Source: Escherichia phage D2. Taken from it: a DNA stretch of 49,197 nucleotides. How positions within the stretch are numbered: the stretch's first letter is position 1; each line of letters begins with the position of its first letter. The position numbers and the translations under genes were made by a program. This document shows, one piece after another, positions 1 through 49,197 of the stretch. The DNA lies in sequence record OM475427; one strand, written 5' to 3'. The notes under the pieces are model-generated. The model had not been told where the DNA came from. It ran no database searches and was given only the letters and a program-made list of their open reading frames with translations.

Positions 1-1
1 T

Positions 2-451
2 AGTAAGGGCATTGAATCTGTATTTGATACTGCCATGGCAATTCAGTGGTATGCGCAGAGGGAAACTGATATCGAAAACGAAAAGCTCCGCAAAGAACTG
101 GACGATTTGCGTGCGGCAGCGGAGTCAGATTTACAACCCGGCACCATTGACTATGAACGCTACCGGCTCACAAAAGCGCAGGCAGATGCGCAGGAACTGA
201 AAAATGCCCGTGAAGACGGAGTAGTGCTGGAAACTGAACTGTTTACCTTCATTCTGCAACGTGTGGCACAGGAGATTTCGGGGATACTTGTGCGTGTGCC
301 GTTGACATTACAGCGTAAATATCCGGACATTTCACCATCACACCTTGATGTGGTGAAAACTGAAATCGCGAAAGCCTCCAATGTTGCAGCTAAGGCCGGT
401 GAAAACGTGGGCGGGTGGATCGATGATTTCAGACGCGCAGAAGGCAGCTAA
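2..451 (+). CDS. nu1: Terminase small subunit (Nu1-like), 5'-truncated by window start
   Basis: In-frame translation from base 2 reads [30 protein letters not shown]..., homologous but not identical to lambda Nu1 from residue ~35 onward; overlaps the downstream large-subunit gene as in lambda. Confidence 0.8.
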
Positions 452-2351
452 TGCAGCCGGTGCGATAGCTACAGGGCTTTTATCTCTCATTATTCCTGTT
501 CCACTGACGACAGTTCAGTGGGCCAATAAACATTATTACCTTCCTAAAGAGTCGTCTTATACCCCGGGGCGGTGGGAAACACTGCCGTTTCAGCGGGCCA
601 TCATGAATGCGATGGGCAGCGACTACATCCGTGAGGTGAATGTGGTGAAGTCTGCCCGTGTCGGTTATTCCAAAATGCTGCTGGGTGTTTATGCCTACTT
701 TATAGAGCATAAGCAGCGCAACACCCTTATCTGGTTGCCGACGGATGGTGATGCCGAGAACTTTATGAAAACCCACGTTGAGCCGACTATTCGTGATATT
801 CCGTCGCTGCTGGCGCTGGCCCCGTGGTATGGCAAAAAGCACCGGGATAACACGCTCACCATGAAGCGTTTCACTAATGGGCGTGGCTTCTGGTGCCTGG
901 GCGGTAAAGCGGCAAAAAACTACCGTGAAAAGTCGGTGGATGTGGCGGGTTATGATGAACTTGCTGCTTTTGATGATGATATTGAACAGGAAGGCTCTCC
1001 GACGTTCCTGGGTGACAAGCGTATTGAAGGCTCGGTCTGGCCAAAGTCCATCCGTGGCTCCACGCCAAAAGTGAGAGGCACCTGTCAGATTGAGCGTGCA
1101 GCCAGTGAATCCCCGCATTTTATGCGTTTTCATGTTGCCTGCCCGCATTGCGGGGAGGAGCAGTATCTTAAATTTGGCGACAAAGAGACGCCGTTTGGCC
1201 TCAAATGGACGCCGGATGACCCCTCCAGCGTGTTTTATCTCTGCGAGCATAATGCCTGCGTCATCCATCAGTCTGAGCTTGACCAGAGTAACGGGCGGTG
1301 GATCTGTGAAAACACGGGCATGTGGACCCGTGACGGCCTGATGTTTTTCAGCGCCCGGGGTGATGAAATTCCGCCGCCGCGCTCCATCACTTTCCATATC
1401 TGGACGGCGTACAGTCCGTTCACCACCTGGGTACAGATTGTCTATGACTGGCTGGATGCACTGAAAGATCCCAACGGCCTGAAAACCTTTGTGAACACCA
1501 CGCTGGGCGAGACCTGGGAAGAGGCTGTGGGCGAAAAACTCGATCACCAGGTGCTGATGGATAAGGTTGTGCGTTACACGGCGGCGGTGCCTGCCCGGGT
1601 GGTTTATCTGACGGCGGGCATTGACTCGCAGCGAAACCGTTTTGAGATGTATGTCTGGGGATGGGCTCCGGGAGAGGAAGCCTTTCTGGTGGATAAAATC
1701 ATCATTATGGGGCGTCCCGATGAGGAAGAGACGCTGTTACGTGTGGATGCGGCGATCAACAAAAAATACCGCCATGCAGACGGAACCGAAATGACTATTT
1801 CCCGTGTCTGCTGGGACATCGGGGGGATCGATGGCGAAATCGTTTATCAGAGGTCAAAAAAACACGGTGTTTTCCGGGTGCTGCCGGTAAAAGGCGCATC
1901 TGTCTATGGCAAGCCGGTGATCACCATGCCAAAAACCCGCAATCAGCGGGGCGTGTATCTGTGTGAAGTGGGGACGGACACCGCAAAAGAAATTCTCTAT
2001 GCCCGTATGAAAGCCGATCCCACGCCTGTGGATGAAGCCACGTCGTATGCCATCCGTTTTCCTGATGATCCGGATATTTTTTCGCAGACAGAGGCGCAGC
2101 AACTGGTCGCGGAAGAGCTTGTGGAGAAGTGGGAAAAAGGAAAGATGCGTCTGCTGTGGGATAACAAAAAGCGGCGTAACGAAGCGCTGGACTGCCTGGT
2201 GTATGCCTACGCGGCATTACGTGTGTCCGTGCAACGCTGGCAGCTTGATCTGGCTGTACTGGCAAAATCCCGGGAAGAAGAGACGACCCGGCCAACCCTT
2301 AAAGAACTGGCAGCGAAGCTGTCCGGAGGAGTGAATGGTTACAGTCGCTGA
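423..2351 (+). CDS. A: Terminase large subunit gpA
   Basis: ORF 381-2351; long stretches near-identical to lambda gpA (e.g. [75 protein letters not shown]). Start at ATG 423 (MISDAQ...) is a guess; N-terminus differs from lambda. Confidence 0.9.
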
Positions 2352-2541
2352 ACTGCAGGCGCTGCGTCAGGCGCGCCTTGATTTATTAACCGGTAAACGG
2401 GTGGTGTCTGTCCAGAAAGATGGTCGCAGAATTGAATATACGGCGGCTTCTCTGGATGAGCTTAACCGGGCGATCAATGATGCGGAGTCGGTACTGGGGA
2501 CAACCCGGTGTCGCCGTCGTCCGCTGGGAGTGAGGTTATGA
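2335..2541 (+). CDS. W: Head-tail joining protein W
   Basis: 68 aa, same length as lambda W, shared motif LTGKRVVSVQKDGRRIEYTA; overlaps A and B as in lambda. Confidence 0.85.
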   Translation: MVTVAELQALRQARLDLLTGKRVVSVQKDGRRIEYTAASLDELNRAINDAESVLGTTRCRRRPLGVRL

Positions 2542-4127
2542 AACGAACGCCTGTCCTGATTGATGTGAACGGCGTTCCGCTTCGTGAGAGTCTCAGCTAC
2601 AACGGGGGCGGTGCAGGATTTGGCGGGCAAATGGCTGAGTGGTTGCCACCGGCGCAGAGTGCCGATGCGGCCCTGCTGCCCGCGTTGCGTCTGGGGAATG
2701 CCCGGGCAGATGATCTGGTGCGCAATAACGGAATAGCGGCTAATGCGGTGGCTCTGCATAAGGATCACATTGTCGGGCATATGTTTCTGATCAGCTACCG
2801 TCCGAACTGGCGCTGGCTGGGGATGCGGGAGACCGCAGCAAAAAGCTTTGTCGATGAGGTGGAGGCGGCCTGGTCGGAATACGCCGAAGGGATGTTTGGC
2901 GAGATCGACGTGGAAGGAAAACGCACGTTCACGGAATTTATCCGTGAAGGTGTGGGCGTTCATGCGTTTAACGGCGAAATCTTTGTGCAGCCGGTCTGGG
3001 ATACGGAAACCACGCAGTTATTCCGTACGCGTTTTAAAGCCGTGAGTCCGAAACGGGTGGACACGCCTGGACACGGTATGGGGAACCCTTTTCTGCGGGC
3101 CGGTGTGGAGGTCGATCGATATGGCCGTGCCGTCGCGTACCATATCTGTGAGGATGATTTTCCGTTCTCTGGTAGTGGACGATGGGAACGGATCCCGCGT
3201 GAACTTCCCACCGGGCGTCCGGCCATGTTGCATATTTTCGAGCCGGTGGAGGACGGGCAGACCCGTGGGGCTAATCAGTTTTACAGCGTCATGGAACGGC
3301 TGAAGATGCTCGATTCCCTGCAGGCAACACAGCTTCAGTCGGCCATAGTGAAGGCGATGTATGCAGCGACGATTGAAAGTGAACTTGATACCGAAAAGGC
3401 CTTTGAATATATCGCCGGCGCGCCACAGGAGCAGAAGGATAATCCGCTTATTAATATTCTGGAGAAGTTTTCCAGCTGGTATGACACGAATAACGTGACA
3501 CTGGGCGGTGTCAAAATTCCGCACCTTTTCCCTGGTGATGATCTGAAACTACAGACTGCGCAGGATTCAGACAATGGATTTTCTGCGCTTGAACAGGCGC
3601 TGCTGCGGTATATCGCCGCCGGTCTTGGCGTTTCCTACGAACAGTTGTCCCGTGATTACTCGAAGGTCAGTTACTCAAGTGCCCGCGCCTCCGCCAATGA
3701 GTCGTGGCGCTATTTTATGGGGCGGCGAAAATTTATTGCGGCCCGGCTGGCCACGCAGATGTTTTCCTGCTGGCTGGAAGAGGCACTTCTTCGGGGGATT
3801 ATTCGTCCGCCACGGGCACGTTTTGATTTTTATCAGGCGCGATCAGCCTGGTCACGGGCAGAGTGGATTGGTGCCGGAAGAATGGCCATTGACGGGCTCA
3901 AGGAAGTCCAGGAATCAGTGATGCGCATTGAAGCCGGACTGAGTACCTACGAGAAAGAGTGCGCAAAACGCGGTGACGACTATCAGGAAATTTTTGTCCA
4001 GCAGGTCCGTGAAACGATGGAGCGCCGTGCAGCCGGTCTTAAACCGCCCGCCTGGGCGGCTGCAGCATTTGAATCCGGGCTGCGACAATCAACAGAGGAG
4101 GAGAAGAGTGACAGCAGAGCTGCGTAA
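2538..4127 (+). CDS. B: Portal protein B
   Basis: MKRTPVLIDVNGVPLRESLSYNGGGAGFGGQMAEWLPP... essentially lambda gpB; start taken at the MKRTP methionine inside ORF 2508-4127. Confidence 0.9.
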   Translation: MKRTPVLIDVNGVPLRESLSYNGGGAGFGGQMAEWLPPAQSADAALLPALRLGNARADDLVRNNGIAANAVALHKDHIVGHMFLISYRPNWRWLGMRETAAKSFVDEVEAAWSEYAEGMFGEIDVEGKRTFTEFIREGVGVHAFNGEIFVQPVWDTETTQLFRTRFKAVSPKRVDTPGHGMGNPFLRAGVEVDRYGRAVAYHICEDDFPFSGSGRWERIPRELPTGRPAMLHIFEPVEDGQTRGANQFYSVMERLKMLDSLQATQLQSAIVKAMYAATIESELDTEKAFEYIAGAPQEQKDNPLINILEKFSSWYDTNNVTLGGVKIPHLFPGDDLKLQTAQDSDNGFSALEQALLRYIAAGLGVSYEQLSRDYSKVSYSSARASANESWRYFMGRRKFIAARLATQMFSCWLEEALLRGIIRPPRARFDFYQARSAWSRAEWIGAGRMAIDGLKEVQESVMRIEAGLSTYEKECAKRGDDYQEIFVQQVRETMERRAAGLKPPAWAAAAFESGLRQSTEEEKSDSRAA

Positions 4128-5625
4128 TCTCCCGCATATTGCCAGCATGGCCTTTAATGAGCCGCTGATGCTTGAACCCGCCTATGCGCGGGTTTTCTTT
4201 TGTGCGCTTGCAGGCCAGCTTGGGATCAGCAGCCTGACGGATGCGGTGTCCGGCGACAGCCTGACTGCCCAGGAGGCACTCGCGACGCTGGCATTATCCG
4301 GTGATGATGACGGACCACGACAGGCCCGCAGTTATCAGGTCATGAACGGCATCGCCGTGCTGCCGGTGTCCGGCACGCTGGTCAGCCGGACGCGGGCGCT
4401 GCAGCCGTACTCGGGGATGACCGGTTACAACGGCATTGTCGCCTGTCTTCAGCAGGCAATGGCGGATAGCCAGGTGCGGGGCGTACTGCTGGACATTGAC
4501 AGTCCGGGCGGGCAGGCCGCCGGCGCGTTTGACTGCGCTGACATGATTTACCGCCTCCGTCAGCAGAAGCCGGTCTGGGCACTGTGCAATGACACGGCCT
4601 GTTCTGCAGCCATGCTGCTGGCGTCGGCCTGCTCCCGACGGCTGGTTACCCAGACATCCCGTATCGGTTCCATTGGCGTGATGATGAGCCATGTCAGCTA
4701 TGCCGGTCATCTGGCGCAGGCCGGTGTGGATATCACGCTGATTTACTCAGGGGCGCACAAGGTGGATGGCAATCAGTTTGAAGCGTTGCCGGCAGAGGTT
4801 CGCCAGGACATGCAGCAGCGGATTGATGCGGCGCGCCGGATGTTTGCCGAAAAAGTGGCGATGTTTACCGGTCTGTCTGTTGATGCAGTCACAGGAACAG
4901 AGGCCGCTGTTTTTGAAGGTCAGTCCGGCATTGAGGCCGGGCTGGCGGATGAATTAATCAATGCGTCGGATGCCATCAGTGTGATGGCCACGGCGCTGAA
5001 CAGTAATGTCAGAGGAGGCACTATGCCGCAATTAACTGCAACGGAAGCCGCCGCGCAGGAGAACCAGCGAGTGATGGGGATCCTGACATGCCAGGAAGCG
5101 AAAGGACGTGAACAGCTTGCCACGATGCTGGCAGGACAACAGGGCATGAGCGTTGAACAGGCCCGGGCGATTCTGGCCGCGGCGGCACCGCAGCAGCCGG
5201 TGGCATCCACGCAGAGTGAAGCCGATCGCATTATGGCGTGTGAAGAAGCGAACGGTCGTGAACAACTGGCGGCAACGCTGGCGGCGATGCCGGAGATGAC
5301 GGTGGAAAAAGCCCGCCCGATCCTGGCTGCTTCACCGCAGGCGGATGCCGGACCATCACTCCGTGATCAGATCATGGCACTGGATGAGGCAAAAGGGGCT
5401 GAGGTGCAGGCTGAACAGCTGGCTGCCTGCCCGGGAATGACTGTGGAGTGCGCCCGGGCTGTGCTGGCTGCGGGATCAGGTAAGGCAGAACCGGTCTCTG
5501 CATCCACAACCGCCATGTTTGAACATTTCATGGCGAACCATTCACCGGCAGCGGTACAGGGTGGCGTGCCACAGACGTCAGCAGACGGTGATGCGGACGT
5601 GAAAATGCTCATGGCCATGCCATGA
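4108..5625 (+). CDS. C: Head protease/scaffold C (with nested Nu3-like scaffold region), C-terminal part expanded
   Basis: GTG start reading MTAELRNLPHIASMAFNEPLMLEPAYARVFF... as in lambda C (in frame with ORF 3973-5625). C-terminal region holds three diverged copies of the scaffold-like segment that lambda has once. Confidence 0.8.
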   Translation: MTAELRNLPHIASMAFNEPLMLEPAYARVFFCALAGQLGISSLTDAVSGDSLTAQEALATLALSGDDDGPRQARSYQVMNGIAVLPVSGTLVSRTRALQPYSGMTGYNGIVACLQQAMADSQVRGVLLDIDSPGGQAAGAFDCADMIYRLRQQKPVWALCNDTACSAAMLLASACSRRLVTQTSRIGSIGVMMSHVSYAGHLAQAGVDITLIYSGAHKVDGNQFEALPAEVRQDMQQRIDAARRMFAEKVAMFTGLSVDAVTGTEAAVFEGQSGIEAGLADELINASDAISVMATALNSNVRGGTMPQLTATEAAAQENQRVMGILTCQEAKGREQLATMLAGQQGMSVEQARAILAAAAPQQPVASTQSEADRIMACEEANGREQLAATLAAMPEMTVEKARPILAASPQADAGPSLRDQIMALDEAKGAEVQAEQLAACPGMTVECARAVLAAGSGKAEPVSASTTAMFEHFMANHSPAAVQGGVPQTSADGDADVKMLMAMP

Positions 5626-5661
5626 AGCCAGTGCTGACCATCAATAGGAGGTTTTAACAAT

Positions 5662-6009
5662 ATGGTGACGAAAACCATCACTGAACAGCGTGCGGAAGTA
5701 CGTATTTTTGCCGGTAATGATCCGGCTCATACCGCCACAGGCAGCAGCGGGATTTCTTCTGCAACACCGGCTCTGACGCCCCTGATGCTGGATGAAGCCA
5801 CCGGGAAACTGGTGGTCTGGGACGGACAGAAAGCCGGTAGTGCGGTTGGCATACTGGTACTGCCGCTTGAAGGCACAGAGACGGCGCTGACGTATTACAA
5901 GTCGGGAACCTTTGCGACGGAGGCAATCCACTGGCCTGAAAGTGTGGATGAACACAAAAAGGCCAACGCCTTTGCTGGCAGTGCCCTGAGTCACGCGGCG
6001 CTGCCGTAA
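5662..6009 (+). CDS. D: Head decoration protein D
   Basis: 115 aa, lambda D-like (NDPAHTATG..TPLMLD..KLVVWDG..AVGIL..YKSGTF..AFAG), correct position between C and E. Confidence 0.85.
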   Translation: MVTKTITEQRAEVRIFAGNDPAHTATGSSGISSATPALTPLMLDEATGKLVVWDGQKAGSAVGILVLPLEGTETALTYYKSGTFATEAIHWPESVDEHKKANAFAGSALSHAALP

Positions 6010-6066
6010 CACGTTATCAGGCCACCGCGCTGGCCTGACTGATTTCTGAATGAAAGGAACTGATTT

Positions 6067-7095
6067 ATGGGATTGTTTACGACCCGCCAGTTACTCGGTT
6101 ATACCGAACAAAAAGTTAAATTTCGTGCGCTGTTTCTGGAACTGTTTTTCCGCCGTACGGTGAATTTCCATACCGAAGAGGTGATGCTGGACAAAATTAC
6201 CGGAAAAACGCCGGTGGCGGCCTATGTCTCCCCGGTTGTTGAAGGAAAAGTGCTGCGTCATCGTGGTGGTGAAACCCGCGTGTTGCGTCCGGGCTACGTC
6301 AAGCCGAAACACGAATTTAATTACCAGCAGGCGGTTGAGCGCCTTCCTGGGGAAGATCCATCTCAACTGAATGATCCGGCTTACCGCCGTCTGCGTATCA
6401 TTACCGATAACCTCAAACAGGAAGAGCACGCGATTGTCCAGGTGGAAGAAATGCAGGCGGTAAATGCTGTGTTGTATGGCAAATACACCATGGAAGGAGA
6501 CCAGTTCGAGAAAATTGAGGTCGATTTTGGCAGGTCGACGAAGAATAACATCACTCAGGGTAGTGGTAAGGAGTGGTCAAAACAGGATCGTGACACGTTC
6601 GATCCTACACATGATATTGACCTCTACTGCGACCAGGCCAGCGGTCTTGTGAATATTGCCATTATGGACGGTACCGTCTGGCGTCTTCTGAATGGTTTTA
6701 AGCTGTTCCGCGAAAAACTGGATACCCGTCGCGGTTCAAATTCTCAACTCGAAACGGCAGTGAAAGATCTGGGCGCAGTGGTGTCCTTCAAGGGGTATTA
6801 CGGCGATCTGGCCATTGTGGTGGCGAAAATGTCTTATATAGCAGAAGACGGTATCGAAAAACGTTATCTTCCAGATGGCATGCTGGTTCTGGGGAATACT
6901 GCTGCAGATGGGATCCGTTGTTACGGTGCCATTCAGGATGCTCAGGCGTTGTCCGAAGGTGTGGTGGCCTCTTCCCGTTATCCGAAACACTGGCTGACGG
7001 TAGGGGATCCCGCCCGTGAATTTACCATGACGCAGTCCGCGCCGCTGATGGTGTTGCCGGACCCGGATGAGTTTGTGGTGGTACAGGTGAAATAA
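6067..7095 (+). CDS. E: Major capsid protein E
   Basis: 342 aa; length, position and sequence match lambda gpE. Confidence 0.9.
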   Translation: MGLFTTRQLLGYTEQKVKFRALFLELFFRRTVNFHTEEVMLDKITGKTPVAAYVSPVVEGKVLRHRGGETRVLRPGYVKPKHEFNYQQAVERLPGEDPSQLNDPAYRRLRIITDNLKQEEHAIVQVEEMQAVNAVLYGKYTMEGDQFEKIEVDFGRSTKNNITQGSGKEWSKQDRDTFDPTHDIDLYCDQASGLVNIAIMDGTVWRLLNGFKLFREKLDTRRGSNSQLETAVKDLGAVVSFKGYYGDLAIVVAKMSYIAEDGIEKRYLPDGMLVLGNTAADGIRCYGAIQDAQALSEGVVASSRYPKHWLTVGDPAREFTMTQSAPLMVLPDPDEFVVVQVK

Positions 7096-7103
7096 TCCGT
7101 GAG

Positions 7104-7132
7104 CGGGGGCGAAATGCCCCCGTGTCTTTTTT
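7104..7132 (+). terminator. Rho-independent terminator/attenuator after major capsid gene
   Basis: GC stem CGGGGGC/GCCCCCG with GAAAT loop followed by a T-run, 9 nt after the E stop codon. Confidence 0.5.
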
Positions 7133-7146
7133 CACAGGGGGCTGAT

Positions 7147-7521
7147 ATGGCAACGAAAGAGCAAAATCTGAAACGGCTTGATGAACTGGCCCTGATTCTG
7201 GGGCGTGAGCCGGATATATCCGGGAGTGCCGCAGAGATAGCGCAGCGGGTGGCAGAATGGGAAGAGGAAATGCAGTCATCCGGCGATGATGTACAGGTTA
7301 TGAATATGGATATCCGGGAGCGGGAAACCGCGGCTCATGATGTTCGTGAGGAAACATCCGGCGCGTTAACGCGCATCAGAGTTCTGACCTGCCTCCATCT
7401 CTGTGGCGTTGATGGTGAAACGGGGGAATCCGTTGAGCTTGCGGATGTTGGTCGGGTGATTCTGATTATGTCCTCAGATGCAAAAACACACGTTGACAAT
7501 AACGGGAGGCGCTGTGGCTGA
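7147..7521 (+). CDS. FI: DNA packaging/head completion protein FI-like
   Basis: ORF between E and FII; acidic protein in the FI position. Sequence diverges from lambda FI; start chosen at MATKEQNLKRL. Confidence 0.6.
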   Translation: MATKEQNLKRLDELALILGREPDISGSAAEIAQRVAEWEEEMQSSGDDVQVMNMDIRERETAAHDVREETSGALTRIRVLTCLHLCGVDGETGESVELADVGRVILIMSSDAKTHVDNNGRRCG

Positions 7522-7867
7522 TTTCGATAACCTGTTCGATGCTGCCATTGCCCGCGCCGATGAAACGATACGCGGGTACATGGGAACGTCAGCCACCATT
7601 ACATCCGGTGAGCAGTCAGGTGCGGTGATACGTGGTGTTTTTGATGACCCTGAAAATATCAGCTATGCCGGACAGGGCGTGCGCGTTGAAGGCTCCAGCC
7701 CGTCCCTGTTTGTCCGGACTGATGAGGTGCGGCAGCTGCGGCGTGGAGACACGCTGACCATCGGTGAGGAAAATTTCTGGGTAGATCGGGTTTCGCCGGA
7801 TGATGGCGGAAGTTGTCATCTCTGGCTTGGACGGGGCGTACCGCCTGCCGTTAACCGTCGCCGCTGA
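7514..7867 (+). CDS. FII: Head-tail connector FII
   Basis: GTG start; ADFDNLFDAAIARADETIRGYMGTSATITSGEQ... matches lambda FII over its full 117 aa. Confidence 0.85.
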   Translation: MADFDNLFDAAIARADETIRGYMGTSATITSGEQSGAVIRGVFDDPENISYAGQGVRVEGSSPSLFVRTDEVRQLRRGDTLTIGEENFWVDRVSPDDGGSCHLWLGRGVPPAVNRRR

Positions 7868-7878
7868 AAGGGGGATGT

Positions 7879-8457
7879 ATGGCCATAAAAGGTCTTGAGC
7901 AGGCCGTTGAAAACCTCAGCCGTATCAGCAAAACGGCGGTGCCTGGTGCCGCCGCAATGGCCATTAACCGCGTTGCTTCATCCGCGATATCGCAGTCGGC
8001 GTCACAGGTTGCCCGTGAGACAAAGGTACGCCGGAAACTGGTAAAGGAAAGGGCCAGGCTGAAAAGGGCCACGGTCAAAAATCCGCAGGCCAGAATCAAA
8101 GTTAACCGGGGGGATTTGCCCGTAATCAAGCTGGGTAATGCGCGGGTTGTCCTTTCGCGCCGCAGGCGTCGTAAAAAGGGGCAGCGTTCATCCCTGAAAG
8201 GTGGCGGCAGCGTGCTTGTGGTGGGTAACCGTCGTATTCCCGGCGCGTTTATTCAGCAACTGAAAAATGGCCGGTGGCATGTCATGCAGCGTGTGGCTGG
8301 GAAAAACCGTTACCCCATTGATGTGGTGAAAATCCCGATGGCGGTGCCGCTGACCACGGCGTTTAAACAAAATATTGAGCGGATACGGCGTGAACGTCTT
8401 CCGAAAGAGCTGGGCTATGCGCTGCAGCATCAACTGAGGATGGTAATAAAGCGATGA
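7879..8457 (+). CDS. Z: Tail completion protein Z
   Basis: 192 aa, same length and gene order as lambda Z; basic RRRRRKKGQR stretch. Confidence 0.85.
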   Translation: MAIKGLEQAVENLSRISKTAVPGAAAMAINRVASSAISQSASQVARETKVRRKLVKERARLKRATVKNPQARIKVNRGDLPVIKLGNARVVLSRRRRRKKGQRSSLKGGGSVLVVGNRRIPGAFIQQLKNGRWHVMQRVAGKNRYPIDVVKIPMAVPLTTAFKQNIERIRRERLPKELGYALQHQLRMVIKR

Positions 8458-8849
8458 AACATACTGAACTCCGTGCAGCCGTACTGGATGCACTGGAGAA
8501 GCATGACACCGGGGCGACGTTTTTTGATGGTCGCCCCGCTGTTTTTGATGAGGCGGATTTTCCGGCAGTTGCCGTTTATCTCACCGGCGCTGAATACACG
8601 GGCGAAGAGCTGGACAGCGATACCTGGCAGGCGGAGCTGCATATCGAAGTTTTCCTGCCTGCTCAGGTGCCGGATTCAGAGCTGGATGCGTGGATGGAGT
8701 CCCGGATTTATCCGGTGATGAGCGATATCCCGGCACTGTCAGATTTGATCACCAGTATGGTGGCCAGCGGCTATGACTACCGGCGCGACGATGATGCGGG
8801 CTTGTGGAGTTCAGCCGATCTGACTTATGTCATTACCTATGAAATGTGA
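8454..8849 (+). CDS. U: Tail terminator protein U
   Basis: 131 aa, same length and position as lambda U; 4-nt overlap with Z. Confidence 0.85.
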
Positions 8850-8856
8850 GGACGCT

Positions 8857-9597
8857 ATGCCTGTACCAAATCCTACAATGCCGGTGAAAGGTGCCGGGAC
8901 CACCCTGTGGGTTTATAAGGGGAGCGGTGACCCTTACGCGAATCCGCTTTCAGACGTTGACTGGTCGCGTCTGGCAAAAGTTAAAGACCTGACGCCCGGC
9001 GAACTGACCGCTGAGTCCTATGACGACAGCTATCTCGATGATGAAGATGCAGACTGGACTGCGACCGGGCAGGGGCAGAAATCTGCCGGAGATACCAGCT
9101 TCACGCTGGCGTGGATGCCCGGAGAGCAGGGGCAGCAGGCGCTGCTGGCGTGGTTTAATGAAGGCGATACCCGTGCCTATAAAATCCGCTTCCCGAACGG
9201 CACGGTCGATGTGTTCCGTGGCTGGGTCAGCAGTATCGGTAAGGCGGTGACGGCGAAGGAAGTGATCACCCGCACGGTGAAAGTCACCAATGTGGGACGT
9301 CCGTCGATGGCAGAAGATCGCAGCACGGTAACAGCGGCAACCGGCATGACCGTGACGCCTGCCAGCACCTCGGTGGTGAAAGGGCAGAGCACCACGCTGA
9401 CCGTGGCCTTCCAGCCGGAGGGCGTAACCGACAAGAGCTTTCGTGCGGTGTCTGCGGATAAAACAAAAGCCACCGTGTCGGTCAGTGGTATGACCATCAC
9501 CGTGAACGGCGTTGCTGCAGGCAAGGTCAACATTCCGGTTGTATCCGGTAATGGTGAGTTTGCTGCGGTTGCAGAAATTACCGTCACCGCCAGTTAA
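8857..9597 (+). CDS. V: Major tail tube protein V
   Basis: [39 protein letters not shown]... matches lambda gpV, including the C-terminal Ig-like region. Confidence 0.9.
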
Positions 9598-9612
9598 TCC
9601 GGAGAGTCAGCG

Positions 9613-10035
9613 ATGTTCCTGAAAACCGAATCATTTGAACATAACGGTGTGACCGTCACGCTTTCTGAACTGTCAGCCCTGCAGCGCATTGAGCATCTCG
9701 CCCTGATGAAACGGCAGGCAGAACAGGCGGAGTCAGACAGCAACCGGAAGTTTACTGTGGAAGACGCCATCAGAACCGGCGCGTTTCTGGTGGCGATGTC
9801 CCTGTGGCATAACCATCCGCAGAAGACGCAGATGCCGTCCATGAATGAAGCCGTTAAACAGATTGAGCAGGAAGTGCTTACCACCTGGCCCACGGAGGCA
9901 ATTTCTCATGCTGAAAACGTGGTGTACCGGCTGTCTGGTATGTATGAGTTTGTGGTGAATAATGCCCCTGAACAGACAGAGGACGCCGGGCCCGCAGAGC
10001 CTGTTTCTGCGGGAAAGTGTTCGACGGTGAGCTGA
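9613..10035 (+). CDS. G: Tail assembly chaperone G
   Basis: 140 aa, lambda G-like; slippery heptamer GGGAAAG at 10011-10017 near its 3' end. Confidence 0.85.
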   Translation: MFLKTESFEHNGVTVTLSELSALQRIEHLALMKRQAEQAESDSNRKFTVEDAIRTGAFLVAMSLWHNHPQKTQMPSMNEAVKQIEQEVLTTWPTEAISHAENVVYRLSGMYEFVVNNAPEQTEDAGPAEPVSAGKCSTVS

Positions 10036-10451
10036 GTTTTGCCCTGAAACTGGCGCGTGAGATGGGGCGACCCGACTGGCGTGCCATGCTTGCCGGGATG
10101 TCATCCACGGAGTATGCCGACTGGCACCGCTTTTACAGTACCCATTATTTTCATGATGTTCTGCTGGATATGCACTTTTCCGGGCTGACGTACACCGTGC
10201 TCAGCCTGTTTTTCAGCGATCCGGATATGCATCCGCTGGATTTCAGTCTGCTGAACCGGCGCGAGGCTGACGAAGAGCCTGAAGATGATGTGCTGATGCA
10301 GAAAGCGGCAGGGCTTGCCGGAGGTGTCCGCTTTGGCCCGGACGGGAATGAAGTTATCCCCGCTTCCCCGGATGTGGCGGACATGACGGAGGATGACGTA
10401 ATGCTGATGACAGTATCAGAAGGGATCGCAGGAGGAGTCCGGTATGGCTGA
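10017..10451 (+). CDS. T: T portion of the G-T tail assembly chaperone, made by programmed -1 frameshift from G
   Basis: ORF in the -1 frame starting at the GGGAAAG slippery site, the conserved lambdoid gpG/gpGT arrangement upstream of the tape measure gene. Confidence 0.75.
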   Translation: MFDGELSFALKLAREMGRPDWRAMLAGMSSTEYADWHRFYSTHYFHDVLLDMHFSGLTYTVLSLFFSDPDMHPLDFSLLNRREADEEPEDDVLMQKAAGLAGGVRFGPDGNEVIPASPDVADMTEDDVMLMTVSEGIAGGVRYG

Positions 10452-13005
10452 ACCGGTAGGCGATCTGGTCGTTGATTTGAGTCTGGATGCGGCCAGATTT
10501 GACGAGCAGATGGCCAGAGTCAGGCGTCATTTTTCTGGTACGGAAAGTGATGCGAAAAAAACAGCGGCAGTCGTTGAACAGTCGCTGAGCCGACAGGCGC
10601 TGGCTGCACAGAAAGCGGGGATTTCCGTCGGGCAGTATAAAGCCGCCATGCGTATGCTGCCTGCACAGTTCACCGACGTGGCCACGCAGCTTGCAGGCGG
10701 GCAAAGTCCGTGGCTGATCCTGCTGCAACAGGGGGGGCAGGTGAAGGACTCCTTCGGCGGGATGATCCCCATGTTCAGGGGGCTTGCCGGTGCGATCACC
10801 CTGCCGATGGTGGGGGCCACCTCGCTGGCGGTGGCGACCGGTGCGCTGGCGTATGCCTGGTATCAGGGCAACTCAACCCTGTCCGATTTCAACAAAACGC
10901 TGGTCCTTTCCGGCAATCAGGCGGGACTGACGGCAGATCGTATGCTGGTCCTGTCCAGAGCCGGGCAGGCGGCAGGGCTGACGTTTAACCAGACCAGCGA
11001 GTCACTCAGCGCACTGGTTAAGGCGGGGGTAAGCGGTGAGGCTCAGATTGCGTCCATCAGCCAGAGTGTGGCGCGTTTCTCCTCTGCATCCGGCGTGGAG
11101 GTGGACAAGGTCGCTGAAGCCTTCGGGAAGCTGACCACAGACCCGACGTCGGGGCTGACGGCGATGGCTCGCCAGTTCCATAACGTGTCGGCGGAGCAGA
11201 TTGCGTATGTTGCTCAGTTGCAGCGTTCCGGCGATGAAGCCGGGGCATTGCAGGCGGCGAACGAGGCCGCAACGAAAGGGTTTGATGACCAGACCCGCCG
11301 CCTGAAAGAGAACATGGGCACGCTGGAGACCTGGGCAGACAGGACTGCGCGGGCATTCAAATCCATGTGGGATGCGGTGCTGGATATTGGTCGTCCTGAT
11401 ACCGCGCAGGAGATGCTGATTAAGGCAGAGGCTGCGTATAAGAAAGCAGACGACATCTGGAATCTGCGCAAGGATGATTATTTTGTTAACGATGAAGCGC
11501 GGGCGCGTTACTGGGATGATCGTGAAAAGGCCCGTCTTGCGCTTGAAGCCGCCCGAAAGAAGGCTGAGCAGCAGACTCAACAGGACAAAAATGCGCAGCA
11601 GCAGAGCGATACCGAAGCGTCACGGCTGAAATATACCGAAGAGGCGCAGAAGGCTTACGAACGGCTGCAGACGCCGCTGGAGAAATATACCGCCCGTCAG
11701 GAAGAACTGAACAAGGCACTGAAAGACGGGAAAATCCTGCAGGCGGATTACAACACGCTGATGGCGGCGGCGAAAAAGGATTATGAAGCGACGCTGAAAA
11801 AGCCGAAACAGTCCAGCGTGAAGGTGTCTGCGGGCGATCGTCAGGAAGACAGTGCTCATGCTGCCCTGCTGACGCTTCAGGCAGAACTCCGGACGCTGGA
11901 GAAGCATGCCGGAGCAAATGAGAAAATCAGCCAGCAGCGCCGGGATTTGTGGAAGGCGGAGAGTCAGTTCGCGGTACTGGAGGAGGCGGCGCAACGTCGC
12001 CAGCTGTCTGCACAGGAGAAATCCCTGCTGGCGCATAAAGATGAGACGCTGGAGTACAAACGCCAGCTGGCTGCACTTGGCGACAAGGTTACGTATCAGG
12101 AGCGCCTGAACGCGCTGGCGCAGCAGGCGGATAAATTCGCACAGCAGCAACGGGCAAAACGGGCCGCCATTGATGCGAAAAGCCGGGGGCTGACTGACCG
12201 GCAGGCAGAACGGGAAGCCACGGAACAGCGCCTGAAGGAACAGTATGGCGATAATCCGCTGGCGCTGAATAACGTCATGTCAGAGCAGAAAAAGACCTGG
12301 GCGGCTGAAGACCAGCTTCGCGGGAACTGGATGGCAGGCCTGAAGTCCGGCTGGAGTGAGTGGGAAGAGAGCGCCACGGACAGTATGTCGCAGGTAAAAA
12401 GTGCAGCCACGCAGACCTTTGATGGTATTGCACAGAATATGGCGGCGATGCTGACCGGCAGTGAGCAGAACTGGCGCAGCTTCACCCGTTCCGTGCTGTC
12501 CATGATGACAGAAATTCTGCTTAAGCAGGCAATGGTGGGGATTGTCGGGAGTATCGGCAGCGCCATTGGCGGGGCTGTTGGTGGCGGCGCATCCGCGTCA
12601 GGCGGTACAGCCATTCAGGCCGCTGCGGCGAAATTCCATTTTGCAACCGGAGGATTTACGGGAACCGGCGGCAAATATGAGCCAGCGGGGATTGTTCACC
12701 GTGGTGAGTTTGTCTTCACGAAGGAGGCAACCAGCCGGATTGGCGTGGGGAATCTTTACCGGCTGATGCGCGGCTATGCCACCGGCGGTTATGTCGGTAC
12801 ACCGGGCAGCATGGCAGACAGCCGGTCGCAGGCGTCCGGGACGTTTGAGCAGAATAACCATGTGGTGATTAACAACGACGGCACGAACGGGCAGATAGGT
12901 CCGGCTGCTCTGAAGGCGGTGTATGACATGGCCCGCAAGGGTGCCCGTGATGAAATTCAGACACAGATGCGTGATGGTGGCCTGTTCTCCGGAGGTGGAC
13001 GATGA
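10444..13005 (+). CDS. H: Tail tape measure protein H
   Basis: 853 aa (lambda H length), coiled-coil-rich, C-terminal glycine-rich region, directly upstream of M. Confidence 0.9.
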   Translation: MAEPVGDLVVDLSLDAARFDEQMARVRRHFSGTESDAKKTAAVVEQSLSRQALAAQKAGISVGQYKAAMRMLPAQFTDVATQLAGGQSPWLILLQQGGQVKDSFGGMIPMFRGLAGAITLPMVGATSLAVATGALAYAWYQGNSTLSDFNKTLVLSGNQAGLTADRMLVLSRAGQAAGLTFNQTSESLSALVKAGVSGEAQIASISQSVARFSSASGVEVDKVAEAFGKLTTDPTSGLTAMARQFHNVSAEQIAYVAQLQRSGDEAGALQAANEAATKGFDDQTRRLKENMGTLETWADRTARAFKSMWDAVLDIGRPDTAQEMLIKAEAAYKKADDIWNLRKDDYFVNDEARARYWDDREKARLALEAARKKAEQQTQQDKNAQQQSDTEASRLKYTEEAQKAYERLQTPLEKYTARQEELNKALKDGKILQADYNTLMAAAKKDYEATLKKPKQSSVKVSAGDRQEDSAHAALLTLQAELRTLEKHAGANEKISQQRRDLWKAESQFAVLEEAAQRRQLSAQEKSLLAHKDETLEYKRQLAALGDKVTYQERLNALAQQADKFAQQQRAKRAAIDAKSRGLTDRQAEREATEQRLKEQYGDNPLALNNVMSEQKKTWAAEDQLRGNWMAGLKSGWSEWEESATDSMSQVKSAATQTFDGIAQNMAAMLTGSEQNWRSFTRSVLSMMTEILLKQAMVGIVGSIGSAIGGAVGGGASASGGTAIQAAAAKFHFATGGFTGTGGKYEPAGIVHRGEFVFTKEATSRIGVGNLYRLMRGYATGGYVGTPGSMADSRSQASGTFEQNNHVVINNDGTNGQIGPAALKAVYDMARKGARDEIQTQMRDGGLFSGGGR

Positions 13006-13331
13006 AGACCTTCCGCTGGAAAGTGAAACCCGGTATGGATGTGGCTTCGGTCCCTTCTGTAAGAAAGGTGCGCTTTGGTGATGGCTATTCTCAGCGAGCG
13101 CCTGCCGGGCTGAATGCCAACCTGAAAACGTACAGCGTGACGCTTTCTGTCCCCCGTGAGGAGGCCACGGTACTGGAGTCGTTTCTGGAAGAGCACGGGG
13201 GCTGGAAATCCTTTCTGTGGACGCCGCCTTATGAGTGGCGGCAGATAAAGGTGACCTGCGCAAAATGGTCGTCGCGGGTCAGTATGCTGCGTGTTGAGTT
13301 CAGCGCAGAGTTTGAACAGGTGGTGAACTGA
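13002..13331 (+). CDS. M: Tail tip protein M
   Basis: 109 aa, same length and position as lambda M. Confidence 0.85.
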   Translation: MKTFRWKVKPGMDVASVPSVRKVRFGDGYSQRAPAGLNANLKTYSVTLSVPREEATVLESFLEEHGGWKSFLWTPPYEWRQIKVTCAKWSSRVSMLRVEFSAEFEQVVN

Positions 13332-14029
13332 TGCAGGATATCCGGCAGGAAACACTGAATGAATGCACCCGTGCGGAGCAGTCGGCCAGCGTGGTGCTCT
13401 GGGAAATCGACCTGACAGAGGTCGGTGGAGAACGTTATTTTTTCTGTAATGAGCAGAACGAAAAAGGTGAGCCGGTCACCTGGCAGGGGCGACAGTATCA
13501 GCCGTATCCCATTCAGGGGAGCGGTTTTGAACTGAATGGCAAAGGCACCAGTGCGCGCCCCACGCTGACGGTTTCTAACCTGTACGGTATGGTCACCGGG
13601 ATGGCGGAAGATATGCAGAGTCTGGTCGGCGGAACGGTGGTCCGGCGTAAGGTTTACGCCCGTTTTCTGGATGCGGTGAACTTCGTCAACGGAAACAGTT
13701 ACGCCGATCCGGAGCAGGAGGTGATCAGCCGCTGGCGCATTGAGCAGTGCAGCGAACTGAGCGCGGTGAGTGCCTCCTTTGTACTGTCCACGCCGACGGA
13801 AACGGATGGCGCTGTTTTTCCGGGACGTATCATGCTGGCCAACACCTGCACCTGGACCTATCGCGGTGACGAGTGCGGTTATAGCGGTCCGGCTGTCGCG
13901 GATGAATATGACCAGCCAACGTCCGATATCACGAAGGATAAATGCAGCAAATGCCTGAGCGGTTGTAAGTTCCGCAATAACGTCGGCAACTTTGGCGGCT
14001 TCCTTTCCATTAACAAACTTTCGCAGTAA
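13331..14029 (+). CDS. L: Tail tip protein L
   Basis: 232 aa, same length and position as lambda L; cysteine-rich C-terminus. Confidence 0.85.
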   Translation: MQDIRQETLNECTRAEQSASVVLWEIDLTEVGGERYFFCNEQNEKGEPVTWQGRQYQPYPIQGSGFELNGKGTSARPTLTVSNLYGMVTGMAEDMQSLVGGTVVRRKVYARFLDAVNFVNGNSYADPEQEVISRWRIEQCSELSAVSASFVLSTPTETDGAVFPGRIMLANTCTWTYRGDECGYSGPAVADEYDQPTSDITKDKCSKCLSGCKFRNNVGNFGGFLSINKLSQ

Positions 14030-14034
14030 ATCCC

Positions 14035-14778
14035 ATGACACAGACAGAATCAGCGATTCTGGCGCACGCCCGGCGATGTGCGCCAGCGGAGTCGTGCGGC
14101 TTCGTGGTAAGCACGCCGGAGGGGGAAAGATATTTCCCCTGCGTGAATATCTCCGGTGAGCCGGAGGCGTATTTCCGTATGTCGCCGGAAGACTGGCTGC
14201 AGGCAGAAATGCAGGGTGAGATTGTGGCGCTGGTCCACAGCCACCCCGGTGGTCTGCCCTGGCTGAGTGAGGCCGACCGGCGGCTGCAGGTGCAGAGTGA
14301 TTTGCCGTGGTGGCTGGTCTGCCGGGGGACGATTCATAAGTTCCGCTGTGTGCCGCATCTCACCGGGCGGCGCTTTGAGCACGGTGTGACGGACTGTTAC
14401 ACACTGTTCCGGGATGCTTATCATCTGGCGGGGATTGAGATGCCGGACTTTCATCGTGAGGATGACTGGTGGCGTAACGGCCAGAATCTCTATCTGGATA
14501 ATCTGGAGGCGACGGGGCTGTATCAGGTGCCGTTGTCAGCGGCACAGCCGGGCGATGTGCTGCTGTGCTGTTTTGGTTCATCAGTGCCGAATCACGCCGC
14601 AATTTACTGCGGCGACGGCGAGCTGCTGCACCATATTCCTGAACAACTGAGCAAACGAGAGAGGTACACCGACAAATGGCAGCGACGCACACACTCCCTC
14701 TGGCGTCACCGGGCATGGCGCGCATCTGCCTTTACGGGGATTTACAACGATTTGGTCGCCGCATCGACCTTCGTGTGA
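14035..14778 (+). CDS. K: Tail tip assembly protein K
   Basis: Lambda K position; contains the HSHP motif (VALVHSHPGG) typical of the JAB/MPN metalloprotease domain and a C-terminal NlpC/P60-like region. Confidence 0.8.
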   Translation: MTQTESAILAHARRCAPAESCGFVVSTPEGERYFPCVNISGEPEAYFRMSPEDWLQAEMQGEIVALVHSHPGGLPWLSEADRRLQVQSDLPWWLVCRGTIHKFRCVPHLTGRRFEHGVTDCYTLFRDAYHLAGIEMPDFHREDDWWRNGQNLYLDNLEATGLYQVPLSAAQPGDVLLCCFGSSVPNHAAIYCGDGELLHHIPEQLSKRERYTDKWQRRTHSLWRHRAWRASAFTGIYNDLVAASTFV

Positions 14779-15347
14779 AAACGGGGGCTGAAGCCATCCG
14801 GGCACTGGCCACACAGCTCCCGGCGTTTCGTCAGAAACTGAGCGACGGCTGGTATCAGGTACGGATTGCCGGGCGGGACGTCAGCACGTCCGGGTTAACG
14901 GCGCAGTTACATGAGACTCTGCCTGATGGCGCTGTAATTCATATTGTTCCCAGAGTCGCCGGGGCCAAGTCAGGTGGCGTATTCCAGATTGTCCTGGGGG
15001 CTGCCGCCATTGCCGGATCATTCTTTACCGCCGGAGCCACCCTTGCAGCATGGGGGGCAGCCATTGGGGCCGGTGGTATGACCGGCATCCTGTTTTCTCT
15101 CGGTGCCAGTATGGTGCTCGGTGGTGTGGCGCAGATGCTGGCACCGAAAGCCAGAACTCCCCGTATACAGACAACGGATAACGGTAAGCAGAACACCTAT
15201 TTCTCCTCACTGGATAACATGGTTGCCCAGGGCAATGTTCTGCCTGTTCTGTACGGGGAAATGCGCGTGGGGTCACGCGTGGTTTCTCAGGAGATCAGCA
15301 CGGCAGACGAAGGGGACGGTGGTCAGGTTGTGGTGATTGGTCGCTGA
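14676..15347 (+). CDS. I: Tail tip assembly protein I
   Basis: 223 aa (lambda I length), N-terminal ubiquitin-like region and Gly/Ala-rich hydrophobic C-terminus; overlaps the K 3' end. Confidence 0.8.
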   Translation: MAATHTLPLASPGMARICLYGDLQRFGRRIDLRVKTGAEAIRALATQLPAFRQKLSDGWYQVRIAGRDVSTSGLTAQLHETLPDGAVIHIVPRVAGAKSGGVFQIVLGAAAIAGSFFTAGATLAAWGAAIGAGGMTGILFSLGASMVLGGVAQMLAPKARTPRIQTTDNGKQNTYFSSLDNMVAQGNVLPVLYGEMRVGSRVVSQEISTADEGDGGQVVVIGR

Positions 15348-15365
15348 TGCAAAATGTTTTATGTG

Positions 15366-15392
15366 AAACCGCCTGCGGGCGGTTTTGTCATT
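15366..15392 (+). terminator. Putative rho-independent terminator between I and J
   Basis: Stem AACCGCC/GGCGGTT with TGCG loop followed by TTTTGTCATTT. Confidence 0.4.
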
Positions 15393-15407
15393 TATGGAGC
15401 GTGAGGA

Positions 15408-18400
15408 ATGGGTAAAGGAAGCAGTAAGGGGCATACCCCGCGCGAAGCGAAGGACAACCTGAAGTCCACGCAGTTGCTGAGTGTGATCGATGCCATCAGC
15501 GAAGGGCCGATTGAAGGTCCGGTGGATGGCTTAAAAAGCGTGCTGCTGAACAGTACGCCGGTGCTGGACACTGAGGGGAATACCAACATATCCGGTGTCA
15601 CGGTGGTGTTCCGGGCTGGTGAGCAGGAGCAGACTCCGCCGGAGGGATTTGAATCCTCCGGCTCCGAGACGGTGCTGGGTACGGAAGTGAAATATGACAC
15701 GCCGATCACCCGCACCATTACGTCTGCAAACATCGACCGTCTGCGCTTTACCTTCGGTGTACAGGCACTGGTGGAAACCACCTCAAAGGGTGACAGGAAT
15801 CCGTCGGAAGTCCGCCTGCTGGTTCAGATACAACGTAACGGTGGCTGGGTGACGGAAAAAGACATCACCATTAAGGGCAAAACCACCTCGCAGTATCTGG
15901 CCTCGGTGGTGATGGGTAACCTGCCGCCGCGCCCGTTTAATATCCGGATGCGCAGGATGACGCCGGACAGCACCACAGACCAGCTGCAGAACAAAACGCT
16001 CTGGTCGTCATACACTGAAATCATCGATGTGAAACAGTGCTACCCGAACACGGCACTGGTCGGCGTGCAGGTGGACTCGGAGCAGTTCGGCAGCCAGCAG
16101 GTGAGCCGTAATTATCATCTGCGCGGGCGTATTCTGCAGGTGCCGTCGAACTATAACCCGCAGACGCGGCAATACAGCGGTATCTGGGACGGAACGTTTA
16201 AACCGGCATACAGCAACAACATGGCCTGGTGTCTGTGGGATATGCTGACCCATCCGCGCTACGGCATGGGGAAACGTCTTGGTGCGGCGGATGTGGATAA
16301 ATGGGCGCTGTATGTCATCGGCCAGTACTGCGACCAGTCAGTGCCGGACGGCTTTGGCGGCACGGAGCCGCGCATCACCTGTAATGCGTACCTGACCACA
16401 CAGCGTAAGGCGTGGGATGTGCTCAGCGATTTCTGCTCGGCGATGCGCTGTATGCCGGTATGGAACGGGCAGACGCTGACGTTCGTGCAGGACCGACCGT
16501 CGGATAAGACGTGGACCTATAACCGCAGTAATGTGGTGATGCCGGATGATGGCGCGCCGTTCCGCTACAGCTTCAGCGCCCTGAAGGACCGCCATAATGC
16601 CGTTGAGGTGAACTGGATTGACCCGAACAACGGCTGGGAGACGGCGACAGAGCTTGTTGAAGATACGCAGGCCATTGCCCGTTACGGTCGTAATGTTACG
16701 AAGATGGATGCCTTTGGCTGTACCAGCCGGGGGCAGGCACACCGCGCCGGGCTGTGGCTGATTAAAACAGAACTGCTGGAAACGCAGACCGTGGATTTCA
16801 GCGTCGGCGCAGAAGGGCTTCGCCATGTACCGGGCGATGTTATTGAAATCTGCGATGATGACTATGCCGGTATCAGCACCGGTGGTCGTGTGCTGGCGGT
16901 GAACAGCCAGACCCGGACGCTGACGCTCGACCGTGAAATCACGCTGCCATCCTCCGGTACCGCGCTGATAAGCCTGGTTGACGGAAGTGGCAATCCGGTC
17001 AGCGTGGAGGTTCAGTCCGTCACCGACGGCGTGAAGGTAAAAGTGAGCCGTGTTCCTGACGGTGTTGCTGAATACAGCGTATGGGAGCTGAAGCTGCCGA
17101 CGCTGCGCCAGCGACTGTTCCGCTGCGTGAGTATCCGTGAGAACGACGACGGCACGTATGCCATCACCGCCGTGCAGCATGTGCCGGAAAAAGAGGCCAT
17201 CGTGGATAACGGGGCGCACTTTGACGGCGAACAGAGTGGCACGGTGAATGGTGTCACGCCGCCAGCGGTGCAGCACCTGACCGCAGAAGTCACTGCAGAC
17301 AGCGGGGAATATCAGGTGCTGGCGCGATGGGACACACCGAAGGTGGTGAAGGGCGTGAGTTTCCTGCTCCGTCTGACCGTAACAGCGGACGACGGCAGTG
17401 AGCGGCTGGTCAGCACGGCCCGGACGACGGAAACCACATACCGCTTCACGCAACTGGCGCTGGGGAACTACAGGCTGACAGTCCGGGCGGTAAATGCGTG
17501 GGGGCAGCAGGGCGATCCGGCGTCGGTATCGTTCCGGATTGCCGCACCGGCAGCACCGTCGAGGATTGAGCTGACGCCGGGCTATTTTCAGATAACCGCC
17601 ACGCCGCATCTTGCCGTTTATGACCCGACGGTACAGTTTGAGTTCTGGTTCTCGGAAAAGCAGATTGCGGATATCAGACAGGTTGAAACCAGCACGCGTT
17701 ATCTTGGTACGGCGCTGTACTGGATAGCCGCCAGTATCAATATCAAACCGGGCCATGATTATTACTTTTATATCCGCAGTGTGAACACCGTTGGCAAATC
17801 GGCATTCGTGGAGGCCGTCGGTCGGGCGAGCGATGATGCGGAAGGTTACCTGGATTTTTTCAAAGGCAAGATAACCGAATCCCATCTCGGCAAGGAGCTG
17901 CTGGAAAAAGTCGAGCTGACGGAGGATAACGCCAGCAGACTGGAGGAGTTTTCGAAAGAGTGGAAGGATGCCAGTGATAAGTGGAATGCCATGTGGGCTG
18001 TCAAAATTGAGCAGACCAAAGACGGCAAACATTATGTCGCGGGTATTGGCCTCAGCATGGAGGACACGGAGGAAGGCAAACTGAGCCAGTTTCTGGTTGC
18101 CGCCAATCGTATCGCATTTATTGACCCGGCAAACGGGAATGAAACGCCGATGTTTGTGGCGCAGGGCAACCAGATATTCATGAACGACGTGTTCCTGAAG
18201 CGCCTGACGGCCCCCACCATTACCAGCGGCGGCAATCCTCCGGCCTTTTCCCTGACACCGGACGGAAAGCTGACCGCTAAAAATGCGGATATCAGTGGCA
18301 GTGTGAATGCGAACTCCGGGACGCTCAGTAATGTGACGATAGCTGAAAACTGTACGATAAACGGTACGCTGAGGGCGGAAAAAATCGTCGGGGACATTGT

Positions 18401-18797
18401 AAAGGCGGCGAGCGCGGCTTTTCCGCGCCAGCGTGAAAGCAGTGTGGACTGGCCGTCAGGTACCCGTACTGTCACCGTGACCGATGACCATCCTTTTGAT
18501 CGCCAGATAGTGGTGCTTCCGCTGACGTTTCGCGGAAGTAAGCGTACTGTCAGNCCAACAGTCATACTGGTATTCAACCTGTAAGCTGCAGGTGCTGAAG
18601 AACGGACAGGAAATCTTTCAGCAACCCGCGACGGATGTCAGCAGGGTATTTTCATCAGTCATTGATATGCCTNGTGGAGTGCAGGTATACAGATTAATCC
18701 GGCAGCGTCCGTCGTTGTTGATATTGCTTATGAAGGCTCCGGCAGTGGCGACTGGCGTACTGACGGATTCATCGTTGGGGTCGGTTATAAATTCTGA
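15408..18797 (+). CDS. J: Tail tip/host specificity protein J; apparent frameshifts near the 3' end coincide with ambiguous bases
   Basis: 1058-aa ORF 15408-18584 is lambda J-like. Frame moves to +1 near n at 18554 and back near n at 18672; the last segment (..[31 protein letters not shown]) is again in the start frame, and total length is a multiple of 3. Confidence 0.8.
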
Positions 18798-18819
18798 TTA
18801 GCCAGGTAACACAGTGTTA

Positions 18820-18850
18820 TGACAGCCCGCCGGAACCGGTGGGCTTTTTT
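18820..18850 (+). terminator. Putative rho-independent terminator downstream of J
   Basis: Hairpin GCCCGCCGG..CCGGTGGGC followed by TTTTTTGT just before the stf start; no lom-like gene is present between J and stf. Confidence 0.4.
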
Positions 18851-18855
18851 GTGGG

Positions 18856-20793
18856 GTGAATATGGCAGTAAAGATTTCAGGAGTCCTGAAAGACGGCACA
18901 GGAAAACCGGTACAGAACTGCACCATTCAGCTGAAAGCCAGACGTAACAGCACCACGGTGGTGGTGAACACGGTGGGCTCAGAGAATCCGGATGAAGCCG
19001 GGCGTTACAGCATGGATGTGGAGTACGGTCAGTACAGTGTCATCCTGCAGGTTGACGGTTTTCCACCATCGCACGCCGGGACCATCACCGTGTATGAAGA
19101 TTCACAACCGGGGACGCTGAATGATTTTCTCTGTGCCATGACGGAGGATGATGCCCGGCCGGAGGTGCTGCGTCGTCTTGAACTGATGGTGGAAGAGGTG
19201 GCGCGTAACGCGTCCGTGGTGGCACAGAGTACGGCAGACGCGAAGAAATCAGCCGGCGATGCCAGTGCATCAGCTGCTCAGGTCGCGGCCCTTGTGACTG
19301 ATGCAACTGACTCAGCACGCGCCGCCAGCACGTCCGCCGGACAGGCTGCATCGTCAGCTCAGGAAGCGTCCTCCGGCGCAGAAGCGGCATCAGCAACGTC
19401 AGAAGAAGCCTCCGCAGACAGTGAAGAGGCTTCCCGCCGTAATGCAGAGTCAGCCGCTGAAAATGCCGGAGTCGCCACCACAAAAGCGCGGGAGGCCGCA
19501 GCAGACGCAACAAAGGCCGGGCAGAAAAAGGATGAGGCTCTGTCGGCAGCGACACGAGCTGAAAAGGCGGCAGACCGCGCAGAAGCCGCAGCGGAAGTGA
19601 CTGCAGAGCCCTATGCGAATATAGTGCCGCCGCTGCCTGATGTGTGGATACCGTTTAACGATTCACTGGATATGATTGCGGGTTTTTCTCCGGGCTATAA
19701 AAAAATAGCTATTGGTGACGATGTGGTTCAGGTCGCCAGTGATAAACAGGTTAATTTCAGTCGCGCATCAACGGCAACATATATCAACAAATCTGGCGAA
19801 CTGAAAACGGCGGAAATTAATGAGCCGCGATTTGAGTGTGATGGCCTGCTTATTGAGGGACAAAGAACGAACTACATGCTCAATTCGGAAAGTCCAGCCA
19901 GCTGGGGGAAGTCATCAAACATGGATGTGCCCGAAACTGGGACGGATAGTTTTGGTTTTACTTATGGAAAGTTTGTCTGCAACGATTCTCTGGTTGGGCA
20001 AACTTCGGCTATTAATATGGCATCAATTGCTGCAACAAAGTCAGTTGATGTCTCAGGCGATAACAAGTACGTGACAACCTCATGCCGTTTTAAAACAGAA
20101 CGACAGGTAAGGTTACGTATACGGTTTGATAAGTATGATGGTAGTGCAACAACTTTTCTTGGCGATGCGTACATTGATACGCAAACGCTTGAAATTAATA
20201 TGACAGGTGGTGCTGCCGGCAGAATTACGGCACGAGTCAGGAAGGATAAGACCACGGGCTGGATTTTTGCAGAGGCAACGATTCAGGCAATTGATGGTGA
20301 GTTAAAAATAGGCTCTCAGATACAGTATTCTCCTGAGCAGGGTGGGGCAACAGTATCTGGTGACTATATTTATCTTGCCACCCCACAAGTAGAGAATGGG
20401 CCGTGTGTATCATCATTTATTATTTCAGGAGGCAGCGCAACGACAAGAGCCAGTGATTTGGTTAGTATCCCCACCAGAAATAATCTTTATAAGTTACCAT
20501 TTACTTTTTTACTTGAGATTCATAAAAACTGGGATATTGCACCAAACGCCGCACCCCGCGTGTGGGATATAGCAGCCAATACCGGGCAATCAGCAATTGC
20601 AGCAATCAACAGAGGTAGTGGTAAGTTATATATGAGTCTGTCAAACCCTTCAGGCTCGTATGTTAATAGCGCAGCGACAGATGTATTTGCAGAGAAAACC
20701 ACATTTGGATGTATTGCAAAAGCTGATGGTCACTTTCATGTGGTGACAAATGGTAAAGCGGTTAATGAAGTTTATTGTGAATATAATGGGTAA
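18856..20793 (+). CDS. stf: Side tail fiber protein (Stf-like), C-terminus bounded by IS66 inverted repeat
   Basis: N-terminal ~190 aa match lambda Stf (MAVKISGVLKDGTGKPVQNCTIQLKARRNSTTVVVNTVGSENPDEAGRYSMDVEYGQYSVILQVDGF...), then Ala/Ser-rich repeats and a divergent C-terminal domain. The stop codon TAA lies inside the IS terminal repeat (gTAAgcg). Confidence 0.75.
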   Translation: MNMAVKISGVLKDGTGKPVQNCTIQLKARRNSTTVVVNTVGSENPDEAGRYSMDVEYGQYSVILQVDGFPPSHAGTITVYEDSQPGTLNDFLCAMTEDDARPEVLRRLELMVEEVARNASVVAQSTADAKKSAGDASASAAQVAALVTDATDSARAASTSAGQAASSAQEASSGAEAASATSEEASADSEEASRRNAESAAENAGVATTKAREAAADATKAGQKKDEALSAATRAEKAADRAEAAAEVTAEPYANIVPPLPDVWIPFNDSLDMIAGFSPGYKKIAIGDDVVQVASDKQVNFSRASTATYINKSGELKTAEINEPRFECDGLLIEGQRTNYMLNSESPASWGKSSNMDVPETGTDSFGFTYGKFVCNDSLVGQTSAINMASIAATKSVDVSGDNKYVTTSCRFKTERQVRLRIRFDKYDGSATTFLGDAYIDTQTLEINMTGGAAGRITARVRKDKTTGWIFAEATIQAIDGELKIGSQIQYSPEQGGATVSGDYIYLATPQVENGPCVSSFIISGGSATTRASDLVSIPTRNNLYKLPFTFLLEIHKNWDIAPNAAPRVWDIAANTGQSAIAAINRGSGKLYMSLSNPSGSYVNSAATDVFAEKTTFGCIAKADGHFHVVTNGKAVNEVYCEYNG

Positions 20794-20874
20794 GCGTAAA
20801 CTGACCGCCGTATGTAGCCATCAGACGAGAATTGGTAACTTAGACGCCCATCTGATATAGACGGACATCTAAGT

Positions 20875-21300
20875 ATGGAATTACAGGACTGGCGAAAAGA
20901 ACCTCGTAAAAACTATTCGAATGAATTCAAACTTCGTATGGTGGAACTGGCATCACAACCTGGAGCTTGTGTTGCACAGATTGCACGTGAAAATGGCGTC
21001 AATGATAATGTTATTTTCAAATGGCTCAGGCTCTGGCAGAACGAAGGGCGTGTTTCGCGGCGTCTTCCGGTAACGACCTCTTCTGACACTGGCGTTGAAT
21101 TATTACCTGTAGAAATAACGCCGGATGAGCAGAAAGAACCTGTGGCGGCCATTGCGCCGTCTTTATCCACTTCCACTCAGACCAGAGTCAGTGCCAGTTC
21201 CTGCAAGGTGGAATTCCGTCACGGTAACATGACGCTGGAAAATCCATCGCCAGAGCTGCTCACAGTGTTGATCCGTGAACTGACCGGGAGGGGAAGATGA
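20875..21300 (+). CDS. tnpA: IS66 family accessory protein TnpA (orf1)
   Basis: 141 aa; HTH-containing N-terminus (NYSNEFKLRMVELASQPGACVAQIARENGVNDNVIFKWL) typical of IS66 orf1. Confidence 0.85.
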   Translation: MELQDWRKEPRKNYSNEFKLRMVELASQPGACVAQIARENGVNDNVIFKWLRLWQNEGRVSRRLPVTTSSDTGVELLPVEITPDEQKEPVAAIAPSLSTSTQTRVSASSCKVEFRHGNMTLENPSPELLTVLIRELTGRGR

Positions 21301-21647
21301 TCTCACTCCCATCAGGTACCCGTATCTGGCTCGTTGCCGGCGTTACCGATATGCGTAAATCCTTCAACGGACTGGGAGAACAGGTACAACATGTGCTGAA
21401 TGATAATCCCTTCTCCGGTCACCTGTTTATCTTCCGTGGCCGACGGGGTGACACCGTCAAAATTCTTTGGGCTGATGCTGATGGTCTGTGCCTGTTCACC
21501 AAACGCCTGGAGGAAGGCCAGTTTATCTGGCCTGCGGTACGTGACGGCAAGGTATCCATTACCCGCTCGCAACTGGCAATGCTCCTCGATAAGCTGGACT
21601 GGCGTCAGCCAAAAACATCCAGCCGTAACTCACTGACAATGTTGTAA
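21297..21647 (+). CDS. tnpB: IS66 family accessory protein TnpB (orf2)
   Basis: 116 aa; MISLPSGTRIWLVAGVTDMRKSFNGLGEQVQ... characteristic IS66 Orf2; 4-nt overlap with tnpA. Confidence 0.85.
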   Translation: MISLPSGTRIWLVAGVTDMRKSFNGLGEQVQHVLNDNPFSGHLFIFRGRRGDTVKILWADADGLCLFTKRLEEGQFIWPAVRDGKVSITRSQLAMLLDKLDWRQPKTSSRNSLTML

Positions 21648-21677
21648 AAAACTCCTGACCGCATTATAAAAACGGTC

Positions 21678-23277
21678 ATGAGTCAGAAATACCTCATTCG
21701 CATCGCAGAGCTGGAAAGGTTGCTCTCTGAGCAGGCTGAAGCCCTCCGTCAGAAAGACCAGCAACTGAGTCTGGTTGAAGAGACGGAAGCCTTCCTGCGC
21801 TCTGCACTGACACGTGCCGAAGAAAAGATCGAAGAAGATGAACGGGAAATAGAACATCTGCGGGCTCAGATAGAAAAACTGCGCCGGATGCTGTTCGGTA
21901 CCCGTTCTGAAAAACTGCGTCGTGAAGTTGAACTGGCTGAGGCTCTGCTGAAACAACGTGAACAGGACAGCGATCGTTACAGTGGGCGGGAAGACGATCC
22001 TCAGGTTCCCCGCCAGTTGCGACAGTCGCGCCATCGTCGTCCGTTACCGGCACACCTTCCCCGTGAAATACACCGCCTGGAGCCAGAAGAAAGCTGTTGC
22101 CCGGAGTGTGGCGGTGAGCTGGATTATCTGGGGGAAGTCAGCGCTGAACAGCTGGAACTGGTGAGCAGTGCCCTGAAAGTGATCCGCACAGAACGGGTAA
22201 AAAAAGCCTGTACAAAATGTGACTGTATTGTTGAAGCACCGGCGCCGTCCCGCCCGATAGAGCGTGGTATCGCGGGCCCCGGATTACTTGCCCGCGTGTT
22301 AACGGGAAAATACTGCGAACATCTGCCACTGTATCGTCAGAGTGAAATCTTTGCCCGCCAGGGTGTCGAACTGAGCCGGGCCTTACTCTCCAACTGGGTT
22401 GACGCGTGCTGCCAGTTAATGACACCGGTGAATGATGCCCTGTACCGTTATGTAATGAATACCCGCAAGGTTCACACTGATGACACACCGGTAAAGGTAC
22501 TGGCACCGGGTCAGAAAAAGGCGAAAACAGGGCGTATCTGGACGTATGTCCGGGATGATCGCAATGTGGGTTCGTCATCTCCTCCAGCGGTCTGGTTCGC
22601 GTACTCGCCGAACCGGCAGGGGAAACACCCGGAGCAACACCTCCGCCCCTTCCGGGGTATCCTGCAGGCGGATGCGTTCACAGGTTACGACAGGTTGTTC
22701 AGTGCAGAACGTGAAGGTGGTGCACTGACAGAAGTTGCGTGCTGGGCCCATGCCCGGCGAAAAATCCACGATGTATACATCAGCAGCAAAAGTGCGACGG
22801 CAGAAGAAGCCCTGAAGCGAATCAGTGAACTGTACGCCATCGAGGATGAAATACGGGGATTACCGGAGTCAGAGCGTCTTGCGGTCAGGCAGAAGAAGAG
22901 CAAACTGTTACTGGACTCACTGCATGCATGCATGGTGGAGAAAAATGCCACGCTATCCAAAAATCCAGACTGGGAGAATGGTTCAGCTGTGTACTGAATC
23001 AGTGGGGCGCACTCTGTTATTACAGTGTTGACGGTCAGGCGGAGGCAGACATAATGCCGCGGAAAAAGCCCTTTGTGCCATCTGTCTCGGAAATAAAAAC
23101 TTTATGTTCTTCGGCGGCGAGCGCAGTGCACTGTTGTATGGGCTTATCGGCACTTGCCTTCTGAACGNNATNGATCCGGAAGCGTATCTGCGCCATATNC
23201 TGAGCATACTGCCGGAATGGCCCTCCAACCGTGTTGACGAACTCCTGCCATGGAACGTAGTTCTCACCAATAAATAA
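21678..23277 (+). pseudogene. tnpC: IS66 family transposase TnpC, interrupted by two frameshifts
   Basis: Frame 0 ORF 21678-22997 (439 aa, coiled-coil N-terminus, zinc-finger CPECG), continues in another frame (KSRLGEWFSCVLNQWGALCYYSVDGQAEAD) and then a third (NAAEKAL..FMFFGGERSALLYGLIGTCLLN..YLRH.LSILPEWPSNRVDELLPWNVVLTNK*). The shifts at ~22955 and ~23045 are not at n positions. Confidence 0.7.
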
Positions 23278-23442
23278 GCGTCAATACGGTGCTCCGTTGA
23301 CGCTTACTTTAATCCGTTTTCTGAGCTTAGATTTTTCTGTTCCTACCCAGACCGTGGATTTGGAATTCATTTTTTGTCAGGTCAATGCTAATCGTTAAAA
23401 CGGCCATAACGCACCTCCACTGGAAGGTTTATCAGAGGTCGT

Positions 23443-23721
23443 ATGAAAGATTTAACTTTGAAGTTTCATGACAAACTGCAGTTTAAGGCCTTCCTGTCAT
23501 CTCTTGGCTGGGCGGAAGATGAAGACCTCCAGAATAAACTGTTAGTTGATGAAATTGGTTTCACCTACACAGAAACAGGGGTAACAGAAGAGGGAGAACC
23601 TGTCTGTATCCGGAATGATGGTTATTTTGTCAACATTCGCATTCTTGATGACTTGTTTGATGTTTCTGTATTCTCTGATTATGTCGTGGAGCTGGAAACA
23701 CCGCTTCGGGAATGGAGCTGA
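23443..23721 (+). CDS. Hypothetical protein (92 aa)
   Basis: ORF with ATG start between IS66 and sitD; no family recognised. Confidence 0.3.
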   Translation: MKDLTLKFHDKLQFKAFLSSLGWAEDEDLQNKLLVDEIGFTYTETGVTEEGEPVCIRNDGYFVNIRILDDLFDVSVFSDYVVELETPLREWS

Positions 23722-23733
23722 AAGGAGGAAATA

Positions 23734-24027
23734 ATGGATATAAGCCCCTTACTTCATGCACTTTGTGCTGTGGCTGCGCAGATACTGGTTGGTCTTTTTA
23801 CCGGAAACTGGGCTTACGGAGCGATAGCCGGTTGTACGTTCTTCATTGCGCGTGAACATACCCAGGCAGAATATCGCTGGATTGAAATGTTCGGGCATGG
23901 CAAGCGAATGAATATGCCGTGGTGGGGCGGTTTTGATCCGCGAGCTTGGGATGTGGCAAGCCTGATGGATTTTGCTGTGCCGGTGGTGGCGTGTCTGCTG
24001 GTCTGGCTGTTGGTTAATCGTGGGTGA
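23734..24027 (+). CDS. Hypothetical membrane protein (97 aa)
   Basis: ORF with hydrophobic segments; preceded by GGAGG-like RBS (aaaggaggaaataATG); no family recognised. Confidence 0.3.
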   Translation: MDISPLLHALCAVAAQILVGLFTGNWAYGAIAGCTFFIAREHTQAEYRWIEMFGHGKRMNMPWWGGFDPRAWDVASLMDFAVPVVACLLVWLLVNRG

Positions 24028-24119
24028 AAAAAGGTGANCTGNANATNGCAACGGAGGAAGAAACCNCGTTGCTGGAAGCCNGGAANAAGTATCGGGTGTT
24101 GCTGNNCTCGGATGTTGTG

Positions 24120-24977
24120 CTAATTGGGTGATAACAGATCCTGTGTATGGGAGTTTCCCTTTTTGCGTGCGTTGATGCTGGTAACGGCAAACGTCATGAT
24201 GAACAAAACCGCGAATAAGACGACAATCGTCGGAGCTGGTGCGCTGTCGATAAAAAAGGACAACCAGACACCAGTCATTGACACTATTACCGATATGCCA
24301 GTCGCCAGTAGGAGCGCAATATGAAAGCGTTGTGTCAGGAGTACCGCAATGGCGCCAGGCGCAATGAGCAGAGAAATGGAGAGAATGATACCTACCGCTT
24401 TCAGCGTCGCCACAATGGTCAGAGAGACCATGCACAGCAGCCCATAATGCAGCCATCTCGTATGCAAACCGCTTACCTGCGCCTGTTGATAATCAAAGCT
24501 GAACAGCAAAAAATCCCGCCATTTTACGCTAATAACAAGTGTAACCAGCCCGGCAATAANCATCGTCTGGATTATATCGCCGATGGTTATCCCGAGCATG
24601 TCGCCGAANAGAATATGGTCAAGATGTNCGTCTGGTTTGACTGCAATATACAAGATCAGANCTGCGGCAAACATGCCAGANAANACNATCCCCATCACTG
24701 TATCTTGCTTGATTCGGCTGTTGTCTTTCAGGTATCCCGTCGCCACCGCGCAGAATACTCCGGCGACGAATGCCCCTGTAGCCAAAGGTAACCCCAGAAT
24801 CCAGGCAAGCACGATGCCAGGAAAAACCGCATGACTCATCGCGTCACCCATCAGTGCCCAACCTTTCAGGACCAGAAAGACCGACAGCAGCGCACAGGGT
24901 ATGGAAACTACCAGTGAAATCAGCAGTGCGTGACTCATAAAGGTGAACTGCAGTGGCTCCAGTAATAATGCCATCAT
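24120..24977 (-). CDS. sitD: Mn/Fe ABC transporter permease SitD (contains ambiguous bases)
   Basis: 285-aa polytopic membrane protein, paralogous to the upstream permease; several n/X positions. Confidence 0.85.
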   Translation of the reverse strand: MMALLLEPLQFTFMSHALLISLVVSIPCALLSVFLVLKGWALMGDAMSHAVFPGIVLAWILGLPLATGAFVAGVFCAVATGYLKDNSRIKQDTVMGXXXSGMFAAXLILYIAVKPDXHLDHIXFGDMLGITIGDIIQTMXIAGLVTLVISVKWRDFLLFSFDYQQAQVSGLHTRWLHYGLLCMVSLTIVATLKAVGIILSISLLIAPGAIAVLLTQRFHIALLLATGISVIVSMTGVWLSFFIDSAPAPTIVVLFAVLFIMTFAVTSINARKKGNSHTQDLLSPN

Positions 24978-25831
24978 GAGCGATCCTCCAGCGCCTTATG
25001 CGCACGCCGACGATTTGCCAAAAGCCCATGGGTGGGCGCAAAGACAAATGCTAAAAGAAACAGCAGTGTCTGCGCCACCACGATGATTCCACCTGTCGCG
25101 CCGTCCAGAAAGTAACTGACCCACGCGCCGAGGAAACTGGTTACACTGCCAATAGTTACAGCAATCATGAGCAGGCGGGGAAAACGATCGGTTAACAACC
25201 ATGCTGTTGCACCGGGAGTCACCACCAGACAGATCACCAGAAAGGCACCAACCGTTTGCAGCGCCGCAACGGTCGAAACCGACAGCAGGGTGAAGAAGAG
25301 GAGTTTTAATCTGCCCGGATGCAATCCAATAGCACGGGCGTGATTCTCGTCGAAAAAGGTCACCATAAGATCTTTCCATTTGAAAAAAAGCACGATGATC
25401 GAGAGAATGCCAATGATAGTGAGTTGCAGGATATCCGCCGGATCGATTGCCAGAATATTGCCCAGGACGATGGTCTGAATGTTCACAGATGTCGGGTTCA
25501 ATGACACCATAAACAGCCCCAGGCCAAAAAAGGACGAGAAGATCAGACCGATGATGGCATCTTCTTTTAAGCGGGTGCGTTGGTTAAGAAACAGCATGCT
25601 GCCCGCAGCCAGTCCGCCGGAAAAGAAGGCTCCCAGAGAAAACGGAAGCCCCAGCATATATGCCCCCGCAACACCCGGGACAATAGAGTGCGACAACGCA
25701 TCGCCAATCAGCGACCAGCCTTTTAGCATCAGATAGCATGACAGGAAAGCGCAGAGACCGCCGACCATCGCCGAGACCCACATCGCATTGAGCATATATT
25801 CATAGCTGAAGGGTTCCAGTAGCACGTTCAT
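24974..25831 (-). CDS. sitC: Mn/Fe ABC transporter permease SitC
   Basis: 285 aa, ABC-3 family permease; 4-nt overlaps with sitB and sitD. Confidence 0.9.
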
Positions 25832-26655
25832 CTTTCTTCCCTCTGCACCGCTGACGGTCGATGAGCCACAAAAGGGCGTTCATCGTCAGTAATAATGCTT
25901 TCTTCCGAGCCGTTAAGTGTGACATGGCGCAGTACGCCGCTAAAAGCCAGCTCTAGGTTCTCGGCTGTAAAAGTGGTGTCTGTCGGCCCGCTTGCCAGGA
26001 CGGTGCCTTTGACCATGACCGTATAATCGCAAAATGTCGTGACGGATCCGAGATTGTGTGTTGAGACAAGCATCGTTTTGCCTTCCGCGCGTAACTCCCT
26101 CAACAGGCTGATGATTTTGGCTTCGGTTTTCACATCAACGCCAGTAAAAGGTTCATCCAGCAGGATCACATCACCCTGCTGTGCAATCGCTCTCGCCAGA
26201 AAGACGCGTTTCTTTTGTCCACCGGAAAGCTCGCCGATTTGTCGATGGCGAAAATTCACCATATCGACACGTTCCAGCGCATCGGTGACAATTTGACGAT
26301 CCCTCTTTTTGGCGATACGCAACATACCCATATGCCCATAGCGGCCCATCATCACCACATCTTCCACCAGTACAGGAAATGACCAGTCAACCTCTTCTGA
26401 CTGAGGGACGTAGGCAACCAGGTTTTTCTGTAACGCCTGTCGCGTGGGAATACCCAGAACAGATATCTTTCCGCTGGTCAGACGCACAAATCCCATAATC
26501 GCTTTAAACAACGTCGATTTTCCGGAACCGTTTACCCCAACCAGAGCGGCAATAGATCCACTTGGTACTGTGAAGGATGCATCGCGCAGTGCTGTGTGCC
26601 CGTTATGCCAGGTGACAGCAACATCATTAACGACAATGCCTGCAGATTGCATCAT
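25828..26655 (-). CDS. sitB: Mn/Fe ABC transporter ATP-binding protein SitB
   Basis: Walker [13 protein letters not shown] signature LSGGQKKR, Walker B ILLDEP. Confidence 0.9.
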
Positions 26656-27569
26656 TATTTCTCCCTTTTCCCGGCTTTAATTCCCTGTACCAGCGTACTG
26701 GTAGTAACCTTAAGAAGGTCGATATACGTCGGTACCGGGCCGTTTTCTGTGCTCAGGGAATCGACATAGAGCACACCGCCGTAGTGTGCGCCGGTTTCAC
26801 GCGCAACCTGACGCGCTGGTTTATCGGAAATCGTACTCTCGCTAAAGACTGCCGGGATATGATTTTTCTTAACTATATCAACAACCTTACGTACCTGCTG
26901 CGGTGTTCCTTGTTGATCGGCATTAATCGGCCACAGATAAAGCTCTTTTAGCCCCAAATCGCGTGCGAGATAAGAAAAAGCCCCTTCACTGGTGACCATC
27001 CATCGCTGATTCTCAGGGAGTTCCGTAATCTGCTTACGCAGGGGGGCAAGGGTTTGGGTAATCTTGGCTTTATAAGTATCGGCATTGCGTTGGTAGGTTT
27101 GTGCATTTGCCGGATCGTATTTTATCAACGCATCACGAATATTATCGACGTAAATCAGAGCATTATCTGGCGACATCCATGCATGGGGGTTAGGTTTGCC
27201 CTCATAGGGTCCTTCGGTGATCCCTACAGGCGTCACACCCGAAGAGACAATTACTTCTGGAACCCCATTGAGATGCTGGTAAAAGCGTTGGAACCACAAT
27301 TCCAGATTCATACCATTGGCGAGAATCAGTTGTGCCCCCTGCGCACGTTTAATATCGCCAGGGGTAGGCTGATACTCATGAATTTCTGCACCAGGCTTGG
27401 TTATGGATGAGACTTCTGCAGCATCTCCCGCCACGTTTTTGGCCATATCCGCGATGATGGTAAATGTTGTAATGACCTTAAATTTTTCAGTTGCACTTGC
27501 CTGAAATGCGATCGAGCAGGTGAGTGCGAGGCCCCCCAAGAGCATGGTTACTTTTTTTATTGAGCGCAT
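26655..27569 (-). CDS. sitA: Periplasmic Mn/Fe-binding protein SitA
   Basis: 304 aa with signal peptide; cluster-9 metal-binding protein, first gene of a sitABCD-type operon. Confidence 0.9.
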
Positions 27570-27601
27570 AATTTAGTACCTATAGTGAGCAAAATTAGAA
27601 C

Positions 27602-27623
27602 AAACATAGCAACGGCTATGTTT
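27602..27623 (-). promoter_or_regulatory. MntR box upstream of sitA
   Basis: Perfect inverted repeat AAACATAGC-N4-GCTATGTTT about 33 bp upstream of the sitA start, matching the E. coli MntR operator pattern. Confidence 0.6.
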
Positions 27624-27645
27624 TATAGCATAACCTATACAGAAT

Positions 27646-27664
27646 GAAAATGATTATCATTAAC
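27646..27664 (-). promoter_or_regulatory. Fur box upstream of sitA
   Basis: GAAAATGATTATCATTAAC matches the Fur consensus GATAATGATAATCATTATC at 16 of 19 positions. Confidence 0.55.
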
Positions 27665-27762
27665 ATCTTTGAGGCCCAAAACAGGGATTAGTTTGTTTCC
27701 TGCTGGATGAAAGGACTCTTGGGATAGCACATGCCGCACGAAGAGCAGCATTACATGATGTT

Positions 27763-28002
27763 TTGTCGAATGAGCTACGAATCCTGATAGAAATACGAAA
27801 CAAGCTAGCACATGGACAATGGATCTATCCCTTCAATAATGAAGGAAATACTGTGGACCCTGATAAATATAAATTAATCAATAAAGAAAACTTGCAGTCA
27901 CTCCAATTCAAATATTCATTAGCACAGCATTTAGTTGACGCTGTACATGATTTGGTTGTAAGTCCTACGACATTCGAACGAGATTTCGAAAGCCATTTTT
28001 AA
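27763..28002 (+). CDS. Hypothetical protein fragment with HEPN-like Rx4HG motif
   Basis: 79-aa ORF with a TTG start only; contains IRNKLAHGQW (R-x4-H-G) reminiscent of HEPN/Abi families; AT-rich surroundings. Possibly a gene remnant. Confidence 0.25.
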   Translation: MSNELRILIEIRNKLAHGQWIYPFNNEGNTVDPDKYKLINKENLQSLQFKYSLAQHLVDAVHDLVVSPTTFERDFESHF

Positions 28003-28366
28003 AAATTATATCAAGTACGAACAAACTTAGTGACAAAAGACTACGAAAAATATAAAACAATTTTAGTATTAAGTAGAGAGAAATTTCGTTCTGCTAGGAC
28101 GCAGCAATAGGTTCATGAGATTCTCTGATACTTGTTACCTTAGTAAGCCTTAAATTTTTAAAAATTCTTTTACGTCCACTCCTCGCTCATAACAGGCATT
28201 AACTACATTTATCTTCATTGGCTATGCAAGTCGTAATAAAAGGTGGGACAAAACTGAGACACATAAGCTCTCACAAAGGTCTGCAAGGCCTCACATGTAT
28301 TGAGATGTTAATAAAATGTAGACTTGTAATTTTGATATAAATGGTAGATAAAACCTTTCCCCACCC

Positions 28367-28647
28367 CTGGTGCAAACATCGGTGACGAATGCGCCCTGTT
28401 TGAAGCCACCCACGGTACTGCGCCGAAATATGCCGGTCAGGACAAAGTAAATCCTGGCTCTATTATTCTCTCCGCTGAGATGATGCTGCGCCATATGGGT
28501 TGGACTGAAGCGGCTGACCTGATTGTTAAAGGTATGGAAGGCGCAATCAATGCCAAGACCGTAACTTATGACTTCGAACGTCTGATGGAAGGCGCTAAGC
28601 TGCTGAAATGTTNCGAGTTTGGCGACGCGATCATCAAGAACATGTAA
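28367..28647 (+). pseudogene. icd: 3' fragment of icd (isocitrate dehydrogenase), last ~93 codons, at the phage attachment site
   Basis: Translation [92 protein letters not shown] matches the Icd C-terminus; upstream sequence is unrelated to icd. Confidence 0.85.
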
Positions 28648-28671
28648 TCACTACATGTGTTAAATATTTAA

Positions 28672-28698
28672 ACGGGCGTGTTATACGCCCGTTGTTTT
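28672..28698 (+). terminator. Rho-independent terminator after the icd 3' end
   Basis: Hairpin ACGGGCGTG-TTAT-ACGCCCGT followed by TGTTTTAT. Confidence 0.5.
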
Positions 28699-28753
28699 AT
28701 GATGATGTAAAATCTTCCCCAAAACTTTCCCCAAAACNNNNNNTGGCTATTTT

Positions 28754-29896
28754 CTATGCTGTTTTGATATCTACGATAATCCAGTCTTTACCACGATCAT
28801 CATTGTATCGGTCGGTCATTTTTCTGGATTTATGGCCTAACAACTTTTGCGTATCCAGACCCTGTTCCCGATATAACCGTTCTGACAGAGATCGCTGCTC
28901 ATGAAATGTGGGCGCAGTTCCTTGCTCCCATTTTATGCCACATTTTTCCCTGGCCTTTTTAAAAGCCGTTGTCAGAGTATTCGCAGAAACCTGGTCTCCT
29001 CTGTTTGCTTGAGAGGTTGTGTGACGGTAATGGACCAGATATTTACTAACAACAGCATCCCTGCACTGAGATATAACTTCACGAAGGGTAATATTCAGAG
29101 CATCGCATTTCAGGTTAAGCGGAATAGCAAGTTTTGAACCGGTTTTTTCCTGAGTAATGTGCAACATGTCGTCCCAGATATCAGAGAATTTCAAATTGCA
29201 GATATCGCCTAAACGTTGTCCAGTAACAAGAGCAAGTAGCATGCCGCATTTTAAATAGGGCTGCCGTCTGCTTACGCTTTCAAATATTGCCTGCCATTCG
29301 GGCAGTGATAATCTTTGGCGGTTTACTCGATTTCGCGGTTGTTTTGTTGCCTGCGCTGGGTTAAATCCTGGCGGAACATGTCCTGCGTGTTGTGCTTCTT
29401 TGAAGACGTCGATTAACACCATTCTCACGACTTGCGCCATCCTGTTATGACCTTCAGCCTTTACAGCATCAATTATTTCGGCAATATCAAGTGCGGTAAT
29501 ATCCTTGAGGTGTTGCATTCCACAATGCTCACGGAAAAGACGAATGGGTTTGCCTTTTTGCCGATAGGAGTTGGGTCTTAGTTCATTATGTTGCAGCCTG
29601 TCCTCCTGGATAGAAATATATTTATCAAGCCATTCTGTCACCGTAATGTCTGAGCGCCTGCCTTTCATTCTTTCCAGACGCTCATTGACGCTTAATATTT
29701 GTCGGGTACGTTGTTCAGCAATAATGGTATTTGCTTCAGTAGCAACTTGTTTTGCTTCATTCNCATCAGTTCCTAAGCTATGAAAACGACCGGATAGTGG
29801 ATGTTTGTATTGCCAATATACCTTTCCGGTTCGCTTATCTAATTTGCAATATAAATTGGGTATAGAGATTTTGTGAGATCGGGGTCTAGCAGCCAT
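28754..29896 (-). CDS. int: Tyrosine site-specific integrase (e14 IntE-like)
   Basis: 380 aa; C-terminal catalytic region with conserved R..HxxR..Y (LLGHKSRKMTDRY); 3' end converges on the icd fragment. Confidence 0.9.
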   Translation of the reverse strand: MAARPRSHKISIPNLYCKLDKRTGKVYWQYKHPLSGRFHSLGTDXNEAKQVATEANTIIAEQRTRQILSVNERLERMKGRRSDITVTEWLDKYISIQEDRLQHNELRPNSYRQKGKPIRLFREHCGMQHLKDITALDIAEIIDAVKAEGHNRMAQVVRMVLIDVFKEAQHAGHVPPGFNPAQATKQPRNRVNRQRLSLPEWQAIFESVSRRQPYLKCGMLLALVTGQRLGDICNLKFSDIWDDMLHITQEKTGSKLAIPLNLKCDALNITLREVISQCRDAVVSKYLVHYRHTTSQANRGDQVSANTLTTAFKKAREKCGIKWEQGTAPTFHEQRSLSERLYREQGLDTQKLLGHKSRKMTDRYNDDRGKDWIIVDIKTA

Positions 29897-30122
29897 CAGC
29901 GATTATCCGTTGGAGTTTTGGGTTTGCGTTTATTGGGAGTTGCGGTTCTGCAAGCGTTCCTACAAAACGGGAATTTCGGTCAATCATCCAGTAGCGACCA
30001 ACTTTTATAGCGGGTGGGGCCATCATTTTCCCTTGCGCGTATTTTTTCAGAACTCGCTCACTTGGTGCTAAGTCCCCAAATTCTTCTTTAGCCCAGTCCT
30101 GTAAAGTGATTAGTCGAGACAT
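29886..30122 (-). CDS. xis: Excisionase / AlpA-like DNA-binding protein
   Basis: 78-aa ORF directly upstream of and overlapping int by 11 nt, in the excisionase position. Confidence 0.6.
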   Translation of the reverse strand: MSRLITLQDWAKEEFGDLAPSERVLKKYAQGKMMAPPAIKVGRYWMIDRNSRFVGTLAEPQLPINANPKLQRIIADGC

Positions 30123-30261
30123 TTGTCCTCCTCTTAGCTGCTGAGGGAGTTTGTGACCGATATATCTGACATGATATTAAGCTCATGGCAGGTACATCTC
30201 TTGACTGGTCATAGAGATAAATTTAATGCTGAGAAATGCAGTATTGAATTTATCAAATTTT

Positions 30262-30549
30262 CTATTTCCTGCGTATGGCACGTAACTTCTTAATGTGTTC
30301 TGCCGTTTCGATCTCTTCTGCTATCCGATCTGCATCAGCTTTATTCACAGGTTCAAAGTCATGATTAAAGCGGACGTTCTCCTGGTCGCGGCGTTTGATG
30401 TATTGCTGGTTTCTTTCCCGTTCATCCAGCAGTTCCAGCACAATCGATGGTGTTACCAATTCATGGAAAAGGTCTGCGTCAAATCCCCAGTCGTCATGCA
30501 TTGCCTGCTCTGCCGCTTCACGCAGTGCCTGAGAGTTAATTTCGCTCAC
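30262..30549 (-). CDS. Hypothetical early protein (95 aa)
   Basis: Acidic ORF in the xis-to-exo early region; overlaps the upstream gene by 4 nt. Confidence 0.4.
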   Translation of the reverse strand: MSEINSQALREAAEQAMHDDWGFDADLFHELVTPSIVLELLDERERNQQYIKRRDQENVRFNHDFEPVNKADADRIAEEIETAEHIKKLRAIRRK

Positions 30550-30767
30550 TTCGAACCTCTCTGTTTACTGATAAGTTCCAGATCCTCCTGGCAACTTGCA
30601 CAAGTCCGACAACCCTGAACGACCAGGCGTCTTCGTTCATCTATCGGATCGCCACACTCACAACAATGAGTGGCAGATATAGCCTGGTGGTTCAGGCGGC
30701 GCATTTTTATTGCTGTGTTGCGCTGTAATTCTTCTATTTCTGATGCTGAATCAATGATGTCTGCCAT
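30546..30767 (-). CDS. DksA/TraR-family C4 zinc-finger protein
   Basis: 73 aa with CxxC..17..CxxC (CCECGDPIDERRRLVVQGCRTCASC). Confidence 0.6.
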   Translation of the reverse strand: MADIIDSASEIEELQRNTAIKMRRLNHQAISATHCCECGDPIDERRRLVVQGCRTCASCQEDLELISKQRGSK

Positions 30768-30817
30768 CTTTCATTAATCCCTGAACTGTTGGTTAATACG
30801 CTTGAGGGTGAATGCGA

Positions 30818-30843
30818 ATAATAAAAAAGGAGCCTGTAGCTCC
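30818..30843 (-). terminator. Putative rho-independent terminator in the leftward early operon
   Basis: On the minus strand, hairpin GGGAGCUACAGGCUCC followed by UUUUUUAUUAUU. Confidence 0.4.
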
Positions 30844-30865
30844 CTGATGATTTTGCTTTTCATGT

Positions 30866-31048
30866 TCATCGTTCCTTAAAGACGCCGTTTAACATGCCGA
30901 TTGCCAGGCTTAAATGAGTCGGTGTGAATCCCATCAGCGTTACCGTTTCGCGGTGCTTCTTCAGTACGCTACGGCAAATGTCATCGACGTTTTTATCCGG
31001 AAACTGCTGTCTGGCTTTTTTTGATTTCAGAATTAGCCTGACGGGCAA
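30866..31048 (-). CDS. Lambda orf60a-like protein
   Basis: 60-aa ORF; sequence recalled as lambda orf60a (MPVRLILKSKKARQQFPDKNVDD...). Confidence 0.5.
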   Translation of the reverse strand: MPVRLILKSKKARQQFPDKNVDDICRSVLKKHRETVTLMGFTPTHLSLAIGMLNGVFKER

Positions 31049-31178
31049 TGCTGCGAAGGGCGTTTTCCTGCTGAGGTGTCATTGAACAAGTCCCATGTCG
31101 GCAAGCATAAGCACACAGAATATGAAGCCCGCTGCCAGAAAAATGCATTCCGTGGTTGTCATACCTGGTCTCTCTCAT
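30993..31178 (-). CDS. Lambda orf61-like protein
   Basis: 61-aa ORF; overlaps neighbours as in the lambda orf61/orf63 cluster. Confidence 0.45.
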   Translation of the reverse strand: MRETRYDNHGMHFSGSGLHILCAYACRHGTCSMTPQQENALRSIARQANSEIKKSQTAVSG

Positions 31179-31350
31179 CTGCTTCTGCTTTCGCCACCAT
31201 CATTTCCAGCTTTTGTGAAAGGGATGCGGCTAACGTATGAAATTCTTCGTCTGTTTCTACTGGTATTGGCACAAACCTGATTCCAATTTGAGCAAGGCTA
31301 TGTGCCATCTCGATACTCGTTCTTAACTCAACAGAAGATGCTTTGTGCAT
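31159..31350 (-). CDS. Lambda orf63-like protein
   Basis: 63-aa ORF, MHKASSVELRTSIEMAHSLAQIGIRFVPIPVETDEEFHTLAASL... Confidence 0.5.
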   Translation of the reverse strand: MHKASSVELRTSIEMAHSLAQIGIRFVPIPVETDEEFHTLAASLSQKLEMMVAKAEADERDQV

Positions 31351-31501
31351 ACAGCCCCTCGTTTATTATTTATCTCCTCAGCCAGCCGCTGTGCTTTCAG
31401 TGGATTTCGGATAACAGAAAGGCCGGGAAATACCCAGCCTCGCTTTGTAACGGAGTAGACGAAAGTGATTGCGCCTACCCGGATATTATCGTGAGGATGC
31501 G

Positions 31502-32182
31502 TCATCGCCATTGCTCCCCAAATACAAAACCAATTTCAGCCAGTGCCTCGTCCATTTTTTCGATGAACTCCGGCACGATCTCGTCAAAACTCGCCATGTA
31601 CTTTTCATCCCGCTCAATCACGACATAATGCAGGCCTTCACGCTTCATACGCGGGTCATAGTTGGCAAAGTACCAGGCATTTTTTCGCGTCACCCACATG
31701 CTGTACTGCACCTGGGCCATGTAAGCTGACTTTATGGCCTCGAAACCACCGAGCCGGAACTTCATGAAATCCCGGGAGGTAAACGGGCATTTCAGTTCAA
31801 GGCCGTTGCCGTCACTGCATAAACCATCGGGAGAGCAGGCGGTACGCATACTTTCGTCGCGATAGATGATCGGGGATTCAGTAACATTCACGCCGGAAGT
31901 GAATTCAAACAGGGTTCTGGCGTCGTTCTCGTACTGTTTTCCCCAGGCCAGTGCTTTAGCGTTAACTTCCGGAGCCACACCGGTGCAAACCTCAGCAAGC
32001 AGGGTGTGGAAGTAGGACATTTTCATGTCAGGCCACTTCTTTCCGGAGCGGGGTTTTGCTATCACGTTGTGAACTTCTGAAGCGGTGATGACGCCGAGCC
32101 GTAATTTGTGCCACGCATCTTCCCCCTGTTCGACAGCTCTCACATCGATCCCGGTACGCTGCAGGATAATGTCCGGTGTCAT
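31502..32182 (-). CDS. exo: Lambda exonuclease (Red-alpha)
   Basis: 226 aa, near-identical to lambda Exo ([65 protein letters not shown]...). Confidence 0.95.
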
Positions 32183-32964
32183 GCTGCCACCTTCTGCTCT
32201 GCGGCTTTCTGTTTCAGGAATCCAAGAGCTTTTACTGCTTCGGCCTGTGTCAGTTCTGACGATGCACGAATGTCGCGGCGAAATATCTGGGAACAGAGCG
32301 GCAATAAGTCGTCATCCCATGTTTTATCCAGGGCGATCAGCAGAGTGTTAATCTCCTGCATGGTTTCATCGTTAACCGGAGTGATGTCGCGTTCCGGCTG
32401 ACGTTCTGCAGTGTATGCAGTATTTTCGACAATGCGCTCGGCTTCATCCTTGTCATAGATACCAGCAAATCCGAAGGCCAGACGGGCACACTGAATCATG
32501 GCTTTATGACGTAACATCCGTTTGGGATGCGACTGCCACGGCCCCGTGATTTCTCTGCCTTCGCGAGTTTTGAATGGTTCGCGGCGGCATTCATCCATCC
32601 ATTCGGTAACGCAGATCGGATGATTACGGTCCTTGCGGTAAATCCGGCATGTACAGGATTCATTGTCCTGCTCAAAGTCCATGCCATCAAACTGCTGGTT
32701 TTCATTGATGATGCGGGACCAGCCATCAACGCCCACCACCGGAACGATGCCATTCTGCTTATCAGGAAAGGCGTAAATTTCTTTCGTCCACGGATTAAGG
32801 CCGTACTGGTTGGCAACGATCAGTAATGCGATGAACTGCGCATCGCTGGCATCACCTTTAAATGCCGTCTGGCGAAGAGTGGTGATCAGTTCCTGTGGGT
32901 CGACAGAATCCATGCCGACACGTTCAGCCAGCTTCCCAGCCAGCGTTGCGAGTGCAGTACTCAT
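32179..32964 (-). CDS. bet: Recombination protein Bet (Red-beta)
   Basis: 261 aa, lambda Bet ([66 protein letters not shown]...). Confidence 0.95.
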
Positions 32965-32969
32965 TCGTT

Positions 32970-33386
32970 TTATACCTCTGAATCAATATCAACCTGGTGG
33001 TGAGCAATGGTTTCAACCATGTACCGGATGTGTTCTGCCATGCGCTCCTGAAACTCAACATCGTCATCAAACGCACGGGTAATGGATTTTTTGCTGGCCC
33101 CGTGGCGTTGCAAATGATCGATGCATAGCGATTCAAACAGGTGCTGGGGCAGGCCTTTTTCCATGTCGTCTGCCAGTTCTGCCTCTTTCTCTTCACGGGC
33201 GAGCTGCTGGTAGTGACGCGCCCAGCTCTGAGCCTCAAGACGATCCTGAATGTAATAAGCGTTCATGGCTGAACTCCTGAAATAGCTGTGAAAATATCGC
33301 CCGCGAAATGCCGGGCTGATTAGGAAAACAGGAAAGGGGGTTAGTGAATGCTTTTGCTTGATCTCAGTTTCAGTATTAATATCCAT
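32970..33386 (-). CDS. gam: Gam, RecBCD inhibitor
   Basis: 138 aa, lambda Gam ([76 protein letters not shown]...). Confidence 0.9.
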
Positions 33387-33484
33387 TTTTTATAAGCGTC
33401 GACGGCTTCACGAAACATCTTTTCATCGCCAATAAAAGTGGCGATAGTGAATTTAGTCTGGATAGCCATAAGTGTTTGATCCAT
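33341..33484 (-). CDS. kil: Kil (FtsZ-targeting host-killing protein)
   Basis: 47 aa, [47 protein letters not shown], matching lambda Kil; overlaps the gam start by 46 nt as in lambda. Confidence 0.85.
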
Positions 33485-33549
33485 TCTTTGGGACTCCTGG
33501 CTGATTANNTNTNNNNAANGNGTTTCCATCCGTCACGTAATTTACGCAT
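33451..33549 (-). CDS. cIII: cIII-like protein (N-terminally different from lambda; interrupted by n bases; boundaries approximate)
   Basis: Minus-strand ATG preceded by AGGAG, reading MRKLRDGWK..., matching the lambda cIII core (ITRKLRDGWKRLIDILNQ). An n run (33508-33521) interrupts the reading. Confidence 0.45.
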
Positions 33550-33824
33550 AAAAACTCCTGCCCGTAAGCTGGGCTGCTGAACATATAGAGACTTCTGCGC
33601 GTATTCAGGCGGTGGATGGCCGCCGGTTGTCATAACTAAGCCGCCTCGTTGAAGCGACTGAGGTATGAGGTGTTGAGTTGATTTCAGCTGGTCACACCGA
33701 CGTTCACGCGTCCGCTTCACCCCTCGCACTCCCCGGAGCCTGCTGAAATTCAAGCTGCGGATCTAAGCGGTCATCGCAACGGTGAATCAGGTGATTGCCG
33801 TATCGTTGTGTTGTTGCGACATGG

Positions 33825-33945
33825 TGATAATAGCTATTGTTATTGGCTGTATCAATACTTATTGCTATTGATTGATGTGTTTTGATATTAACTGTTTGAT
33901 AGCAAAAAGAATTAATTTTGTGACTTGTATCGCATAGCGATAACT
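33825..33945. promoter_or_regulatory. Putative leftward early promoter/operator region (OL-like)
   Basis: Contains GCTATTGTTAT (33833-33843) and TTGCTATTGAT (~33862-33872), motifs that recur in the cI-cro intergenic region, plus palindrome TATCGCATAGCGATA (33928-33942). Lies between the cIII-like gene and the cargo cassette. Confidence 0.35.
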
Positions 33946-33990
33946 GAAGGGAGGATGTGGTGGTTTTTCGAACGGTTTGTGTGATGAGGG

Positions 33991-34020
33991 GACAAAAGAA
34001 AACCCGGCACGGTGGCCGGG
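33991..34020 (-). terminator. Rho-independent terminator downstream of the ASCH gene
   Basis: On the minus strand, hairpin CCCGGCCACCGUGCCGGG followed by UUUUCUUUUGU, immediately after the stop of ORF 34025-34402. Confidence 0.5.
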
Positions 34021-34024
34021 ATTC

Positions 34025-34402
34025 TTACGCAGGTAGGTAAAGATATGATTGTGGTGGCTTAATATTACTACCTAGAGCAGAGATAGGAATTGGTTCTTTA
34101 TATCTTTCCACTTCACCAATTTTTATTGCGTAGGCCTTTTCTCTACCTGAATAATATGAGTCATAAAATTGCTTAGAAATACCTGCGTGTTTTTCCGTCT
34201 TTTTCCAAAGAGATTCCGGTTCGTCACTTAGTATTGATTCAATACGGAATTGACCAACAACTTTACCTAATGGCATCGTGGCATAAATAACAACGGTGCT
34301 AATTTGCGGATTTTTGAATATACCTTTACGAAACTCGAACCGCTTTGTTCCGTTCAATATTTTTTCTGCAAACTCAGGCTTAATGGATAATAAAACTTTC
34401 AT
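34025..34402 (-). CDS. ASCH-domain protein (125 aa)
   Basis: N-terminal G-x-K-x-x-E-x-R motif (NGTKRFEFRK) characteristic of ASCH/PUA-like domains; AT-rich; overlaps the upstream gene by 23 nt. Confidence 0.6.
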   Translation of the reverse strand: MKVLLSIKPEFAEKILNGTKRFEFRKGIFKNPQISTVVIYATMPLGKVVGQFRIESILSDEPESLWKKTEKHAGISKQFYDSYYSGREKAYAIKIGEVERYKEPIPISALGSNIKPPQSYLYLPA

Positions 34403-35453
34403 TTATCTTGCCTAACTCGATGATCTTTAAGAACTGCTCATTTGTGAGTTTAAAGTGACTCCATCGGAATGCACGCGAACCATTTAGCCCCACATGATCT
34501 ATTAAAATAGCACGATTGGGTCTCTTTGGCAAAGACAGATTGTATGTGAATCTTATAATGAAAGGGTATCGACGTTCTTTATAGATTTTTCTGAGTTCAT
34601 CTTCAGAAAATACGCTAAAACGAATACAATAGTCTACAAAACTATCTTCGCTTAAAAATTCAGAAATATTTTTTACGCTCTCAACTACACATAATGTACT
34701 GGCTACAGAACGATAGCGAGCTGGCCCTTTTTTGTCTCCGGTTCTATAGATGACAATGATATCTCCTCTTTTCATTCCCATCACAGAACGCATTCCACAT
34801 ATGTAAATTTTATGAATGCTGTTAGCATGGGATATATCTTTGACAATATCTGGTGATTCATTTACAAGTTTTGAATCAGGGAATAGTCTAGTGTGATATT
34901 CGGGATAAATCGCCAGTAAATATTTGTTGGCCCTTGATGTCATTATTCGAGGGTAATCTAATAAAATATCACCATAAGGCTCATGCAAAGACCTCGCATA
35001 TACAAACTCTTTCCCGTTATGTGTTTCTTTTTCACCATGAATGTAAAATCCGTACGTTTGGAAAAGTTTTATTAGATGGACGTGTTTGTCGAAAACAGTA
35101 ACATAAATATCATCAGATTTTGATGAAAATGCATGGTCAAACGCTTTTTTTAGAAATCGTTGTCCGCGAAGGGTGCCTTTAGATTCAAATTTGAATGTTC
35201 CTATCTTTAGATGACGTCCTGGTGGGAGCGCTGGATTAATGTCATTTGCATCATCATTTTCTTTTAGATACATAAAACCTTCGATTTTATGCTTGTCATC
35301 ATAGAGCACATAAGCTGATTCTCCTTCTCTGGCTTTTTTTTCTAACCAAAGAGGAAACTCTTTATAATCTTTTTTTAAAGAGTCAAAAAATGGGTCATTG
35401 TGATCAAAATCAGAGAATTTCTCATATTTTAAAGTATCCATTAAGTTCTCCAT
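34380..35453 (-). CDS. Hypothetical 357-aa protein, possible GNAT-like N-terminal region, unknown C-terminal domain
   Basis: Long AT-rich ORF directly downstream of cI on the same strand. Weak acetyltransferase-like motif (KGTLRGQRFLKKAF..VTVFDKHVHLIKLFQTYGF). C-terminal half has a D..ExK-like pattern (GDIIVIYRTGD..LCVVESVK). No confident family assignment. Confidence 0.45.
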   Translation of the reverse strand: MENLMDTLKYEKFSDFDHNDPFFDSLKKDYKEFPLWLEKKAREGESAYVLYDDKHKIEGFMYLKENDDANDINPALPPGRHLKIGTFKFESKGTLRGQRFLKKAFDHAFSSKSDDIYVTVFDKHVHLIKLFQTYGFYIHGEKETHNGKEFVYARSLHEPYGDILLDYPRIMTSRANKYLLAIYPEYHTRLFPDSKLVNESPDIVKDISHANSIHKIYICGMRSVMGMKRGDIIVIYRTGDKKGPARYRSVASTLCVVESVKNISEFLSEDSFVDYCIRFSVFSEDELRKIYKERRYPFIIRFTYNLSLPKRPNRAILIDHVGLNGSRAFRWSHFKLTNEQFLKIIELGKINESFIIH

Positions 35454-35521
35454 TCTAAAATGAATAATTAAGTTGTTTTACTGAATGAGCACAATGCCCG
35501 GTTGATAATTTTTAATTGGTA

Positions 35522-36214
35522 CTATCCATGCTTCCTATACGTCTGCGGCATGCTCCCAATAACTTTCCCGAAGATAAATACCCGGTTCATCTCATCTTTC
35601 TCGATCGGGTCCCACGGTGAGTAGCTTTTGTTATCAGAGATAACCAGCAGCTTATCCTTCATCATTTGCAGGCGCTTTACATGGGCTGTGTCGTCGTACA
35701 GAAACGCATAGATACCATCACCGTCGAAAGATTTAACCGTGATATCAACGAATAGAAGATCACCAGGTTCAATCGTTCCTGACATGCTGTCACCGCGTAC
35801 GTTAATGATGCGGATATTTTCTGCCTTCCTACCATCGAACATGTGACGAGCATCGTCAAACGAGTACTCAACCGAGCGTAGAACTTCTACAAACTCACGG
35901 TTGATGACTCCCGGCCCGGCACTCACTTCTATATCAAGAACGTCAATCTTGAAGTATTTGGGATGGTTGGCAGTAGGCTTCCCTAATTGTTGACCGTCAT
36001 TTCTCATCGGGCCTATGCCTGATGAGAGCCACTCTGTTCGAACACCCAATGCATTAGCTATTTCAACAATTTTTGTTGAGCCGCGCGCGTTGCCGCTTGT
36101 CAGTCTCCAGATTGTGGGTTGAGCTACGCCAGACGCCTTTGCAAGAGCGCCTTGAGACATTCCAGATTGTTCCATCGCTAGGTTTAAGCGATCAGCAAGA
36201 GTTTCTTTTTTCAT
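35522..36214 (-). CDS. cI: CI-like prophage repressor (HTH plus LexA/S24 peptidase-like domain)
   Basis: N-terminal HTH (MSQGALAKASGVAQPTIWRL) and C-terminal S24-like domain with GDSM (Ser) and VKRL (Lys) motifs. ATG at 36214 preferred; the ORF track extends to a TTG at 36250. Divergently placed against cro. Confidence 0.85.
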   Translation of the reverse strand: MKKETLADRLNLAMEQSGMSQGALAKASGVAQPTIWRLTSGNARGSTKIVEIANALGVRTEWLSSGIGPMRNDGQQLGKPTANHPKYFKIDVLDIEVSAGPGVINREFVEVLRSVEYSFDDARHMFDGRKAENIRIINVRGDSMSGTIEPGDLLFVDITVKSFDGDGIYAFLYDDTAHVKRLQMMKDKLLVISDNKSYSPWDPIEKDEMNRVFIFGKVIGSMPQTYRKHG

Positions 36215-36324
36215 AAGTTTTAATTTATACGCTTGCGTATTGATGGTCAAAACACGTTTTGCTATTGTTATGATTAATACGCATTGCTATTATTTATTCA
36301 TTGTAATACCAATAGGAATTAATA
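36215..36324. promoter_or_regulatory. Putative OR/PRM-PR operator-promoter region between cI and cro
   Basis: Perfect palindrome ATACGCTTGCGTAT (36227-36240), related ATACGCATTGCTAT (36277-36290), and GCTATTGTTAT (36261-36271) / TTGCTATTAT (36284-36293), shared with the OL-like region. Confidence 0.45.
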
Positions 36325-36552
36325 ATGACAAATCAAACCATTCAACTCGCAATCAGTATTACAGGTAGTCAAAAACGACTGGCAGATCTATGCGGTGTAG
36401 CCCAGCCCACTGTTTGGCGTTGGCTACACGGTGGCGGAATTGATGCCCGCTATGTAATGAAAATTGTCTCAGCCACTGGTGGAAAGATTAAACCAGCAGA
36501 TATTCGTCCCGACCTCGCACCATTGTTTAACGCGAGTAATTCTGCCGCCTAA
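36325..36552 (+). CDS. cro: Cro-like HTH regulator (YdaS family)
   Basis: 75 aa, HTH (SQKRLADLCGVAQPTVWRWLHGG), divergent from cI. Confidence 0.7.
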   Translation: MTNQTIQLAISITGSQKRLADLCGVAQPTVWRWLHGGGIDARYVMKIVSATGGKIKPADIRPDLAPLFNASNSAA

Positions 36553-36576
36553 TCTGCGGCGTTAACTGATAAGGCA

Positions 36577-37122
36577 ATGACTATGCAACCACTTACATAC
36601 CAACAGACTAGCGGATTTAGCCCGACTGCGGTGATAAATCGTTCTCAAACAAAACAGGCGCCAGGCCACGAAAAAATCCGTGATGCCGTTCGCGCCTGGT
36701 CGGCTGCAGATAATCAGGATGTTGTTGCCGCACTCATTGTGAATGAGTATCGGGAGCAGGGCGGCGGCACCATCGATTTTCCTGATGATGTCAGCCGTGC
36801 ACGCCAGAAGCTGTTCCGCTTCCTCGATAACAAATTCGATTCTGAAAAATACCGAAATAACGTGCGTGAACTGACCCCGGCAATTCTGGCGGTACTACCG
36901 CTGGAATATCGCGGCCACCTGGTTGAGCAGGATAGCTTCATGGCTCGGCTGGCTGAAATGGAAAAGGAACTCAGTGAGGCAAAACAGGCTGTCATTCTCA
37001 ACGCACCACGCCACCAGAAACTGAAGGAGATGAGTGAAGGCATTGTGTCGATGTTTCGTGTGGACCCGGATCTGGCTGGTCCACTGATGGCGATGGTCAC
37101 CACCATGCTGGGGGCAATATGA
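36577..37122 (+). CDS. YdaT-family protein in the cII position
   Basis: 181 aa; EYREQGGG and LTPAILAVLPLEYRGHL resemble Rac prophage YdaT (EYLRQGGG, LIPAILAILPRELRHRL); located right after cro. Confidence 0.55.
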   Translation: MTMQPLTYQQTSGFSPTAVINRSQTKQAPGHEKIRDAVRAWSAADNQDVVAALIVNEYREQGGGTIDFPDDVSRARQKLFRFLDNKFDSEKYRNNVRELTPAILAVLPLEYRGHLVEQDSFMARLAEMEKELSEAKQAVILNAPRHQKLKEMSEGIVSMFRVDPDLAGPLMAMVTTMLGAI

Positions 37123-37208
37123 CAGGTTCGGAAATGGCGAAAGCCGGTCTGCGCGAACAGAACCGACTTTCAGGTGCAAATCGTAACACACTCATTGCGG
37201 GAGGAATT

Positions 37209-38140
37209 ATGGCAAACACTGCTGAGATATTCAATTTTCCAGTGCCGGATGTGGCACAAAAGGAGCCGCGCGTGGCAGATCTCGATGATGGTTATACGCG
37301 CATTGCAAATGAGTTGCTGGAAGCTGTGATGCTGGCCGGATTAACACAGCACCAGCTTCTGGTCTTCCTGGCTGTCATGCGCAAAACATATGGCTTTAAT
37401 AAAAAACTGGATTGGGTGAGCAACGAGCAACTTTCCGAGTTGACCGGGATATTGATTCTCAACTTAGCGAGATTACAAAGTTACCTGTCAAACGGTGCAA
37501 TGAAGCCAAGTTAGAACTCGTCAGAATGAATATTATCAAGCAGCAAGGCGGCATGTTTGGACCAAATAAAAACATCTCAGAATGGTGCATCCCTCAAAAC
37601 GAGGGAAAATCCCCTAAAACGAGGGATAAAACATCCCTCAAATTGGGGGATTGCTATCCCTCAAAACAGGGGGACACAAAAGACACTATTACAAAAGAAA
37701 AAAGAAAAGATTATTCGTCAGAGAATTCTGGCGAATCCTCTGACCAGCCAGAAAACGACCTTTCTGTGGTGAAACCGGATGCTGCAATTCAGAGCGGCAG
37801 CAAGTGGGGGACAGCAGAAGACCTGACCGCCGCAGAGTGGATGTTTGACATGGTGAAGACTATCGCACCATCAGCCAGAAAACCGAATTTTGCTGGGTGG
37901 GCTAACGATATCCGCCTGATGCGTGAACGTGACGGACGTAACCACCGCGACATGTGTGTGCTGTTCCGCTGGGCATGCCAGGACAACTTCTGGTCCGGTA
38001 ACGTGCTGAGCCCGGCCAAACTCCGCGATAAGTGGACCCAACTCGAAATCAACCGTAACAAGCAACAGGCAGGCGTGACAGCCAGCAAACCAAAACTCGA
38101 CCTGACAAACACAGACTGGATTTACGGGGTGGATCTATGA
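37209..38140 (+). pseudogene. O: Replication initiator O, split by a frameshift at a ~30-bp imperfect tandem duplication
   Basis: N-terminal part (ORF to 37514) is a diverged O N-domain. C-terminal part (ORF 37412-38140) matches lambda O from DSQLSEITKLPVKRCNEAKLELVRMNIIKQQGGMFGPNKNISEWCIPQNEGKSPKTRDK... in a different frame. The junction has two adjacent homologous copies (SNEQLSELTG / DSQLSEITK). Confidence 0.7.
37588..37720 (+). repeat. ori-lambda: four iterons plus AT-rich region inside O
   Basis: ATCCCTCAAAACGAGGGA, AAATCCCCTAAAACGAGGGA, ACATCCCTCAAATTGGGGGA, CTATCCCTCAAAACAGGGGGA, then ACAAAAGAAAAAAGAAAAGATTATTCG, matching the lambda origin. Confidence 0.85.
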
Positions 38141-38838
38141 AAAACATCGCCGCACAGATGGTTAACTTTGACCGTGAGCAGATGCGTCGGATCGCCAACA
38201 ACATGCCGGAACAGTACGACGAAAAGCCGCAGGTACAGCAGGTAGCGCAGATCATCAACGGTGTGTTCAGCCAGTTACTGGCAACTTTCCCGGCGAGCCT
38301 GGCTAACCGTGACCAGAACGAAGTGAACGAAATCCGTCGCCAGTGGGTTCTGGCTTTTCGGGAAAACGGGATCACCACGATGGAACAGGTTAACGCAGGA
38401 ATGCGCGTAGCCCGTCGGCAGAATCGACCATTTCTGCCATCACCCGGGCAGTTTGTTGCATGGTGCCGGGAAGAAGCATCCGTTACCGCCGGACTGCCAA
38501 ACGTCAGCGAGCTGGTTGATATGGTTTACGAGTATTGCCGGAAGCGAGGCCTGTATCCGGATGCGGAGTCTTATCCGTGGAAATCAAACGCGCACTACTG
38601 GCTGGTTACCAACCTGTATCAGAACATGCGGGCCAATGCGCTTACTGATGCGGAATTACGCCGTAAGGCCGCAGATGAGCTTGTCCATATGACTGCGAGA
38701 ATTAACCGTGGTGAGGCGATCCCTGAACCAGTAAAACAACTTCCTGTCATGGGCGGTAGACCTCTAAATCGTGCACAGGCTCTGGCGAAGATCGCAGAAA
38801 TCAAAGCTAAGTTCGGACTGAAAGGAGCAAGTGTATGA
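38137..38838 (+). CDS. P: Replication protein P (DnaB helicase loader)
   Basis: 233 aa, lambda P sequence and length. Confidence 0.95.
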   Translation: MKNIAAQMVNFDREQMRRIANNMPEQYDEKPQVQQVAQIINGVFSQLLATFPASLANRDQNEVNEIRRQWVLAFRENGITTMEQVNAGMRVARRQNRPFLPSPGQFVAWCREEASVTAGLPNVSELVDMVYEYCRKRGLYPDAESYPWKSNAHYWLVTNLYQNMRANALTDAELRRKAADELVHMTARINRGEAIPEPVKQLPVMGGRPLNRAQALAKIAEIKAKFGLKGASV

Positions 38839-39125
38839 CGGGCAAAGAGGCAATTATTCATTACCTGGGGACGCATAATAGCTTCTGTGCGCCGGACGTT
38901 GCCGCGCTAACAGGCGCAACAGTAACCAGCATAAATCAGGCCGCGGCTAAAATGGCACGGGCAGGTCTTCTGGTTATCGAAGGTAAGGTCTGGCGAACGG
39001 TGTATTACCGGTTTGCTACCAGGGAAGAACGGGAAGGAAAGATGAGCACGAACCTGGTTTTTAAGGAGTGTCGCCAGAGTGCCGCGATGAAACGGGTATT
39101 GGCGGTATATGGAGTTAAAAGATGA
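38835..39125 (+). CDS. ren: Ren
   Basis: 96 aa, lambda Ren (MTGKEAIIHYLGTHNSFCAPDVAALTGATVTSINQAAAKMARAGLLVIEGKVWRTVYYRFATREERE...). Confidence 0.9.
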   Translation: MTGKEAIIHYLGTHNSFCAPDVAALTGATVTSINQAAAKMARAGLLVIEGKVWRTVYYRFATREEREGKMSTNLVFKECRQSAAMKRVLAVYGVKR

Positions 39126-39150
39126 CCATCTACATTACTGAGCTAATAAC

Positions 39151-39180
39151 AGGCCTGCTGGTAATCGCAGGCCTTTTTAT
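39151..39180 (+). terminator. tR2-like rho-independent terminator
   Basis: Hairpin AGGCCTGC..GCAGGCCT followed by TTTTTATTT immediately after ren. Confidence 0.5.
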
Positions 39181-39198
39181 TTGGGGGAGAGGGAAGTC

Positions 39199-39537
39199 AT
39201 GAAAAAACTAACCTTTGAAATTCGATCTCCAGCACATCAGCAAAACGCTATTCACGCAGTACAGCAAATCCTTCCAGACCCAACCAAACCATTATGGCCA
39301 TCTGTTGGTACAATTATTTGTTATTGTGCATCATTCTGGTTATTAGCTCAGACGCTGGCTTATATACCTACAGGGATTGCTTATGCTATCTGGTCAGGAG
39401 TCGGTATTGTCCTGATTAGCTTACTATCATGGGGATTTTTCGGCCAACGGTTGGACCTGCCAGCCATTATAGGCATGATGTTGATTTGTGCCGGTGTGTT
39501 GGTTATTAATTTATTGTCACGAAGCACACCACATTAA
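39199..39537 (+). pseudogene. In-frame fusion of ninB 5' end (32 codons) to emrE 3' end (about 80 codons)
   Basis: MKKLTFEIRSPAHQQNAIHAVQQILPDPTKP (lambda NinB N-terminus) joined to WPSVGTIICYCASFWLLAQTLAYIPTGIAYAIWSGVGIVLISLLSWGFFGQRLDLPAIIGMMLICAGVLVINLLSRSTPH (EmrE from about residue 31); lacks EmrE TM1. Confidence 0.7.
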
Positions 39538-39792
39538 AAATAATTTATTTTTAAACGACTAAAATATGGAGGTTCGTATATTTGTATGGGCCTCGTTTTA
39601 TGCTTTTTGTTAATGTCTTTAGTTTTTATTCATTCTTTTGATCTTTCAAGACCATGGTGTAAGAAAATTGCAATACGATTATTGTTGTATATTCAAGATA
39701 ATGTGACCTTAATTGTCTTTTTAAATAAAAATTAAACAAAAATCATATCTCACCACTAAGGTTTATAAAAGCATACTTTAGCAGGTGTCACC

Positions 39793-41319
39793 ATGAAAAA
39801 AGCCATAGCATATATGCGATTTTCATCACCAGGTCAGATGTCTGGTGATTCATTAAACCGCCAGAGAAGGCTTATTACTGAATGGCTAAAGGTAAATAGT
39901 GATTATTACCTTGATACCGTAACGTATGAAGATTTGGGGTTAAGCGCATTCAATGGAAAGCATGCACAATCAGGAGCTTTTTCGGAATTTTTAGATGCTA
40001 TAGAACATGGTTACATATTGCCAGGGACTACATTGTTAGTTGAAAGTCTGGACAGACTTTCAAGAGAAAAAGTCGGTGAAGCGATTGAGCGTCTGAAATT
40101 GATTTTGAATCACGGTATTGATGTTATAACTCTTTGCGATAATACAGTCTATAATATAGACTCATTGAATGAGCCATATTCATTAATAAAAGCCATACTT
40201 ATAGCACAAAGGGCAAATGAAGAAAGCGAGATAAAGTCAAGTCGGGTTAAATTATCATGGAAGAAAAAACGGCAGGATGCACTGGAATCAGGCACGATTA
40301 TGACGGCGTCTTGTCCGAGATGGCTCTCATTGGATGACAAAAGAACAGCTTTTATTCCAGACCCCGACAGGGTGAAAACGATTGAGCTAATTTTTAAACT
40401 CAGGATGGAAAGGCGATCATTGAATGCAATAGCTAAGTATTTAAATGATCATGCTGTAAAAAATTTTTCAGGAAAAGAAAGTGCATGGGGGCCTTCTGTA
40501 ATTGAAAAATTATTAGCGAATAAAGCTCTGATAGGTATATGCGTACCTTCATATCGTGCAAGAGGGAAAGGGATAAGTGAAATCGCTGGCTATTATCCCA
40601 GAGTCATATCAGATGATTTGTTTTACGCTGTACAGGAAATTCGGTTGGCACCTTTTGGTATTAGCAATAGTAGCAAGAATCCTATGCTAATAAATCTACT
40701 TCGAACAGTTATGAAGTGTGAGGCTTGTGGTAATACCATGATTGTTCATGCGGTATCTGGACGTTTGCATGGCTATTATGTTTGTCCGATGAGAAGATTA
40801 CATCGATGTGACAGGCCATCAATAAAAAGAGATTTGGTTGATTATAATATCATTAATGAATTGCTTTTTAATTGTAGCAAAATTCAACCAGTTGAAAACA
40901 AGAAAGATGCTAATGAAACTTTAGAGTTAAAAATTATTGAGCTTCAGATGAAAATTAATAATTTAATCGTTGCATTGTCTGTCGCGCCTGAAGTTACCGC
41001 TATAGCAGAGAAAATAAGACTATTAGATAAGGAATTACGAAGGGCTTCGGTATCATTAAAAACTTTGAAGAGTAAAGGGGTGAGTTCACTTGGTGATTTT
41101 CATGCTATTGATTTAACCAGTAAAAATGGGCGAGAGCTATGTCGTACACTTGCCTATAAAATATTCGAAAAAATTATAATTAATACAGATAATAAAACCT
41201 GTGATATCTATTTTATGAATGGCATTGTTTTTAAACACTATCCTTTAATGAAAGTAATATCCGCCCAGCAGGCGATAAGTACTCTTAAATATATGGTTGA
41301 TGGTGAGGTTTATTTTTGA
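39793..41319 (+). CDS. ybcK: Large serine recombinase (DLP12 YbcK-like)
   Basis: 508 aa; N-terminal resolvase/invertase catalytic domain (AYMRFSSPGQ..SLNRQ) and large C-terminal recombinase/zinc-ribbon domain; AT-rich. Confidence 0.85.
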   Translation: MKKAIAYMRFSSPGQMSGDSLNRQRRLITEWLKVNSDYYLDTVTYEDLGLSAFNGKHAQSGAFSEFLDAIEHGYILPGTTLLVESLDRLSREKVGEAIERLKLILNHGIDVITLCDNTVYNIDSLNEPYSLIKAILIAQRANEESEIKSSRVKLSWKKKRQDALESGTIMTASCPRWLSLDDKRTAFIPDPDRVKTIELIFKLRMERRSLNAIAKYLNDHAVKNFSGKESAWGPSVIEKLLANKALIGICVPSYRARGKGISEIAGYYPRVISDDLFYAVQEIRLAPFGISNSSKNPMLINLLRTVMKCEACGNTMIVHAVSGRLHGYYVCPMRRLHRCDRPSIKRDLVDYNIINELLFNCSKIQPVENKKDANETLELKIIELQMKINNLIVALSVAPEVTAIAEKIRLLDKELRRASVSLKTLKSKGVSSLGDFHAIDLTSKNGRELCRTLAYKIFEKIIINTDNKTCDIYFMNGIVFKHYPLMKVISAQQAISTLKYMVDGEVYF

Positions 41320-41643
41320 GTAATAATCACTTTTTCAACCGTGCTATGGTATGAAAGTAAAGTAACTAATATGATATTAACTATCTTGAACGAAGCGCCC
41401 TGAGCTATAGTTTTACTATAGGCACTGTCACTGGATGTTGGCATTCTTGCTCTAGTAGCTCAACAATACCCAATCACAAAACAATTCACTGATAACAAAC
41501 TTTGTGCACGTGCTTGGTTATGGCGAACAGGTGATGTTAACCTCTTGCCAGAATGCCACTCCACTTCATTAAGTATCTGAGCACCGAGAGGCTGGTCACG
41601 CCCCCATTAAAAATAATTTCTTTTGAATCGAGTGAAATAGGTT

Positions 41644-41670
41644 AGCCCGCATAAGTGCGGGCTGCTTTTT
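41644..41670 (+). terminator. Rho-independent terminator between convergent ybcK and esterase genes
   Basis: Hairpin AGCCCGC-ATAAGT-GCGGGCT followed by GCTTTTT. Confidence 0.45.
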
Positions 41671-42712
41671 ACAGGTCAGCGTTTGTTTTTTGTTGTTGGG
41701 TAGCGGTTTTTATGGGGGTTCCCAGGTTTTTAGTAAACCACTCAACAACTCTGTTTATAATAATTGGCTGATACCATGTATTATCGCCATGCTCGGCCCC
41801 TTCTACCAGCACGTACTCAGCGTTATCACCGTTCTTCTTCAACATCCTGAATAGTTTGGCGCTTTGCTCAGGTGAAACCAGAGTGTCTTTGCTACCATGC
41901 ATAATAAGAAATGGGGGTTTTACTCCTTTCATATGTCCGATTGGACTGGCGTTTAGCGCTTTTTCTTTTGACGCTGTGATGGGGGCTCCCGCAAAATTTC
42001 TGAATGCAGGGCCATTGATCATTAAGGCTTCGGTTACGGCAGGAGAGCGATGAACCTCCTGCACTGATTCAGGGAACCCCTCGCCAATATTCAACAAGTC
42101 AGAAATCCCATAAAGTGTGGCAACTGCCTGAACATCTGAGGATTGCTGAAGAAAGTCACCTTTATCAAAGGTTTTGTCACCATTTGTAGTTCCCATCATC
42201 TGGGCAAGCCATCCACCGGCAGAGTCACCCAGAACTCCGATTCTTTGAGGATCAATCCCATAATTGCTGGCATGCTCTCTCAGGTAACGTATTGCAGCTT
42301 TTCCATCCTCAACTGGTGCTGGAAATGTATCAGGAATTGTTCTGTATTCTACAGCGGCCACAACAAAACCAGCTTCTGCCAGAGCCATTCTCATTTCAAT
42401 AAATTTGTCATGTTCAGAAGACATGAATCCGCCGCCGGGATAATAAATAATGGCTGGTTTTAAATCATTTGTTCGCGGGACAAGAACTGACATGTGAAGC
42501 TGTCTGACAGAACGAGTTCCTTTTATCTGGGAATAAACAACATCACCAATGAGATCGACCTGGTTTCTGGTCGGTGAAACACTAATGATATCTGCACCCG
42601 GGGTGTAACCAGGAAGATTAGTCTGGACAGGTGTTGCACAACTCCCGACCGACATGGCCATTGACATACCATACAATAGTGTTGCAGATGATAATATCTT
42701 GTTAATTTTCAT
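41669..42712 (-). CDS. Secreted alpha/beta-hydrolase (esterase/lipase-like), probable lipoprotein
   Basis: Signal peptide with lipobox-like SVGSC; HGG-type oxyanion motif (YYPGGGF); nucleophile elbow GDSAGG; C-terminal HG (GAEHGD). Confidence 0.7.
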   Translation of the reverse strand: MKINKILSSATLLYGMSMAMSVGSCATPVQTNLPGYTPGADIISVSPTRNQVDLIGDVVYSQIKGTRSVRQLHMSVLVPRTNDLKPAIIYYPGGGFMSSEHDKFIEMRMALAEAGFVVAAVEYRTIPDTFPAPVEDGKAAIRYLREHASNYGIDPQRIGVLGDSAGGWLAQMMGTTNGDKTFDKGDFLQQSSDVQAVATLYGISDLLNIGEGFPESVQEVHRSPAVTEALMINGPAFRNFAGAPITASKEKALNASPIGHMKGVKPPFLIMHGSKDTLVSPEQSAKLFRMLKKNGDNAEYVLVEGAEHGDNTWYQPIIINRVVEWFTKNLGTPIKTATQQQKTNADL

Positions 42713-43159
42713 GTTTTACATGCCTTGACTTATCGGATGAAATTCTCTTACTGAATTTAACGGCAGTTTAATAGCCGTACAACTCGTGGTAGCCAGGGAA
42801 ATATCCCAGTCGTGGTTAAGGTTGTACTTGACGGCTATTATTTCAACAATGCTTAAAGTGAGAGCTTAAGGTTATGCGTATGTTTTACAGTCCGAGTAGA
42901 TTCTGACCAATAGCTTCTTTGTATAATTCTGTCAGAAATAAATCTTGGCTTGCATGAAGTTTGAGACCTTATCTTGTTTGATTATGAATAATCAATTCGC
43001 CATAATTGTATCACCGGAGCCTGAACAACTCCGGTGACTTCTGCGCTAAACGGGGACGTTTATGCGCACACACAATCCAAACTCTCTTCTCCCTTCACAG
43101 ATGCAGAAATGCACCTGCGTTTTTTTGCATCCAGCGTCTGACCTCTGTGGAGGTGAAGC

Positions 43160-43615
43160 GTGAACCTACCACAAGATGGCATCAAACTGCATCGCGGTAA
43201 CTTCATCGCTATCGGCCAGCAGATCCAGCCTTATCTGGAGGACGGAAAATGCTTTCGCATGGTGCTTAAACCGTGGCGTGAGAAACGCAGTCTTTCCCAG
43301 AATGCACTCAGCCATATGTGGTACAGCGAAATCAGTGAATACCTCATCAGCAGGGGGAAATCGTTCGCTACCGCAGCATGGGTAAAAGATGCTCTCAAAC
43401 ACACATACCTCGGTTATGAAACCAAGGACCTGGTTGATGTCGTAACCGGCGAAATCACTACTATCCAGTCGTTACGCCATACCTCCGATCTTGATACCGG
43501 AGAGATGTATGTCTTCCTGTGTAAGGTTGAAGCCTGGGCGATGAATATTGGCTGCCACCTGACTATTCCGCAGAGCTGCGAGTTCCAGCTGCTGCGCGAC
43601 AAGCAGGAGGCGTAA
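43160..43615 (+). CDS. ybcN: YbcN / NinB-family protein
   Basis: 151 aa, GTG start with GGAGGTG RBS; DLP12 ybcN-like; shares the S-L-S-Q-N motif seen in NinB/Orf-family proteins. Confidence 0.7.
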
Positions 43616-43785
43616 TGGCTACACCGCTTATTCGTGTCATGAACGGACACATCTACAAAGTACCAAATCGTCGTAAGCGTAAACCTGAGCTGAAGCCATC
43701 CGAAATACCAACACTGCTCGGGTATACCGCCAGCCTGGTTGATAAAAAATGGTTGCGACTGGCAGCAAGGAGGAATCATGGCTGA
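43615..43785 (+). CDS. ninE: NinE
   Basis: 56-aa [59 protein letters not shown], overlapping the ybcN stop (TAATG). Confidence 0.7.
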   Translation: MATPLIRVMNGHIYKVPNRRKRKPELKPSEIPTLLGYTASLVDKKWLRLAARRNHG

Positions 43786-44068
43786 TTTGAGAAAAGCAGC
43801 GCGTGGTCGGGAATGCCAGGTAAGAATCCCTGGCGTATGTAATGGCAATCCTGAAACGTCAGTACTGGCACATATCCGGCTGGCTGGATTGTGCTGTACC
43901 GGTATCAAACCGCCAGACCTGATTGCCACCATTGCATGTTCTGCCTGCCACGACGAAATCGACCGTCGCACGCATTTTGTTGACGCTGGATATGCAAAAG
44001 AATGCGCGCTGGAAGGTATGGCGAGAACACAGGTTATCTGGCTGAAAGAGGGGGTAATTAAGGCGTGA
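43778..44068 (+). CDS. ybcO: YbcO-like protein (DUF1364, putative nuclease)
   Basis: 96 aa from ATG preceded by AGGAGG; cysteine-rich ([20 protein letters not shown]). Confidence 0.7.
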
Positions 44069-44427
44069 ATACTTACCACATCACACTACCCTGGCCGCCG
44101 AGCAATAATCGCTATTACCGCCATAATCGCGGACGCACGCATATCAGCGCAGAGGGGCAGGCATACCGCGATAATGTCGCCCGAATCATTAAAAACGCAA
44201 TGCTGGATATCGGCCTGGCTATTCCTGTGAAAATCAGCATTGAGTGCCACATGCCGGATCGCCGTCGCCGTGACCTTGATAATCTGCAAAAGGCCGCTTT
44301 TGACGCACTCACCAAAGCAGGTTTCTGGCTGGATGATGCTCAGGTCGTTGATTACCGCGTTGTGAAGATGCCCGTTACCAAAGGTGGGAAGCTGGAGCTG
44401 ACTATCACTGAACTGGGAGATGAATGA
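44065..44427 (+). CDS. rusA: Holliday junction resolvase RusA
   Basis: 120 aa, [38 protein letters not shown]... matches RusA. Confidence 0.9.
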
Positions 44428-44564
44428 TGTTTGAGTCTTATATGGCAGAGCGTCTTCGCCGCCGCTGGGTGCGCCTGCGCTTATATCGTTTTCCTGGTTC
44501 TGTTTTGACCGATTACCGAATACTGAAGAATTACGCCAAAACCCTGACAGGAGCAGGAGTATGA
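44424..44564 (+). CDS. ylcG: YlcG-like small protein
   Basis: 46-aa [49 protein letters not shown] overlapping the rusA stop. Confidence 0.5.
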
Positions 44565-44649
44565 AGTCAGAGATAACAATCAACTAATACTGTTTTGTTG
44601 ATTTTTGCTTGTAATTGGCGTTCTGGTCTGATTTTTGTGGAGTAAGTTG

Positions 44650-45033
44650 ATGCGTGATATTCAGATGGTTCTTGAGCGTTGGGGAGCGTGGGCGGCTAAT
44701 AATCATGAAGATGTGACCTGGTCGTCCGTTGCCGCCGGTTTTAAGGGATTAATTCCTTCAAAAGTAAAATCTCGCCCGCAATGTTGTGACGATGACGCGA
44801 TGATCATTTGCGGGTGCATGGCCCGTCTGAAAAAGAACAACAGCGATTTACACGATTTATTAGTAGATTATTATGTATGTGGTATGACATTCATGTCACT
44901 GGCAAGTAAGCATTGCTGCTCGGATGGTTATATCGGGAAAAGGTTACAGAAGGCTGAGGGCATAATTGAAGGGATGTTAATGGCATTAGATATCCGGTTA
45001 GATATGGATATCGTTGCTAATAATTCTAATTGA
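44650..45033 (+). CDS. quuD: Late gene antiterminator Q (QuuD / Q21-82 type)
   Basis: [39 protein letters not shown]...; cysteine-rich zinc-binding region ([12 protein letters not shown]); followed by a terminator about 140 nt downstream. Confidence 0.8.
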
Positions 45034-45059
45034 TATGCAATTGTTTACTAAAAGTTATT

Positions 45060-45083
45060 AAAAATGGGGCGTGGAAACGCCCC
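45060..45083 (-). terminator. Possible minus-strand terminator downstream of nmpC
   Basis: On the minus strand, GGGGCGUUUCCACGCCCC followed by AUUUUUAAUAACUUUU. Confidence 0.3.
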
Positions 45084-45170
45084 CAAAATAAAGGGTAATA
45101 TATAACAGAAGGTTTATATAGTAAGAAGCAAGGTAGTGCTTCTAAAGGAAGTGGCTTGAGGGCTCCACTT

Positions 45171-45210
45171 ATATGTTGCGGAGGCAAAGCCTCCCGCAAC
45201 ATATCTTTTT
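45171..45210 (+). terminator. tR'-like rho-independent terminator downstream of Q (end of a 6S-like late leader)
   Basis: 15-bp stem ATATGTTGCGGAGGC/GCCTCC(C)GCAACATAT with AAA loop, followed by CTTTTTCG. Confidence 0.5.
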
Positions 45211-45221
45211 CGTAAGTCAGA

Positions 45222-46304
45222 TTAGAACTGATAAACCAGACCTACAGCGACGATGTCGTCGGTATCAATACCAGCTGTTTTGGTAAACTTACTATCGTCA
45301 ATTAAGTTGATTTTGTAATCAACAAAAGTGGACATGTTTTTATTAAAGTAGTAAGTAGCACCGACATCGACATACTTGACTAAGTCTCGGTCACCATGAA
45401 CACCAAGGTCTTTACCTTTTGACTGAAGGTAAGCAACAGATGGTCGCAGACCGAAGTCAAACTGATATTGTGCTACTGCTTCAAAGTTTTGTGCTTTGTT
45501 TGCAATATGGTTATTACCAAAAACGGTCATATTCTGAGTTTCAGAATATGTGGTAGCCAGATAGATATTGTTCGCATCATATTTCAGGCCTGCAGCCCAT
45601 ACTTCCGCATTTTTGCCGGAGGCATTGAATTTGCTCTTACCATAGGCGACCTGACCGTCAGTGCGATCTGATTTAGCATAGGTTGCACCCACGCCGAATC
45701 CTTCATACTCATAAGTAGTGGAGAAACCGAAACCATCACCATTGACTTCAGTTACGTCAGTGCGGTCATTTTTACCCTGATACTGAGCAGCAAAGTTCAG
45801 GCCATCGACCAGACCAAAGAAGTCGTTGTTACGATAAGTTGCAACACCAGTAGTGCGACCAGTCATGAACACATCTGTTTGGGTCCAGGTATCACCACCG
45901 AATTCTGGCAGGACGTCAGTCCACGCACCGATGTCGTATGCTACACCGTAGTTACGGCCGTAATCGATTGAGCCGTAATCACCAAATTTCAGGCCTGCAA
46001 ATGCAAGACGGGTTTTGTCTTTGGAAGAACCTTGAGATTCAGCACGGTTGCCTTTGAATTCATATTCCCACTGACCGAAACCAGTCAGTTGATCGTTGAT
46101 TTGGGTTTCACCTTTGAAGCCAAGACGGGCATAAGTAGTATCACCATCATCTGCATCATTAGAGGAGAAGTAGTGCTTGGCATTAACTTTCCCGTATAGA
46201 TCCAGCTTGTTACTGTCTTTATTATAAATTTCAGCTGCCTGAGCAGACATCGCCATCAGTACTGATGCAGCTACAGCAGAAATTGCCACTGTTAATTTTT
46301 TCAT
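45222..46304 (-). CDS. nmpC: Outer membrane general porin (NmpC/OmpD/OmpC family), apparently intact
   Basis: 360 aa; signal peptide ending AQA; mature N-terminus AEIYNKD..KLDLYGK; C-terminal VGLVYQF with terminal Phe. Confidence 0.85.
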
Positions 46305-46893
46305 TGTACGCCCTTTTTTTTGAACTATTATTAAAAAATGATGTCACTGCGCGATAAATATTCATCTAATCAATGCGATTATTTCAAGATGTAAGTTTTA
46401 GTTTCTCATTTAATTTGTGAAGTAGATCTCTATTTTTATCTGAACCTTTTCTATCTAATCCTATTCATGGCTCTTGTTTGAACGAAAATAAATCTATTAG
46501 CTAATTTATATTAATGGCACTTATTTATAAGCGCTCTATAATTCTTTAGCTTAATTTAAACAAACTAAAAATAACATCGGAAATTATTCATTGGTTATTT
46601 GTTGAAGTTTTCTTATGTATTTGTGGTGGTGTTTTGAACACTCGGTGGCATTCTCACAAATATCATTTAGTAGTTTACGTACGTAAAAAATTGGTTATGC
46701 TGTTAAGAGTGGTTACTTCGTCACACAGCTTAAACCCGCCGTCGAGCGGGTTTTTCCATTTTTTGAGTCTCGATATTAGCTGATAACCCAATACCTGAGT
46801 TATTCACTGACTCCGAATCTGTTACGTTTCTGCCTTTATTGCGATACGTAGTATCCCCTTAATTTACACCCGCTTTGTCTGCGAGGTGGGGTT

Positions 46894-47109
46894 ATGAAAT
46901 CCATGGATAAGTTAACAACGGGTGTCGCCTATGGCACCTCAGCAGGTAGTGCCGGGTACTGGTTTTTACAGTTGCTCGATAAAGTCACTCCGTCACAGTG
47001 GGCTGCAATCGGTGTGCTGGGTAGCCTGGTTTTTGGCCTGCTGACGTATCTGACAAATCTTTATTTCAAGATTAAAGAAGACAGGCGTAAGGCTGCGAGA
47101 GGAGAGTAA
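46894..47109 (+). CDS. essD: Pinholin (S21-type class II holin) with dual-start motif
   Basis: 71 aa, [26 protein letters not shown]..., two TMDs; Met1-Lys-Ser-Met4 dual start as in phage 21 S21. Confidence 0.85.
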
Positions 47110-47113
47110 TCCA

Positions 47114-47606
47114 ATGACTCAAGACTATGAACTGGTTGTGAAAGGAGTCCGGTGGGGCTGTTGCCATAGCGTCTGTGCTCATCACTGGTCCGAGTGGTGA
47201 CGATGGCCTGGAAGGTGTCAGCTACATACCATACAAAGATATCGTTGGCGTATGGACTGTATGTCACGGACACACCGGAAAAGACATCATGCTCGGTAAA
47301 ACGTATACCGAAGCAGAATGCAAAGCCCTCCTGAATAAAGACCTTGCCACTGTCGCCAGACAAATTAACCCGTACATCAAAGTCGATATACCGGAAACAA
47401 CGCGCGGCGCTCTTTGCAGCAGATTAAGGAGCGTGGCGCTTTANCNNNNNNTNNATCGTGGTGATATCCGTCAGGCAATCGACCGTTGCAGCAATATCTG
47501 GGCTTCACTGCCGGGCGCTGGTTATGGTCAGTTCGAGCATAAGGCTGACAGCCTGATTGCAAAATTCAAAGAAGCGGGCGGAACGGTCAGAGAGATTGAT
47601 GTATGA
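47114..47606 (+). pseudogene. R: Endolysin, chimeric: P21-type lysozyme 5' part joined out of frame to lambda R transglycosylase 3' part
   Basis: Frame 0 (47175-~47405) encodes SAR-lysozyme-like [79 protein letters not shown]. From ~47411 another frame reads [10 protein letters not shown]; after an n run, [49 protein letters not shown] (lambda R C-terminus). The 5' ATG at 47114 is in yet another frame. Confidence 0.6.
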
Positions 47607-48046
47607 GCAGAGTCACCGCGATTATCTCCGCTCTGGTTATCTGCATCATCGTCTGCCTGTCATGGGCTGTTAATCATTACCGTGATAACGCCATTACCTA
47701 CAAAGCCCAGCGCGACAAAAATGCCAGAGAACTGAAGCTGGCGAACGCGGCAATTACTGACATGCAGATGCGTCAGCGTGATGTTGCTGCGCTCGATGCA
47801 AAATACACGAAGGAGTTAGCTGATGCTAAAGCTGAAAATGATGCTCTGCGTGANNNNNTTNCCGCTGGTCGTCGTCGGTTGCACATCAAAGCAGTCACCG
47901 CCGCCTCCGGCGTGGATGATGGTGCCAGCCCCAGACTTACTGACACCGCTCAACGGGATTATTTCGTTCTCAGAGAGCGCATCGAAACCGTAACTAACCA
48001 ATTGAATGGTCTGCAAGAGTATGTGAGATCACAGTGTTCATATTAG
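47603..48046 (+). CDS. Rz: Spanin inner-membrane subunit Rz (i-spanin)
   Basis: [83 protein letters not shown]... matches lambda Rz; n run at 47845-47852. Confidence 0.85.
47823..47993 (+). CDS. Rz1: Spanin outer-membrane lipoprotein Rz1 (o-spanin), embedded in Rz in the +1 frame
   Basis: Embedded [13 protein letters not shown]...[43 protein letters not shown]: lipobox (VVGC) and proline-rich mature region. Confidence 0.7.
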
Positions 48047-48084
48047 AAAAGTCTTATCATAAGATTTTTGTATATGGATGCATT

Positions 48085-48459
48085 ATGTCTCAATACGCTC
48101 AAGCCGCTTTAAATGCTTATCAATTGGTTGCTCATAACTCAATGTCTCCTCGTGATGCATGGGAGGCTGCTGTCGCTGAGGTTACAGAAAGCGAATCGGC
48201 AAGAAAGAAGGGATGCCCAAGGGCAACGTTTCTCGCTCTGGCGGATAGCGGTTATCTGAAGAATGTAAAACAACATCATGGGGAGAAAAAGATCGGTAAG
48301 TTGTACCAAAGGGCAATTGAAGTTGCGAATCTGATTCTTGATTTACCCGGAATTAGCAAAGCTGAGCTAGTTGATAAAACTTGCTATAAAGACAGGCAAG
48401 GGTCTTATGACATTGCTCTAACTCTCGCTCAGCACGGATTACTCCAGCGTCCTCAATAA
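48085..48459 (+). CDS. Hypothetical protein (124 aa) between Rz and cos
   Basis: ORF starting MSQYAQAALNAYQLVAHNSMSPRDAWEAAVAEV...; no family recognised. Confidence 0.35.
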   Translation: MSQYAQAALNAYQLVAHNSMSPRDAWEAAVAEVTESESARKKGCPRATFLALADSGYLKNVKQHHGEKKIGKLYQRAIEVANLILDLPGISKAELVDKTCYKDRQGSYDIALTLAQHGLLQRPQ

Positions 48460-48557
48460 GATATTAAGTGATTTATGGCCTCGCTTTTAGCGGGGCTTTT
48501 TCATATCTGAATCTCACCATGCATATCATCACCTGACTGGAACGTCAGGAGAATTCG

Positions 48558-48794
48558 TTACCGGGATTCGATAAAGGTATTCAAGCCTGACACATTATGC
48601 GCTGTATCGTCGCCGTATTCCTGCATTAACCATGACCGTAGCCCGACGGGGAATTCCTTCTGCGCGAGTGTGCGGGCGTATTCAGTGNNNNGATTTGTAT
48701 TGTCTGAAGTTGTTTTTACGTTAAGTTGATGCAGATCAATTAATACGATACCTGCGTCATAATTGATTATTTGACGTGGTTTGATGGCCTCCAC
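48558..48794 (-). CDS. Hypothetical protein (78 aa, contains ambiguous bases)
   Basis: Minus-strand ORF between Rz and cos; n positions inside; no family recognised. Confidence 0.2.
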   Translation of the reverse strand: MEAIKPRQIINYDAGIVLIDLHQLNVKTTSDNTNXXTEYARTLAQKEFPVGLRSWLMQEYGDDTAHNVSGLNTFIESR

Positions 48795-48864
48795 GCACGT
48801 TGTGATATGTAGATGATAATCATTATCACTTTACGGGTCCTTTCCGGTGATCCGACAGGTTACG

Positions 48865-48876
48865 GGGCGGCGACCT
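48865..48876 (+). other. cos: cosN cohesive-end site (lambda type), with flanking cosQ/cosB
   Basis: ...GATCCGACAGGTTACG|GGGCGGCGACCT|CGCGGGTTTTCGCTATTTATGAAAATTTTCCGGTTTAAGGCGTTTCCG... matches the lambda right-end/left-end junction with the 12-nt cohesive sequence GGGCGGCGACCT. Confidence 0.85.
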
Positions 48877-49053
48877 CGCGGGTTTTCGCTATTTATGAAA
48901 ATTTTCCGGTTTAAGGCGTTTCCGTTCTTCTTCGTCATAACTTAATGTTTTTATTTAAAATACCCTCTGAAAAGAAAGGAAACGACAGGTGCTGAAAGCG
49001 AGCTTTTTGGCCTCTGTCGTTTCCTTTCTCTGTTTTTGTCCGTGGAATGAACA

Positions 49054-49197
49054 ATGGAAGTCAACAAAAAGCAGCTGGCTGACATTTTCGGTGCGAGTAT
49101 CCGTACCATTCAGAACTGGCAGGAACAGGGAATGCCCGTTCTGCGAGGCGGTGGCAAGGGTAATGAGGTGCTTTATGACTCTGCCGCCGTCATAAAA
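49054..49197 (+). CDS. nu1: Terminase small subunit Nu1 (lambda type), 3'-truncated by window end
   Basis: MEVNKKQLADIFGASIRTIQNWQEQGMPVLRGGGKGNEVLYDSAAVIK matches the lambda Nu1 N-terminus, about 190 bp downstream of cosN. Confidence 0.9.
   Translation, partial: MEVNKKQLADIFGASIRTIQNWQEQGMPVLRGGGKGNEVLYDSAAVIK

Follow-up and report, generated by a model that had tools for sequence, protein, structure and literature searches.

Phage lambda carries rexAB, an exclusion system, in the slot that follows cI and precedes the terminator and OL/PL, and the question raised by Escherichia phage D2 (sequence record OM475427) is what the same slot holds there and what its genes may do in a lysogen. Here, we describe the analysis of this locus within a window of 49,197 nucleotides, the window being the whole stretch of D2 DNA that was analysed (one strand, 5' to 3'). 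The slot is filled by an AT-rich cassette whose two genes overlap, run on the minus strand and lie between the stop codon of cI and an intrinsic terminator (Table 1). Both genes are present exactly as in a preliminary description made from the letters of the sequence, with a G+C content of 0.34-0.38 in the cassette and 0.47-0.54 in the flanks. The same description had placed the cassette directly downstream of cI and on the same strand, and the gene found upstream does encode a repressor with HTH_3 and Peptidase_S24 domains. As judged by sequence inspection and the 690-nt annotation in PV340567.1, cI probably starts at ATG 36214. For the first cassette gene, ATG 35441 (353 aa) is a more likely start than ATG 35453, because it has a GGAG 6 nt upstream and because homologues, including a database cluster of 620 identical sequences, all start at this position.

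Table 1. Coordinates of the cassette and its surroundings in the D2 window
Feature	Coordinates	Strand	Basis or remark
OL-like operator repeats and PL-like promoter TTGATA-17-TATTAT (- strand)	33827..33870	.	shared repeats, promoter scan
Intrinsic terminator of the putative cI-gevT-gevA unit; left edge of the exchangeable slot	33993..34020	-	
gevA-like gene (stand-alone ASCH protein, 125 aa)	34025..34402	-	ORF; Pfam ASCH
gevT/gevA overlap, 23 nt	34380..34402	-	sequence read; ASCH ATG inside the last GNAT-EVE codons
gevT-like gene (GNAT-EVE protein)	34380..35453	-	ORF; 357 aa from ATG 35453
Predicted EVE/ASCH-like (PUA-like) beta-barrel domain of the gevT-like gene	34383..34961	-	about residues 165-357
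Predicted GNAT acetyltransferase domain of the gevT-like gene	34974..35441	-	about residues 5-160
cI-type repressor gene, 230 aa	35522..36214	-	HTH_3 + Peptidase_S24; named cI in related phages
PRM-like promoter TTGACC-17-TAAATT, candidate for cI-gevT-gevA	36222..36250	-	consensus scan; ends 7 nt before the cI ATG
OR-like operator repeats and PR-like promoter TTGTTA-17-TATTAT (+ strand)	36238..36293	.	shared repeats, promoter scan

The cassette is almost certainly a member of the described GNAT-EVE + ASCH module, which is the PADLOC candidate system PDC-M11; it is already catalogued and not a new discovery. Both proteins match the PDC-M11 HMMs end to end, the large one with PDC-M11A (2.1e-133, profile positions 10-356 of 357) and the small one with PDC-M11B (6.8e-52, profile positions 1-122 of 132), and the large protein also matches phrog_6345 in PHROGs (1e-186). 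No other PADLOC family was found at E<=1, which agrees with the earlier view of a cassette in the rexAB position that is unrelated to rex. PDC-M11 is a 'candidate' system only, and PADLOC reports it in an E. coli O157:H7 strain; of the complete E. coli genomes, about 5% carry the cassette itself, O157:H7 genomes among them. Escherichia phage PhiR47_2 (PV340567.1) shares 99% nucleotide identity over the cassette, whose genes are labelled GevT toxin and GevA antitoxin in that record. The pair occupies the same place in both phages, between cI and kil/gam, whereas PhiR47_2 diverges beyond window position 36078, in the N-terminal part of cI and OR. The PhiR phage panel is attributed to Brenes & Laub (2025), by way of reference 25 of PMC13190303, and a literature search on the Gev name, with Brenes & Laub (2025) outside its reach, found no paper describing Gev.

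The passages of Bell et al. (2020; BMC Biol 18:159, PMC7641849) that deal with these modules describe (PIN)-GNAT-EVE proteins encoded next to an ASCH gene and often an AAA_17 gene, report that GNAT-EVE forms without PIN are common in gamma-proteobacterial prophages, predict that the class is a toxin-antitoxin system, and state that none of these modules had been characterised at that date. They add that the ASCH protein could bind modified DNA or have a regulatory role in expression, and cite Iyer et al. (2013) for a proposed acetylation of DNA bases. Within those passages no essential difference from the D2 cassette appears: a GNAT domain at the N-terminus, a predicted EVE-type PUA barrel at the C-terminus and an adjacent ASCH gene are found here too, and an occasional AAA_17 neighbour, PIN-fused relatives and prophage location match as well, with a TIR-fused form (P0124) and ASCH at either end as additions from the present analysis. 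The preliminary description had called the cassette uncharacterised and of no confident family, which does not stand for a class described since 2013/2020 and present in PADLOC and PHROGs. Its guess of a defence module or toxin/antidote pair fared better, and matches three sources counted here as independent, namely the PADLOC candidate status, the GenBank label and the prediction in those passages of Bell et al. (2020).

The AF2 model of the large protein (mean pLDDT 86.9) shows an N-terminal GNAT fold and a C-terminal EVE/ASCH-like PUA barrel. The Pfam GNAT models give no direct match to the protein, and its GNAT loop reads GTLRGQR, the canonical Q/RxxGxG/A being absent. Among the structural hits listed, ASCH/EVE barrels match the non-GNAT half best, and the EVE-like fold matches the EVE domain of THYN1 (6e-5), a structure with 5mC DNA bound. 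This C-terminal assignment comes from structure, and at the sequence level EVE support is weak, with Pfam EVE at E<=0.1 in only 4 of 49 homologues; in a profile-profile comparison, the C-terminal half and the ASCH partner share a 29-column match (E 5e-4, probability 32%). The C-terminal D..ExK-like pattern of the preliminary description is not confirmed: aligned homologues have K, R, T or H at the last position of VESVK, and this half of the protein folds as a PUA-like barrel. A PD-(D/E)xK nuclease was rejected for this half on the variable motif K and on the listed structural hits, which include no nuclease fold.

The product of the second gene shows itself by sequence comparison to be a canonical ASCH protein of the ZmASCH type. 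Pfam ASCH scores 35 bits against a gathering threshold of 21.2 (2.5e-8), and the signature G-x-K-x-x-E-x-R, correctly recognised earlier, reads G18-T-K20-R-F-E23-F-R25, with G18, K20, E23 and R25 invariant in 34 homologues. The closest solved relative is ZmASCH (5guq/5gus; 8e-16 for the single sequence, 7e-18 as profile), a Zymomonas mobilis ASCH ribonuclease that acts on ssRNA in vitro (PDB 5GUQ, PMC5615036). Homology extends over the full length of GevA, ZmASCH itself matches PDC-M11B (3e-29), and ZmASCH Tyr47 and Ser128 correspond to the invariant Y40 and S119 of GevA, whereas ZmASCH Lys53 aligns to the invariant Gly46, the adjacent Lys47 being variable. ZmASCH was not accepted as a GevA orthologue: in Zymomonas it has no GNAT-EVE gene alongside, and the upstream 375-aa gene is unrelated. 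The ASCH subfamily of GevA is also found fused to ribosomal protein L22 (NCBIfam PRK12279, 2.8e-15).

A second ASCH protein, YqfB, had suggested that the small protein might erase N4-acetylcytidine. YqfB is an amidohydrolase for this nucleoside, with a Lys21-Thr24-Glu74 triad and a Thr (or Ser) nucleophile in GxKxxTxR (PMC6972931). The profile of the 34 GevA homologues did not detect YqfB (1te7) at E<=10, and the same profile finds ZmASCH at the value given above. By the shared GxKxx(T/E)xR motif, the nucleophile Thr24 presumably corresponds to the invariant Glu23 of GevA, and the analogy to a YqfB-like eraser is not supported on either count.

Expression of the cassette was considered from the signals around it. 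The expected rho-independent terminator is found at 34020-34003 (minus strand), 5 nt past the ASCH stop codon, as CCCGGC-loop-GCCGGG followed by a TTTTCTTTT tail; its stem is 6 bp, all GC, and its loop 6 nt. It is the only terminator-like site in 33600-36500, a scan that found none between cI and the first cassette gene. Since no terminator-like site separates cI from the cassette, co-transcription of the three genes is plausible, and the earlier proposal of expression with the repressor in the lysogen can be carried as far as that. Promoter-like sites in the region are not above shuffle expectation (8 observed, 8.8 in shuffles), and the PRM-like promoter was therefore assigned by its position and by analogy with lambda PRM; for the same reason no claim is made for an internal promoter of the ASCH gene. 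The operator-like motifs said to bracket the cassette are borne out by a repeat family (D1) and an exact 11-mer (D9) common to 33841-33870 and 36238-36292, and by TTGCTATTR, which occurs three times in the 49-kb window (0.77 expected), each time in the OL- or OR-like region. A search of Rfam over 33500-36500 gave nothing credible.

Comparison with related phages shows that the slot, from the cI stop codon to the terminator, holds exchangeable cargo. Phages PhiR30_1 and PhiR70_1 share both flanks with D2 (95-97% identity, cI included) and carry other genes between 34020 and 35520; homology with the sister phages carrying other cassettes restarts exactly at 34020. PhiR5_1 has an annotated HipA toxin/HipD antitoxin pair in the same slot. 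The D2 cassette shares with lambda rexA-rexB the genomic slot, the strand and, presumably by analogy, PRM-driven lysogenic expression, but it has no sequence relation to them, as judged by the PADLOC search, and its proteins lack a predicted RexB-like membrane-protein character. A lambda-like phage sets the module in the best-understood immunity region, with sister phages (same cI, other cargo) as natural isogenic controls, and the value of the D2 cassette is that of a well-delimited, tractable example for asking whether RNA/DNA acetylation serves phage exclusion.

Outside D2, the module is common and mobile, being found in lambdoid, P2-like and filamentous prophages and in many phyla, and its chemistry is a prediction standing since 2013/2020. 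The large protein has matches in 1,425 clusters (50% identity) at E<=0.001. In a locus search that used the closer homologue alignment, an ASCH gene was present at 81 of 81 loci from many phyla; in about 74 of 80 species-level loci the GNAT-EVE gene runs into it at its 3' end, with 16-19 nt in common in tblastn coordinates, and in the rest the ASCH gene is abutting or convergent. This conserved overlap suggests that the two genes may be translationally coupled. Every E. coli genome having either gene has both (275 of 275). Extensions are frequent: 39 of 149 cluster representatives carry an N-terminal PIN-like, ASCH+PIN-like, ASCH or TIR extension, and one carries a C-terminal ASCH. PIN was called on weak Pfam PIN_3/PIN_4 matches in about 10 of 34 members together with conserved D6/E14/D108/D114; a PDB search with a hand-made, consensus-style PIN-like sequence gave no match and carries no information. 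Lambdoid, P2/186-like and other prophages carry the module downstream of a repressor, and filamentous prophages of Vibrio carry it at their end; many loci are chromosomal, without obvious adjacent phage genes. A recurrent 355-440-aa neighbour is not a GNAT-EVE paralogue and belongs to no Pfam, PADLOC or PHROG family.

Good-quality E. coli genomes hold only two interrupted copies, with IS1 and IS5 in the GNAT-EVE gene and ASCH intact; a frameshifted copy in SCU-485 was left out, neighbouring genes in that assembly being frameshifted as well. The asymmetry has the direction expected of a toxin, yet with 2 versus 0 events and a GNAT-EVE gene three times longer it is not significant.

A conflict or toxin-antitoxin-type role for the pair is reasonably probable. 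The best reading, to which we lean on balance, is an exclusion module that resembles a toxin-antitoxin pair, is expressed in the lysogen and includes an acetyltransferase acting on nucleic acid. In such a module, cI, gevT and gevA would be transcribed together from the PRM-like promoter in the lysogen, and the pair would act in toxin-antitoxin-type exclusion or abortive infection. The EVE domain of GevT would dock on nucleic acid, most likely RNA or tRNA, possibly with a modified base, and the GNAT domain would acetylate the docked substrate or an attached aminoacyl group, so that growth stops. GevA would restrain GevT, either by binding to GevT itself or by acting on the same RNA, until a superinfecting phage upsets the GevT/GevA balance. 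We lean towards RNA because the ASCH partner is homologous to an ssRNA RNase, because of the ribosomal protein L22 fusion and because PIN RNase fusions recur; RNA-directed acetylation as the toxic act is itself a tentative proposal. Against a toxin-antitoxin reading, the toxin-first order and the covalent toxin-ASCH fusions are atypical for a classical type II system with a labile antitoxin, the GNAT loop is not canonical and Pfam GNAT gives no direct match, and the ASCH subfamily also occurs independently of the module, a ZmASCH-type protein standing without a GNAT-EVE neighbour in Zymomonas.

The known GNAT toxins TacT, AtaT, ItaT and KacT have a single domain, measure about 170 aa and are preceded by the gene of an RHH/DUF1778 antitoxin. 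The toxin candidate of D2 differs in being a two-domain protein of 357 aa with EVE, and its partner is a downstream ASCH protein; no Pfam match to RHH/DUF1778 was found in the cassette, and no sequence-level relation of the large protein to these four toxins was found. DarT-DarG, a toxin-antitoxin system used in phage defence, also has its toxin gene first and acts by ADP-ribosylation of DNA. The likeness is one of working only, in that the partner encoded second could enzymatically undo a nucleic-acid modification; folds and chemistry are different (ADP-ribosylation of DNA as against putative acetylation), and GevA as an eraser is hypothetical. A more specific version is distinctly doubtful: GevT would acetylate nucleic acid and use its EVE domain to pick out, as the mark for acetylation, a modified base of tRNA/rRNA or of hypermodified phage DNA, and GevA would be more than a binder, namely an enzymatic antidote that cleaves or repairs acetylated RNA. 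If true, the pair would form an immune module of writer and remover, and would be to acetylation what DarTG is to ADP-ribosylation. Type II toxins of the GNAT type acetylate aminoacyl-tRNA (Yeo 2018, as cited in the passages of PMC7641849 on these modules).

The strongest competitor to the exclusion module, though unlikely, is a cooperative sensor-effector defence, in which EVE and ASCH would read modified bases in phage DNA or RNA and the GNAT domain (PIN or TIR in relatives) would fire. Many relatives have ASCH covalently fused to GNAT-EVE, at one end or the other, which is not usual in a labile antitoxin and would fit such a division of labour, as would the gain of TIR and PIN effectors by other relatives and the modelled EVE-like fold with its match to THYN1 bound to 5mC DNA. 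Bell et al. (PMC7641849), in the passages concerned, also report fusions of ASCH with HsdS and of HTH with ASCH, together with an association between PIN-GNAT-EVE and type I RM systems, and infer that ASCH binds modified DNA. However, among characterised ASCH proteins the closest one is an RNase for ssRNA and not a reader of DNA, the phage version comes without a nuclease or other DNA-directed effector, the GenBank label is that of a toxin and antitoxin, and the IS insertions hit the GNAT-EVE gene only.

Prophage-stabilising addiction is very unlikely. Here, a cell that lost the prophage, or its immunity region, would be killed or arrested by the longer-lived toxin, and any effect on other phages would be incidental. 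The TA-like GenBank label, the tight linkage of the cassette to cI in what looks like one transcription unit, the HipA/HipD variant in the slot of a neighbouring phage and the occurrence of the module on three kinds of integrated temperate elements are all consistent with addiction, but integrated prophages, unlike plasmids, are not lost through segregation, and the lambda slot holds an exclusion system. The TIR/PIN-fused relatives and the association with defence islands noted in the same passages of Bell et al. (PMC7641849) point to conflict with invaders instead.

Pro-phage counter-defence is more improbable again. Bell et al. (PMC7641849) propose it, where they treat prophage-borne GNAT-EVE, for these forms as distinct from host PIN-GNAT-EVE: targeted to modified DNA or RNA, and possibly by way of controlled toxicity, the protein would help the phage to withstand restriction or other systems of the host. 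PIN-less GNAT-EVE is phage-associated in the loci examined here, but the D2 genes appear to lie on the repressor (lysogenic) transcript and not on an early lytic one, the cassette has boundaries identical to those of the exclusion/TA cassettes in sister phages, and many loci are chromosomal without obvious phage neighbours. Scarcely credible, finally, is a non-conflict writer and eraser of acetylated nucleosides such as ac4C, in which GNAT-EVE would write and ASCH erase as part of lysogenic-conversion metabolism: a GNAT domain does adjoin an ASCH protein and YqfB is an ASCH with the required activity, but GevA departs from YqfB in nucleophile and profile, and the patchy, mobile distribution and TIR/PIN fusions are unlike those of housekeeping genes.

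The cassette downstream of cI in phage D2, which the preliminary description had called uncharacterised, is already catalogued and named: PADLOC candidate system PDC-M11 matches it end to end (PDC-M11A to the large protein, 2e-133; PDC-M11B to the small protein, 7e-52), and GenBank annotation of phage PhiR47_2 (PV340567.1; 99% identity) labels the two products 'GevT toxin' and 'GevA antitoxin', the simplest reading of 'Gev' being GNAT-EVE. The stretch is essentially identical in phages Lambda_4C10, 4A7, 1W and 3W, and PDC-M11 has been reported for an O157:H7 strain. The small protein exceeds the Pfam threshold for an ASCH domain, as had been proposed; Pfam gives no match for the large protein, its N-terminal 150 residues match a PHROG labelled 'acetyltransferase', and its homologues carry the NCBI label 'N-acetyltransferase'. 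PHROGs without assigned function match both proteins. According to a 2020 survey, an ASCH protein is found in almost all such operons and an AAA_17 ATPase often, and the modules, then without experimental characterisation, were predicted to be toxin-antitoxin systems (Bell et al., 2020; PMC7641849); our independent findings reproduce that description. The GNAT-EVE plus ASCH system is thus known, and the locus offers a convenient model for studying its biochemical mechanism.

Features of the cassette region and of related loci (window coordinates unprefixed; L-prefixed coordinates refer to the related loci compared)
Feature	Coordinates	Strand	Description
GNAT-EVE gene	34380-35453	-	ORF, 357 aa
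ASCH gene	34025-34402	-	ORF, 125 aa
Terminator-like site	34020-34003	-	3' of small gene; sole such site in 33600-36500
Operator-like repeats	33830-33870 and 36238-36292		shared by both regions
355-440-aa neighbour	L082:6909-7976, L008:6903-7976, L041:9391-10485, L074:9474-10649 and others		directly beside pair
Small stand-alone GNAT	L071:9455-9952, L077:9444-9944, L067, L075, L060		165-228 aa, 3' of ASCH gene
AAA_17/AAA_18 kinase-like gene	L024:9431-9946, L063:9431-9970, L086-L089:9444-9953		about 175 aa, abuts pair
ThsB_TIR or PIN_12 gene	L083:1-593, L085:249-1310		Klebsiella second variable site
375-aa gene	L095-L097:3825-4952		precedes ZmASCH gene, same strand

The cassette is a genuine feature with clear limits. 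The two ORFs lie exactly where the preliminary description placed them and overlap by 23 nt, with the small-gene ATG inside the last codons of the large gene, and its account of the surroundings also held: the cassette is AT-rich (GC 0.34-0.38 vs about 0.5 in the flanks), lies immediately downstream of a cI-type repressor (HTH_3 and Peptidase_S24) on the same strand, is closed by a terminator and is bracketed by operator-like motifs. The 9-mer TTGCTATTR occurs three times in the whole window, each time in an operator-like region, vs 0.77 copies expected. The large gene probably starts at its second ATG (35441, giving 353 aa), because GGAG stands 6 nt upstream and a 620-member identical cluster and all homologues begin there. 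The repressor most likely starts at ATG 36214, and the -10 element of a PRM-like promoter ends 7 nt ahead of it, a spacing that would resemble the leaderless PRM transcript of lambda. A run of ambiguous bases (n) at 33500-33530, just left of the OL/PL region, falls within ORFs 33341-33529(-) and 33505-33753(-); this is the expected place of an N-like antiterminator gene, which the run therefore makes unreadable.

An AlphaFold2 model of the large protein (118 homologues in the input alignment; mean pLDDT 86.9, pTM 0.84) predicts a GNAT domain (about residues 5-160) followed by a PUA barrel of EVE/ASCH-like type (about residues 165-357), an assignment based on Foldseek matches to GNATs, to the ASCH protein ZmASCH (3.4e-5) and to the human THYN1 EVE domain with 5mC DNA (6e-5). 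The barrel is divergent in sequence, with a weak Pfam EVE signal and strand 1/helix 1 alone aligning with the ASCH partner. A D..ExK-like pattern had been noted at the C-terminus; its lysine varies among homologues, and the modelled fold is not that of a nuclease.

The GNAT-EVE gene has an ASCH companion in every one of 81 loci, made up of 80 species-level loci drawn from many phyla and that of PhiR47_2. The companion overlaps its partner's 3' end in about 74 of the 80 and abuts it in a few; three Vibrio/Photobacterium loci have it nearby on the opposite strand. Each gene is present in 275 of 5,426 complete E. coli genomes, O157:H7 strains included, always together with the other and nearly always at ≥99% identity. 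The sole interrupted copies among sound E. coli assemblies are two independent insertions, IS1 in strain E138 (NZ_AP022351.1, 2036030-2037855) and IS5/ISKpn26 in strain MSI001 (L090:1793-4054), both of which disrupt the GNAT-EVE gene and spare the ASCH gene; this confinement is suggestive, not significant. N-terminal extensions occur in 39 of 149 cluster representatives: PIN-like stretches of about 147 aa that conserve acidic residues, ASCH plus PIN-like stretches of about 265 aa, ASCH by itself, or TIR. One representative has a C-terminal ASCH. The TIR-GNAT-EVE fusion (homologue P0124, 532 aa; TIR_2, 1.7e-13) is an architecture absent from the excerpts of the 2020 survey (Bell et al., 2020; PMC7641849). 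Recurrent neighbouring genes encode an AAA_17/AAA_18 P-loop protein (11/80 loci), weakly matching PADLOC VakA (2e-7); prophage repressors (11 loci); a small GNAT (5 loci), weakly matching PDC-M11A; and a 355-440-aa protein (10/80 species loci). The last has no Pfam, PADLOC or PHROG match, was rejected as a GNAT-EVE paralogue, and goes unmentioned in the survey excerpts (Bell et al., 2020; PMC7641849).

The module is carried by three kinds of temperate element: lambdoid (D2), Klebsiella P2/186-like prophages (CI - unknown 355 aa - GNAT-EVE - ASCH - integrase) and Vibrio filamentous prophages (Rep, Zot ... GNAT-EVE - ASCH - AAA_17), the AAA_17/AAA_18 gene adjoining the pair in the latter too. 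Among lambdoid phages the cassette behaves as a discrete unit that can be exchanged. Phages PhiR30_1 and PhiR70_1 share its flanks at 95-97% identity (96-97% over cI/OR among same-cI phages), the left one up to 34020 and the right one, with cI and OR, from 35520 on, and carry two or three unrelated genes in the interval 34021-35520; these homology bounds place the slot between the cI stop codon and the terminator, which is the position of rexAB in lambda. These unrelated genes, without assigned function, match phrog_6603 and phrog_9194, and phrog_16879 and phrog_19114; PhiR5_1 has an annotated HipA toxin/HipD antitoxin pair in the slot. All these cargos are candidates in their own right. The PhiR phages reportedly originate from Brenes & Laub 2025. 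Homology of the window with PhiR47_2 and PhiR5_1 ends inside cI at about 36078, a mosaic joint within the repressor gene: the C-terminal (S24) part is common to all three, which diverge in the DNA-binding N-terminus and in OR. A further variable site of the Klebsiella P2-like prophages, located between portal gene and replication gene A, holds ThsB_TIR or PIN_12 genes depending on the strain and is probably another hot spot for cargo.

Beyond the folds, linkage, fusions, mobility and slot, which the model and the comparisons show, we propose that the cassette would be transcribed from the PRM-like promoter in the lysogen and act in TA-type exclusion or abortive infection, the GNAT-EVE protein being a putative nucleic-acid-directed acetyltransferase toxin that the ASCH protein may restrain. 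The defence or toxin instinct of the preliminary description was reasonable; its YqfB analogy, and a nuclease reading of the C-terminal pattern, were wrong. Among rival readings, the two proteins could form a cooperative sensor-effector system that recognises modified DNA, the pair could be purely an addiction module, or it could serve the phage in counter-defence. A fourth rival, a non-conflict ac4C writer/eraser pair, is weakened: the nucleophile of the YqfB catalytic set Lys21-Thr24-Glu74 is Thr24 (PMC6972931), its position in the GxKxxExR motif is an invariant Glu23 in the cassette ASCH family, and the ASCH-family profile search did not detect YqfB (1te7) at E<=10, which together argue against the YqfB analogy. 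For the proposed toxin we lean towards an RNA or tRNA substrate because the ASCH partner has an RNase relative, its subfamily is found fused to L22, PIN domains recur among relatives and GNAT toxins set a precedent, all of them indirect reasons; the 2020 survey, citing DNA-base acetylation as proposed by Iyer et al. 2013, names aminoacyl-tRNAs as a possible alternative target of GNAT-EVE proteins (Bell et al., 2020; PMC7641849). The closest solved relative of the ASCH protein is ZmASCH (8e-16 by single sequence, 7e-18 by profile), a Mg-dependent ssRNA ribonuclease in vitro for which Tyr47, Lys53 and Ser128 matter (PMC5615036); the counterparts of Tyr47 and Ser128 (Y40, S119) are invariant in the cassette family. 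At the Lys53 position stands an invariant Gly, and the Lys next to it varies. The ASCH protein also matches (2.8e-15) the C-terminal domain of NCBIfam PRK12279, a '50S ribosomal protein L22/unknown domain fusion protein', and this fusion of the subfamily to L22 hints that it can work at the ribosome. In Zymomonas mobilis, a gene for a 375-aa protein that belongs to no known family always precedes the ZmASCH gene, and the chromosomal surroundings (argJ, secA) are conserved; this protein could be a different partner for the ZmASCH subfamily.

What the first reader, a model, noticed from the sequence alone, without database searches (positions are those of the whole stretch)
37400..37520. Replication initiator O interrupted at an imperfect ~30-bp tandem duplication at the junction between a diverged N-domain and lambda-identical sequence
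The diverged O N-terminal domain reads in one frame through ...KKLDWVSNEQLSELTG and then terminates. The lambda-identical remainder (DSQLSEITKLPVKRC...), including the ori iterons, is in a different frame. Two adjacent homologous copies of the same ~11-codon segment are present, suggesting a recombination junction between two O alleles that left a duplication not divisible by three. If real, O is inactive and the prophage cannot replicate from ori-lambda; alternatively this is an assembly artefact at a mosaic boundary.
Basis: seen in the sequence. Interest (0 to 1): 0.5.

Follow-up and report, generated by a model that had tools for sequence, protein, structure and literature searches.

The report
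Chimeric-assembly artefact breaking phage O gene
The broken replication-initiator gene is really in the sequence, but it sits at one of about fifteen abrupt joins where phage lambda sequence has been pasted over the record of a different phage (4A7), so it is almost certainly an assembly or consensus artefact and not a biological mutation.

Summary
A 4A7-type O gene start (ATG 37209) runs to a stop at 37512-37514. Lambda-identical O sequence begins at 37454 (lambda O codon 72) in another frame. A 32-nt stretch, codons 72-82, is present twice, once from each allele.

The biological reading is not supported. The window is the public record of phage 4A7 (NC_049946). It has the same arbitrary first base and no differences over most 4A7-type blocks. 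Eight lambda-identical blocks overwrite it. Each block is centred on a lambda/4A7 homology core or a 20-26-nt exact match. Each overshoots that anchor by 157-331 nt into non-homologous sequence, replacing a near-equal length of 4A7 (shift of 4 nt or less). The 58 N characters cluster at switch points and at sites where the two phages differ.

Other joins truncate tail gene J and fuse ninB to emrE. The O junction 37-mer is absent from all three public contig collections scanned. No complete E. coli genome or phage record spans the junction. Both uninterrupted parental versions are common.

Best explanation: a reference-guided consensus of a sample containing lambda DNA, about 0.9 confidence. 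It is not a real feature, and interest is low.

The parts
37209..37514 (+). 5' fragment of a 4A7-type O gene: 81 full 4A7 codons and most of codon 82, then 19 out-of-frame codons read from lambda sequence, then a stop codon
   Evidence: Window 33547-37454 is 100% identical to 4A7 33569-37476. Pfam Phage_rep_O profile positions 1-66.
37422..37453 (+). Copy 1 of the doubled segment: 4A7-type O codons 72-82 (NEQLSELTGIL), lacking the last base
37454..37485 (+). Copy 2 of the doubled segment: lambda O codons 72-82 (DSQLSEITKLP, last codon incomplete)
37454..38140 (+). Lambda O codons 72-299 plus stop, out of frame with the 5' fragment
   Evidence: 100% identical to lambda 38899-39585. Pfam Phage_rep_O profile positions 53-95.
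37589..37673 (+). The four ori-lambda iterons, carried inside the lambda block
   Evidence: Lambda annotation 39034-39118, minus the 1445-nt offset of the 100% block.
37454..39291 (+). The whole lambda-identical block: O from codon 72, P, ren and the first 31 codons of ninB. It replaces 1836 nt of 4A7 with 1838 nt of lambda.
37674..39110 (+). The only part of that block where lambda and 4A7 are homologous (95.8%). The block overshoots it by 220 nt on the left and 181 nt on the right.
39181..39537 (+). Right-hand join of the same block (39291/39292). Lambda ninB codons 1-31 are fused in frame to 4A7 emrE from codon 30, with no homology at the breakpoint.
   Evidence: 4A7 and lambda annotation.

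Best explanation
The window is not the sequence of one physical DNA molecule. It is a consensus built on the coordinate system of the public phage 4A7 record. Wherever lambda sequence could be anchored to 4A7, it has overwritten the reference. Anchors were either stretches of lambda/4A7 homology (about 80-97% identity) or exact matches of 20-26 nt. The overwriting runs on for roughly one read length (157-331 nt) into sequence that is not homologous. Elsewhere the 4A7 bases stand unchanged. Where two sequence types competed, N was called.

The O junction at 37454 is the left edge of one such overhang. Lambda sequence anchored in the conserved C-terminal half of O, P and ren (window 37674-39110) extends 220 nt leftwards, through the lambda iterons, to lambda O codon 72. 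There it abuts untouched 4A7 sequence. The 4A7 O is 10 codons longer than lambda O in this non-alignable middle part, so equal-position replacement puts lambda codon 72 next to 4A7 codon 82. That gives a 32-nt doubled segment and a frame break.

Shown here: the mosaic map, the overshoot pattern, the N positions, the identity to the reference record and the absence of the junction elsewhere. Inferred: that the process was read mapping and consensus calling on a sample containing lambda DNA.
For: 1. Sharp switch at the O junction. Window 37150-37454 is 100% identical to 4A7-family phages, and 37454-37750 is 100% identical to lambda. The two share only one G at the breakpoint.

2. Whole-window map. 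There are eight lambda blocks: 594-1262, 3932-4434, 7497-18550, 18674-19396, 30375-33546, 37455-39291, 47416-47885 and 48677-49197. They alternate with 4A7 blocks. Almost every 500-nt bin is 100% one parent or the other.

3. Every lambda block sits on a lambda/4A7 homology core or seed found by direct comparison of the two parents. Overshoot beyond the core, left/right:
- 242/213 nt for core 7739-18340
- 171/185 nt for core 18845-19211
- 197/199 nt for core 30572-33347
- 220/181 nt for core 37674-39110
- 189 nt on the left for the 47603 core
- 188/236 nt at cos
- 318/331 nt around a 20-nt exact match at 912-931
- 248/229 nt around a 26-nt exact match at 4180-4205
Real homologous recombination places crossovers inside homology, not about 200 nt outside it at every end.

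4. The non-homologous overhangs replace near-equal lengths of 4A7. The 4A7-minus-window offset changes by 4 nt or less across each overhang. Illegitimate recombination has no reason to conserve length in this way.

5. The window starts at exactly base 1 of NC_049946, an arbitrary point inside the small terminase gene. It has no differences from that record across blocks 1-587, 1267-3929, 4438-7496, 33547-37453 and 47900-48672. Sibling records start 55-283 nt away.

6. The window has 58 N characters. They lie at switch points (18554, 18673, 33508-33521, 47444-47454, 47854-47861, 48688-48691). They also lie at the sites where lambda and 4A7 differ within a short shared island (several Ns between 24038 and 24106).

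7. Other joins also wreck genes. J is cut to 1058 codons, against 1132 in both parents, at the N at 18554. A lom 3' fragment follows the N at 18673. ninB is fused to emrE. The window is a complete cos-spanning phage genome with no host flanks, which does not fit a molecule lacking both J and O.

8. The junction 37-mer has no exact match in viral, genome or metagenome contigs. No record among 5,426 complete E. coli genomes or 50,697 phage records spans it. Each uninterrupted parental 37/38-mer has at least 120 hits in viral contigs alone.
Against: No reads are available, so the process is inferred from its footprint.

- The O junction itself has no N.
- The length change across the O block is +2 nt and not exactly 0, so some gapped alignment must be assumed.
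- Two exact lambda/4A7 matches of 20 and 23 nt (4A7 3714-3733 and 37294-37316) did not produce lambda blocks, so the anchoring rule is not simply 'any seed of 20 nt or more'.
- I could not identify the record the window comes from, or the software used.
Confidence: 0.9

Rival explanations
1. A de novo misassembly of a mixed lysate or lysogen containing both lambda and a 4A7-like phage. The assembler jumped between the two genomes. This is still an artefact, but made without 4A7 as a mapping reference.
For: The block mosaic and the N characters at sites polymorphic between the two phages also fit a mixture of two phages.
Against: - Graph assemblers switch genomes inside shared k-mers. Here the joins lie 157-331 nt outside any shared sequence and have 0-1 nt of identity at the breakpoint.
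- The window begins at the same arbitrary base as the 4A7 record and matches it without a single difference over most 4A7-type blocks.
- Non-homologous segments are swapped at near-equal length.
Confidence: 0.05
2. A real hybrid phage or prophage. Illegitimate (microhomology or Red-mediated) recombination between lambda and a 4A7-like element joined two O alleles out of register, leaving a replication-dead element.
For: Lambdoid phages are mosaic, and natural O genes with a 4A7-like N-terminus and lambda-like C-terminus exist, for example in E. coli 536. The frame break is unambiguous in the sequence.
Against: - It would need about 15 independent illegitimate joins, each about 200 nt beyond a homology core and each conserving the length of the replaced segment.
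- The element would also lack J.
- Yet the window is a cos-to-cos genome without host flanks.
- N characters sit at the joins.
- The junction is absent from every collection searched.
Confidence: 0.03
3. O is made intact from the two frames by programmed ribosomal frameshifting at the doubled segment.
For: None beyond the presence of two overlapping frames.
Against: - Both parental O genes are single uninterrupted frames of 309 and 299 codons.
- By my reading of the sequence, there is no slippery heptamer in 37440-37514.
- The product would carry a duplicated helix of the Phage_rep_O domain.
- The arrangement is unique to this window.
Confidence: 0.01

Closest known systems
Lambda replication initiator O with ori-lambda iterons inside the gene (NC_001416 38686-39585)
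   Same: Window 37454-38140 is base-for-base lambda O codons 72-299. It includes the four iterons, and is followed by lambda P, ren and the start of ninB.
   Different: Lambda O codons 1-71 are missing. In their place stands the N-terminus of a different O allele, in another frame.
O-like initiator of phage 4A7 (Bievrevirus; YP_009909472) and of prophages such as that in E. coli 536 (WP_000147913)
   Same: Window 37209-37454 is identical to the first 82 codons of this allele.
   Different: The intact allele continues ...LTGILPHKCSAAKSVLVKRG... through its own central region (LPESGKK repeats at the position of the lambda iterons) to 309 codons. The window lacks all of that.
Reference-biased or chimeric consensus sequences from mapping a mixed or wrong sample to a related reference (a known class of sequence-record error, from general knowledge)
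   Same: Reference bases are kept where nothing maps. Foreign sequence appears wherever it can be anchored. Read-length overhangs, N characters at competing positions and the reference's own start coordinate are all present.
   Different: The software and the reads are unknown. The 2-4-nt length shifts imply gapped read ends and not pure position-for-position replacement.

Membership tests
Phage_rep_O (PF04492) lambdoid replication initiators | One continuous N-terminal origin-binding domain matching the full 95-position profile | tested here: not met
   The profile is split between two frames, 1-66 and 53-95. The intact 4A7 and lambda proteins match positions 1-95 and 2-95 in one piece.
Phage_rep_O (PF04492) lambdoid replication initiators | A single open reading frame of about 300 codons ending in the conserved P-interacting C-terminal half | tested here: not met
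   There is a stop at 37512-37514 after 101 codons. The C-terminal half is present but in another frame.
Phage_rep_O (PF04492) lambdoid replication initiators | Iterons inside the gene that match the specificity of the gene's own N-terminal domain | tested here: not met
   The iterons at 37589-37673 are lambda's. The N-terminal 82 codons are 4A7-type. The 4A7-type central region is absent. That binding is allele-specific comes from established knowledge of lambdoid O proteins and was not tested here.
Natural lambdoid mosaic junction (homologous or relaxed-homology recombination) | The crossover lies within sequence shared by both parents, in register | tested here: not met
   The parents share 1 nt at the breakpoint. 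The nearest homology core starts 220 nt downstream. The register is off by 32 nt.
Natural lambdoid mosaic junction (homologous or relaxed-homology recombination) | The junction recurs in independent isolates or assemblies | tested here: not met
   No record spans the junction, and there are no exact matches. The parental versions have at least 120 hits each.
Reference-guided consensus chimera | Same coordinate origin as the reference record, and exact identity to it where the foreign sequence cannot align | tested here: met
   Window base 1 is NC_049946 base 1. There are no differences in five 4A7-type blocks totalling about 11 kb, and bins are 100% identical across most of the other 4A7-type sequence.
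Reference-guided consensus chimera | Foreign blocks centred on alignable cores with overhangs of about one read length and near-equal-length replacement | tested here: met
   All eight lambda blocks fit. Overhangs are 157-331 nt and length shifts are 4 nt or less.
Reference-guided consensus chimera | Ambiguity codes where two sequence types compete | tested here: met
   N characters lie at switch points and at lambda/4A7 polymorphic sites (several between 24038 and 24106).
Reference-guided consensus chimera | No single read or molecule spans the joins | not testable with these tools
   Reads are not available.

The most novel reading that the evidence does not exclude
The join is physical. A lambda x 4A7-like hybrid arose by repeated illegitimate recombination and persists as a replication-dead, tail-defective element whose O gene is split by a 32-nt heteroallelic duplication.
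Probability: 0.03. Interest if true: 0.35.

Novelty: not a real feature. Interest (0 to 1): 0.05.

Why it matters
The main use is as a warning. This record should not be used to infer a defective O, a truncated J, a NinB-EmrE fusion protein, or lambda x 4A7 recombination breakpoints. The footprint could be used to flag similar chimeric consensus records in phage databases:
- foreign blocks made of a homology core plus about 200 nt on each side
- equal-length replacement of the reference sequence
- N characters at the switch points
- a start coordinate inherited from the reference record

If the join were real, it would be an ordinary inactivating lesion in a cryptic lambdoid element.

Tried and rejected
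- Searched for the junction in complete E. coli genomes and phage records, and as an exact 37-mer in viral, genome and metagenome contigs. Nothing was found. The positive controls with both parental versions worked.
- Considered that the window is a DLP12-like prophage of an E. coli chromosome, because of emrE, ybcK and nmpC next to ren. Rejected: these genes belong to the 4A7 phage backbone, and the window spans cos without host flanks.
- Considered a natural hybrid O like that of E. coli 536. That gene is 4A7-type throughout its N-terminal and middle parts and is intact.
- Considered programmed frameshifting. Rejected (see rival explanations).
- Tried to identify the source of the non-lambda, non-4A7 patches at the IS66-family element and at the icd fragment. 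Other IS66-family copies match one stretch of the IS patch at 99.7%. The icd query reaches only 96.1% to any one genome, so it looks mixed as well. The sample's host could not be identified.
- A literature search for the 4A7 record or its genus gave nothing that bears on this window.

Full report
**What is at the coordinates.**
- An O-type replication initiator gene starts at ATG 37209. The mechanical ORF 37119..37514 has an upstream in-frame start.
- It reads MANTAEIF...KKLDWVSNEQLSELTGIL. It then runs 19 codons in the wrong frame of the following sequence and stops at 37512-37514.
- From 37454 a second frame encodes DSQLSEITKLPVKRCNEAKLELV... through to the O stop at 38138-38140.
- The segment 37422-37453 (NEQLSELTGIL) and the segment 37454-37485 (DSQLSEITKLP) are the same 11 codons of two different O alleles, placed one after the other. 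The offset is 32 nt.
- The repeat finder sees the conserved 17-nt core at 76% identity and spacing 32.
- Pfam's Phage_rep_O profile is covered at positions 1-66 by the first frame and 53-95 by the second.
- Removing either copy in silico restores a 299-codon frame.

**What the two halves are.**
- Window 37150-37454 is 100% identical to phage 4A7 and its siblings (4C10, 1W, 3W, Perceval). Window 37454-37750 is 100% identical to lambda from position 38899, the first base of O codon 72.
- No phage record and none of 5,426 complete E. coli genomes spans the join.
- At the breakpoint the parents share a single G. 4A7 continues GCCGCACAAG..., and lambda is preceded by ...AGAATCACC.
- The intact 4A7 O has 309 codons and its own central region. 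Lambda O has 299 codons.

**The whole window.** I fetched the full 4A7 and lambda records and mapped the window onto both.
- The window alternates between the two parents, and almost every 500-nt bin is 100% one or the other.
- The lambda blocks are 594-1262, 3932-4434, 7497-18550, 18674-19396, 30375-33546, 37455-39291, 47416-47885 and 48677-49197.
- The window begins at base 1 of the 4A7 record, an arbitrary point inside the small terminase gene. Sibling records begin 55-283 nt away.
- The 4A7-type blocks 1-587, 1267-3929, 4438-7496, 33547-37453 and 47900-48672 have no differences from that record.

**The pattern that decides it.** Direct comparison of 4A7 with lambda shows where the two phages are alignable. 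Every lambda block in the window sits on one of those places and overshoots it at both ends.

| Anchor (window coordinates) | Left overshoot (nt) | Right overshoot (nt) |
|---|---|---|
| Core 7739-18340 | 242 | 213 |
| Core 18845-19211 | 171 | 185 |
| Core 30572-33347 | 197 | 199 |
| Core 37674-39110 (the O block) | 220 | 181 |
| Core starting at 47603 | 189 | none (the block ends at 47885, inside the core) |
| cos island | 188 | 236 |
| 20-nt exact match in the terminase gene, 912-931 | 318 | 331 |
| 26-nt exact match in the portal gene, 4180-4205 | 248 | 229 |

- Within the overhangs, lambda sequence with no similarity to 4A7 replaces a near-equal length of 4A7 sequence. The offset between window and 4A7 coordinates changes by 4 nt or less across each overhang.
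- Homologous recombination puts crossovers inside homology. Illegitimate recombination has no reason to conserve length or to sit one read length beyond a homology core about fifteen times over.
- Mapping reads, or aligning fragments, onto a 4A7 reference and calling a consensus produces exactly this footprint.

**Further signs of a consensus.**
- The window has 58 N characters.
- Single Ns mark the joins at 18554 and 18673. Clusters lie at 33508-33521, 47444-47454, 47854-47861 and 48688-48691, all next to parental switches.
- In a short island shared by lambda and 4A7, between 24038 and 24106, Ns fall on the positions where the two differ.
- The last 46 nt of the window are the lambda counterpart of its first 46 nt, so the lambda overhang runs past the end of the linear reference.
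- Small patches that are neither 4A7 nor lambda occur at an IS66-family element (22883-23309), at the icd fragment by attP (28551-28743), in rusA (44042-44086) and across the holin gene start (46989-47150).
- One stretch of the IS patch matches other chromosomal IS66-family copies at 99.7%. The icd query matches no single genome better than 96.1%. This fits further foreign reads, but I did not resolve it.

**Consequences at other joins.**
- Joins that fall in alignable coding sequence (terminase, portal) stay in frame.
- Joins in non-alignable sequence break genes. J ends at 18584 after 1058 codons, against 1132 in both parents. It is followed by a 118-nt piece of 4A7 J and then the 3' end of lambda lom.
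- The right end of the O block fuses ninB codon 31 to emrE codon 30.
- A molecule lacking O and J could not have been propagated as the cos-spanning, flank-free phage genome that the window represents.

**How the O break arises under this explanation.**
- Lambda sequence anchored in the conserved C-terminal half of O, P and ren extends 220 nt leftwards across the lambda iterons (window 37589-37673) to lambda O codon 72. There it meets untouched reference.
- The 4A7 O is 10 codons longer than lambda O within this unalignable middle part. Replacement at roughly equal position therefore sets lambda codon 72 against 4A7 codon 82.
- The block is 1838 nt where 4A7 has 1836 nt. The overlap is 32 nt and the frame is lost.

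**Independent check.** The 37-mer across the join has no exact match in IMG/VR viral contigs, in one genome per GTDB species, or in JGI metagenome contigs.

**Comparison with what is known.** Both halves belong to the Phage_rep_O family, but the composite fails the family's structural criteria: one continuous domain, one frame, and iterons matched to the N-terminal domain. It also fails the criteria for a natural mosaic junction. It meets every testable criterion of a reference-guided chimeric consensus. The untestable criterion is the absence of junction-spanning reads.

**Verdict.** The biological interpretation is not supported. A further 0.05 goes to another kind of misassembly, about 0.03 to a real illegitimate recombinant and about 0.01 to programmed frameshifting. 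Novelty: not a real feature. Interest: 0.05.

Noticed in passing
window 18554, 18673, 23168-23199, 24038-24106, 24560-24687, 28613, 28738-28743, 29763, 33508-33521, 47444-47454, 47854-47861, 48688-48691: The window has 58 N characters. Most lie at switches between 4A7-type and lambda-type sequence, or at sites where the two phages differ.
   Followed up: yes
window 15408-18584 and 18555-19396: Tail-tip gene J is cut to 1058 codons (1132 in both parents) at the N at 18554. Next come 118 nt of 4A7 J, another N, and then the 3' end of lambda lom joined to the side-tail-fibre gene. This is the same kind of out-of-register join as in O.
   Followed up: yes
window 39181-39537: An in-frame fusion ORF joins lambda NinB residues 1-31 to EmrE/QacE from residue 30. 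It is created by the right edge of the lambda block at 39291/39292. It is an artefact, not a real fusion gene.
   Followed up: yes
window 1-46 and 49152-49197: The window starts at the same base as the 4A7 record. Its last 46 nt are the lambda homologue of its first 46 nt. Circularising it would therefore put a 46-nt heteroallelic duplication into the small terminase gene.
   Followed up: partly
window 594-1262 and 3932-4434: Two short lambda blocks lie inside the large terminase gene and across the end of the portal gene, where the parents are only about 66-69% identical overall. Each is centred on an exact lambda/4A7 match, of 20 nt and 26 nt. The ORFs stay open, giving chimeric proteins on paper.
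   Followed up: partly
window 22883-23309, 28551-28743, 44042-44086, 46989-47150: These patches differ from 4A7 and are not lambda. They lie in an IS66-family transposase end, the icd fragment next to attP, rusA, and the start of the holin gene. They probably come from other homologous DNA in the sample, such as host chromosome or other prophages. The IS patch matches other E. coli IS66-family copies at 99.7%.
   Followed up: partly
window 24120-27569 and 39200-46304 (4A7 backbone): The 4A7 backbone carries sitABCD iron/manganese transporter genes in the b region. Its right arm is DLP12-like: emrE/qacE, a ybcK-type serine recombinase, ybcN, ninE, rusA, a Q-like gene and an nmpC/ompC-type porin. 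These are properties of the reference phage, not of this finding.
   Followed up: no
4A7 37294-37316 (window 37272-37294) and 4A7 3714-3733: Exact lambda/4A7 matches of 23 nt (the VADLDDGY-coding part of O) and 20 nt did not attract a lambda block, unlike the 20-nt and 26-nt matches elsewhere. The anchoring rule of whatever process built the consensus is therefore not fully explained.
   Followed up: no

What the first reader, a model, noticed from the sequence alone, without database searches (positions are those of the whole stretch)
39199..39537. In-frame ninB'-'emrE hybrid ORF downstream of ren
The first 32 codons match lambda NinB and are fused in frame to the last ~80 codons of the SMR efflux pump EmrE, which is itself DLP12 prophage cargo in E. 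coli K-12. The product lacks EmrE TM1, which carries the essential Glu14, so it is not a functional transporter, but it could be expressed from the delayed-early promoter as a truncated membrane protein. The junction records a deletion or recombination event between two prophage types.
Basis: partly seen in the sequence, partly recalled or inferred. Interest (0 to 1): 0.45.

Follow-up and report, generated by a model that had tools for sequence, protein, structure and literature searches.

The report
ninB-emrE fusion is an assembly chimera
The in-frame ninB'-'emrE open reading frame is really written in the sequence, but it sits at one of about sixteen seams in a patchwork of phage lambda pieces pasted onto the genome of phage 4A7, so it is almost certainly a sequence-assembly artefact and not a gene made by recombination.

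Summary
The ORF is present as described, at 39199-39537 (+), 112 codons. Codons 1-31 are lambda NinB and codons 32-112 are EmrE residues 30-110. TM1 and Glu14 are missing. The joint is lambda 40736 | 4A7 39312 (window 39291|39292), with no shared bases.

It is very unlikely to be biological. The window is the public 4A7 record base for base, starting at the same arbitrary base inside nu1, overlaid with eight lambda patches. Each patch encloses the stretches where lambda and 4A7 share exact matches of 20 nt or more. Each then overshoots the outermost match by 190-365 nt into DNA with no homology. The ninB|emrE seam is the right-hand overshoot (181-190 nt) of the O-P-ren patch, and it keeps the exact alignment register of that block. 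Homologous recombination would place crossovers inside the shared blocks.

Sister seams frameshift J and O and fuse two unrelated endolysins. Runs of N lie just inside several patch ends. The junction is absent from 50,697 phage records, 5,426 E. coli genomes, IMG/VR, GTDB genomes and JGI metagenomes.

Verdict: observation confirmed, but the feature is a cross-mapping or chimeric-consensus artefact. Interest is low.

The parts
39199..39537 (+). Hybrid ORF of 112 aa: lambda NinB residues 1-31 joined to EmrE residues 30-110 (TM2-TM4)
39291..39292 (.). The seam: lambda 40736 | 4A7 39312 (...AAACCA|TTATGG...). There are 0 nt of shared identity, and the diagonal lambda minus 4A7 = 1425 is identical to that of the upstream O-P-ren homology block.
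37454..39291 (+). Lambda patch D, 100% identical to lambda 38899-40736: the 3' part of O, P, ren, tR2 and ninB codons 1-31. The homologous core with 4A7 is only window 37674-39110; the rest is overshoot (220 nt left, 181 nt right).
39151..39184 (+). Lambda tR2 intrinsic terminator (stem-loop plus T run), directly upstream of the hybrid ORF. It replaces the native ren-emrE spacer of 4A7.
   Evidence: The tR2 identity comes from lambda coordinates and established knowledge of the nin region.
39292..47415 (+). 4A7 backbone: 'emrE, ylcJ-like ORF, ybcK serine recombinase, esterase (- strand), ybcN, ninE, ybcO, rusA, ylcG, Q, nmpC/ompD-type porin (- strand), holin and the 5' part of the endolysin
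37119..37514 (+). Sister seam at 37454: replication gene O is frameshifted. The 4A7-type N-terminal part runs into a stop at 37514, and the lambda O C-terminal part lies in another frame (37412-38140).
15408..18584 (+). Sister seams at 18553/18554(N)/18555 and 18672/18673(N)/18674: tail-tip gene J is frameshifted and truncated (1058 aa against 1132). A 118-nt 4A7 island is followed by the 3' end of lambda lom.
47175..47606 (+). Sister seam at 47415: the endolysin ORF fuses the 4A7 SAR-lysozyme N-terminal part to the C-terminal part of the unrelated lambda R transglycosylase. A run of N lies at 47444-47454.

Best explanation
The ninB'-'emrE ORF is a seam of a chimeric consensus sequence, not a gene formed in a cell. 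The window is the genome record of phage 4A7 (genus Bievrevirus, DLP12-like). Wherever lambda-type DNA shares a seed of identity with 4A7, lambda sequence has overwritten the 4A7 sequence. Each overwritten stretch carries along roughly one read length (about 200-350 nt) of lambda-only flank on each side. The P-ren region is about 96% identical between the two phages. The lambda overlay anchored there runs on for 181 nt past the end of homology, through lambda tR2 and the first 31 codons of ninB. It then stops, and the 4A7 text resumes at the position-equivalent base, which happens to be codon 30 of emrE. The two reading frames coincide, a 1-in-3 chance, so an ORF results. What is shown: the patch geometry, the exact register, the lack of homology at the seams, the broken essential genes, the Ns, and the uniqueness of the junction. 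What is inferred: the process. The likeliest is reads from a lambda-like phage or prophage in the same sample cross-mapping onto a 4A7 reference, or being used to polish a 4A7 draft. Host-derived icd and IS reads appear to have done the same at two other places.
For: 1; the non-lambda parts match the 4A7 record LR595864 exactly. Window 1-593 equals 4A7 1-593, so the window starts at the same arbitrary base inside nu1. Segments 4435-7496, 33547-37454 and 47896-48676 have 0 mismatches.
2; there are eight lambda patches at 99.7-100% identity: 573-1266, 3930-4437, 7497-18553, 18674-19396, 30375-33546, 37454-39291, 47414-47896 and 48677-49197.
3; seven of the eight patches, all but the one over cos, enclose lambda/4A7 exact matches of 20 nt or more and overshoot the outermost one by 190-365 nt. 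Patches holding a single seed are symmetric about it (339/335, 247/235, 200/202). Only 2 of about 230 such matches lie outside a patch.
4; at the 11 seams inspected, the left parent does not continue after the seam and the right parent does not match before it. The ninB|emrE seam has 0 nt of microhomology.
5; that seam joins lambda 40736 to 4A7 39312 on diagonal 1425, exactly the diagonal of the O-P-ren block that ends 181-190 nt upstream. The internal patches replace 4A7 DNA length for length, to within 0-4 nt.
6; sister seams frameshift J and O and fuse two unrelated endolysin types. The genome as written could not be a viable phage, yet it spans cos like a complete phage genome.
7; the window holds 58 Ns. 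Runs of them lie at seams or 10-40 nt inside patch ends (18554, 18673, 33508-33521, 47444-47454, 47854-47861, 48688-48691).
8; the junction is absent from 50,697 phage records, 5,426 complete E. coli genomes, IMG/VR, GTDB genomes and JGI metagenomes. The exact protein is absent from the gene-position index.
9; two further patches are not lambda. Window 28364-28743 resembles the chromosomal icd gene at the phage attachment region, and 22893-23433 is a different IS66-type copy. This fits reads from a whole lysogen genome.
Against: No reads or coverage data are available, so the artefact is inferred and not observed. The pipeline that would paste unclipped read ends into a consensus is not identified. 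Standard short-read aligners would soft-clip 180 nt of non-homology. Register is not perfectly kept at every seam: there are offsets of 1-4 nt at patches A, B, C and the left end of D. The overshoot is not a single constant. An in-frame junction with an intact ribosome-binding site is what a selected fusion would also look like.
Confidence: 0.88

Rival explanations
1. A genuine illegitimate (end-joining or replication-slippage) recombination joint in a real lambda x Bievrevirus hybrid phage or prophage. It would fuse NinB 1-31 to EmrE 30-110, giving a truncated three-helix membrane protein read through from pR past tR2 during lytic growth.
For: The ORF is intact and in frame and keeps lambda ninB's ribosome-binding site and ATG. 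Lambda is known to pick up DNA from DLP12-type defective prophages (established knowledge: qsr' substitutions; De Paepe et al. 2014, PMC3945230, listed but not read here). Both flanks are 100% identical to known phages.
Against: There is zero microhomology. The joint lies exactly on the diagonal of the homology block 181-190 nt upstream, which a random illegitimate joint would hit with a probability of order 1 in hundreds. It is one of about 16 seams with the same geometry. Sister seams destroy J, O and the endolysin. It is found in no other record.
Confidence: 0.06
2. Product of homologous (Red or RecA) recombination between lambda and a 4A7-like prophage. The window would then be a true multi-crossover hybrid.
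For: The patches coincide with the regions the two phages share. Lambda Red tolerates diverged substrates (De Paepe et al. 2014, PMC3945230, listed but not read here).
Against: Crossovers must lie inside shared sequence. Here every inspected patch end lies 160-365 nt outside it, in DNA with no similarity. Homologous exchange would not frameshift O or J.
Confidence: 0.02
3. A deliberately built or simulated chimera: an in-silico recombinant made from a lambda/4A7 alignment, or a designed construct.
For: The same features that support the artefact reading apply: 4A7 coordinates are kept from base 1, replacement conserves length, and seams ignore gene integrity.
Against: The scattered Ns, the host-like icd and IS patches and the variable overshoot look like noisy read data and not a clean simulation. 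A designed phage would not break J and O.
Confidence: 0.04

Closest known systems
EmrE / SMR family transporter (Pfam PF00893), as encoded by DLP12 of E. coli K-12 and by Bievrevirus phages 4A7 and 4C10
   Same: Residues 32-112 of the hybrid are identical to EmrE 30-110 of 4A7 and differ by one residue from K-12 EmrE. TM2-TM4 and the downstream terminator-like hairpin are retained.
   Different: It lacks profile positions 1-25, that is TM1 with the essential Glu14. It also lacks the native ren-emrE spacer, where a native promoter would be expected (established knowledge, not tested). It cannot be a proton-coupled antiporter.
Lambda NinB (Orf) recombination mediator (Pfam PF05772)
   Same: The first 31 codons, the ribosome-binding site, the upstream tR2 and ren are 100% lambda.
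   Different: Only 31 of 146 residues are present. The Pfam score of 15.9 is below the 23.8 cutoff, so no fold can form.
Lambda-DLP12 substitution phages (lambda qsr', lambda p4) and other hybrids made by homologous exchange with defective prophages
   Same: The same two kinds of parent are involved, and the same region (nin to lysis genes) is of DLP12 type.
   Different: Those hybrids arise by crossovers within shared sequence and are viable. Here the seams lie outside shared sequence and essential genes are broken.
Cross-mapping or reference-guided consensus chimeras in published phage and prophage assemblies
   Same: The features match: the reference's start coordinate is kept, foreign patches are centred on shared seeds with read-length overshoot, length is conserved, Ns lie at patch ends, and the sequence overhangs the reference end by 47 nt.
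   Different: The exact software route is not identified and no read evidence is available.

Membership tests
SMR (EmrE) transporter family | Four transmembrane helices in about 105-110 aa, covering the full PF00893 profile | tested here: not met
   only profile positions 26-93 of 93 match. EmrE residues 1-29 are absent.
SMR (EmrE) transporter family | Membrane-embedded Glu14 in TM1, needed for proton and drug binding | tested here: not met
   the ILAEVIG segment is replaced by hydrophilic NinB sequence.
SMR (EmrE) transporter family | TM4 dimerisation helix | tested here: met
   residues 87-110 of EmrE are present and identical to 4A7 EmrE. The role of TM4 is from established knowledge.
NinB/Orf family | Full NinB domain scoring above the Pfam gathering threshold | tested here: not met
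   15.9 bits against a cutoff of 23.8; profile positions 2-31 of 131 only.
Homologous-recombination hybrid of lambdoid phages | Crossover lies within a stretch of sequence shared by both parents | tested here: not met
   0 nt are shared at the seam, and the nearest shared sequence ends 181-190 nt upstream.
Natural lambdoid mosaic joint | Joint recurs in independent phages or prophages, typically at gene boundaries | tested here: not met
   there is no other occurrence, and the joint lies inside both genes.
Chimeric consensus or cross-mapping artefact | Foreign patches coincide with cross-homologous seeds and overshoot them by no more than about a read length, keeping the reference's coordinates | tested here: met
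   eight patches with overshoots of 190-365 nt. Window base 1 equals 4A7 record base 1, and patch lengths are conserved to 0-4 nt.
Chimeric consensus or cross-mapping artefact | Seams ignore gene integrity, and ambiguous bases lie at patch ends | tested here: met
   J and O are frameshifted, the endolysin is a fusion of unrelated folds, and N runs lie at or within 10-40 nt of seams.
Chimeric consensus or cross-mapping artefact | No reads span the seam, and coverage steps at patch borders | not testable with these tools
   No read data are available.

The most novel reading that the evidence does not exclude
The junction is real. A lambda x 4A7-type hybrid would carry an illegitimate in-frame fusion of NinB(1-31) to EmrE(30-110), expressed as a delayed-early product. 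The three-helix EmrE fragment keeps the TM4 dimerisation helix, so it could pair with host full-length EmrE and act as a phage-encoded dominant-negative inhibitor of SMR efflux.
Probability: 0.05. Interest if true: 0.35.

Novelty: not a real feature. Interest (0 to 1): 0.06.

Why it matters
As biology it does not matter, because the fusion is most likely a by-product of how the sequence was put together. As quality control it does matter. The whole 49-kb window is a composite of the 4A7 record and lambda, plus host-like icd and IS fragments. Every 'hybrid gene', 'pseudogene' or 'mosaic boundary' read from it is therefore suspect, including truncated J, split O, the chimeric endolysin, and hybrid stf, A, B/C and Rz. 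Other first-stage findings from this window that sit on the seam coordinates listed here should be discounted in the same way. The geometric test used here is simple and reusable. Patches are checked for three things: whether they are centred on inter-genome exact matches, whether they overshoot by about a read length, and whether they keep the reference register.

Tried and rejected
1. I searched for the junction elsewhere.
- BLAST of junction-spanning queries against phages and E. coli genomes found only half-matches.
- Exact 25-35-mers were absent from IMG/VR, GTDB genomes and JGI metagenomes.
- The exact-protein look-up found nothing.

2. I tested whether K-12 DLP12 is the donor of the emrE side. 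It is rejected: 96.2% identity against 99.9-100% for 4A7.

3. I tested for microhomology at the joint and found none.

4. I tested whether 4A7-type phages carry a ninB remnant upstream of emrE that could guide recombination. There is no similarity between the lambda ninB 5' end and the 4A7 spacer or emrE 5' end.

5. My first model was 'homologous block plus about 200 nt overshoot' based on megablast blocks. It needed refinement when two extra lambda patches turned up inside the weakly similar terminase and portal genes. Exact-match seeds explain those patches too.

6. A strict column-for-column overlay does not hold everywhere, because offsets of 1-4 nt occur at some seams. I therefore claim only near conservation of length in general, and exact register at the ninB|emrE seam.

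7. Literature searches for a described ninB-emrE fusion, or for a lambda x 4A7 cross, found nothing relevant.

8. I did not run the large protein-homology searches or structure prediction. They could not bear on whether the seam is real.

Full report
**Observation.**
The window carries an ATG-initiated ORF at 39199-39537 (+), 112 aa.
- Window 38835-39291 is 100% identical to lambda 40280-40736. This covers ren, the 73-nt spacer with the tR2 hairpin (found at 39151-39174 plus a T run) and ninB codons 1-31.
- From 39292 the sequence matches emrE of the Bievrevirus phages 4A7 and 4C10, starting at codon 30. It continues as 4A7 for 8.1 kb, and 39292-44072 has 3 mismatches.
- The protein alignment reads NinB 1-31 followed by EmrE 30-110.
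- Pfam sees SMR profile positions 26-93 of 93, and NinB positions 2-31 of 131, the latter below its cutoff.
- K-12 DLP12 does carry emrE downstream of renD. It is only 96.2% identical to the window here, so it is not the donor.

**The joint itself.**
The sequence reads ...CCAACCAAACCA|TTATGGCCATC....
- Lambda continues ATCGTAG, and 4A7 is preceded by ...TACACGG. No base is shared across the seam.
- The lambda/4A7 homology that covers the 3' part of O, P and most of ren (95.8%) ends at lambda 40555. The last exact match of 20 nt or more ends at lambda 40546. The seam is 181-190 nt further on, in DNA where the parents are unrelated.
- The seam nevertheless joins lambda 40736 to 4A7 39312. That is diagonal 1425, exactly the diagonal of the homology block. 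From the ren start, both parents count 457 nt to the seam.
- An illegitimate joint has no reason to respect that register. A positional overlay does.

**The window as a whole.**
- Local BLAST against lambda and 4A7 shows that the window is the 4A7 record LR595864 wherever it is not lambda. Window 1-593 equals 4A7 1-593, so it starts at the same arbitrary base inside nu1.
- Segments 4435-7496, 33547-37454 and 47896-48676 have no mismatch to 4A7.
- Eight patches are lambda at 99.7-100%: 573-1266, 3930-4437, 7497-18553, 18674-19396, 30375-33546, 37454-39291, 47414-47896 and 48677-49197. Searches confirmed the first two.
- The last patch runs through cos (48864|48865 = lambda 48502|1). It overhangs the end of the 4A7 record by about 47 nt.

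**Geometry of the patches.**
I listed all exact matches between lambda and 4A7.
- Seven of the eight lambda patches, all but the one over cos, enclose matches of 20 nt or more, and each ends 190-365 nt beyond the outermost one.
- Patches with a single seed are symmetric about it. A 20-nt seed gives 339/335, a 26-nt seed gives 247/235, and an 80-nt seed gives 200/202.
- Only two of about 230 such matches lie outside a patch.
- At the 11 seams inspected, the two parents are unrelated on the 'wrong' side.
- The internal patches replace 4A7 DNA nearly length for length, to within 0-4 nt.
- Homologous recombination by Red or RecA puts crossovers inside shared sequence. It cannot put all of them a read length outside it.
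- The pattern is what is expected when fragments of a lambda-type genome are recruited by similarity to a 4A7 reference or draft and written into the consensus together with their non-matching ends.

**Supporting signs.**
- The window holds 58 Ns. Several runs sit at seams or 10-40 nt inside patch ends: 18554, 18673, 33508-33521, 47444-47454, 47854-47861 and 48688-48691.
- The seams ignore gene integrity. J is frameshifted at 18554 and ends at 18584, giving 1058 aa instead of 1132. A 118-nt 4A7 island and then the 3' end of lambda lom follow it.
- O is frameshifted at 37454.
- The endolysin ORF joins the N-terminal part of the 4A7 lysozyme to the C-terminal part of the unrelated lambda R transglycosylase.
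- A 49-kb sequence that spans cos like a packaged genome cannot be a viable phage with J and O broken.
- Two further patches are not lambda. Window 28364-28743 resembles chromosomal icd at the phage attachment region, and 22893-23433 is a different IS66-type copy. This suggests the reads came from a whole lysogen genome.

**Uniqueness.**
- Junction-spanning queries find only half-matches in 50,697 phage records and 5,426 complete E. coli genomes.
- Exact junction words are absent from IMG/VR, GTDB genomes and JGI metagenomes.
- The exact protein is not on record.
- Literature searches found no description of such a fusion.

**Explanation.**
The ninB'-'emrE ORF is the right-hand overshoot of the lambda patch anchored in O-P-ren. 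The lambda text runs 181 nt past the homology and stops. The 4A7 text resumes at the equivalent position, and the frames happen to agree.
- I put this at about 0.88.
- A real illegitimate joint is about 0.06. It fits the intact ORF, but not the register, the sister seams or the broken genes.
- A deliberate or simulated chimera is about 0.04.
- Homologous recombination is about 0.02.
- The process that made the chimera is inferred. I cannot name the software, and ordinary aligners would clip such ends. Iterative or unclipped map-to-reference consensus or local reassembly polishing are candidates.

**If it were real.**
The product would be a hydrophilic 31-residue NinB stub on EmrE TM2-TM4. It would lack Glu14 and so could not transport. 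It would be transcribed only by antiterminated read-through of tR2. It could conceivably pair with full-length host EmrE through TM4 and interfere with it. That reading is possible in principle but has about a 5% probability here.

**Verdict.**
The interpretation as a recombination record is not supported, and the feature is not real. Other findings from this window that sit on the seam coordinates should be treated the same way.

Noticed in passing
window 1-49197: The whole window is the 4A7 phage record (LR595864/NC_049946), starting at the same base, overlaid with eight lambda patches: 573-1266, 3930-4437, 7497-18553, 18674-19396, 30375-33546, 37454-39291, 47414-47896 and 48677-49197. Any hybrid gene at these borders is suspect.
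   Followed up: yes
window 18554, 18673, 23168-23199, 24038-24106, 24560-24687, 28613, 28738-28743, 29763, 33508-33521, 47444-47454, 47854-47861, 48688-48691: There are 58 N characters. Many lie at seams or 10-40 nt inside the ends of foreign patches. Others are scattered in the sitD region and near the attachment region.
   Followed up: partly
window 15408-18861: Tail-tip gene J is frameshifted by a single N at 18554 and stops at 18584. It is followed by a 118-nt 4A7 island (18555-18672), another N, and then the 3' end of lambda lom. 4A7 has no lom.
   Followed up: yes
window 37119-38140: Replication gene O is split into two frames at the 4A7|lambda seam at 37454. The lambda iterons (about 37589-37673, by offset from the lambda annotation) would sit behind a 4A7-type O N-terminal domain.
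   Followed up: partly
window 47109-48046: The endolysin is a fusion of the 4A7 SAR-type lysozyme and the lambda R transglycosylase, and its N-terminal signal-anchor part is also disturbed (differences at 46989-47150). Rz is a lambda/4A7 hybrid with an internal N run.
   Followed up: partly
window 28364-28743: This patch is neither 4A7 nor lambda. It resembles the chromosomal icd gene next to an integrase (at most 95% to any E. coli genome, with Ns). It looks as though reads from an integrated prophage junction were merged into the phage attP region.
   Followed up: partly
window 22893-23433: The 3' end of the IS66-family element inside the phage is replaced by a diverged copy, 86.6% identical to 4A7. 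It probably comes from another IS copy in the host genome.
   Followed up: partly
window 24115-27564, 39793-41319, 41669-42712, 45222-46304: The 4A7 backbone carries a notable cargo set: the sitABCD manganese/iron transporter, a YbcK-type large serine recombinase, an alpha/beta-hydrolase esterase with a signal peptide, and an NmpC/OmpD-type porin, in addition to emrE. These belong to the real 4A7 phage and are already annotated in its record.
   Followed up: no
window 44042-44086: Seven clustered substitutions relative to 4A7 lie at the ninE/ybcO-rusA region inside an otherwise identical stretch. They may be another small cross-mapped patch from a DLP12-like prophage.
   Followed up: no

What the first reader, a model, noticed from the sequence alone, without database searches (positions are those of the whole stretch)
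41669..42712. Secreted alpha/beta-hydrolase lipoprotein as a moron in the nin region
A convergently oriented gene with its own terminator encodes an esterase/lipase-fold enzyme (HGG oxyanion motif, GDSAGG nucleophile elbow) with a lipoprotein-type signal peptide, inserted between ybcK and ybcN where DLP12 carries other cargo. A secreted hydrolase expressed from a prophage could act on host envelope or exogenous esters (lysogenic conversion).
Basis: partly seen in the sequence, partly recalled or inferred. Interest (0 to 1): 0.4.

Follow-up and report, generated by a model that had tools for sequence, protein, structure and literature searches.

The report
Phage-borne exported feruloyl-type esterase moron
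A temperate E. coli phage carries, in place of the ybcL-ybcM genes of the DLP12 prophage, an intact and transcribed gene for an exported serine esterase whose nearest relatives are plant-cell-wall feruloyl/acetyl esterases; it is an already annotated, common accessory gene, not a new kind of system.

Summary
Window 41669-42712 (-) is an intact 347-aa ORF for an alpha/beta-hydrolase with a Ser164/Asp276/His308 triad, a GDSAGG elbow and an N-terminal export signal. It lies convergent to ybcK, in a 1.6-kb cassette (41359-42976) that replaces ybcL-ybcM of K-12 DLP12.

Two details need correcting. There is no HGG motif; the oxyanion loop is P-G-G-G. The hairpin after the gene has its T-run on the + strand.

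The lipobox (V-G-S-C25) passes the relaxed PROSITE rule but not the strict consensus. Cys25 is present in 677 of 682 E. coli records and in 3 of the 4 closest relatives, but is absent from more distant family members.

The protein belongs to Pfam BD-FAE (5.5e-45). It is 66% identical to one of two Dickeya aquatica proteins annotated 'ferulate esterase'. Its closest relatives (74-80% identity) sit directly downstream of a phenolic acid decarboxylase gene. This points to a hydroxycinnamoyl/acetyl ester hydrolase acting on exogenous plant esters rather than on the cell envelope.

The same DNA occurs in about 12% of complete E. coli genomes and in isolated Bievrevirus phages, annotated 'esterase' or 'alpha/beta hydrolase' (PHROG 3341). 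Published LF82 RNA-seq shows it transcribed from the prophage. Verdict: a new member of a known kind, of modest interest.

The parts
41669..42712 (-). Esterase gene, 347 aa (ATG 42712-42710, TAA 41671-41669). Alpha/beta-hydrolase of the Pfam BD-FAE / Abhydrolase_3 type.
   Evidence: ORF list. Pfam BD-FAE 5.5e-45, 153.9 bits against a cut-off of 26.8. PHROG 3341 'esterase' 1.3e-129. PDB 6nkf 1e-37, 6mly, 6xyc. AF2 model has mean pLDDT 77, with TM 0.80 to 6nkf and 0.79 to 6xyc.
42638..42712 (-). Signal peptide (residues 1-24, MKINKILSSATLLYGMSMAMSVGS) and Cys25 (codon TGT, 42640-42638). The lipobox-like V-G-S-C overlaps a possible SPase I site, S-C-A|T.
   Evidence: Sequence and PROSITE PS00013-type pattern match. 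The exact 61-mer containing the Cys codon is in 677 of 682 E. coli records. Relatives carry SAGC or STGC, or have no Cys.
42425..42439 (-). Oxyanion-loop motif P92-G-G-G-F96, in place of the HGGG of hormone-sensitive-lipase-type esterases.
   Evidence: G93, G94, G95 and F96 are invariant in 28 homologues.
42221..42223 (-). Codon of the nucleophile Ser164 (TCT) within G162-D-S-A-G-G167.
   Evidence: Aligns with the GFSSGG serine of BD-FAE (6xyc/6tkx; Ser128 in PMC8165983). Invariant.
41885..41887 (-). Codon of the catalytic Asp276 (GAC) in H-G-S-K-D.
   Evidence: Aligns with Asp237 of BD-FAE. Invariant.
41789..41791 (-). Codon of the catalytic His308 (CAT) in A-E-H-G-D.
   Evidence: Aligns with His269 of BD-FAE. 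Invariant.
41643..41664 (.). GC-rich hairpin 4 nt after the stop codon. It is terminator-like on the + strand (T-run 41666-41670) and has a weaker U-tract on the - strand.
   Evidence: Terminator scan. Folds at -16.9 kcal/mol on the - strand (z -3.2) and -20.3 kcal/mol on the + strand (z -2.8).
41359..42976 (.). 1618-bp cassette that replaces ybcL-ybcM (1813 bp) of K-12 DLP12. Homology to DLP12 ends at 41358 and resumes at 42977. Its left 180 bp (41359 to about 41540) resembles the 3' end of a Rha/P22AR-type gene of other lambdoid prophages.
   Evidence: blastn against NC_000913.3. Junction alignments. Annotation of K-12. Partial hits in phages and genomes.
42837..42864 (-). Candidate promoter only: -35 CTCTCA, 16-nt spacer, extended -10 TGnAATAAT, about 124 nt upstream of the ATG.
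   Evidence: Own consensus scan. The tool's stricter scan found no minus-strand promoter here. Transcription itself is shown by LF82 RNA-seq.

Best explanation
The gene encodes an exported serine carboxylesterase of the BD-FAE / CE10-like branch of the alpha/beta-hydrolases. It is carried as a self-transcribed accessory gene (moron) in the nin region of a Bievrevirus-type lambdoid temperate phage.

Shown:
- The ORF is intact and the Ser164-Asp276-His308 triad and GGG oxyanion loop are complete.
- There is an N-terminal signal peptide.
- The cassette replaces ybcL-ybcM.
- The gene is present, nearly invariant, in about 12% of complete E. coli genomes and in isolated phages.
- It is transcribed in an LF82 (Perceval) lysogen while its phage neighbours are silent.

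Inferred:
1. After Sec export the protein is probably lipidated at Cys25. With Ala at +2 it would then be sorted to the outer membrane. Alternatively it is cut by signal peptidase I and released into the periplasm.
2. Its substrates are probably hydroxycinnamoyl (feruloyl, p-coumaroyl, caffeoyl) and/or acetyl esters of plant origin, such as feruloylated or acetylated oligosaccharides or chlorogenic-acid-type esters met in the gut. It would release the free phenolic acid or acetate. In the closest relatives a cytoplasmic phenolic acid decarboxylase encoded just upstream then acts on that product. The phage copy has lost this partner.
3. The benefit to the lysogen would therefore be metabolic or detoxifying, not envelope modification.
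For: Enzyme:
- Pfam BD-FAE 5.5e-45 over model positions 7-214 of 215.
- The triad aligns with Ser128/Asp237/His269 of the crystallised, biochemically characterised feruloyl/acetyl-xylan esterase BD-FAE and is invariant in 28 homologues.
- The AF2 model's best PDB matches are 6nkf, 6xyc/6tkx (BD-FAE) and 6mly.

Substrate:
- The protein is 66% identical to D. aquatica SLM61953.1 and 47% to SLM61950.1. Both are annotated 'Ferulate esterase', and these are the two ferulate esterases (FaeD/FaeT) that genome is reported to have.
- FaeD is a T2SS-secreted feruloyl esterase (PMC9007343).
- A phenolic acid decarboxylase gene (PF05870) lies 12-33 nt upstream of the esterase in relatives of 80%, 75%, 74% and 76% identity. 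One of these is an E. coli IncF plasmid where RefSeq annotates 'phenolic acid decarboxylase' next to 'alpha/beta hydrolase'.
- The same linkage appears as an adjacent pseudogene in Erwinia tracheiphila and next to a 44%-identical homologue in a Selenomonas MAG.

Export:
- K2 and K5, a hydrophobic core, and Cys25 matching the PROSITE PS00013-type pattern.
- Cys25 is present in 677 of 682 E. coli records.
- Three of the four closest relatives have xxGC at the same place.

Moron status:
- The cassette swap against K-12 is defined.
- The DNA is identical in phages 4A7, Lambda_4C10, 1W, 3W and PhiR47_2, and 99.9% identical in Perceval.
- LF82_159 raw counts were 1650/1665 (B1), 266/258 (B6), 27/15 (LB), 203/364 (macrophage 1 h) and 145/191 (macrophage 6 h), against 0-44 for the adjacent ninB.
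- Macrophage 6 h versus LB gave log2FC 2.26, q 2.7e-13.
- There is no PADLOC defence match.
Against: - No enzymatic data exist for this protein. Substrate range in this family is broad: the best PDB match is labelled a lipase, and NCBIfam sub-threshold hits include acetyl esterase, pectin acetylesterase PaeX and LipQ.
- The phage copy lacks the decarboxylase and LysR partners, and no remnant of them is present. The pathway logic is therefore borrowed from relatives.
- I could not establish which of the two D. aquatica proteins is FaeD. The original FaeD/FaeT paper is not held.
- The lipobox has Gly at -2, outside the strict [LVI][ASTVI][GAS]C consensus.
- Cys is replaced by Tyr in a rare E. 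coli allele and in relative P0004, and is absent in all relatives of 73% identity or less.
- No SignalP or LipoP run was possible.
- In LB the gene is only about 3.8-fold over the local prophage background. That is below the 5-fold cut-off of the LF82 study, which did not list it as a moron.
- No convincing sigma-70 promoter match was found.
Confidence: 0.55

Rival explanations
1. It is a general short-chain acyl or acetyl esterase, or a lipase, whose physiological substrate is not a hydroxycinnamate ester. Candidates include acetylated host or dietary glycans, pectin or xylan acetyl groups, xenobiotic esters or lipids.
For: - BD-FAE itself is bifunctional, with feruloyl and acetyl-xylan esterase activity.
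- The best PDB hit, 6nkf, is named a lipase.
- Sub-threshold NCBIfam hits go to acetyl esterase, PaeX, acetylxylan esterase AxeA1 and chloramphenicol hydrolase.
- Many homologues (Klebsiella, D. dianthicola, Pantoea) have no decarboxylase neighbour.
Against: The closest relatives, and one distant relative, are specifically linked to a phenolic acid decarboxylase. The Dickeya homologues are annotated ferulate esterases. All NCBIfam hits lie far below their curated cut-offs.
Confidence: 0.3
2. The protein is a soluble periplasmic (or further secreted) enzyme cleaved by signal peptidase I after S-C-A26, not a lipoprotein. On this view Cys25 is incidental.
For: - Most family members have ordinary SPase I signals without Cys (AIA|S, ALA|A, VNA|G).
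- S24-x-A26|T27 satisfies the -3/-1 rule.
- Tyr replaces Cys in P0001 and P0004 without other change.
- Gly at -2 is atypical for a lipobox.
- Dickeya FaeD is a soluble T2SS substrate.
Against: Cys25 is present in 677 of 682 E. coli records. A Cys preceded by small residues is shared by three of the four closest relatives despite 20-26% divergence. The relaxed PROSITE lipoprotein pattern and its position and charge rules are all met. After Cys25 comes a Pro/Thr-rich, low-confidence stretch (the model has pLDDT below 50 for residues 1-28) that looks like a tether.
Confidence: 0.33
3. Lysogenic conversion of the cell envelope: the esterase removes acetyl or acyl groups from O-antigen, LPS, peptidoglycan or lipoproteins, altering phage receptors or immune recognition.
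For: The location is right (periplasm or outer membrane), and prophages often encode envelope-modifying enzymes. Transcription rises in macrophages.
Against: Known O-antigen and peptidoglycan O-acetyl esterases are SGNH/GDSL enzymes, not this fold (established knowledge, not tested here). No glycosyl- or acetyl-transferase partner lies nearby. Homologues sit in plant-associated bacteria next to aromatic-acid genes. There is no defence-system match.
Confidence: 0.05
4. It is a functionless passenger: a hitch-hiking remnant of a broken decarboxylase-esterase operon that persists only because the phage is successful.
For: The operon partners (PAD, LysR) are missing. The cassette flanks are a patchwork of remnants.
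Against: The ORF is intact in about 680 genomes at 99% identity or more, with all catalytic residues kept. It is transcribed in a condition-dependent way. A 96%-identical copy in another Escherichia lineage is also intact.
Confidence: 0.05

Closest known systems
BD-FAE (PDB 6TKX/6XYC), founding member of Pfam PF20434: bifunctional feruloyl and acetyl-xylan esterase from a Bacteroidetes xylan PUL (PMC8165983)
   Same: Same Pfam family (5.5e-45). Same Ser-Asp-His triad positions, same fold (TM 0.79), and an exported enzyme.
   Different: Only about 25% identity. BD-FAE has Y-G-S-A-W where this protein has Y-P-G-G-G. BD-FAE is encoded in a polysaccharide utilisation locus, not a phage, and has no lipobox-like Cys.
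Dickeya feruloyl esterases FaeD/FaeT (Hassan & Hugouvieux-Cotte-Pattat 2011, J Bacteriol 193:963; CAZy CE10 assignment and activity details recalled from memory)
   Same: 66% identity to one D. aquatica 'ferulate esterase' (SLM61953.1) and 47% to the other. Same length and domain layout, N-terminal signal peptide, and the same conserved C-terminal tail.
   Different: The Dickeya genes are chromosomal, lie beside LysR/MFS genes and belong to the plant-cell-wall degradome. FaeD is secreted by the Out T2SS. The Dickeya signal peptides have no Cys. Which of the two is the true orthologue is unresolved.
LysR - phenolic acid decarboxylase - esterase operons of Enterobacterales (e.g. E. coli plasmid pSCU-105-1, NZ_CP051739.1)
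   Same: 74-80% identical esterase with the same lipobox-like xxGC signal. These are the nearest relatives of the phage gene.
   Different: The phage cassette carries the esterase alone. DNA similarity stops at the CDS ends (41706-42722), so the promoter and flanks are different.
ybcL-ybcM cargo of DLP12 and other nin-region morons; prophage-encoded NanS-p sialate O-acetylesterases of Stx phages (the latter from memory)
   Same: Same concept: a lambdoid prophage carrying an exported host-benefit gene at a mosaic junction. NanS-p is a precedent for phage-borne esterases that unlock gut substrates.
   Different: YbcL is a PEBP-family periplasmic protein and YbcM an AraC-type regulator. NanS-p enzymes are SGNH-fold and lie in the late region. 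Neither is homologous to this protein.

Membership tests
Alpha/beta-hydrolase, Pfam BD-FAE (PF20434) | Profile match above the curated gathering score over most of the model | tested here: met
   153.9 bits against 26.8; residues 80-290 match model positions 7-214 of 215.
Alpha/beta-hydrolase, Pfam BD-FAE (PF20434) | Ser-Asp-His triad at the positions of BD-FAE Ser128/Asp237/His269, with G-x-S-x-G | tested here: met
   Ser164, Asp276 and His308 align in the phmmer alignment to 6xyc, with triad numbering from PMC8165983. They are invariant in 28 homologues.
Alpha/beta-hydrolase, Pfam BD-FAE (PF20434) | Alpha/beta/alpha sandwich fold | tested here: met
   AF2 model has mean pLDDT 77 and pTM 0.77. 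Foldseek gives 6nkf TMt 0.80 and 6xyc/6tkx 0.78-0.79.
Alpha/beta-hydrolase, Pfam BD-FAE (PF20434) | Feruloyl and/or acetyl esterase activity | not testable with these tools
   Needs an enzyme assay.
Hormone-sensitive-lipase family (Abhydrolase_3, bacterial family IV esterases) | H-G-G-G oxyanion motif upstream of GxSxG | tested here: not met
   The motif reads P92-G-G-G. There is no HGG anywhere in the protein. Pro or Thr occupies this position across the aligned homologues. Abhydrolase_3 still matches at 1.1e-22.
Dickeya FaeD/FaeT feruloyl esterases | Close sequence relationship to the characterised enzymes | tested here: inconclusive
   66% and 47% identity to the two D. aquatica proteins annotated 'Ferulate esterase'. 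The D. dadantii 3937 sequences and the original paper were not available.
Dickeya FaeD/FaeT feruloyl esterases | Adjacent regulator (faeR) and ferulate induction; Out T2SS secretion | tested here: not met
   No regulator gene lies in the cassette; the neighbours are ybcK and ylcH/ybcN. Induction and secretion are not testable here.
Bacterial lipoprotein (Lgt/LspA substrate) | Lys/Arg in the first 7 residues, hydrophobic core, Cys at position 15-35 | tested here: met
   K2, K5, hydrophobic residues 6-21, Cys25.
Bacterial lipoprotein (Lgt/LspA substrate) | Lipobox [LVI][ASTVI][GAS]C (strict), or the PROSITE PS00013 pattern (relaxed) | tested here: inconclusive
   V-G-S-C fails the strict pattern at -2 (Gly) and passes the relaxed pattern. 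An SPase I site S-C-A|T overlaps it.
Bacterial lipoprotein (Lgt/LspA substrate) | Conservation of the lipidated Cys among orthologues | tested here: inconclusive
   677 of 682 E. coli records keep it. It is present in P0002, P0003 and P0005. It is Tyr in P0001 and P0004, and absent in all relatives of 73% identity or less.
Bacterial lipoprotein (Lgt/LspA substrate) | Acylation and globomycin-sensitive processing | not testable with these tools
   Needs an experiment. No SignalP or LipoP was available.
Phage moron | Dispensable insert between conserved phage genes, absent from or replaced in related phages | tested here: met
   The cassette 41359-42976 replaces ybcL-ybcM of DLP12, with flanks 95% identical. 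Other lambdoid phages share only the first roughly 140 bp of the 41400-43000 query, i.e. window 41400 to about 41540.
Phage moron | Autonomous transcription in the lysogen | tested here: met
   Published LF82 RNA-seq gives LF82_159 counts of 145-1665 in DMEM and macrophage conditions, against 0-44 for the adjacent ninB. In LB it is 3.8-fold over the prophage median, below the authors' 5-fold cut-off.
Phage moron | Own promoter and terminator recognisable in the sequence | tested here: inconclusive
   A hairpin is present, but its T-run is on the opposite strand. Only a weak extended -10 promoter candidate was found.
Anti-phage defence system component | Match to a known defence protein family | tested here: not met
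   No PADLOC hit at E <= 0.01 for the esterase or for YbcK.

The most novel reading that the evidence does not exclude
The phage-borne esterase is a transmissible determinant of hydroxycinnamate-ester hydrolysis (chlorogenic acid, feruloylated fibre) in gut E. coli. Carriers seen here include ST131 strains, SE15 and AIEC LF82/NRG857c.

On this reading it would explain why only some human colonic E. coli isolates show cinnamoyl-esterase activity (Couteau et al. 2001; that E. coli was among the isolates is from memory). It would spread by lysogeny as a lipoprotein-anchored derivative of a plant-pathogen cell-wall enzyme. Its induction in DMEM and inside macrophages might also indicate a second, host-directed ester substrate.
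Probability: 0.2. Interest if true: 0.5.

Novelty: new member of a known kind. Interest (0 to 1): 0.3.

Why it matters
If the substrate inference is right, a widespread temperate phage moves a dietary-polyphenol or fibre-ester hydrolase between E. coli strains. Carriers include the pandemic ST131 lineage and AIEC LF82. That would add a metabolic trait to a prophage already known for the sitABCD metal transporter, and give a simple genetic handle on strain-to-strain differences in chlorogenate and ferulate release in the gut.

It also shows how a nin-region slot exchanges cargo (ybcL-ybcM versus the esterase), and how an SPase I-type secreted enzyme family may have acquired a lipoprotein anchor in one clade.

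Otherwise it is an ordinary, already annotated accessory esterase.

Tried and rejected
- Looked for a remnant of the phenolic acid decarboxylase, or any DNA similarity beyond the CDS, between the phage cassette and its PAD-linked relatives. None was found; tblastn gave only chance hits, and blastn similarity is confined to 41706-42722.
- Tested whether the 38-nt repeat downstream of the esterase marks an emrE-like pseudogene. No protein or DNA similarity extends beyond the 38 nt.
- Tried to read the original FaeD/FaeT paper by DOI and by PMC id. It is not held, so the FaeD versus FaeT assignment stays open.
- A literature search for the protein's identifiers (WP_000700204, LF82_159, A0A0H3EIG2, PERCE_52) returned nothing.
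- Two reviews were checked to confirm that E. coli was among the Couteau 2001 isolates. Neither says so, so that point rests on memory.
- The genome-contig scan with the single protein gave only 7 loci and no Dickeya. Dickeya contexts were obtained through the look-up of encoding contigs instead.
- The left-junction count is not clean, because 41359 to about 41540 is shared with other prophage cargo.
- The cluster representative P0001 (Tyr25) suggested that the Cys was a rare allele. The 61-mer count rejected this.
- A defence-system role was rejected (no PADLOC hit).
Full report
**1. What is in the sequence**

The ORF list shows one long ORF at exactly the stated coordinates: 41669..42712 on the minus strand, 347 aa, ATG start. 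It is convergent with the large serine recombinase gene ybcK (39793-41319, +). It is divergent from the small ylcH-like ORF and ybcN (43160-43615, +).

The protein contains the following features:
- G162-D-S-A-G-G167, the nucleophile elbow.
- H272-G-S-K-D276.
- A-E-H308-G-D.
- Y-P92-G-G-G-F96.

There is no 'HGG'. The loop that corresponds to the HGGG oxyanion motif of hormone-sensitive-lipase-type esterases reads PGGG. G93-G95 are invariant in 28 aligned homologues.

The N-terminus, MKINKILSSATLLYGMSMAMSVGSC25ATPVQ, has two lysines, a moderately hydrophobic core and a single Cys at position 25.

**2. The terminator**

A GC-rich hairpin (41643-41664) starts 4 nt after the stop codon. The scan reports it as a + strand terminator, with the T-run CTTTTT overlapping the esterase stop codon. 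On the gene's own strand the stem is followed by AACCUAUUUCAC.

The hairpin folds well on both strands: -16.9 kcal/mol on the - strand (z -3.2) and -20.3 kcal/mol on the + strand (z -2.8). 'Its own terminator' is therefore only partly right. The element is at least as well suited to stopping rightward transcription out of ybcK, and it may act in both directions.

**3. Enzyme family and catalytic residues**

- Pfam gives BD-FAE (PF20434) at 5.5e-45 over almost the whole model, then Abhydrolase_3 and the C-terminal half of Peptidase_S9. This is the same split pattern described for BD-FAE itself (PMC8165983).
- All NCBIfam hits are far below their curated cut-offs.
- The best solved relatives are Lip_vut4 from a goat-rumen metagenome (6nkf, 1e-37), the GH43-CE protein of Bacteroides eggerthii (6mly), and BD-FAE (6xyc/6tkx).
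- In the phmmer alignment to 6xyc, Ser164, Asp276 and His308 fall on the residues that the BD-FAE paper identifies as the triad (Ser128, Asp237, His269).
- All three are invariant across 28 homologues of 42-79% identity.
- An AlphaFold2 model built on that alignment has mean pLDDT 77 and pTM 0.77. Residues 1-28 are below pLDDT 50. It matches 6nkf (TM 0.80 on the target) and 6xyc/6tkx (0.78-0.79) best.

The enzyme looks catalytically competent.

**4. Where the window comes from, and the cassette**

The 1.6-kb stretch is 100% identical in E. coli SE15 and many other genomes. There it lies in a lambdoid prophage and is annotated 'alpha/beta hydrolase' (WP_000700204.1). In total 668-681 of 5426 complete E. 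coli genomes carry it.

It is also identical in the isolated or induced phages 4A7 (NC_049946, genus Bievrevirus, annotated 'esterase'), Lambda_4C10, 1W, 3W and PhiR47_2. It is 99.9% identical in Perceval, a prophage of AIEC LF82.

The window has the gene order of a packaged lambdoid genome: terminase to tail, then sitABCD, int, the early genes, nin, Q, and lysis.

Against K-12 DLP12, homology (about 95%) runs to window 41358 and resumes at 42977. A 1618-bp cassette therefore replaces the 1813 bp that hold ybcL and ybcM. The right junction is the same in all 681 carriers.

The left part of the cassette is a patchwork:
- 41359 to about 41540 resembles the 3' end of a Rha/P22AR-type gene of other prophages.
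- 41602-41639 repeats the 38 nt that follow emrE, at 84% identity.

G+C of the gene is about 44-47%. ybcK is 31-40% and the nin genes about 50%.

PHROGs already holds the family (phrog_3341 'esterase', 1.3e-129). PADLOC has no match.

**5. Expression**

The LF82 study (PMC9928086) provides RNA-seq per gene. [quoted passage not shown]
- 1650/1665 in B1.
- 266/258 in B6.
- 27/15 in LB stationary phase.
- 203/364 in macrophages at 1 h.
- 145/191 in macrophages at 6 h.

The adjacent ninB has 0-44 counts and ybcK 6-241. Macrophage 6 h versus LB gives log2FC 2.26, q = 2.7e-13. B1 and B6 appear to be the DMEM cultures.

In LB the gene is about 3.8-fold above the prophage median. That is under the authors' 5-fold cut-off, so they did not list it among Perceval's morons.

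The gene is thus transcribed on its own in the lysogen and responds to conditions. Sequence scans give no convincing promoter. The only candidate is an extended -10 (TGnAATAAT) about 124 nt upstream.

**6. Export signal: lipoprotein or not**

V-G-S-C25 satisfies the relaxed PROSITE-type lipoprotein pattern, including its position and charge rules. It has Gly at -2, outside the strict [LVI][ASTVI][GAS]C lipobox. S24-C-A26|T27 is also a plausible signal peptidase I site.

The 90%-cluster representative (P0001) has Tyr in place of Cys. That variant is rare: the exact 61-mer containing the TGT codon is found in 677 of 682 E. coli records.

The four closest non-phage relatives (74-80% identity) read SAGC, STGC, STGC and STGY. 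Every relative of 73% identity or less (Dickeya, Pectobacterium, Pantoea, Klebsiella, Kluyvera, Rhizobium, Variovorax) has an ordinary signal peptide without Cys.

A lipobox-like Cys is therefore a feature of one young clade. I rate lipidation, followed by outer-membrane sorting because residue +2 is Ala, at about 0.6. A soluble periplasmic form is the rival. Export itself is well supported. No signal-peptide predictor was available.

**7. Likely substrate**

Two independent lines point to hydroxycinnamoyl and/or acetyl esters of plant origin.

*First line: homology to Dickeya ferulate esterases.* Homologues of 62-73% identity are concentrated in plant-associated Enterobacterales and rhizobia. 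In D. aquatica one locus holds two family members. SLM61953.1 is 66% identical to the phage protein and SLM61950.1 is 47% identical. They are separated by MFS and LysR genes, and both are annotated 'Ferulate esterase'. That genome is reported to encode the two ferulate esterases FaeD and FaeT. FaeD is a type II-secreted feruloyl esterase. I could not determine which is which, because the primary paper is not held.

*Second line: gene neighbourhood.* A phenolic acid decarboxylase gene (PF05870) lies immediately upstream of the esterase, often with a divergent LysR regulator, in these relatives:
- the 80%-identical relative (L004);
- the 75%-identical relative (L025);
- the 74%-identical relative (L005-L008);
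- the 76%-identical copy on E. coli IncF plasmid pSCU-105-1, where RefSeq names both genes.

A decarboxylase pseudogene adjoins the Erwinia tracheiphila homologue. An intact decarboxylase precedes a 44%-identical homologue in a Selenomonas MAG.

An exported esterase that frees ferulate or p-coumarate, paired with a cytoplasmic decarboxylase that removes it, is a coherent two-step module. The phage cassette carries only the first step. No decarboxylase remnant is present, and DNA similarity stops at the CDS ends.

BD-FAE, the founding member of the Pfam family, has both feruloyl and acetyl-xylan esterase activity. Acetyl esters therefore remain a realistic substrate.

Nothing in the family or its contexts suggests O-antigen, LPS or peptidoglycan as targets.

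**8. Comparison with what is known, and novelty**

The gene is annotated in RefSeq and in phage records, belongs to a PHROG, and sits in a prophage (Perceval) whose transcriptome has been published. No paper was found that names or studies it.

It works like a BD-FAE / FaeD-type carbohydrate esterase and passes the sequence and fold tests for that family. It fails the HGGG test of classical family IV esterases, and it lacks the regulatory context of Dickeya faeD.

As a biological idea, a phage-borne exported esterase that serves as a metabolic moron has precedent (NanS-p of Stx phages, from memory).

I therefore file it as a new member of a known kind. The points of modest interest are:
- the clean cargo swap with ybcL-ybcM;
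- the clade-specific gain of a lipobox;
- the inferred link to dietary hydroxycinnamate esters;
- its spread in ST131 and AIEC-type strains.

**9. Confidence**

| Claim | Confidence |
|---|---|
| Serine esterase | about 0.95 |
| Exported | about 0.9 |
| Autonomous prophage expression | about 0.85 (published data for a 99.9%-identical copy) |
| Lipoprotein | about 0.6 |
| Hydroxycinnamoyl-ester preference | about 0.5-0.6 |
| Composite best explanation | about 0.55 |

Noticed in passing
window 1-49197: The window has the gene order of a complete packaged lambdoid phage genome (terminase first, lysis last). The cassette stretch 41400-43000 is identical or nearly so in Bievrevirus phages 4A7, Lambda_4C10, 1W and 3W, and in LF82 prophage Perceval.
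   Followed up: partly
window 23749-27569 (-): The sitABCD iron/manganese ABC transporter operon lies between the tail genes and int, in the 'b region'. In some host genomes an IS66-like ISEc23 lies beside it.
   Followed up: partly
window 39181-39537 (+) and 45222-46304 (-): Two further cargo genes lie in the same early-right and late region: emrE (an SMR efflux pump) and an intact OmpC/NmpC-type porin gene. The porin gene is interrupted by IS5 in K-12 DLP12.
   Followed up: no
window 39529-39566 and 41602-41639: A 38-nt direct repeat (84% identical) brackets the ylcJ-ybcK module. In Escherichia sp. MOD1-EC7003 (L009) the esterase cassette is joined to emrE exactly at this repeat and ybcK is absent. 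This looks like a deletion or insertion through the repeat. Whether the serine recombinase YbcK uses these sites is unknown.
   Followed up: partly
window 41359 to about 41540: The left end of the cassette is 85-90% identical to the 3' end of a 'P22AR C-terminal domain'/Rha-type gene found next to ybcK in other lambdoid prophages and phages (Turner, PhiR26_1). It appears to be a remnant of earlier cargo.
   Followed up: partly
protein residues 343-347 (window 41672-41686): The family has a conserved extreme C-terminus, [DN]-A-[NSD]-L (NADL here), in 24 of 28 aligned members, after a variable low-confidence tail. Its function is unknown.
   Followed up: no
window 42639; P0001, P0004: The lipobox Cys is replaced by Tyr (TGT to TAT, a single base) in a rare E. 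coli allele. That allele happens to be the 90%-cluster representative. The same replacement occurs independently in a 75%-identical PAD-linked relative.
   Followed up: yes
L023/L024 (metagenome contigs with the 80%-identical homologue P0003): This homologue lies next to a SPATE-type serine protease autotransporter (Peptidase_S6) and a PerC-family regulator. That is a virulence-island or plasmid-like context rather than a decarboxylase operon.
   Followed up: no
L016/L017 (Dickeya aquatica and Dickeya sp. DW 0440): Both 'ferulate esterase' paralogues in the D. aquatica locus have N-terminal signal peptides. FaeT is recalled (from memory) as being reported cytoplasmic.
   Followed up: no

Follow-up and report, generated by a model that had tools for sequence, protein, structure and literature searches.

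An open reading frame on the minus strand of the Escherichia phage D2 genome (sequence record OM475427), lying between the late regulator Q and the lysis genes, raises the question of whether this temperate phage carries an intact outer membrane porin and, if so, what the gene would do for a lysogen. The whole stretch of DNA analysed, referred to here as the window, is 49,197 nucleotides long. The original prediction, made from the letters of the window, had proposed a complete NmpC-type porin gene that is transcribed opposite to the late operon, is flanked by terminators and is probably expressed from its own promoter in the lysogen. We therefore evaluated the integrity, identity, setting and likely regulation of this gene.

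The window is an essentially complete temperate lambdoid genome of the phage-21-like kind (genus Bievrevirus). An alignment with the collinear phage 4A7 covers 94% of the first 25 kb at 96.7% identity, and the structural genes resemble those of phage 21. Pfam searches identified an integrase and a CI-type repressor, together with other cargo comprising an IS66-family element, a sitABCD-like metal ABC transporter, an SMR efflux protein, a serine recombinase and an esterase. The lysis cassette, also recognised with Pfam, lies on the plus strand beyond the porin and is of the phage-21 type, with an S gene that has a dual start, a lysozyme and Rz. S itself (46894..47109, plus strand) begins MKSM..., matches the holin family PF04971 at 121.7 bits and was compared with the phage 21 annotation. 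The record is a consensus assembly with 34 short N runs and a scrambled 3' end of the J gene, none of which fall inside the porin cassette. The J C-terminus of 4A7 is 54% identical to that of phage 434 and is also divergent from that of lambda; in D2 this is the scrambled part of the gene.

The porin ORF (45222..46304, minus strand) is uninterrupted. It opens with ATG and runs for 360 codons with no internal stop and no N base; the stop codon occupies 45222-45224 and the mature protein is encoded by 45225-46235. The first 23 codons (46236..46304, minus strand) specify a signal peptide cleaved at AQA|AE. Two lines of evidence place this site: the chains of solved mature porins align from residue 24 of the D2 protein, and the lc record of phage PA-2, whose product is identical to the D2 porin over residues 1-60, carries an annotation for the same 23-residue signal peptide. 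The mature protein begins AEIYNK and ends ...VGLVYQF. Re-inspection thus bore out the prediction of a complete gene of 360 codons with a signal peptide and a C-terminal Phe.

The protein matches the Pfam family Porin_1 (PF00267) along the full profile (positions 1-337 of 337), with a score of 503.9 bits where the cutoff is 23.7 (E=3e-151). Since the profile is matched end to end at this score, the porin is not a chance ORF. Residues 24-360 align with the whole chains of OmpK37, OmpC, OmpK36, PhoE and OmpF, with E values from 5e-137 to 1e-111. Among NCBIfam models, the protein scores 520.7 bits against the OmpC model NF007841 (cutoff 484), which is a subfamily model and not an equivalog, and it did not reach the thresholds of the PhoE and OmpF equivalogs. 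In an alignment of NmpC, OmpC, OmpN, PhoE and OmpF, residues K39, R60, R99, R150 and D124 are invariant, as are the loop-3 motif PEFGGD (P133-D138) and the terminal YQF. With the exception of the YQF end, these are residues that line the pore and its constriction zone in OmpF and OmpC. D2 therefore carries a real and complete general porin gene, which is probably functional.

The identity of the allele was resolved by comparison with known porins. The D2 protein is 91-92% identical to NmpC of E. coli K-12, for which the comparison sequence was rejoined across the IS5 insertion to give 365 residues, and 91% identical to Lc of PA-2. Identity to the chromosomal porins of K-12 is 68% for OmpN, 66% for OmpC, 65% for PhoE and 63% for OmpF. 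The alignment thus upholds the assignment as an NmpC-type porin (91-92% to K-12 NmpC versus 66% to OmpC). The chromosomal porins OmpC, OmpF, PhoE and OmpN, and the solved OmpC, OmpK36 and OmpK37, share the fold family, the pore residues, PEFGGD and YQF with the D2 protein; in contrast to them, the D2 gene (63-68% identity) is phage-borne, has neither micF nor micC as a neighbour, and carries an IpeX 3'UTR of its own. Orthology to OmpC, as implied by the name that PGAP assigns, was considered and ruled out. Given the 66% identity to K-12 OmpC and the phage context without micF, the name OmpC is a family label only. OmpD, the name that many databases give to proteins of the D2 type, belongs to a chromosomal gene of Salmonella and serves here as a database label only. 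The literature treats nmpC as an E. coli gene similar to ompD (PMC3333887).

The closest well-described relatives are the porins of PA-2 and of the K-12 prophage DLP12 (qsr'). PA-2 Lc (J02580) resembles the D2 porin in its 91% protein identity, its identical signal peptide, its position adjoining the lysis genes on the opposite strand, its identical upstream CRP sites and a 3'UTR that is 94% identical. It differs in length (365 residues against 360 in D2) and at the residue clusters 182-187, 217-228, 263-267, 303/306 and 335-346. DLP12 shares with D2 the quuD-nmpC-essD synteny, the porin (92% at the protein level), the ipeX region, a pR'-qut-tR' block that is 99% identical and a promoter region that is 92.5% identical. 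However, nmpC of DLP12 is interrupted by IS5, whereas the D2 copy is intact and mosaic. That the K-12 gene is disrupted at this position had been noted beforehand, and we could confirm the split by IS5B, which falls after codon 346. Nearer still are the genes of other Bievrevirus members. Over the 1040 nt aligned, gp64 of 4A7 has the same DNA sequence as the D2 porin gene; the Perceval porin, from a prophage of LF82, is one nucleotide away (V187A), with 359 of 360 residues identical. Within the cassette 4A7, Lambda_4C10 and Perceval show essentially no difference from D2; they are unlike it elsewhere, where D2 has its N runs and scrambled J 3' end.

Relative to K-12 nmpC the D2 gene is a mosaic, being 97-99% identical over nucleotides 1-300 and 63-87% identical over nucleotides 400-1040. 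Codons 1-148 contain 17 synonymous and no non-synonymous differences, and codons 149-346 contain 78 synonymous and 25 non-synonymous codon differences. Judged by these counts against K-12, the ORF is under purifying selection. The amino-acid changes relative to K-12 NmpC are grouped at residues 149/151, 182-187, 217-228, 263-267, 303/306 and 335-346. Because these clusters coincide with the sites of insertions and deletions relative to the solved porins, we infer that the variable positions correspond to surface loops L4-L8. At the protein level, the mosaic allele thus varies only within the C-terminal 60%.

The gene is widespread under a variety of names. At least 1000 public contigs encode exactly this 360-residue protein, under the names Lc, OmpD and OmpC, and it belongs to a cluster of 2741 proteins labelled 'outer membrane porin protein LC', 'OmpD', 'porin OmpC' and even 'PhoE'. 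The ORF was matched in 3140 of 5426 complete E. coli genomes, with a copy covering at least 80% in 2503 of the 5426; 1225 complete E. coli records (about a quarter) hold the porin gene at 99% identity or more. In one genome, the D2 allele is split by IS1. Among phages, the 2.5-kb segment from Q through the porin to S was found in 102 records, in which the porin is annotated as NmpC, OmpD or OmpC, and 35 of the phage records hold most of the segment. Phage '434B' was set aside as an independent carrier; it is a recombinant that took the IS5-disrupted qsr' region of K-12. The porin gene is thus already known and ordinary, annotated in public genomes and in isolated phages. Descriptions of the gene and its place in phages, of its control by CRP and of the IpeX RNA linked to it date from the 1970s to the 2000s.

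We next consider the position of the cassette relative to the late genes. The D2 Q antiterminator (44650..45033, plus strand; 127 residues from the annotated start) is of the QuuD/Q933W type (PF06530, 180.6 bits), 100% identical to the Q of 4A7 and 80% identical to that of 933W over 120 residues. The homologue of the annotated pR'-qut-tR' block of 933W is found at 46672-46758, just upstream of S. It contains the late promoter pR' (46674..46701, plus strand), with a -35 element TTTACG at 46674-46679, a 16-nt spacer and a -10 element TATGCT at 46696-46701, followed immediately downstream by a qut-equivalent sequence (46702-46731, plus strand) and by tR' (46732..46764, plus strand). The latter, the terminator of the short late-leader RNA, lies approximately 130 nt upstream of S and aligns with the 933W terminator at 627-649; according to both terminator scan and folding, its hairpin (46732-46753) has a U-tract on the plus strand only. 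The whole block is 99% identical in DLP12, where pR' and qut are identical to those of D2.

An arrangement with pR' directly after Q, in the manner of phage 21 and 933W, would have placed the porin in antisense orientation within the late transcription unit. The possibility was rejected, as only a vestige resembling a -35 element is present there. Alignment with the end of Q and pR' of 933W located this vestige as the stretch TTTACTAAAAG (45044..45054, plus strand), which resembles the -35 region of a 933W-type pR'; because no usable -10 follows it, TTTACTAAAAG is probably a remnant of the junction. A consensus promoter match further upstream of the porin (ATGGCA-17-TATAAT, 46514-46542) was also rejected, being unsupported by homology. 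Phage 21 differs from D2 in this region in that its Q21 is unlike the Q of D2, the porin is absent and pR' directly follows Q. As read from these alignments, the porin cassette is inserted on the opposite strand between Q and the promoter that Q targets. With pR' beyond the porin, late transcription does not cross the cassette. The earlier description of the porin as transcribed opposite to the late operon therefore holds as regards the strand but is refined as regards position, since the cassette lies outside the late operon, between Q and pR'.

The terminators around the porin serve different transcripts. The porin transcript is predicted to end at an intrinsic hairpin (45066..45083, minus strand), GGGGCGUUUCCACGCCCC followed by AUUUUU, approximately 160 nt past the porin stop codon; the hairpin was detected by the terminator scan, and in the fold its U-tract is present on the minus strand only. 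A further terminator (45171..45210, plus strand) abuts the porin stop codon and is assigned to the Q transcript, which derives from pR. This element consists of a hairpin at 45171-45204 (-21.9 kcal/mol, z=-4.4) followed by CUUUUU, has no U-tract on the minus strand, and is conserved in K-12 and Perceval. The statement that the porin is flanked by terminators is thus literally correct, but it combined three functions, those of the porin terminator, the Q terminator and tR'. In particular, the terminator placed upstream of the porin does exist but is the tR' of the late leader.

Between the porin stop codon and its terminator the transcript would carry an IpeX-like 3'UTR of approximately 160-167 nt (45055..45221, minus strand), a feature that the original prediction did not include. 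The 188 bp separating the porin stop from the Q stop are approximately 94% identical to the ipeX region of K-12 and the lc 3'UTR of PA-2, which are identical to each other. On the porin strand the 3'UTR folds at -56.6 kcal/mol (z=-5.7). The region is present in 35 phage records, in each at 90% identity or more. Rfam searches of the whole genome at the gathering threshold, and of 44900-47000 at E<=1, returned nothing meaningful, and IpeX matched no family; the hits were sub-threshold terminator look-alikes only (sau-19, Trp_leader). According to reviews, IpeX of K-12 and PA-2 represses OmpC and OmpF (PMC12197685, PMC8065619). Since the D2 region differs from the tested K-12/PA-2 version at approximately 11 positions, with two bases that weaken one hairpin, we only assume that this function is retained.

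On the other side of the gene, the 199 bp preceding the start codon (46305..46503, minus strand) are the homologue of the K-12 promoter PnmpC, with 92.5% identity to both K-12 and PA-2. Two CRP sites known from PA-2 can be placed on the minus strand of D2, a proximal one at 46413..46433 (J02580 1363-1383) and a distal one at 46708..46728 (J02580 1067-1087), and both are identical in D2, PA-2 and K-12. The distal site coincides in part with the stretch that is transcribed first from pR' on the opposite strand. A strict scan of the minus strand found no promoter hexamers for the porin, and a relaxed scan gave weak candidates only, such as TTGAAA-19-AATATT ending at 46357. In K-12, a 2024 study deleted the nmpC region from -199 to -1 and mapped the PnmpC start by 5'RACE; it describes CRP as an activator of this promoter and OmpR, IHF and MprA as repressors (PMC11677980). 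By analogy with these systems, the D2 porin is probably transcribed in the lysogen from its own promoter. The corresponding part of the original prediction gains indirect support from the PnmpC-homologous 199 bp, from the CRP sites and from the transcription of the Perceval gene described below.

Three other explanations of the locus were weighed against this evidence. The porin could be host DNA, either chromosomal OmpC or another fragment, misjoined to a phage contig; in E. coli genomes PGAP assigns it the name ompC, the protein scores above the cutoff of the NCBIfam OmpC subfamily model, and the window does show signs of consensus or chimeric assembly elsewhere. However, the protein is 66% identical to K-12 OmpC against 91-92% to NmpC and Lc, DLP12 and 35 independent phage records repeat the Q-porin-S arrangement, the 1040 nt aligned with the isolated phage 4A7 show no difference, and the cassette is free of N bases. 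Synteny and identity thus already refute a misjoin, to which we attach practically no probability. It is also conceivable that the main selected function of the cassette lies in its RNA, with the IpeX 3'UTR and the overlap with Q regulating host porins, the leakiness of late genes, or both, and with a largely dispensable porin protein. Such dispensability would explain why IS insertions are tolerated in the ORF, by IS5 in the K-12 allele and by IS1 in the D2-type allele of another genome, while the promoter and 3'UTR of K-12 are still conserved; the 3'UTR is 94% conserved compared with 75-79% for the adjacent 3' coding sequence, and an overlap of approximately 150 nt is predicted between the transcript of Q and that of the porin. 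Against this, the excess of synonymous over non-synonymous differences (17 versus 0 in codons 1-148, 78 versus 25 in codons 149-346) points to purifying selection on the ORF, which is intact in most carriers, including the 2503 genomes with a copy covering at least 80%, and a recombination breakpoint would account equally well for the change in conservation at the stop codon. We regard this explanation as very improbable.

The remaining alternative is that the gene is intact but quiescent, being silenced in the lysogen, for example by H-NS, OmpR or IHF acting on the AT-rich upstream DNA, so that a phenotype would appear only under special conditions or after mutation. The spacer upstream of the porin (46305-46893) is indeed AT-rich, at 33% G+C, the minus strand offers no strong consensus promoter, and OmpR, IHF and MprA are reported to act as repressors of PnmpC (PMC11677980). 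Furthermore, the title of Prilipov et al. 1998, as cited in PMC3333887, calls the intact nmpC of E. coli B 'quiescent', for which reason expression of the porin may depend on strain and conditions. Data from homologues speak against general silence. Perceval NmpC, 359/360 identical to the D2 protein, is listed among the morons transcribed 10-fold above the prophage background in the LF82 lysogen, grown in plain LB (PMC9928086), and PnmpC gives rise to the only detectable read-through ins5A transcript of K-12 (PMC11677980). In CFT073 both nmpC genes are preferentially expressed at 37 C at the level of RNA and protein; this strong temperature dependence would fit a conditionally silent gene, but the NmpC protein was detected at 37 C (PMC12890032). 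On balance, we consider a quiescent gene unlikely.

These considerations leave, with a probability that we put at roughly 0.88, the reading that D2 carries a classical lysogenic-conversion ('moron') module of lambdoid coliphages, one that swaps porins and here holds an intact NmpC/Lc allele. The integrity of the gene, its family, the identity of the allele, the anatomy of the cassette and the conservation of its regulatory elements were observed directly in the window. For its expression, for assembly of the protein and for repression of OmpC and OmpF, we infer the likely course from homologues and the literature. In the lysogen, the porin-swap cassette would be transcribed from its own sigma-70 promoter, a homologue of PnmpC, for which activation by CRP, repression by OmpR and IHF and a preference for 37 C are reported. 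The pre-protein would be exported via Sec and cleaved after AQA, and the BAM machinery would insert it through its C-terminal ...YQF signal, giving a 16-strand trimeric general diffusion pore. The same transcript would carry the structured IpeX-like 3'UTR of approximately 165 nt, which in K-12 and PA-2 lowers the synthesis of OmpC and OmpF post-transcriptionally. The overall outcome would be an exchange of porins, with altered permeability of the outer membrane and altered surface receptors for porin-dependent phages and colicins. Such a change in permeability and receptors is the classical lysogenic-conversion phenotype of PA-2 and Lc. The original prediction had anticipated an effect of this kind; by analogy with K-12 and PA-2, the IpeX-like 3'UTR is probably a further part of the mechanism.

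The convergent arrangement of the porin and Q allows us to hypothesise a further role for the cassette. From the strand-specific terminators, the Q mRNA is predicted to end at approximately 45210 and the porin/IpeX RNA at approximately 45060. Because these predicted ends overlap, the 3'UTR of Q and IpeX would be fully complementary over approximately 150 nt, and the convergent architecture is conserved in DLP12 and PA-2. The cassette might thus act as an antisense switch with the late regulator Q, a proposal that we consider unlikely and offer tentatively. If it were correct, leaky Q mRNA could be made less stable in the lysogen by plentiful porin/IpeX RNA, which would favour maintenance of the lysogenic state, by analogy with OOP and cII of lambda, and N-antiterminated read-through at induction could in turn shut off the porin and IpeX.

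The refined anatomy of the locus, namely the insertion between Q and pR', the convergent overlap and the mosaic allele, provides useful annotation detail for a kind of system that is not new. As common prophage cargo, a porin module of this type can alter the entry of antibiotics as well as the porin receptors available to phages and colicins. Because permeability and receptors can change in this way, the module deserves attention when E. coli lysogens are studied with regard to phage therapy or resistance.

Disruption of the porin gene by an insertion element was found in a second setting. In one E. coli genome (NZ_CP147065.1, 31348-33207) an allele 100% identical to the NmpC/Lc-type porin gene of the window is split by an IS1 element, and the IS5 disruption known from K-12 is therefore not the sole insertional inactivation of this gene. 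We also evaluated the deposited 'phage 434B' genome as a natural 434 with a porin gene. This was rejected, as the locus (OL657227.1, 41277-44868) holds the K-12 qsr' region, including the IS5-disrupted nmpC; 434B is a laboratory recombinant.

The window contains 34 short runs of N, with ambiguous bases clustered at scattered places. Examples lie at 23168-24687, 28613-28743, 33508-33521, 47444-47454, 47854-47861 and 48688-48691, and the endolysin and Rz genes are among the places affected. None of the 34 runs places an N within the porin cassette. These ambiguous bases suggest that the record represents a population consensus derived from a metagenome or virome. At the 3' end of gene J (18300-18830), N bases occur at 18554 and 18673. 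The J ORF stops at 18584 and encodes 1058 aa, compared with 1132 aa for J of both phage 4A7, which is collinear with the window, and lambda. Lambda-J-like sequence extends as far as ~18550, and is followed at ~18560-18680 by an out-of-frame match to 4A7 J, with divergence thereafter. The appearance of this 3' end is less that of a true pseudogene than of an assembly, consensus or chimeric, in which receptor-binding alleles were mixed.

Beyond the porin, the window carries several mobile elements and cargo genes. An IS66-family insertion element with three transposase ORFs (20875-23300) separates the side tail fibre gene from the sit operon, a placement shared with 4A7. Its large transposase ORF stops sooner than that of 4A7, at 22997 rather than 23291, upstream of the N bases at 23168-23199. 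The neighbouring phage cargo is a four-gene sitABCD-like iron/manganese ABC transporter on the minus strand (24120-27569), comprising a ZnuA-type binding protein, an ABC ATPase and two ABC-3 permeases, and it is likewise present in 4A7 and in the LF82 prophage Perceval. A separate cargo region (39181-42712), flanked by the replication genes and the nin region, encodes an SMR-family efflux protein (39181-39537) and a large serine recombinase (39793-41319), followed on the minus strand by an alpha/beta-hydrolase esterase (41669-42712). Immediately after Rz is a DUF6979 ORF (48034-48459); in lambda and phage 21 this place is occupied by bor, which is encoded on the opposite strand.

Upstream of the porin gene, the more distal of the two CRP sites given in the PA-2 lc record corresponds to 46708-46728, where it coincides with the initial transcribed (qut-equivalent) region of the late promoter pR' on the opposite strand. 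At the other end of the porin gene, Q (plus strand) and the porin, with its structured 3'UTR IpeX (minus strand), are transcribed convergently, and their predicted 3' ends overlap by ~150 nt (45060-45210). This convergent layout is conserved in both the K-12 prophage DLP12 and PA-2. Given the predicted overlap, the 3'UTR of Q would be antisense to IpeX.

Follow-up and report, generated by a model that had tools for sequence, protein, structure and literature searches.

A three-source composite endolysin gene in the Escherichia phage D2 record, probably an artefact of reference-guided consensus

Lambdoid phages are mosaic and recombine with defective prophages, and a recombinant is not absurd a priori. 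Natural lambda hybrids with defective prophages include, for example, the qsr'/p4 substitutions from DLP12, and phage recombinases reportedly promote exchange with such prophages. The two endolysins that concern us here are both intact and of a single family in their parents: the R protein of phage 4A7 has 165 aa and a full PF00959 (Phage_lysozyme) domain, and lambda R has 158 aa and is identical to 1AM7. A preliminary description of the locus spoke of unrelated enzyme folds. The 4A7-type endolysin showed no significant sequence similarity to lambda R (BLASTP E=2.2) and lambda R has no PF00959 match, but as regards the folds themselves the wording is too strong: the two are reportedly related, that of lambda lysozyme (PDB 1AM7) being lysozyme-type and akin to the V- and C-type lysozymes.

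The window analysed here is the whole 49,197-nt stretch of Escherichia phage D2 (record OM475427). The phage records closest to its positions 46850-48100 are those of the Bievrevirus group 4A7, 4C10, 1W and 3W, all of which carry an intact 498-nt endolysin there. We compared the whole window with 4A7 (NC_049946/LR595864) and with lambda, and the lysis region was aligned with 4A7 without gaps. A composite, frame-broken endolysin gene is indeed present, at 47109-47606. It is made of three source parts rather than two, in the order Qin essQ stop with ydfR codons 1-12, 4A7 R codons 15-102 and lambda R codons 96-158. The features of the region are as follows.

46894-47109, plus strand: S21-type pinholin ORF of 71 aa, intact (PF04971, E=1e-35)
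46987-47151, plus strand: Qin patch of 162-165 nt, 100% identical to the E. coli K-12 Qin prophage
47114-47200, plus strand: spurious 28-aa ORF that opens with the ydfR start codon and then runs out of frame into the endolysin
47151-47415, plus strand: R21/RrrD-type SAR lysozyme part, codons 15-102 and the first base of codon 103, 100% identical to 4A7
47175-47606, plus strand: longest ORF of the endolysin region, 143 aa, from an internal GTG start
47414-47443, plus strand: lambda R codons L96-L105, one base left of the Rz-anchored register and in the +2 frame relative to the 4A7 part
47444-47454, plus strand: N-run NCNNNNNNTNN, 11 positions against 10 in lambda, a clash of two lambda registers
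47455-47606, plus strand: lambda R codons D109-V158 and stop, in the Rz-anchored register and the 4A7 gene frame
47603-48046, plus strand: Rz spanin ORF of 147 aa (PF03245 match), lambda-type to about 47885 and 4A7-type from 47900
47615-47694, plus strand: anchor at the Rz start, 80 nt identical in lambda and 4A7, from which lambda sequence spreads
47854-47861, plus strand: second lysis-cassette N-run, 160-167 nt rightward of the Rz anchor

The P21-type SAR lysozyme region with an E..D..T arrangement that had been recognised earlier corresponds to the 4A7 R part at 47151-47415. It keeps the catalytic triad E-x8-D-x5-T (E35 at 47211-47213, D44 and T50 in 4A7 numbering), and the structures nearest to it are 4zpu (RrrD) and 3hde (R21). 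In Pfam searches this part covered only positions 3-71 of the 125 in PF00959, against 3-125 for 4A7 R, and the composite does not contain a full-length Phage_lysozyme domain. It has no start codon, SAR residues 1-14 being replaced by Qin sequence, and the frame from 47109 meets stops at codons 3 and 11. A start codon and a SAR domain in one continuous ORF are therefore not found in the composite. The 28-aa ORF gave a weak DUF1327 match over residues 1-13 in a Pfam profile search. K-12 DLP12 was considered as the source of the P21-like part and rejected: 45297-47415 is 87.6% identical to DLP12, and the endolysin part is 100% identical to 4A7.

The assignment of the 3′ end to the C-terminus of lambda R was likewise correct. 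Positions 47414-47606 are identical, Ns excepted, to lambda R codons 96-158 and stop, and belong to a block (47414-47896) consisting of the lambda R 3′ end and the Rz 5′ part, which is identical to lambda except at Ns and counts 483 bases in the window against 482 in lambda. A lambda R transglycosylase has an N-terminal catalytic region and a C-terminal lobe in one chain, and here there are codons 96-158 only. The parts differ in frame and the frame shifts again within the run of Ns, as had been noted: the first lambda codons, in which the lambda coordinate is window - 1636, are in the +2 frame, and 11 positions in place of 10 then restore the gene frame. Beyond the run the lambda part lies in the 4A7 frame because the lambda and 4A7 endolysin genes end on the same TGA overlapping the Rz ATG. 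The join had been placed near a short shared sequence encoding RGAL. Two RGAL-coding stretches do exist, in tandem at 47403-47414 and 47432-47443, but the switch from 4A7 to lambda comes after the first of them and not inside shared sequence, and only 'TT' is shared there. A crossover inside the motif was rejected, both copies being kept 27 nt apart.

The N-run itself extends over 47444-47454, not 47444-47456 as first given, and contains 9 Ns with called bases at 47445 (C) and 47452 (T). When lambda was overlaid on itself with a one-base shift, 11 of 11 positions were reproduced, including both called bases; this fit to a register clash led us to reject the view that the run stands for unknown or low-coverage sequence. 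The extra position divides the lambda R part between two frames, and it is because the run carries this spurious eleventh position that the composite endolysin is 498 nt long, exactly as in 4A7. The same model accounted for four of four positions at 48688-48691 and 12 of 14 at 33508-33521, with registers 1 nt and 2 nt apart. At all three sites ambiguity codes thus come from conflicting alignments, as is predicted for an artefact. The window contains 58 Ns in 14 clusters, three of which are in the lysis region (47444-47454, 47854-47861 and 48688-48691), and N-runs sit 143-174 nt from the homology cores.

At the 5′ end of the gene a frame shift had been ascribed to a G-run near 47150. A homopolymer slip at 47150 was rejected, since the 40 nt upstream are ydfR and not shifted endolysin; what lies there instead is a third junction, at the end of the Qin patch. 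This patch contains the essQ 3′ end, the stop, a 4-nt spacer and the first 38 nt of ydfR. Identity to Qin is 99.4% over the 172 nt of 46980-47151, one flanking base included, and 100% within 46987-47151. A three-way comparison showed that the holin ORF changes at about 46987 from 4A7-type in its 5′ part to Qin essQ-type in its 3′ part; the protein differs from 4A7 S only by K64R, which is the essQ residue. The patch covers the end of the 4A7 holin and the start of the endolysin in register: although its last 40 nt are not homologous to 4A7, the 4A7 offset (+20) is the same on either side. It has about the size of one or two reads and overrides 4A7 bases without ambiguity codes, and 4A7-type reads were therefore absent or rare there. 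No DLP12-type patches were seen in the window, though K-12 DLP12 is 95% identical to 4A7 over about 4 kb, which points to a sequenced host that was probably not K-12, or else had very thin coverage.

On the other side of the gene, lambda sequence extends from the Rz anchor 199 nt leftward, which takes it 187 nt beyond the Rz start and into R, and 191 nt rightward. Where Rz switches back to 4A7, seven codons are absent (CQSVREA in lambda, CPDMHKT in 4A7), their Cys included. Another seven codons, present in lambda Rz and absent from 4A7, form columns 40-46, upstream of the switch. Rz has the 4A7 length of 147 aa because the seven extra lambda codons are cancelled by the seven dropped at the switch. 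The embedded Rz1 frame (47823-47993) lacks the same 21 nt.

Outside 46989-47150, 47416-47614, 47695-47895 and 48677 onwards, the lysis region is collinear and identical with 4A7 (4A7 coordinate = window + 20). The lambda-type R-Rz block is followed by 4A7-type sequence at 47900-48676 and lambda-type sequence at 48677-49197; a DUF6979 ORF, cos and the lambda Nu1 start are the other features past Rz. Across all 49 kb the 4A7 offset ranges from -12 to +24, and it is exactly +20 in the lysis cassette. Base 1 of the window is base 1 of the 4A7 record, an arbitrary point in the middle of Nu1, and the 4A7 base is present at both sites where the near-identical 1W and 4C10 differ. The window therefore shares the coordinate system of the 4A7 record down to its arbitrary start base, as would be predicted for a consensus built on that record.

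When the window was painted by source, eight lambda-identical blocks alternated with 4A7-identical ones, giving 15 switches, three of them in the lysis cassette, and not the single boundary between a DLP12/P21-like and a lambda-like region that had been proposed. Over about 27 kb, the 4A7-type blocks contain essentially no errors. All 4A7/lambda homology blocks of at least 86% identity are lambda-type (tail genes, stf, exo-bet-gam and O-P-ren), as are the 80-nt Rz start, cos and two long exact seeds in the terminase and portal genes. The homology cores are cleanly lambda, with 99.6-100% identity and no ambiguity codes. On both sides the lambda blocks run past these cores, by 157-248 nt with outliers of 94 and 318, into DNA that cannot be aligned, and the return to 4A7 at each block end stays in the 4A7 register. 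Such overshoot, centred on an anchor, of read scale and in register, is what an artefact predicts. Fourteen of the 15 switch points share 0-6 nt and the remaining one shares 14 nt, so that the crossovers within shared sequence that mark a natural mosaic are not seen. The position of the switches outside homology counts against homologous recombination, because such recombination puts junctions inside homology, and the kept register counts against illegitimate recombination, in which there is no reason for register to be kept.

The two ends of the window overlap in content: 49152-49197 (lambda Nu1, codons about 33-48) is a homeologous repeat of 1-46 (4A7 Nu1). Such a repeat would be expected from reads overhanging the end of a linear reference. 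If circularised, the window would carry about 15 Nu1 codons twice. Two lambda-identical islands, 594-1262 and 3932-4434, lie in the terminase and portal genes, in which identity between lambda and 4A7 is only about 66-69%; they hold the longest exact seeds nearby, of 20 and 17 nt in one and 26 nt in the other, and would yield chimeric terminase and portal proteins. The 4A7 scaffold also carries cargo genes, namely a sitABCD Mn/Fe transporter (24100-27600), an emrE-like SMR pump (39205-39540) and an NmpC/OmpD-type porin (45222-46304), all of which are annotated in the 4A7, 1W and 4C10 records.

Besides lambda, a host chromosome contributed foreign patches, among them the Qin patch, and some further stretches also depart from 4A7. 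The 120 nt at 28364-28483 are chromosomal E. coli icd, unlike both 4A7 and lambda, and abut the upstream side of the phage icd fragment by the integrase gene; host-type SNPs continue beyond the patch to 28684. Host icd sequence has overwritten phage sequence there. At 22883-23433, which comprises the 3′ end of an IS66-family transposase and the sequence that follows it, there are about 105 differences from 4A7 as well as Ns, and the best E. coli matches are ISEc23-like with about 90% identity; reads from other IS66 copies were probably blended here. In a ybcO-like nuclease gene, 44042-44086 shows seven substitutions relative to 4A7 in 45 nt, two of which match K-12 DLP12. A 6-N run with a 7-nt loss relative to 4A7 was found at 28725-28745, within a repeated CTTTCCCCAAAAC motif in the interval between the icd fragment and int (attP region), and is probably a repeat-induced alignment slip. 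A further cluster, at 24038-24106, has nine Ns, seven of which are at lambda/4A7 differences within a 58-nt homology to the lambda tfa 3′ end; the eighth differing site is called as 4A7, and the remaining two Ns are at the end of the homology. These Ns suggest mixed reads from lambda and from 4A7-like or host tail-fibre-assembly paralogues.

Independent genomes were searched for the junctions, whose 30-mers are CGCGGCGCTCTTTGCAGCAGATTAAGGAGC and GTGAAAGGAGTCCGGTGGGGCTGTTGCC. As an exact pattern, the R-junction 30-mer had no match in IMG/VR, in 185,579 GTDB species genomes or in JGI metagenomes, and a Qin/R-junction 28-mer had none in IMG/VR and the GTDB genomes. In BLAST searches of 50,697 phage records no match spanned the R junction, and the Qin/R junction was reproduced in none of 5,426 complete E. 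coli genomes. Parental sequences from the corresponding position served as positive controls and gave at least 120 and at least 98 matches in IMG/VR. A natural mosaic would be expected to show the same junction in independent genomes, and in these collections it did not. The proposal of a biological fusion is thus at odds with parental arrangements that are common and junctions that appear in none of the collections searched.

The composite endolysin is very probably an artefact of a reference-guided (map-to-reference) consensus, and that it is an assembly or consensus artefact of some kind appears nearly certain. The call follows from the geometry of the patches. As far as comparison of sequences can establish them, this geometry and the source of each patch are settled, as is the explanation of the N-run by a register clash. 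Every mark of an artefact that was looked for in the sequence was found, and the composite has the make-up neither of the two enzyme families nor of a natural mosaic; a biological interpretation is therefore rejected. The evidence on the patches favours a chimeric assembly over a lysis-defective prophage, the two outcomes suggested earlier.

In the mechanism we propose, the 4A7 record would have served as scaffold for a library dominated by lambda and containing some host DNA. Lambda reads, and fewer reads from the E. coli chromosome, would be recruited at shared sequence, and their non-homologous ends, not properly clipped, would be made to fit the scaffold coordinates; the 4A7 base would remain wherever there were no reads or minority reads only. 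Lambda reads anchored on the 80-nt Rz start would then put the final 190 nt of lambda R in place of the final 190 nt of the 4A7 endolysin, and host reads from a Qin-like essQ-ydfR locus, anchored in the holin, would overwrite the endolysin start. No DNA molecule with these joins would be required, the true templates being lambda R and a 4A7-type R, each intact, together with an ordinary essQ-ydfR. As to software, we infer a seed-and-iterate mapper working on reads of about 150 nt, with the 4A7 parts as reference fill and not low-coverage reads. Some observations fit one simple pipeline poorly. At 180-250 nt the overhangs are longer than one 150-nt read, and iterative or paired extension is therefore needed; a 20-nt exact seed at 4A7 3714 carries no lambda patch; and the Ns at 24038-24106 suggest that some 4A7-type or paralogous reads were present.

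The sister records 1W, 3W and 4W were probably deposited with the study of Berryhill et al. 2023 (PMC10089163), a link that rests on the record name E26-Berryhill. In that study Illumina NextSeq reads were 'analyzed using Geneious Prime'; it gives general methods only and mentions neither hybrids nor the record. Its bearing on the artefact is circumstantial.

The alternative that survives best, though we consider it unlikely, is a mixed-template consensus, in which a 4A7-like phage, lambda and host DNA were all in the library and the consensus flipped between them with local depth. The 4A7 parts would then be true reads and not fill, and the gene would still correspond to no real molecule. The Ns at seven of the eight lambda/4A7 differences in the 58-nt homology at 24038-24106 are in its favour, and the error-free 4A7 blocks (about 27 kb) suit true reads as well as they suit fill. 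A mixture is, however, hard to reconcile with homology cores that are cleanly lambda and free of ambiguity codes, and the read-sized Qin patch and the icd patch both override 4A7 without Ns, indicating that 4A7-type reads were absent or a small minority there. A start at the arbitrary first base of the reference would in any case still need a reference scaffold.

A true triple recombinant, in which a 4A7-like phage had gained lambda and Qin segments by illegitimate or microhomology exchange and become lysis-defective, is very improbable. All three sources do occur in E. coli, two nucleotides ('TT') overlap at the R junction, and lambdoid mosaicism and recombinase-driven exchange with defective prophages would provide a setting for it. 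Such a history would nevertheless have to produce 15 switches, nearly all without homology, about a read-length outside it and in the register of one parent. It would also have to produce an exact 21-nt compensation in Rz, a 498-nt gene length that hangs on a spurious extra N, and the homeologous Nu1 duplication at the ends, with junctions absent from all collections searched; and with no endolysin start codon and a broken R frame, the phage could not be propagated as a plaque-former. We give equally little credence to real junctions formed by template switching or microhomology copying that ran about 200 nt past homology tracts in register. If the junctions were real, the window would be a mosaic defective in lysis and would reveal a mode of exchange between phage and prophage that has not been described before. 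Least probable of all is a composite that is not a sequencing consensus but was constructed or edited, such as an alignment-derived consensus or an engineered construct: in-register block swaps and Ns at disagreeing columns would also fit a column-wise consensus of 4A7, lambda and host fragments, but the block ends track the homology cores at read-like distances of about 150-250 nt, and the N-runs reflect lambda against itself, not lambda against 4A7.

With the reference-guided consensus as the preferred explanation, the record is unfit as evidence for endolysin domain shuffling, for lysis-defective prophages or for recombination between lambda and Bievrevirus. Gene callers can be expected to report bogus products from it, namely a truncated lysozyme, a 28-aa ydfR-R fusion and an Rz without seven residues. 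Its value is for quality control only, as the signature can be reused to flag similar records: anchor-centred foreign blocks that overshoot by a read length, lengths equal to those of the reference, N-runs that are register clashes, and the arbitrary start base of the reference.

Compared with the phage 21 R/DLP12 RrrD SAR endolysin (GH24, PF00959; 3HDE, 3HDF and 4ZPU; intact in 4A7 as YP_009909487), the composite shares codons 15-102, with part of the SAR helix and the triad. It lacks the start and residues 1-14, for which it has ydfR, and residues 103-165, equivalent to profile positions 72-125, for which it has lambda R; nor does it form a continuous ORF. With the lambda R transglycosylase (1AM7, 3D3D) it has in common codons 96-105 and 109-158 and the stop overlapping the Rz start. 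Only the C-terminal 40% of that enzyme is kept, and the N-terminal part, which contains the catalytic Glu19, is absent. The K-12 Qin essQ-ydfR locus (DUF1327) is matched at 100% identity over 46987-47151, but the match includes only the first 38 nt of ydfR, the rest of which is nowhere in the window. Like natural lambdoid mosaics, the window alternates between lambdoid sources and has DLP12-like Q-nmpC-S-R-Rz beside lambda-like genes. In natural hybrids, however, the crossovers lie inside homology and the genes are intact, whereas here the switches lie 157-248 nt outside it (one at 94 and one at 318), in register with a database record, and the genes are broken.
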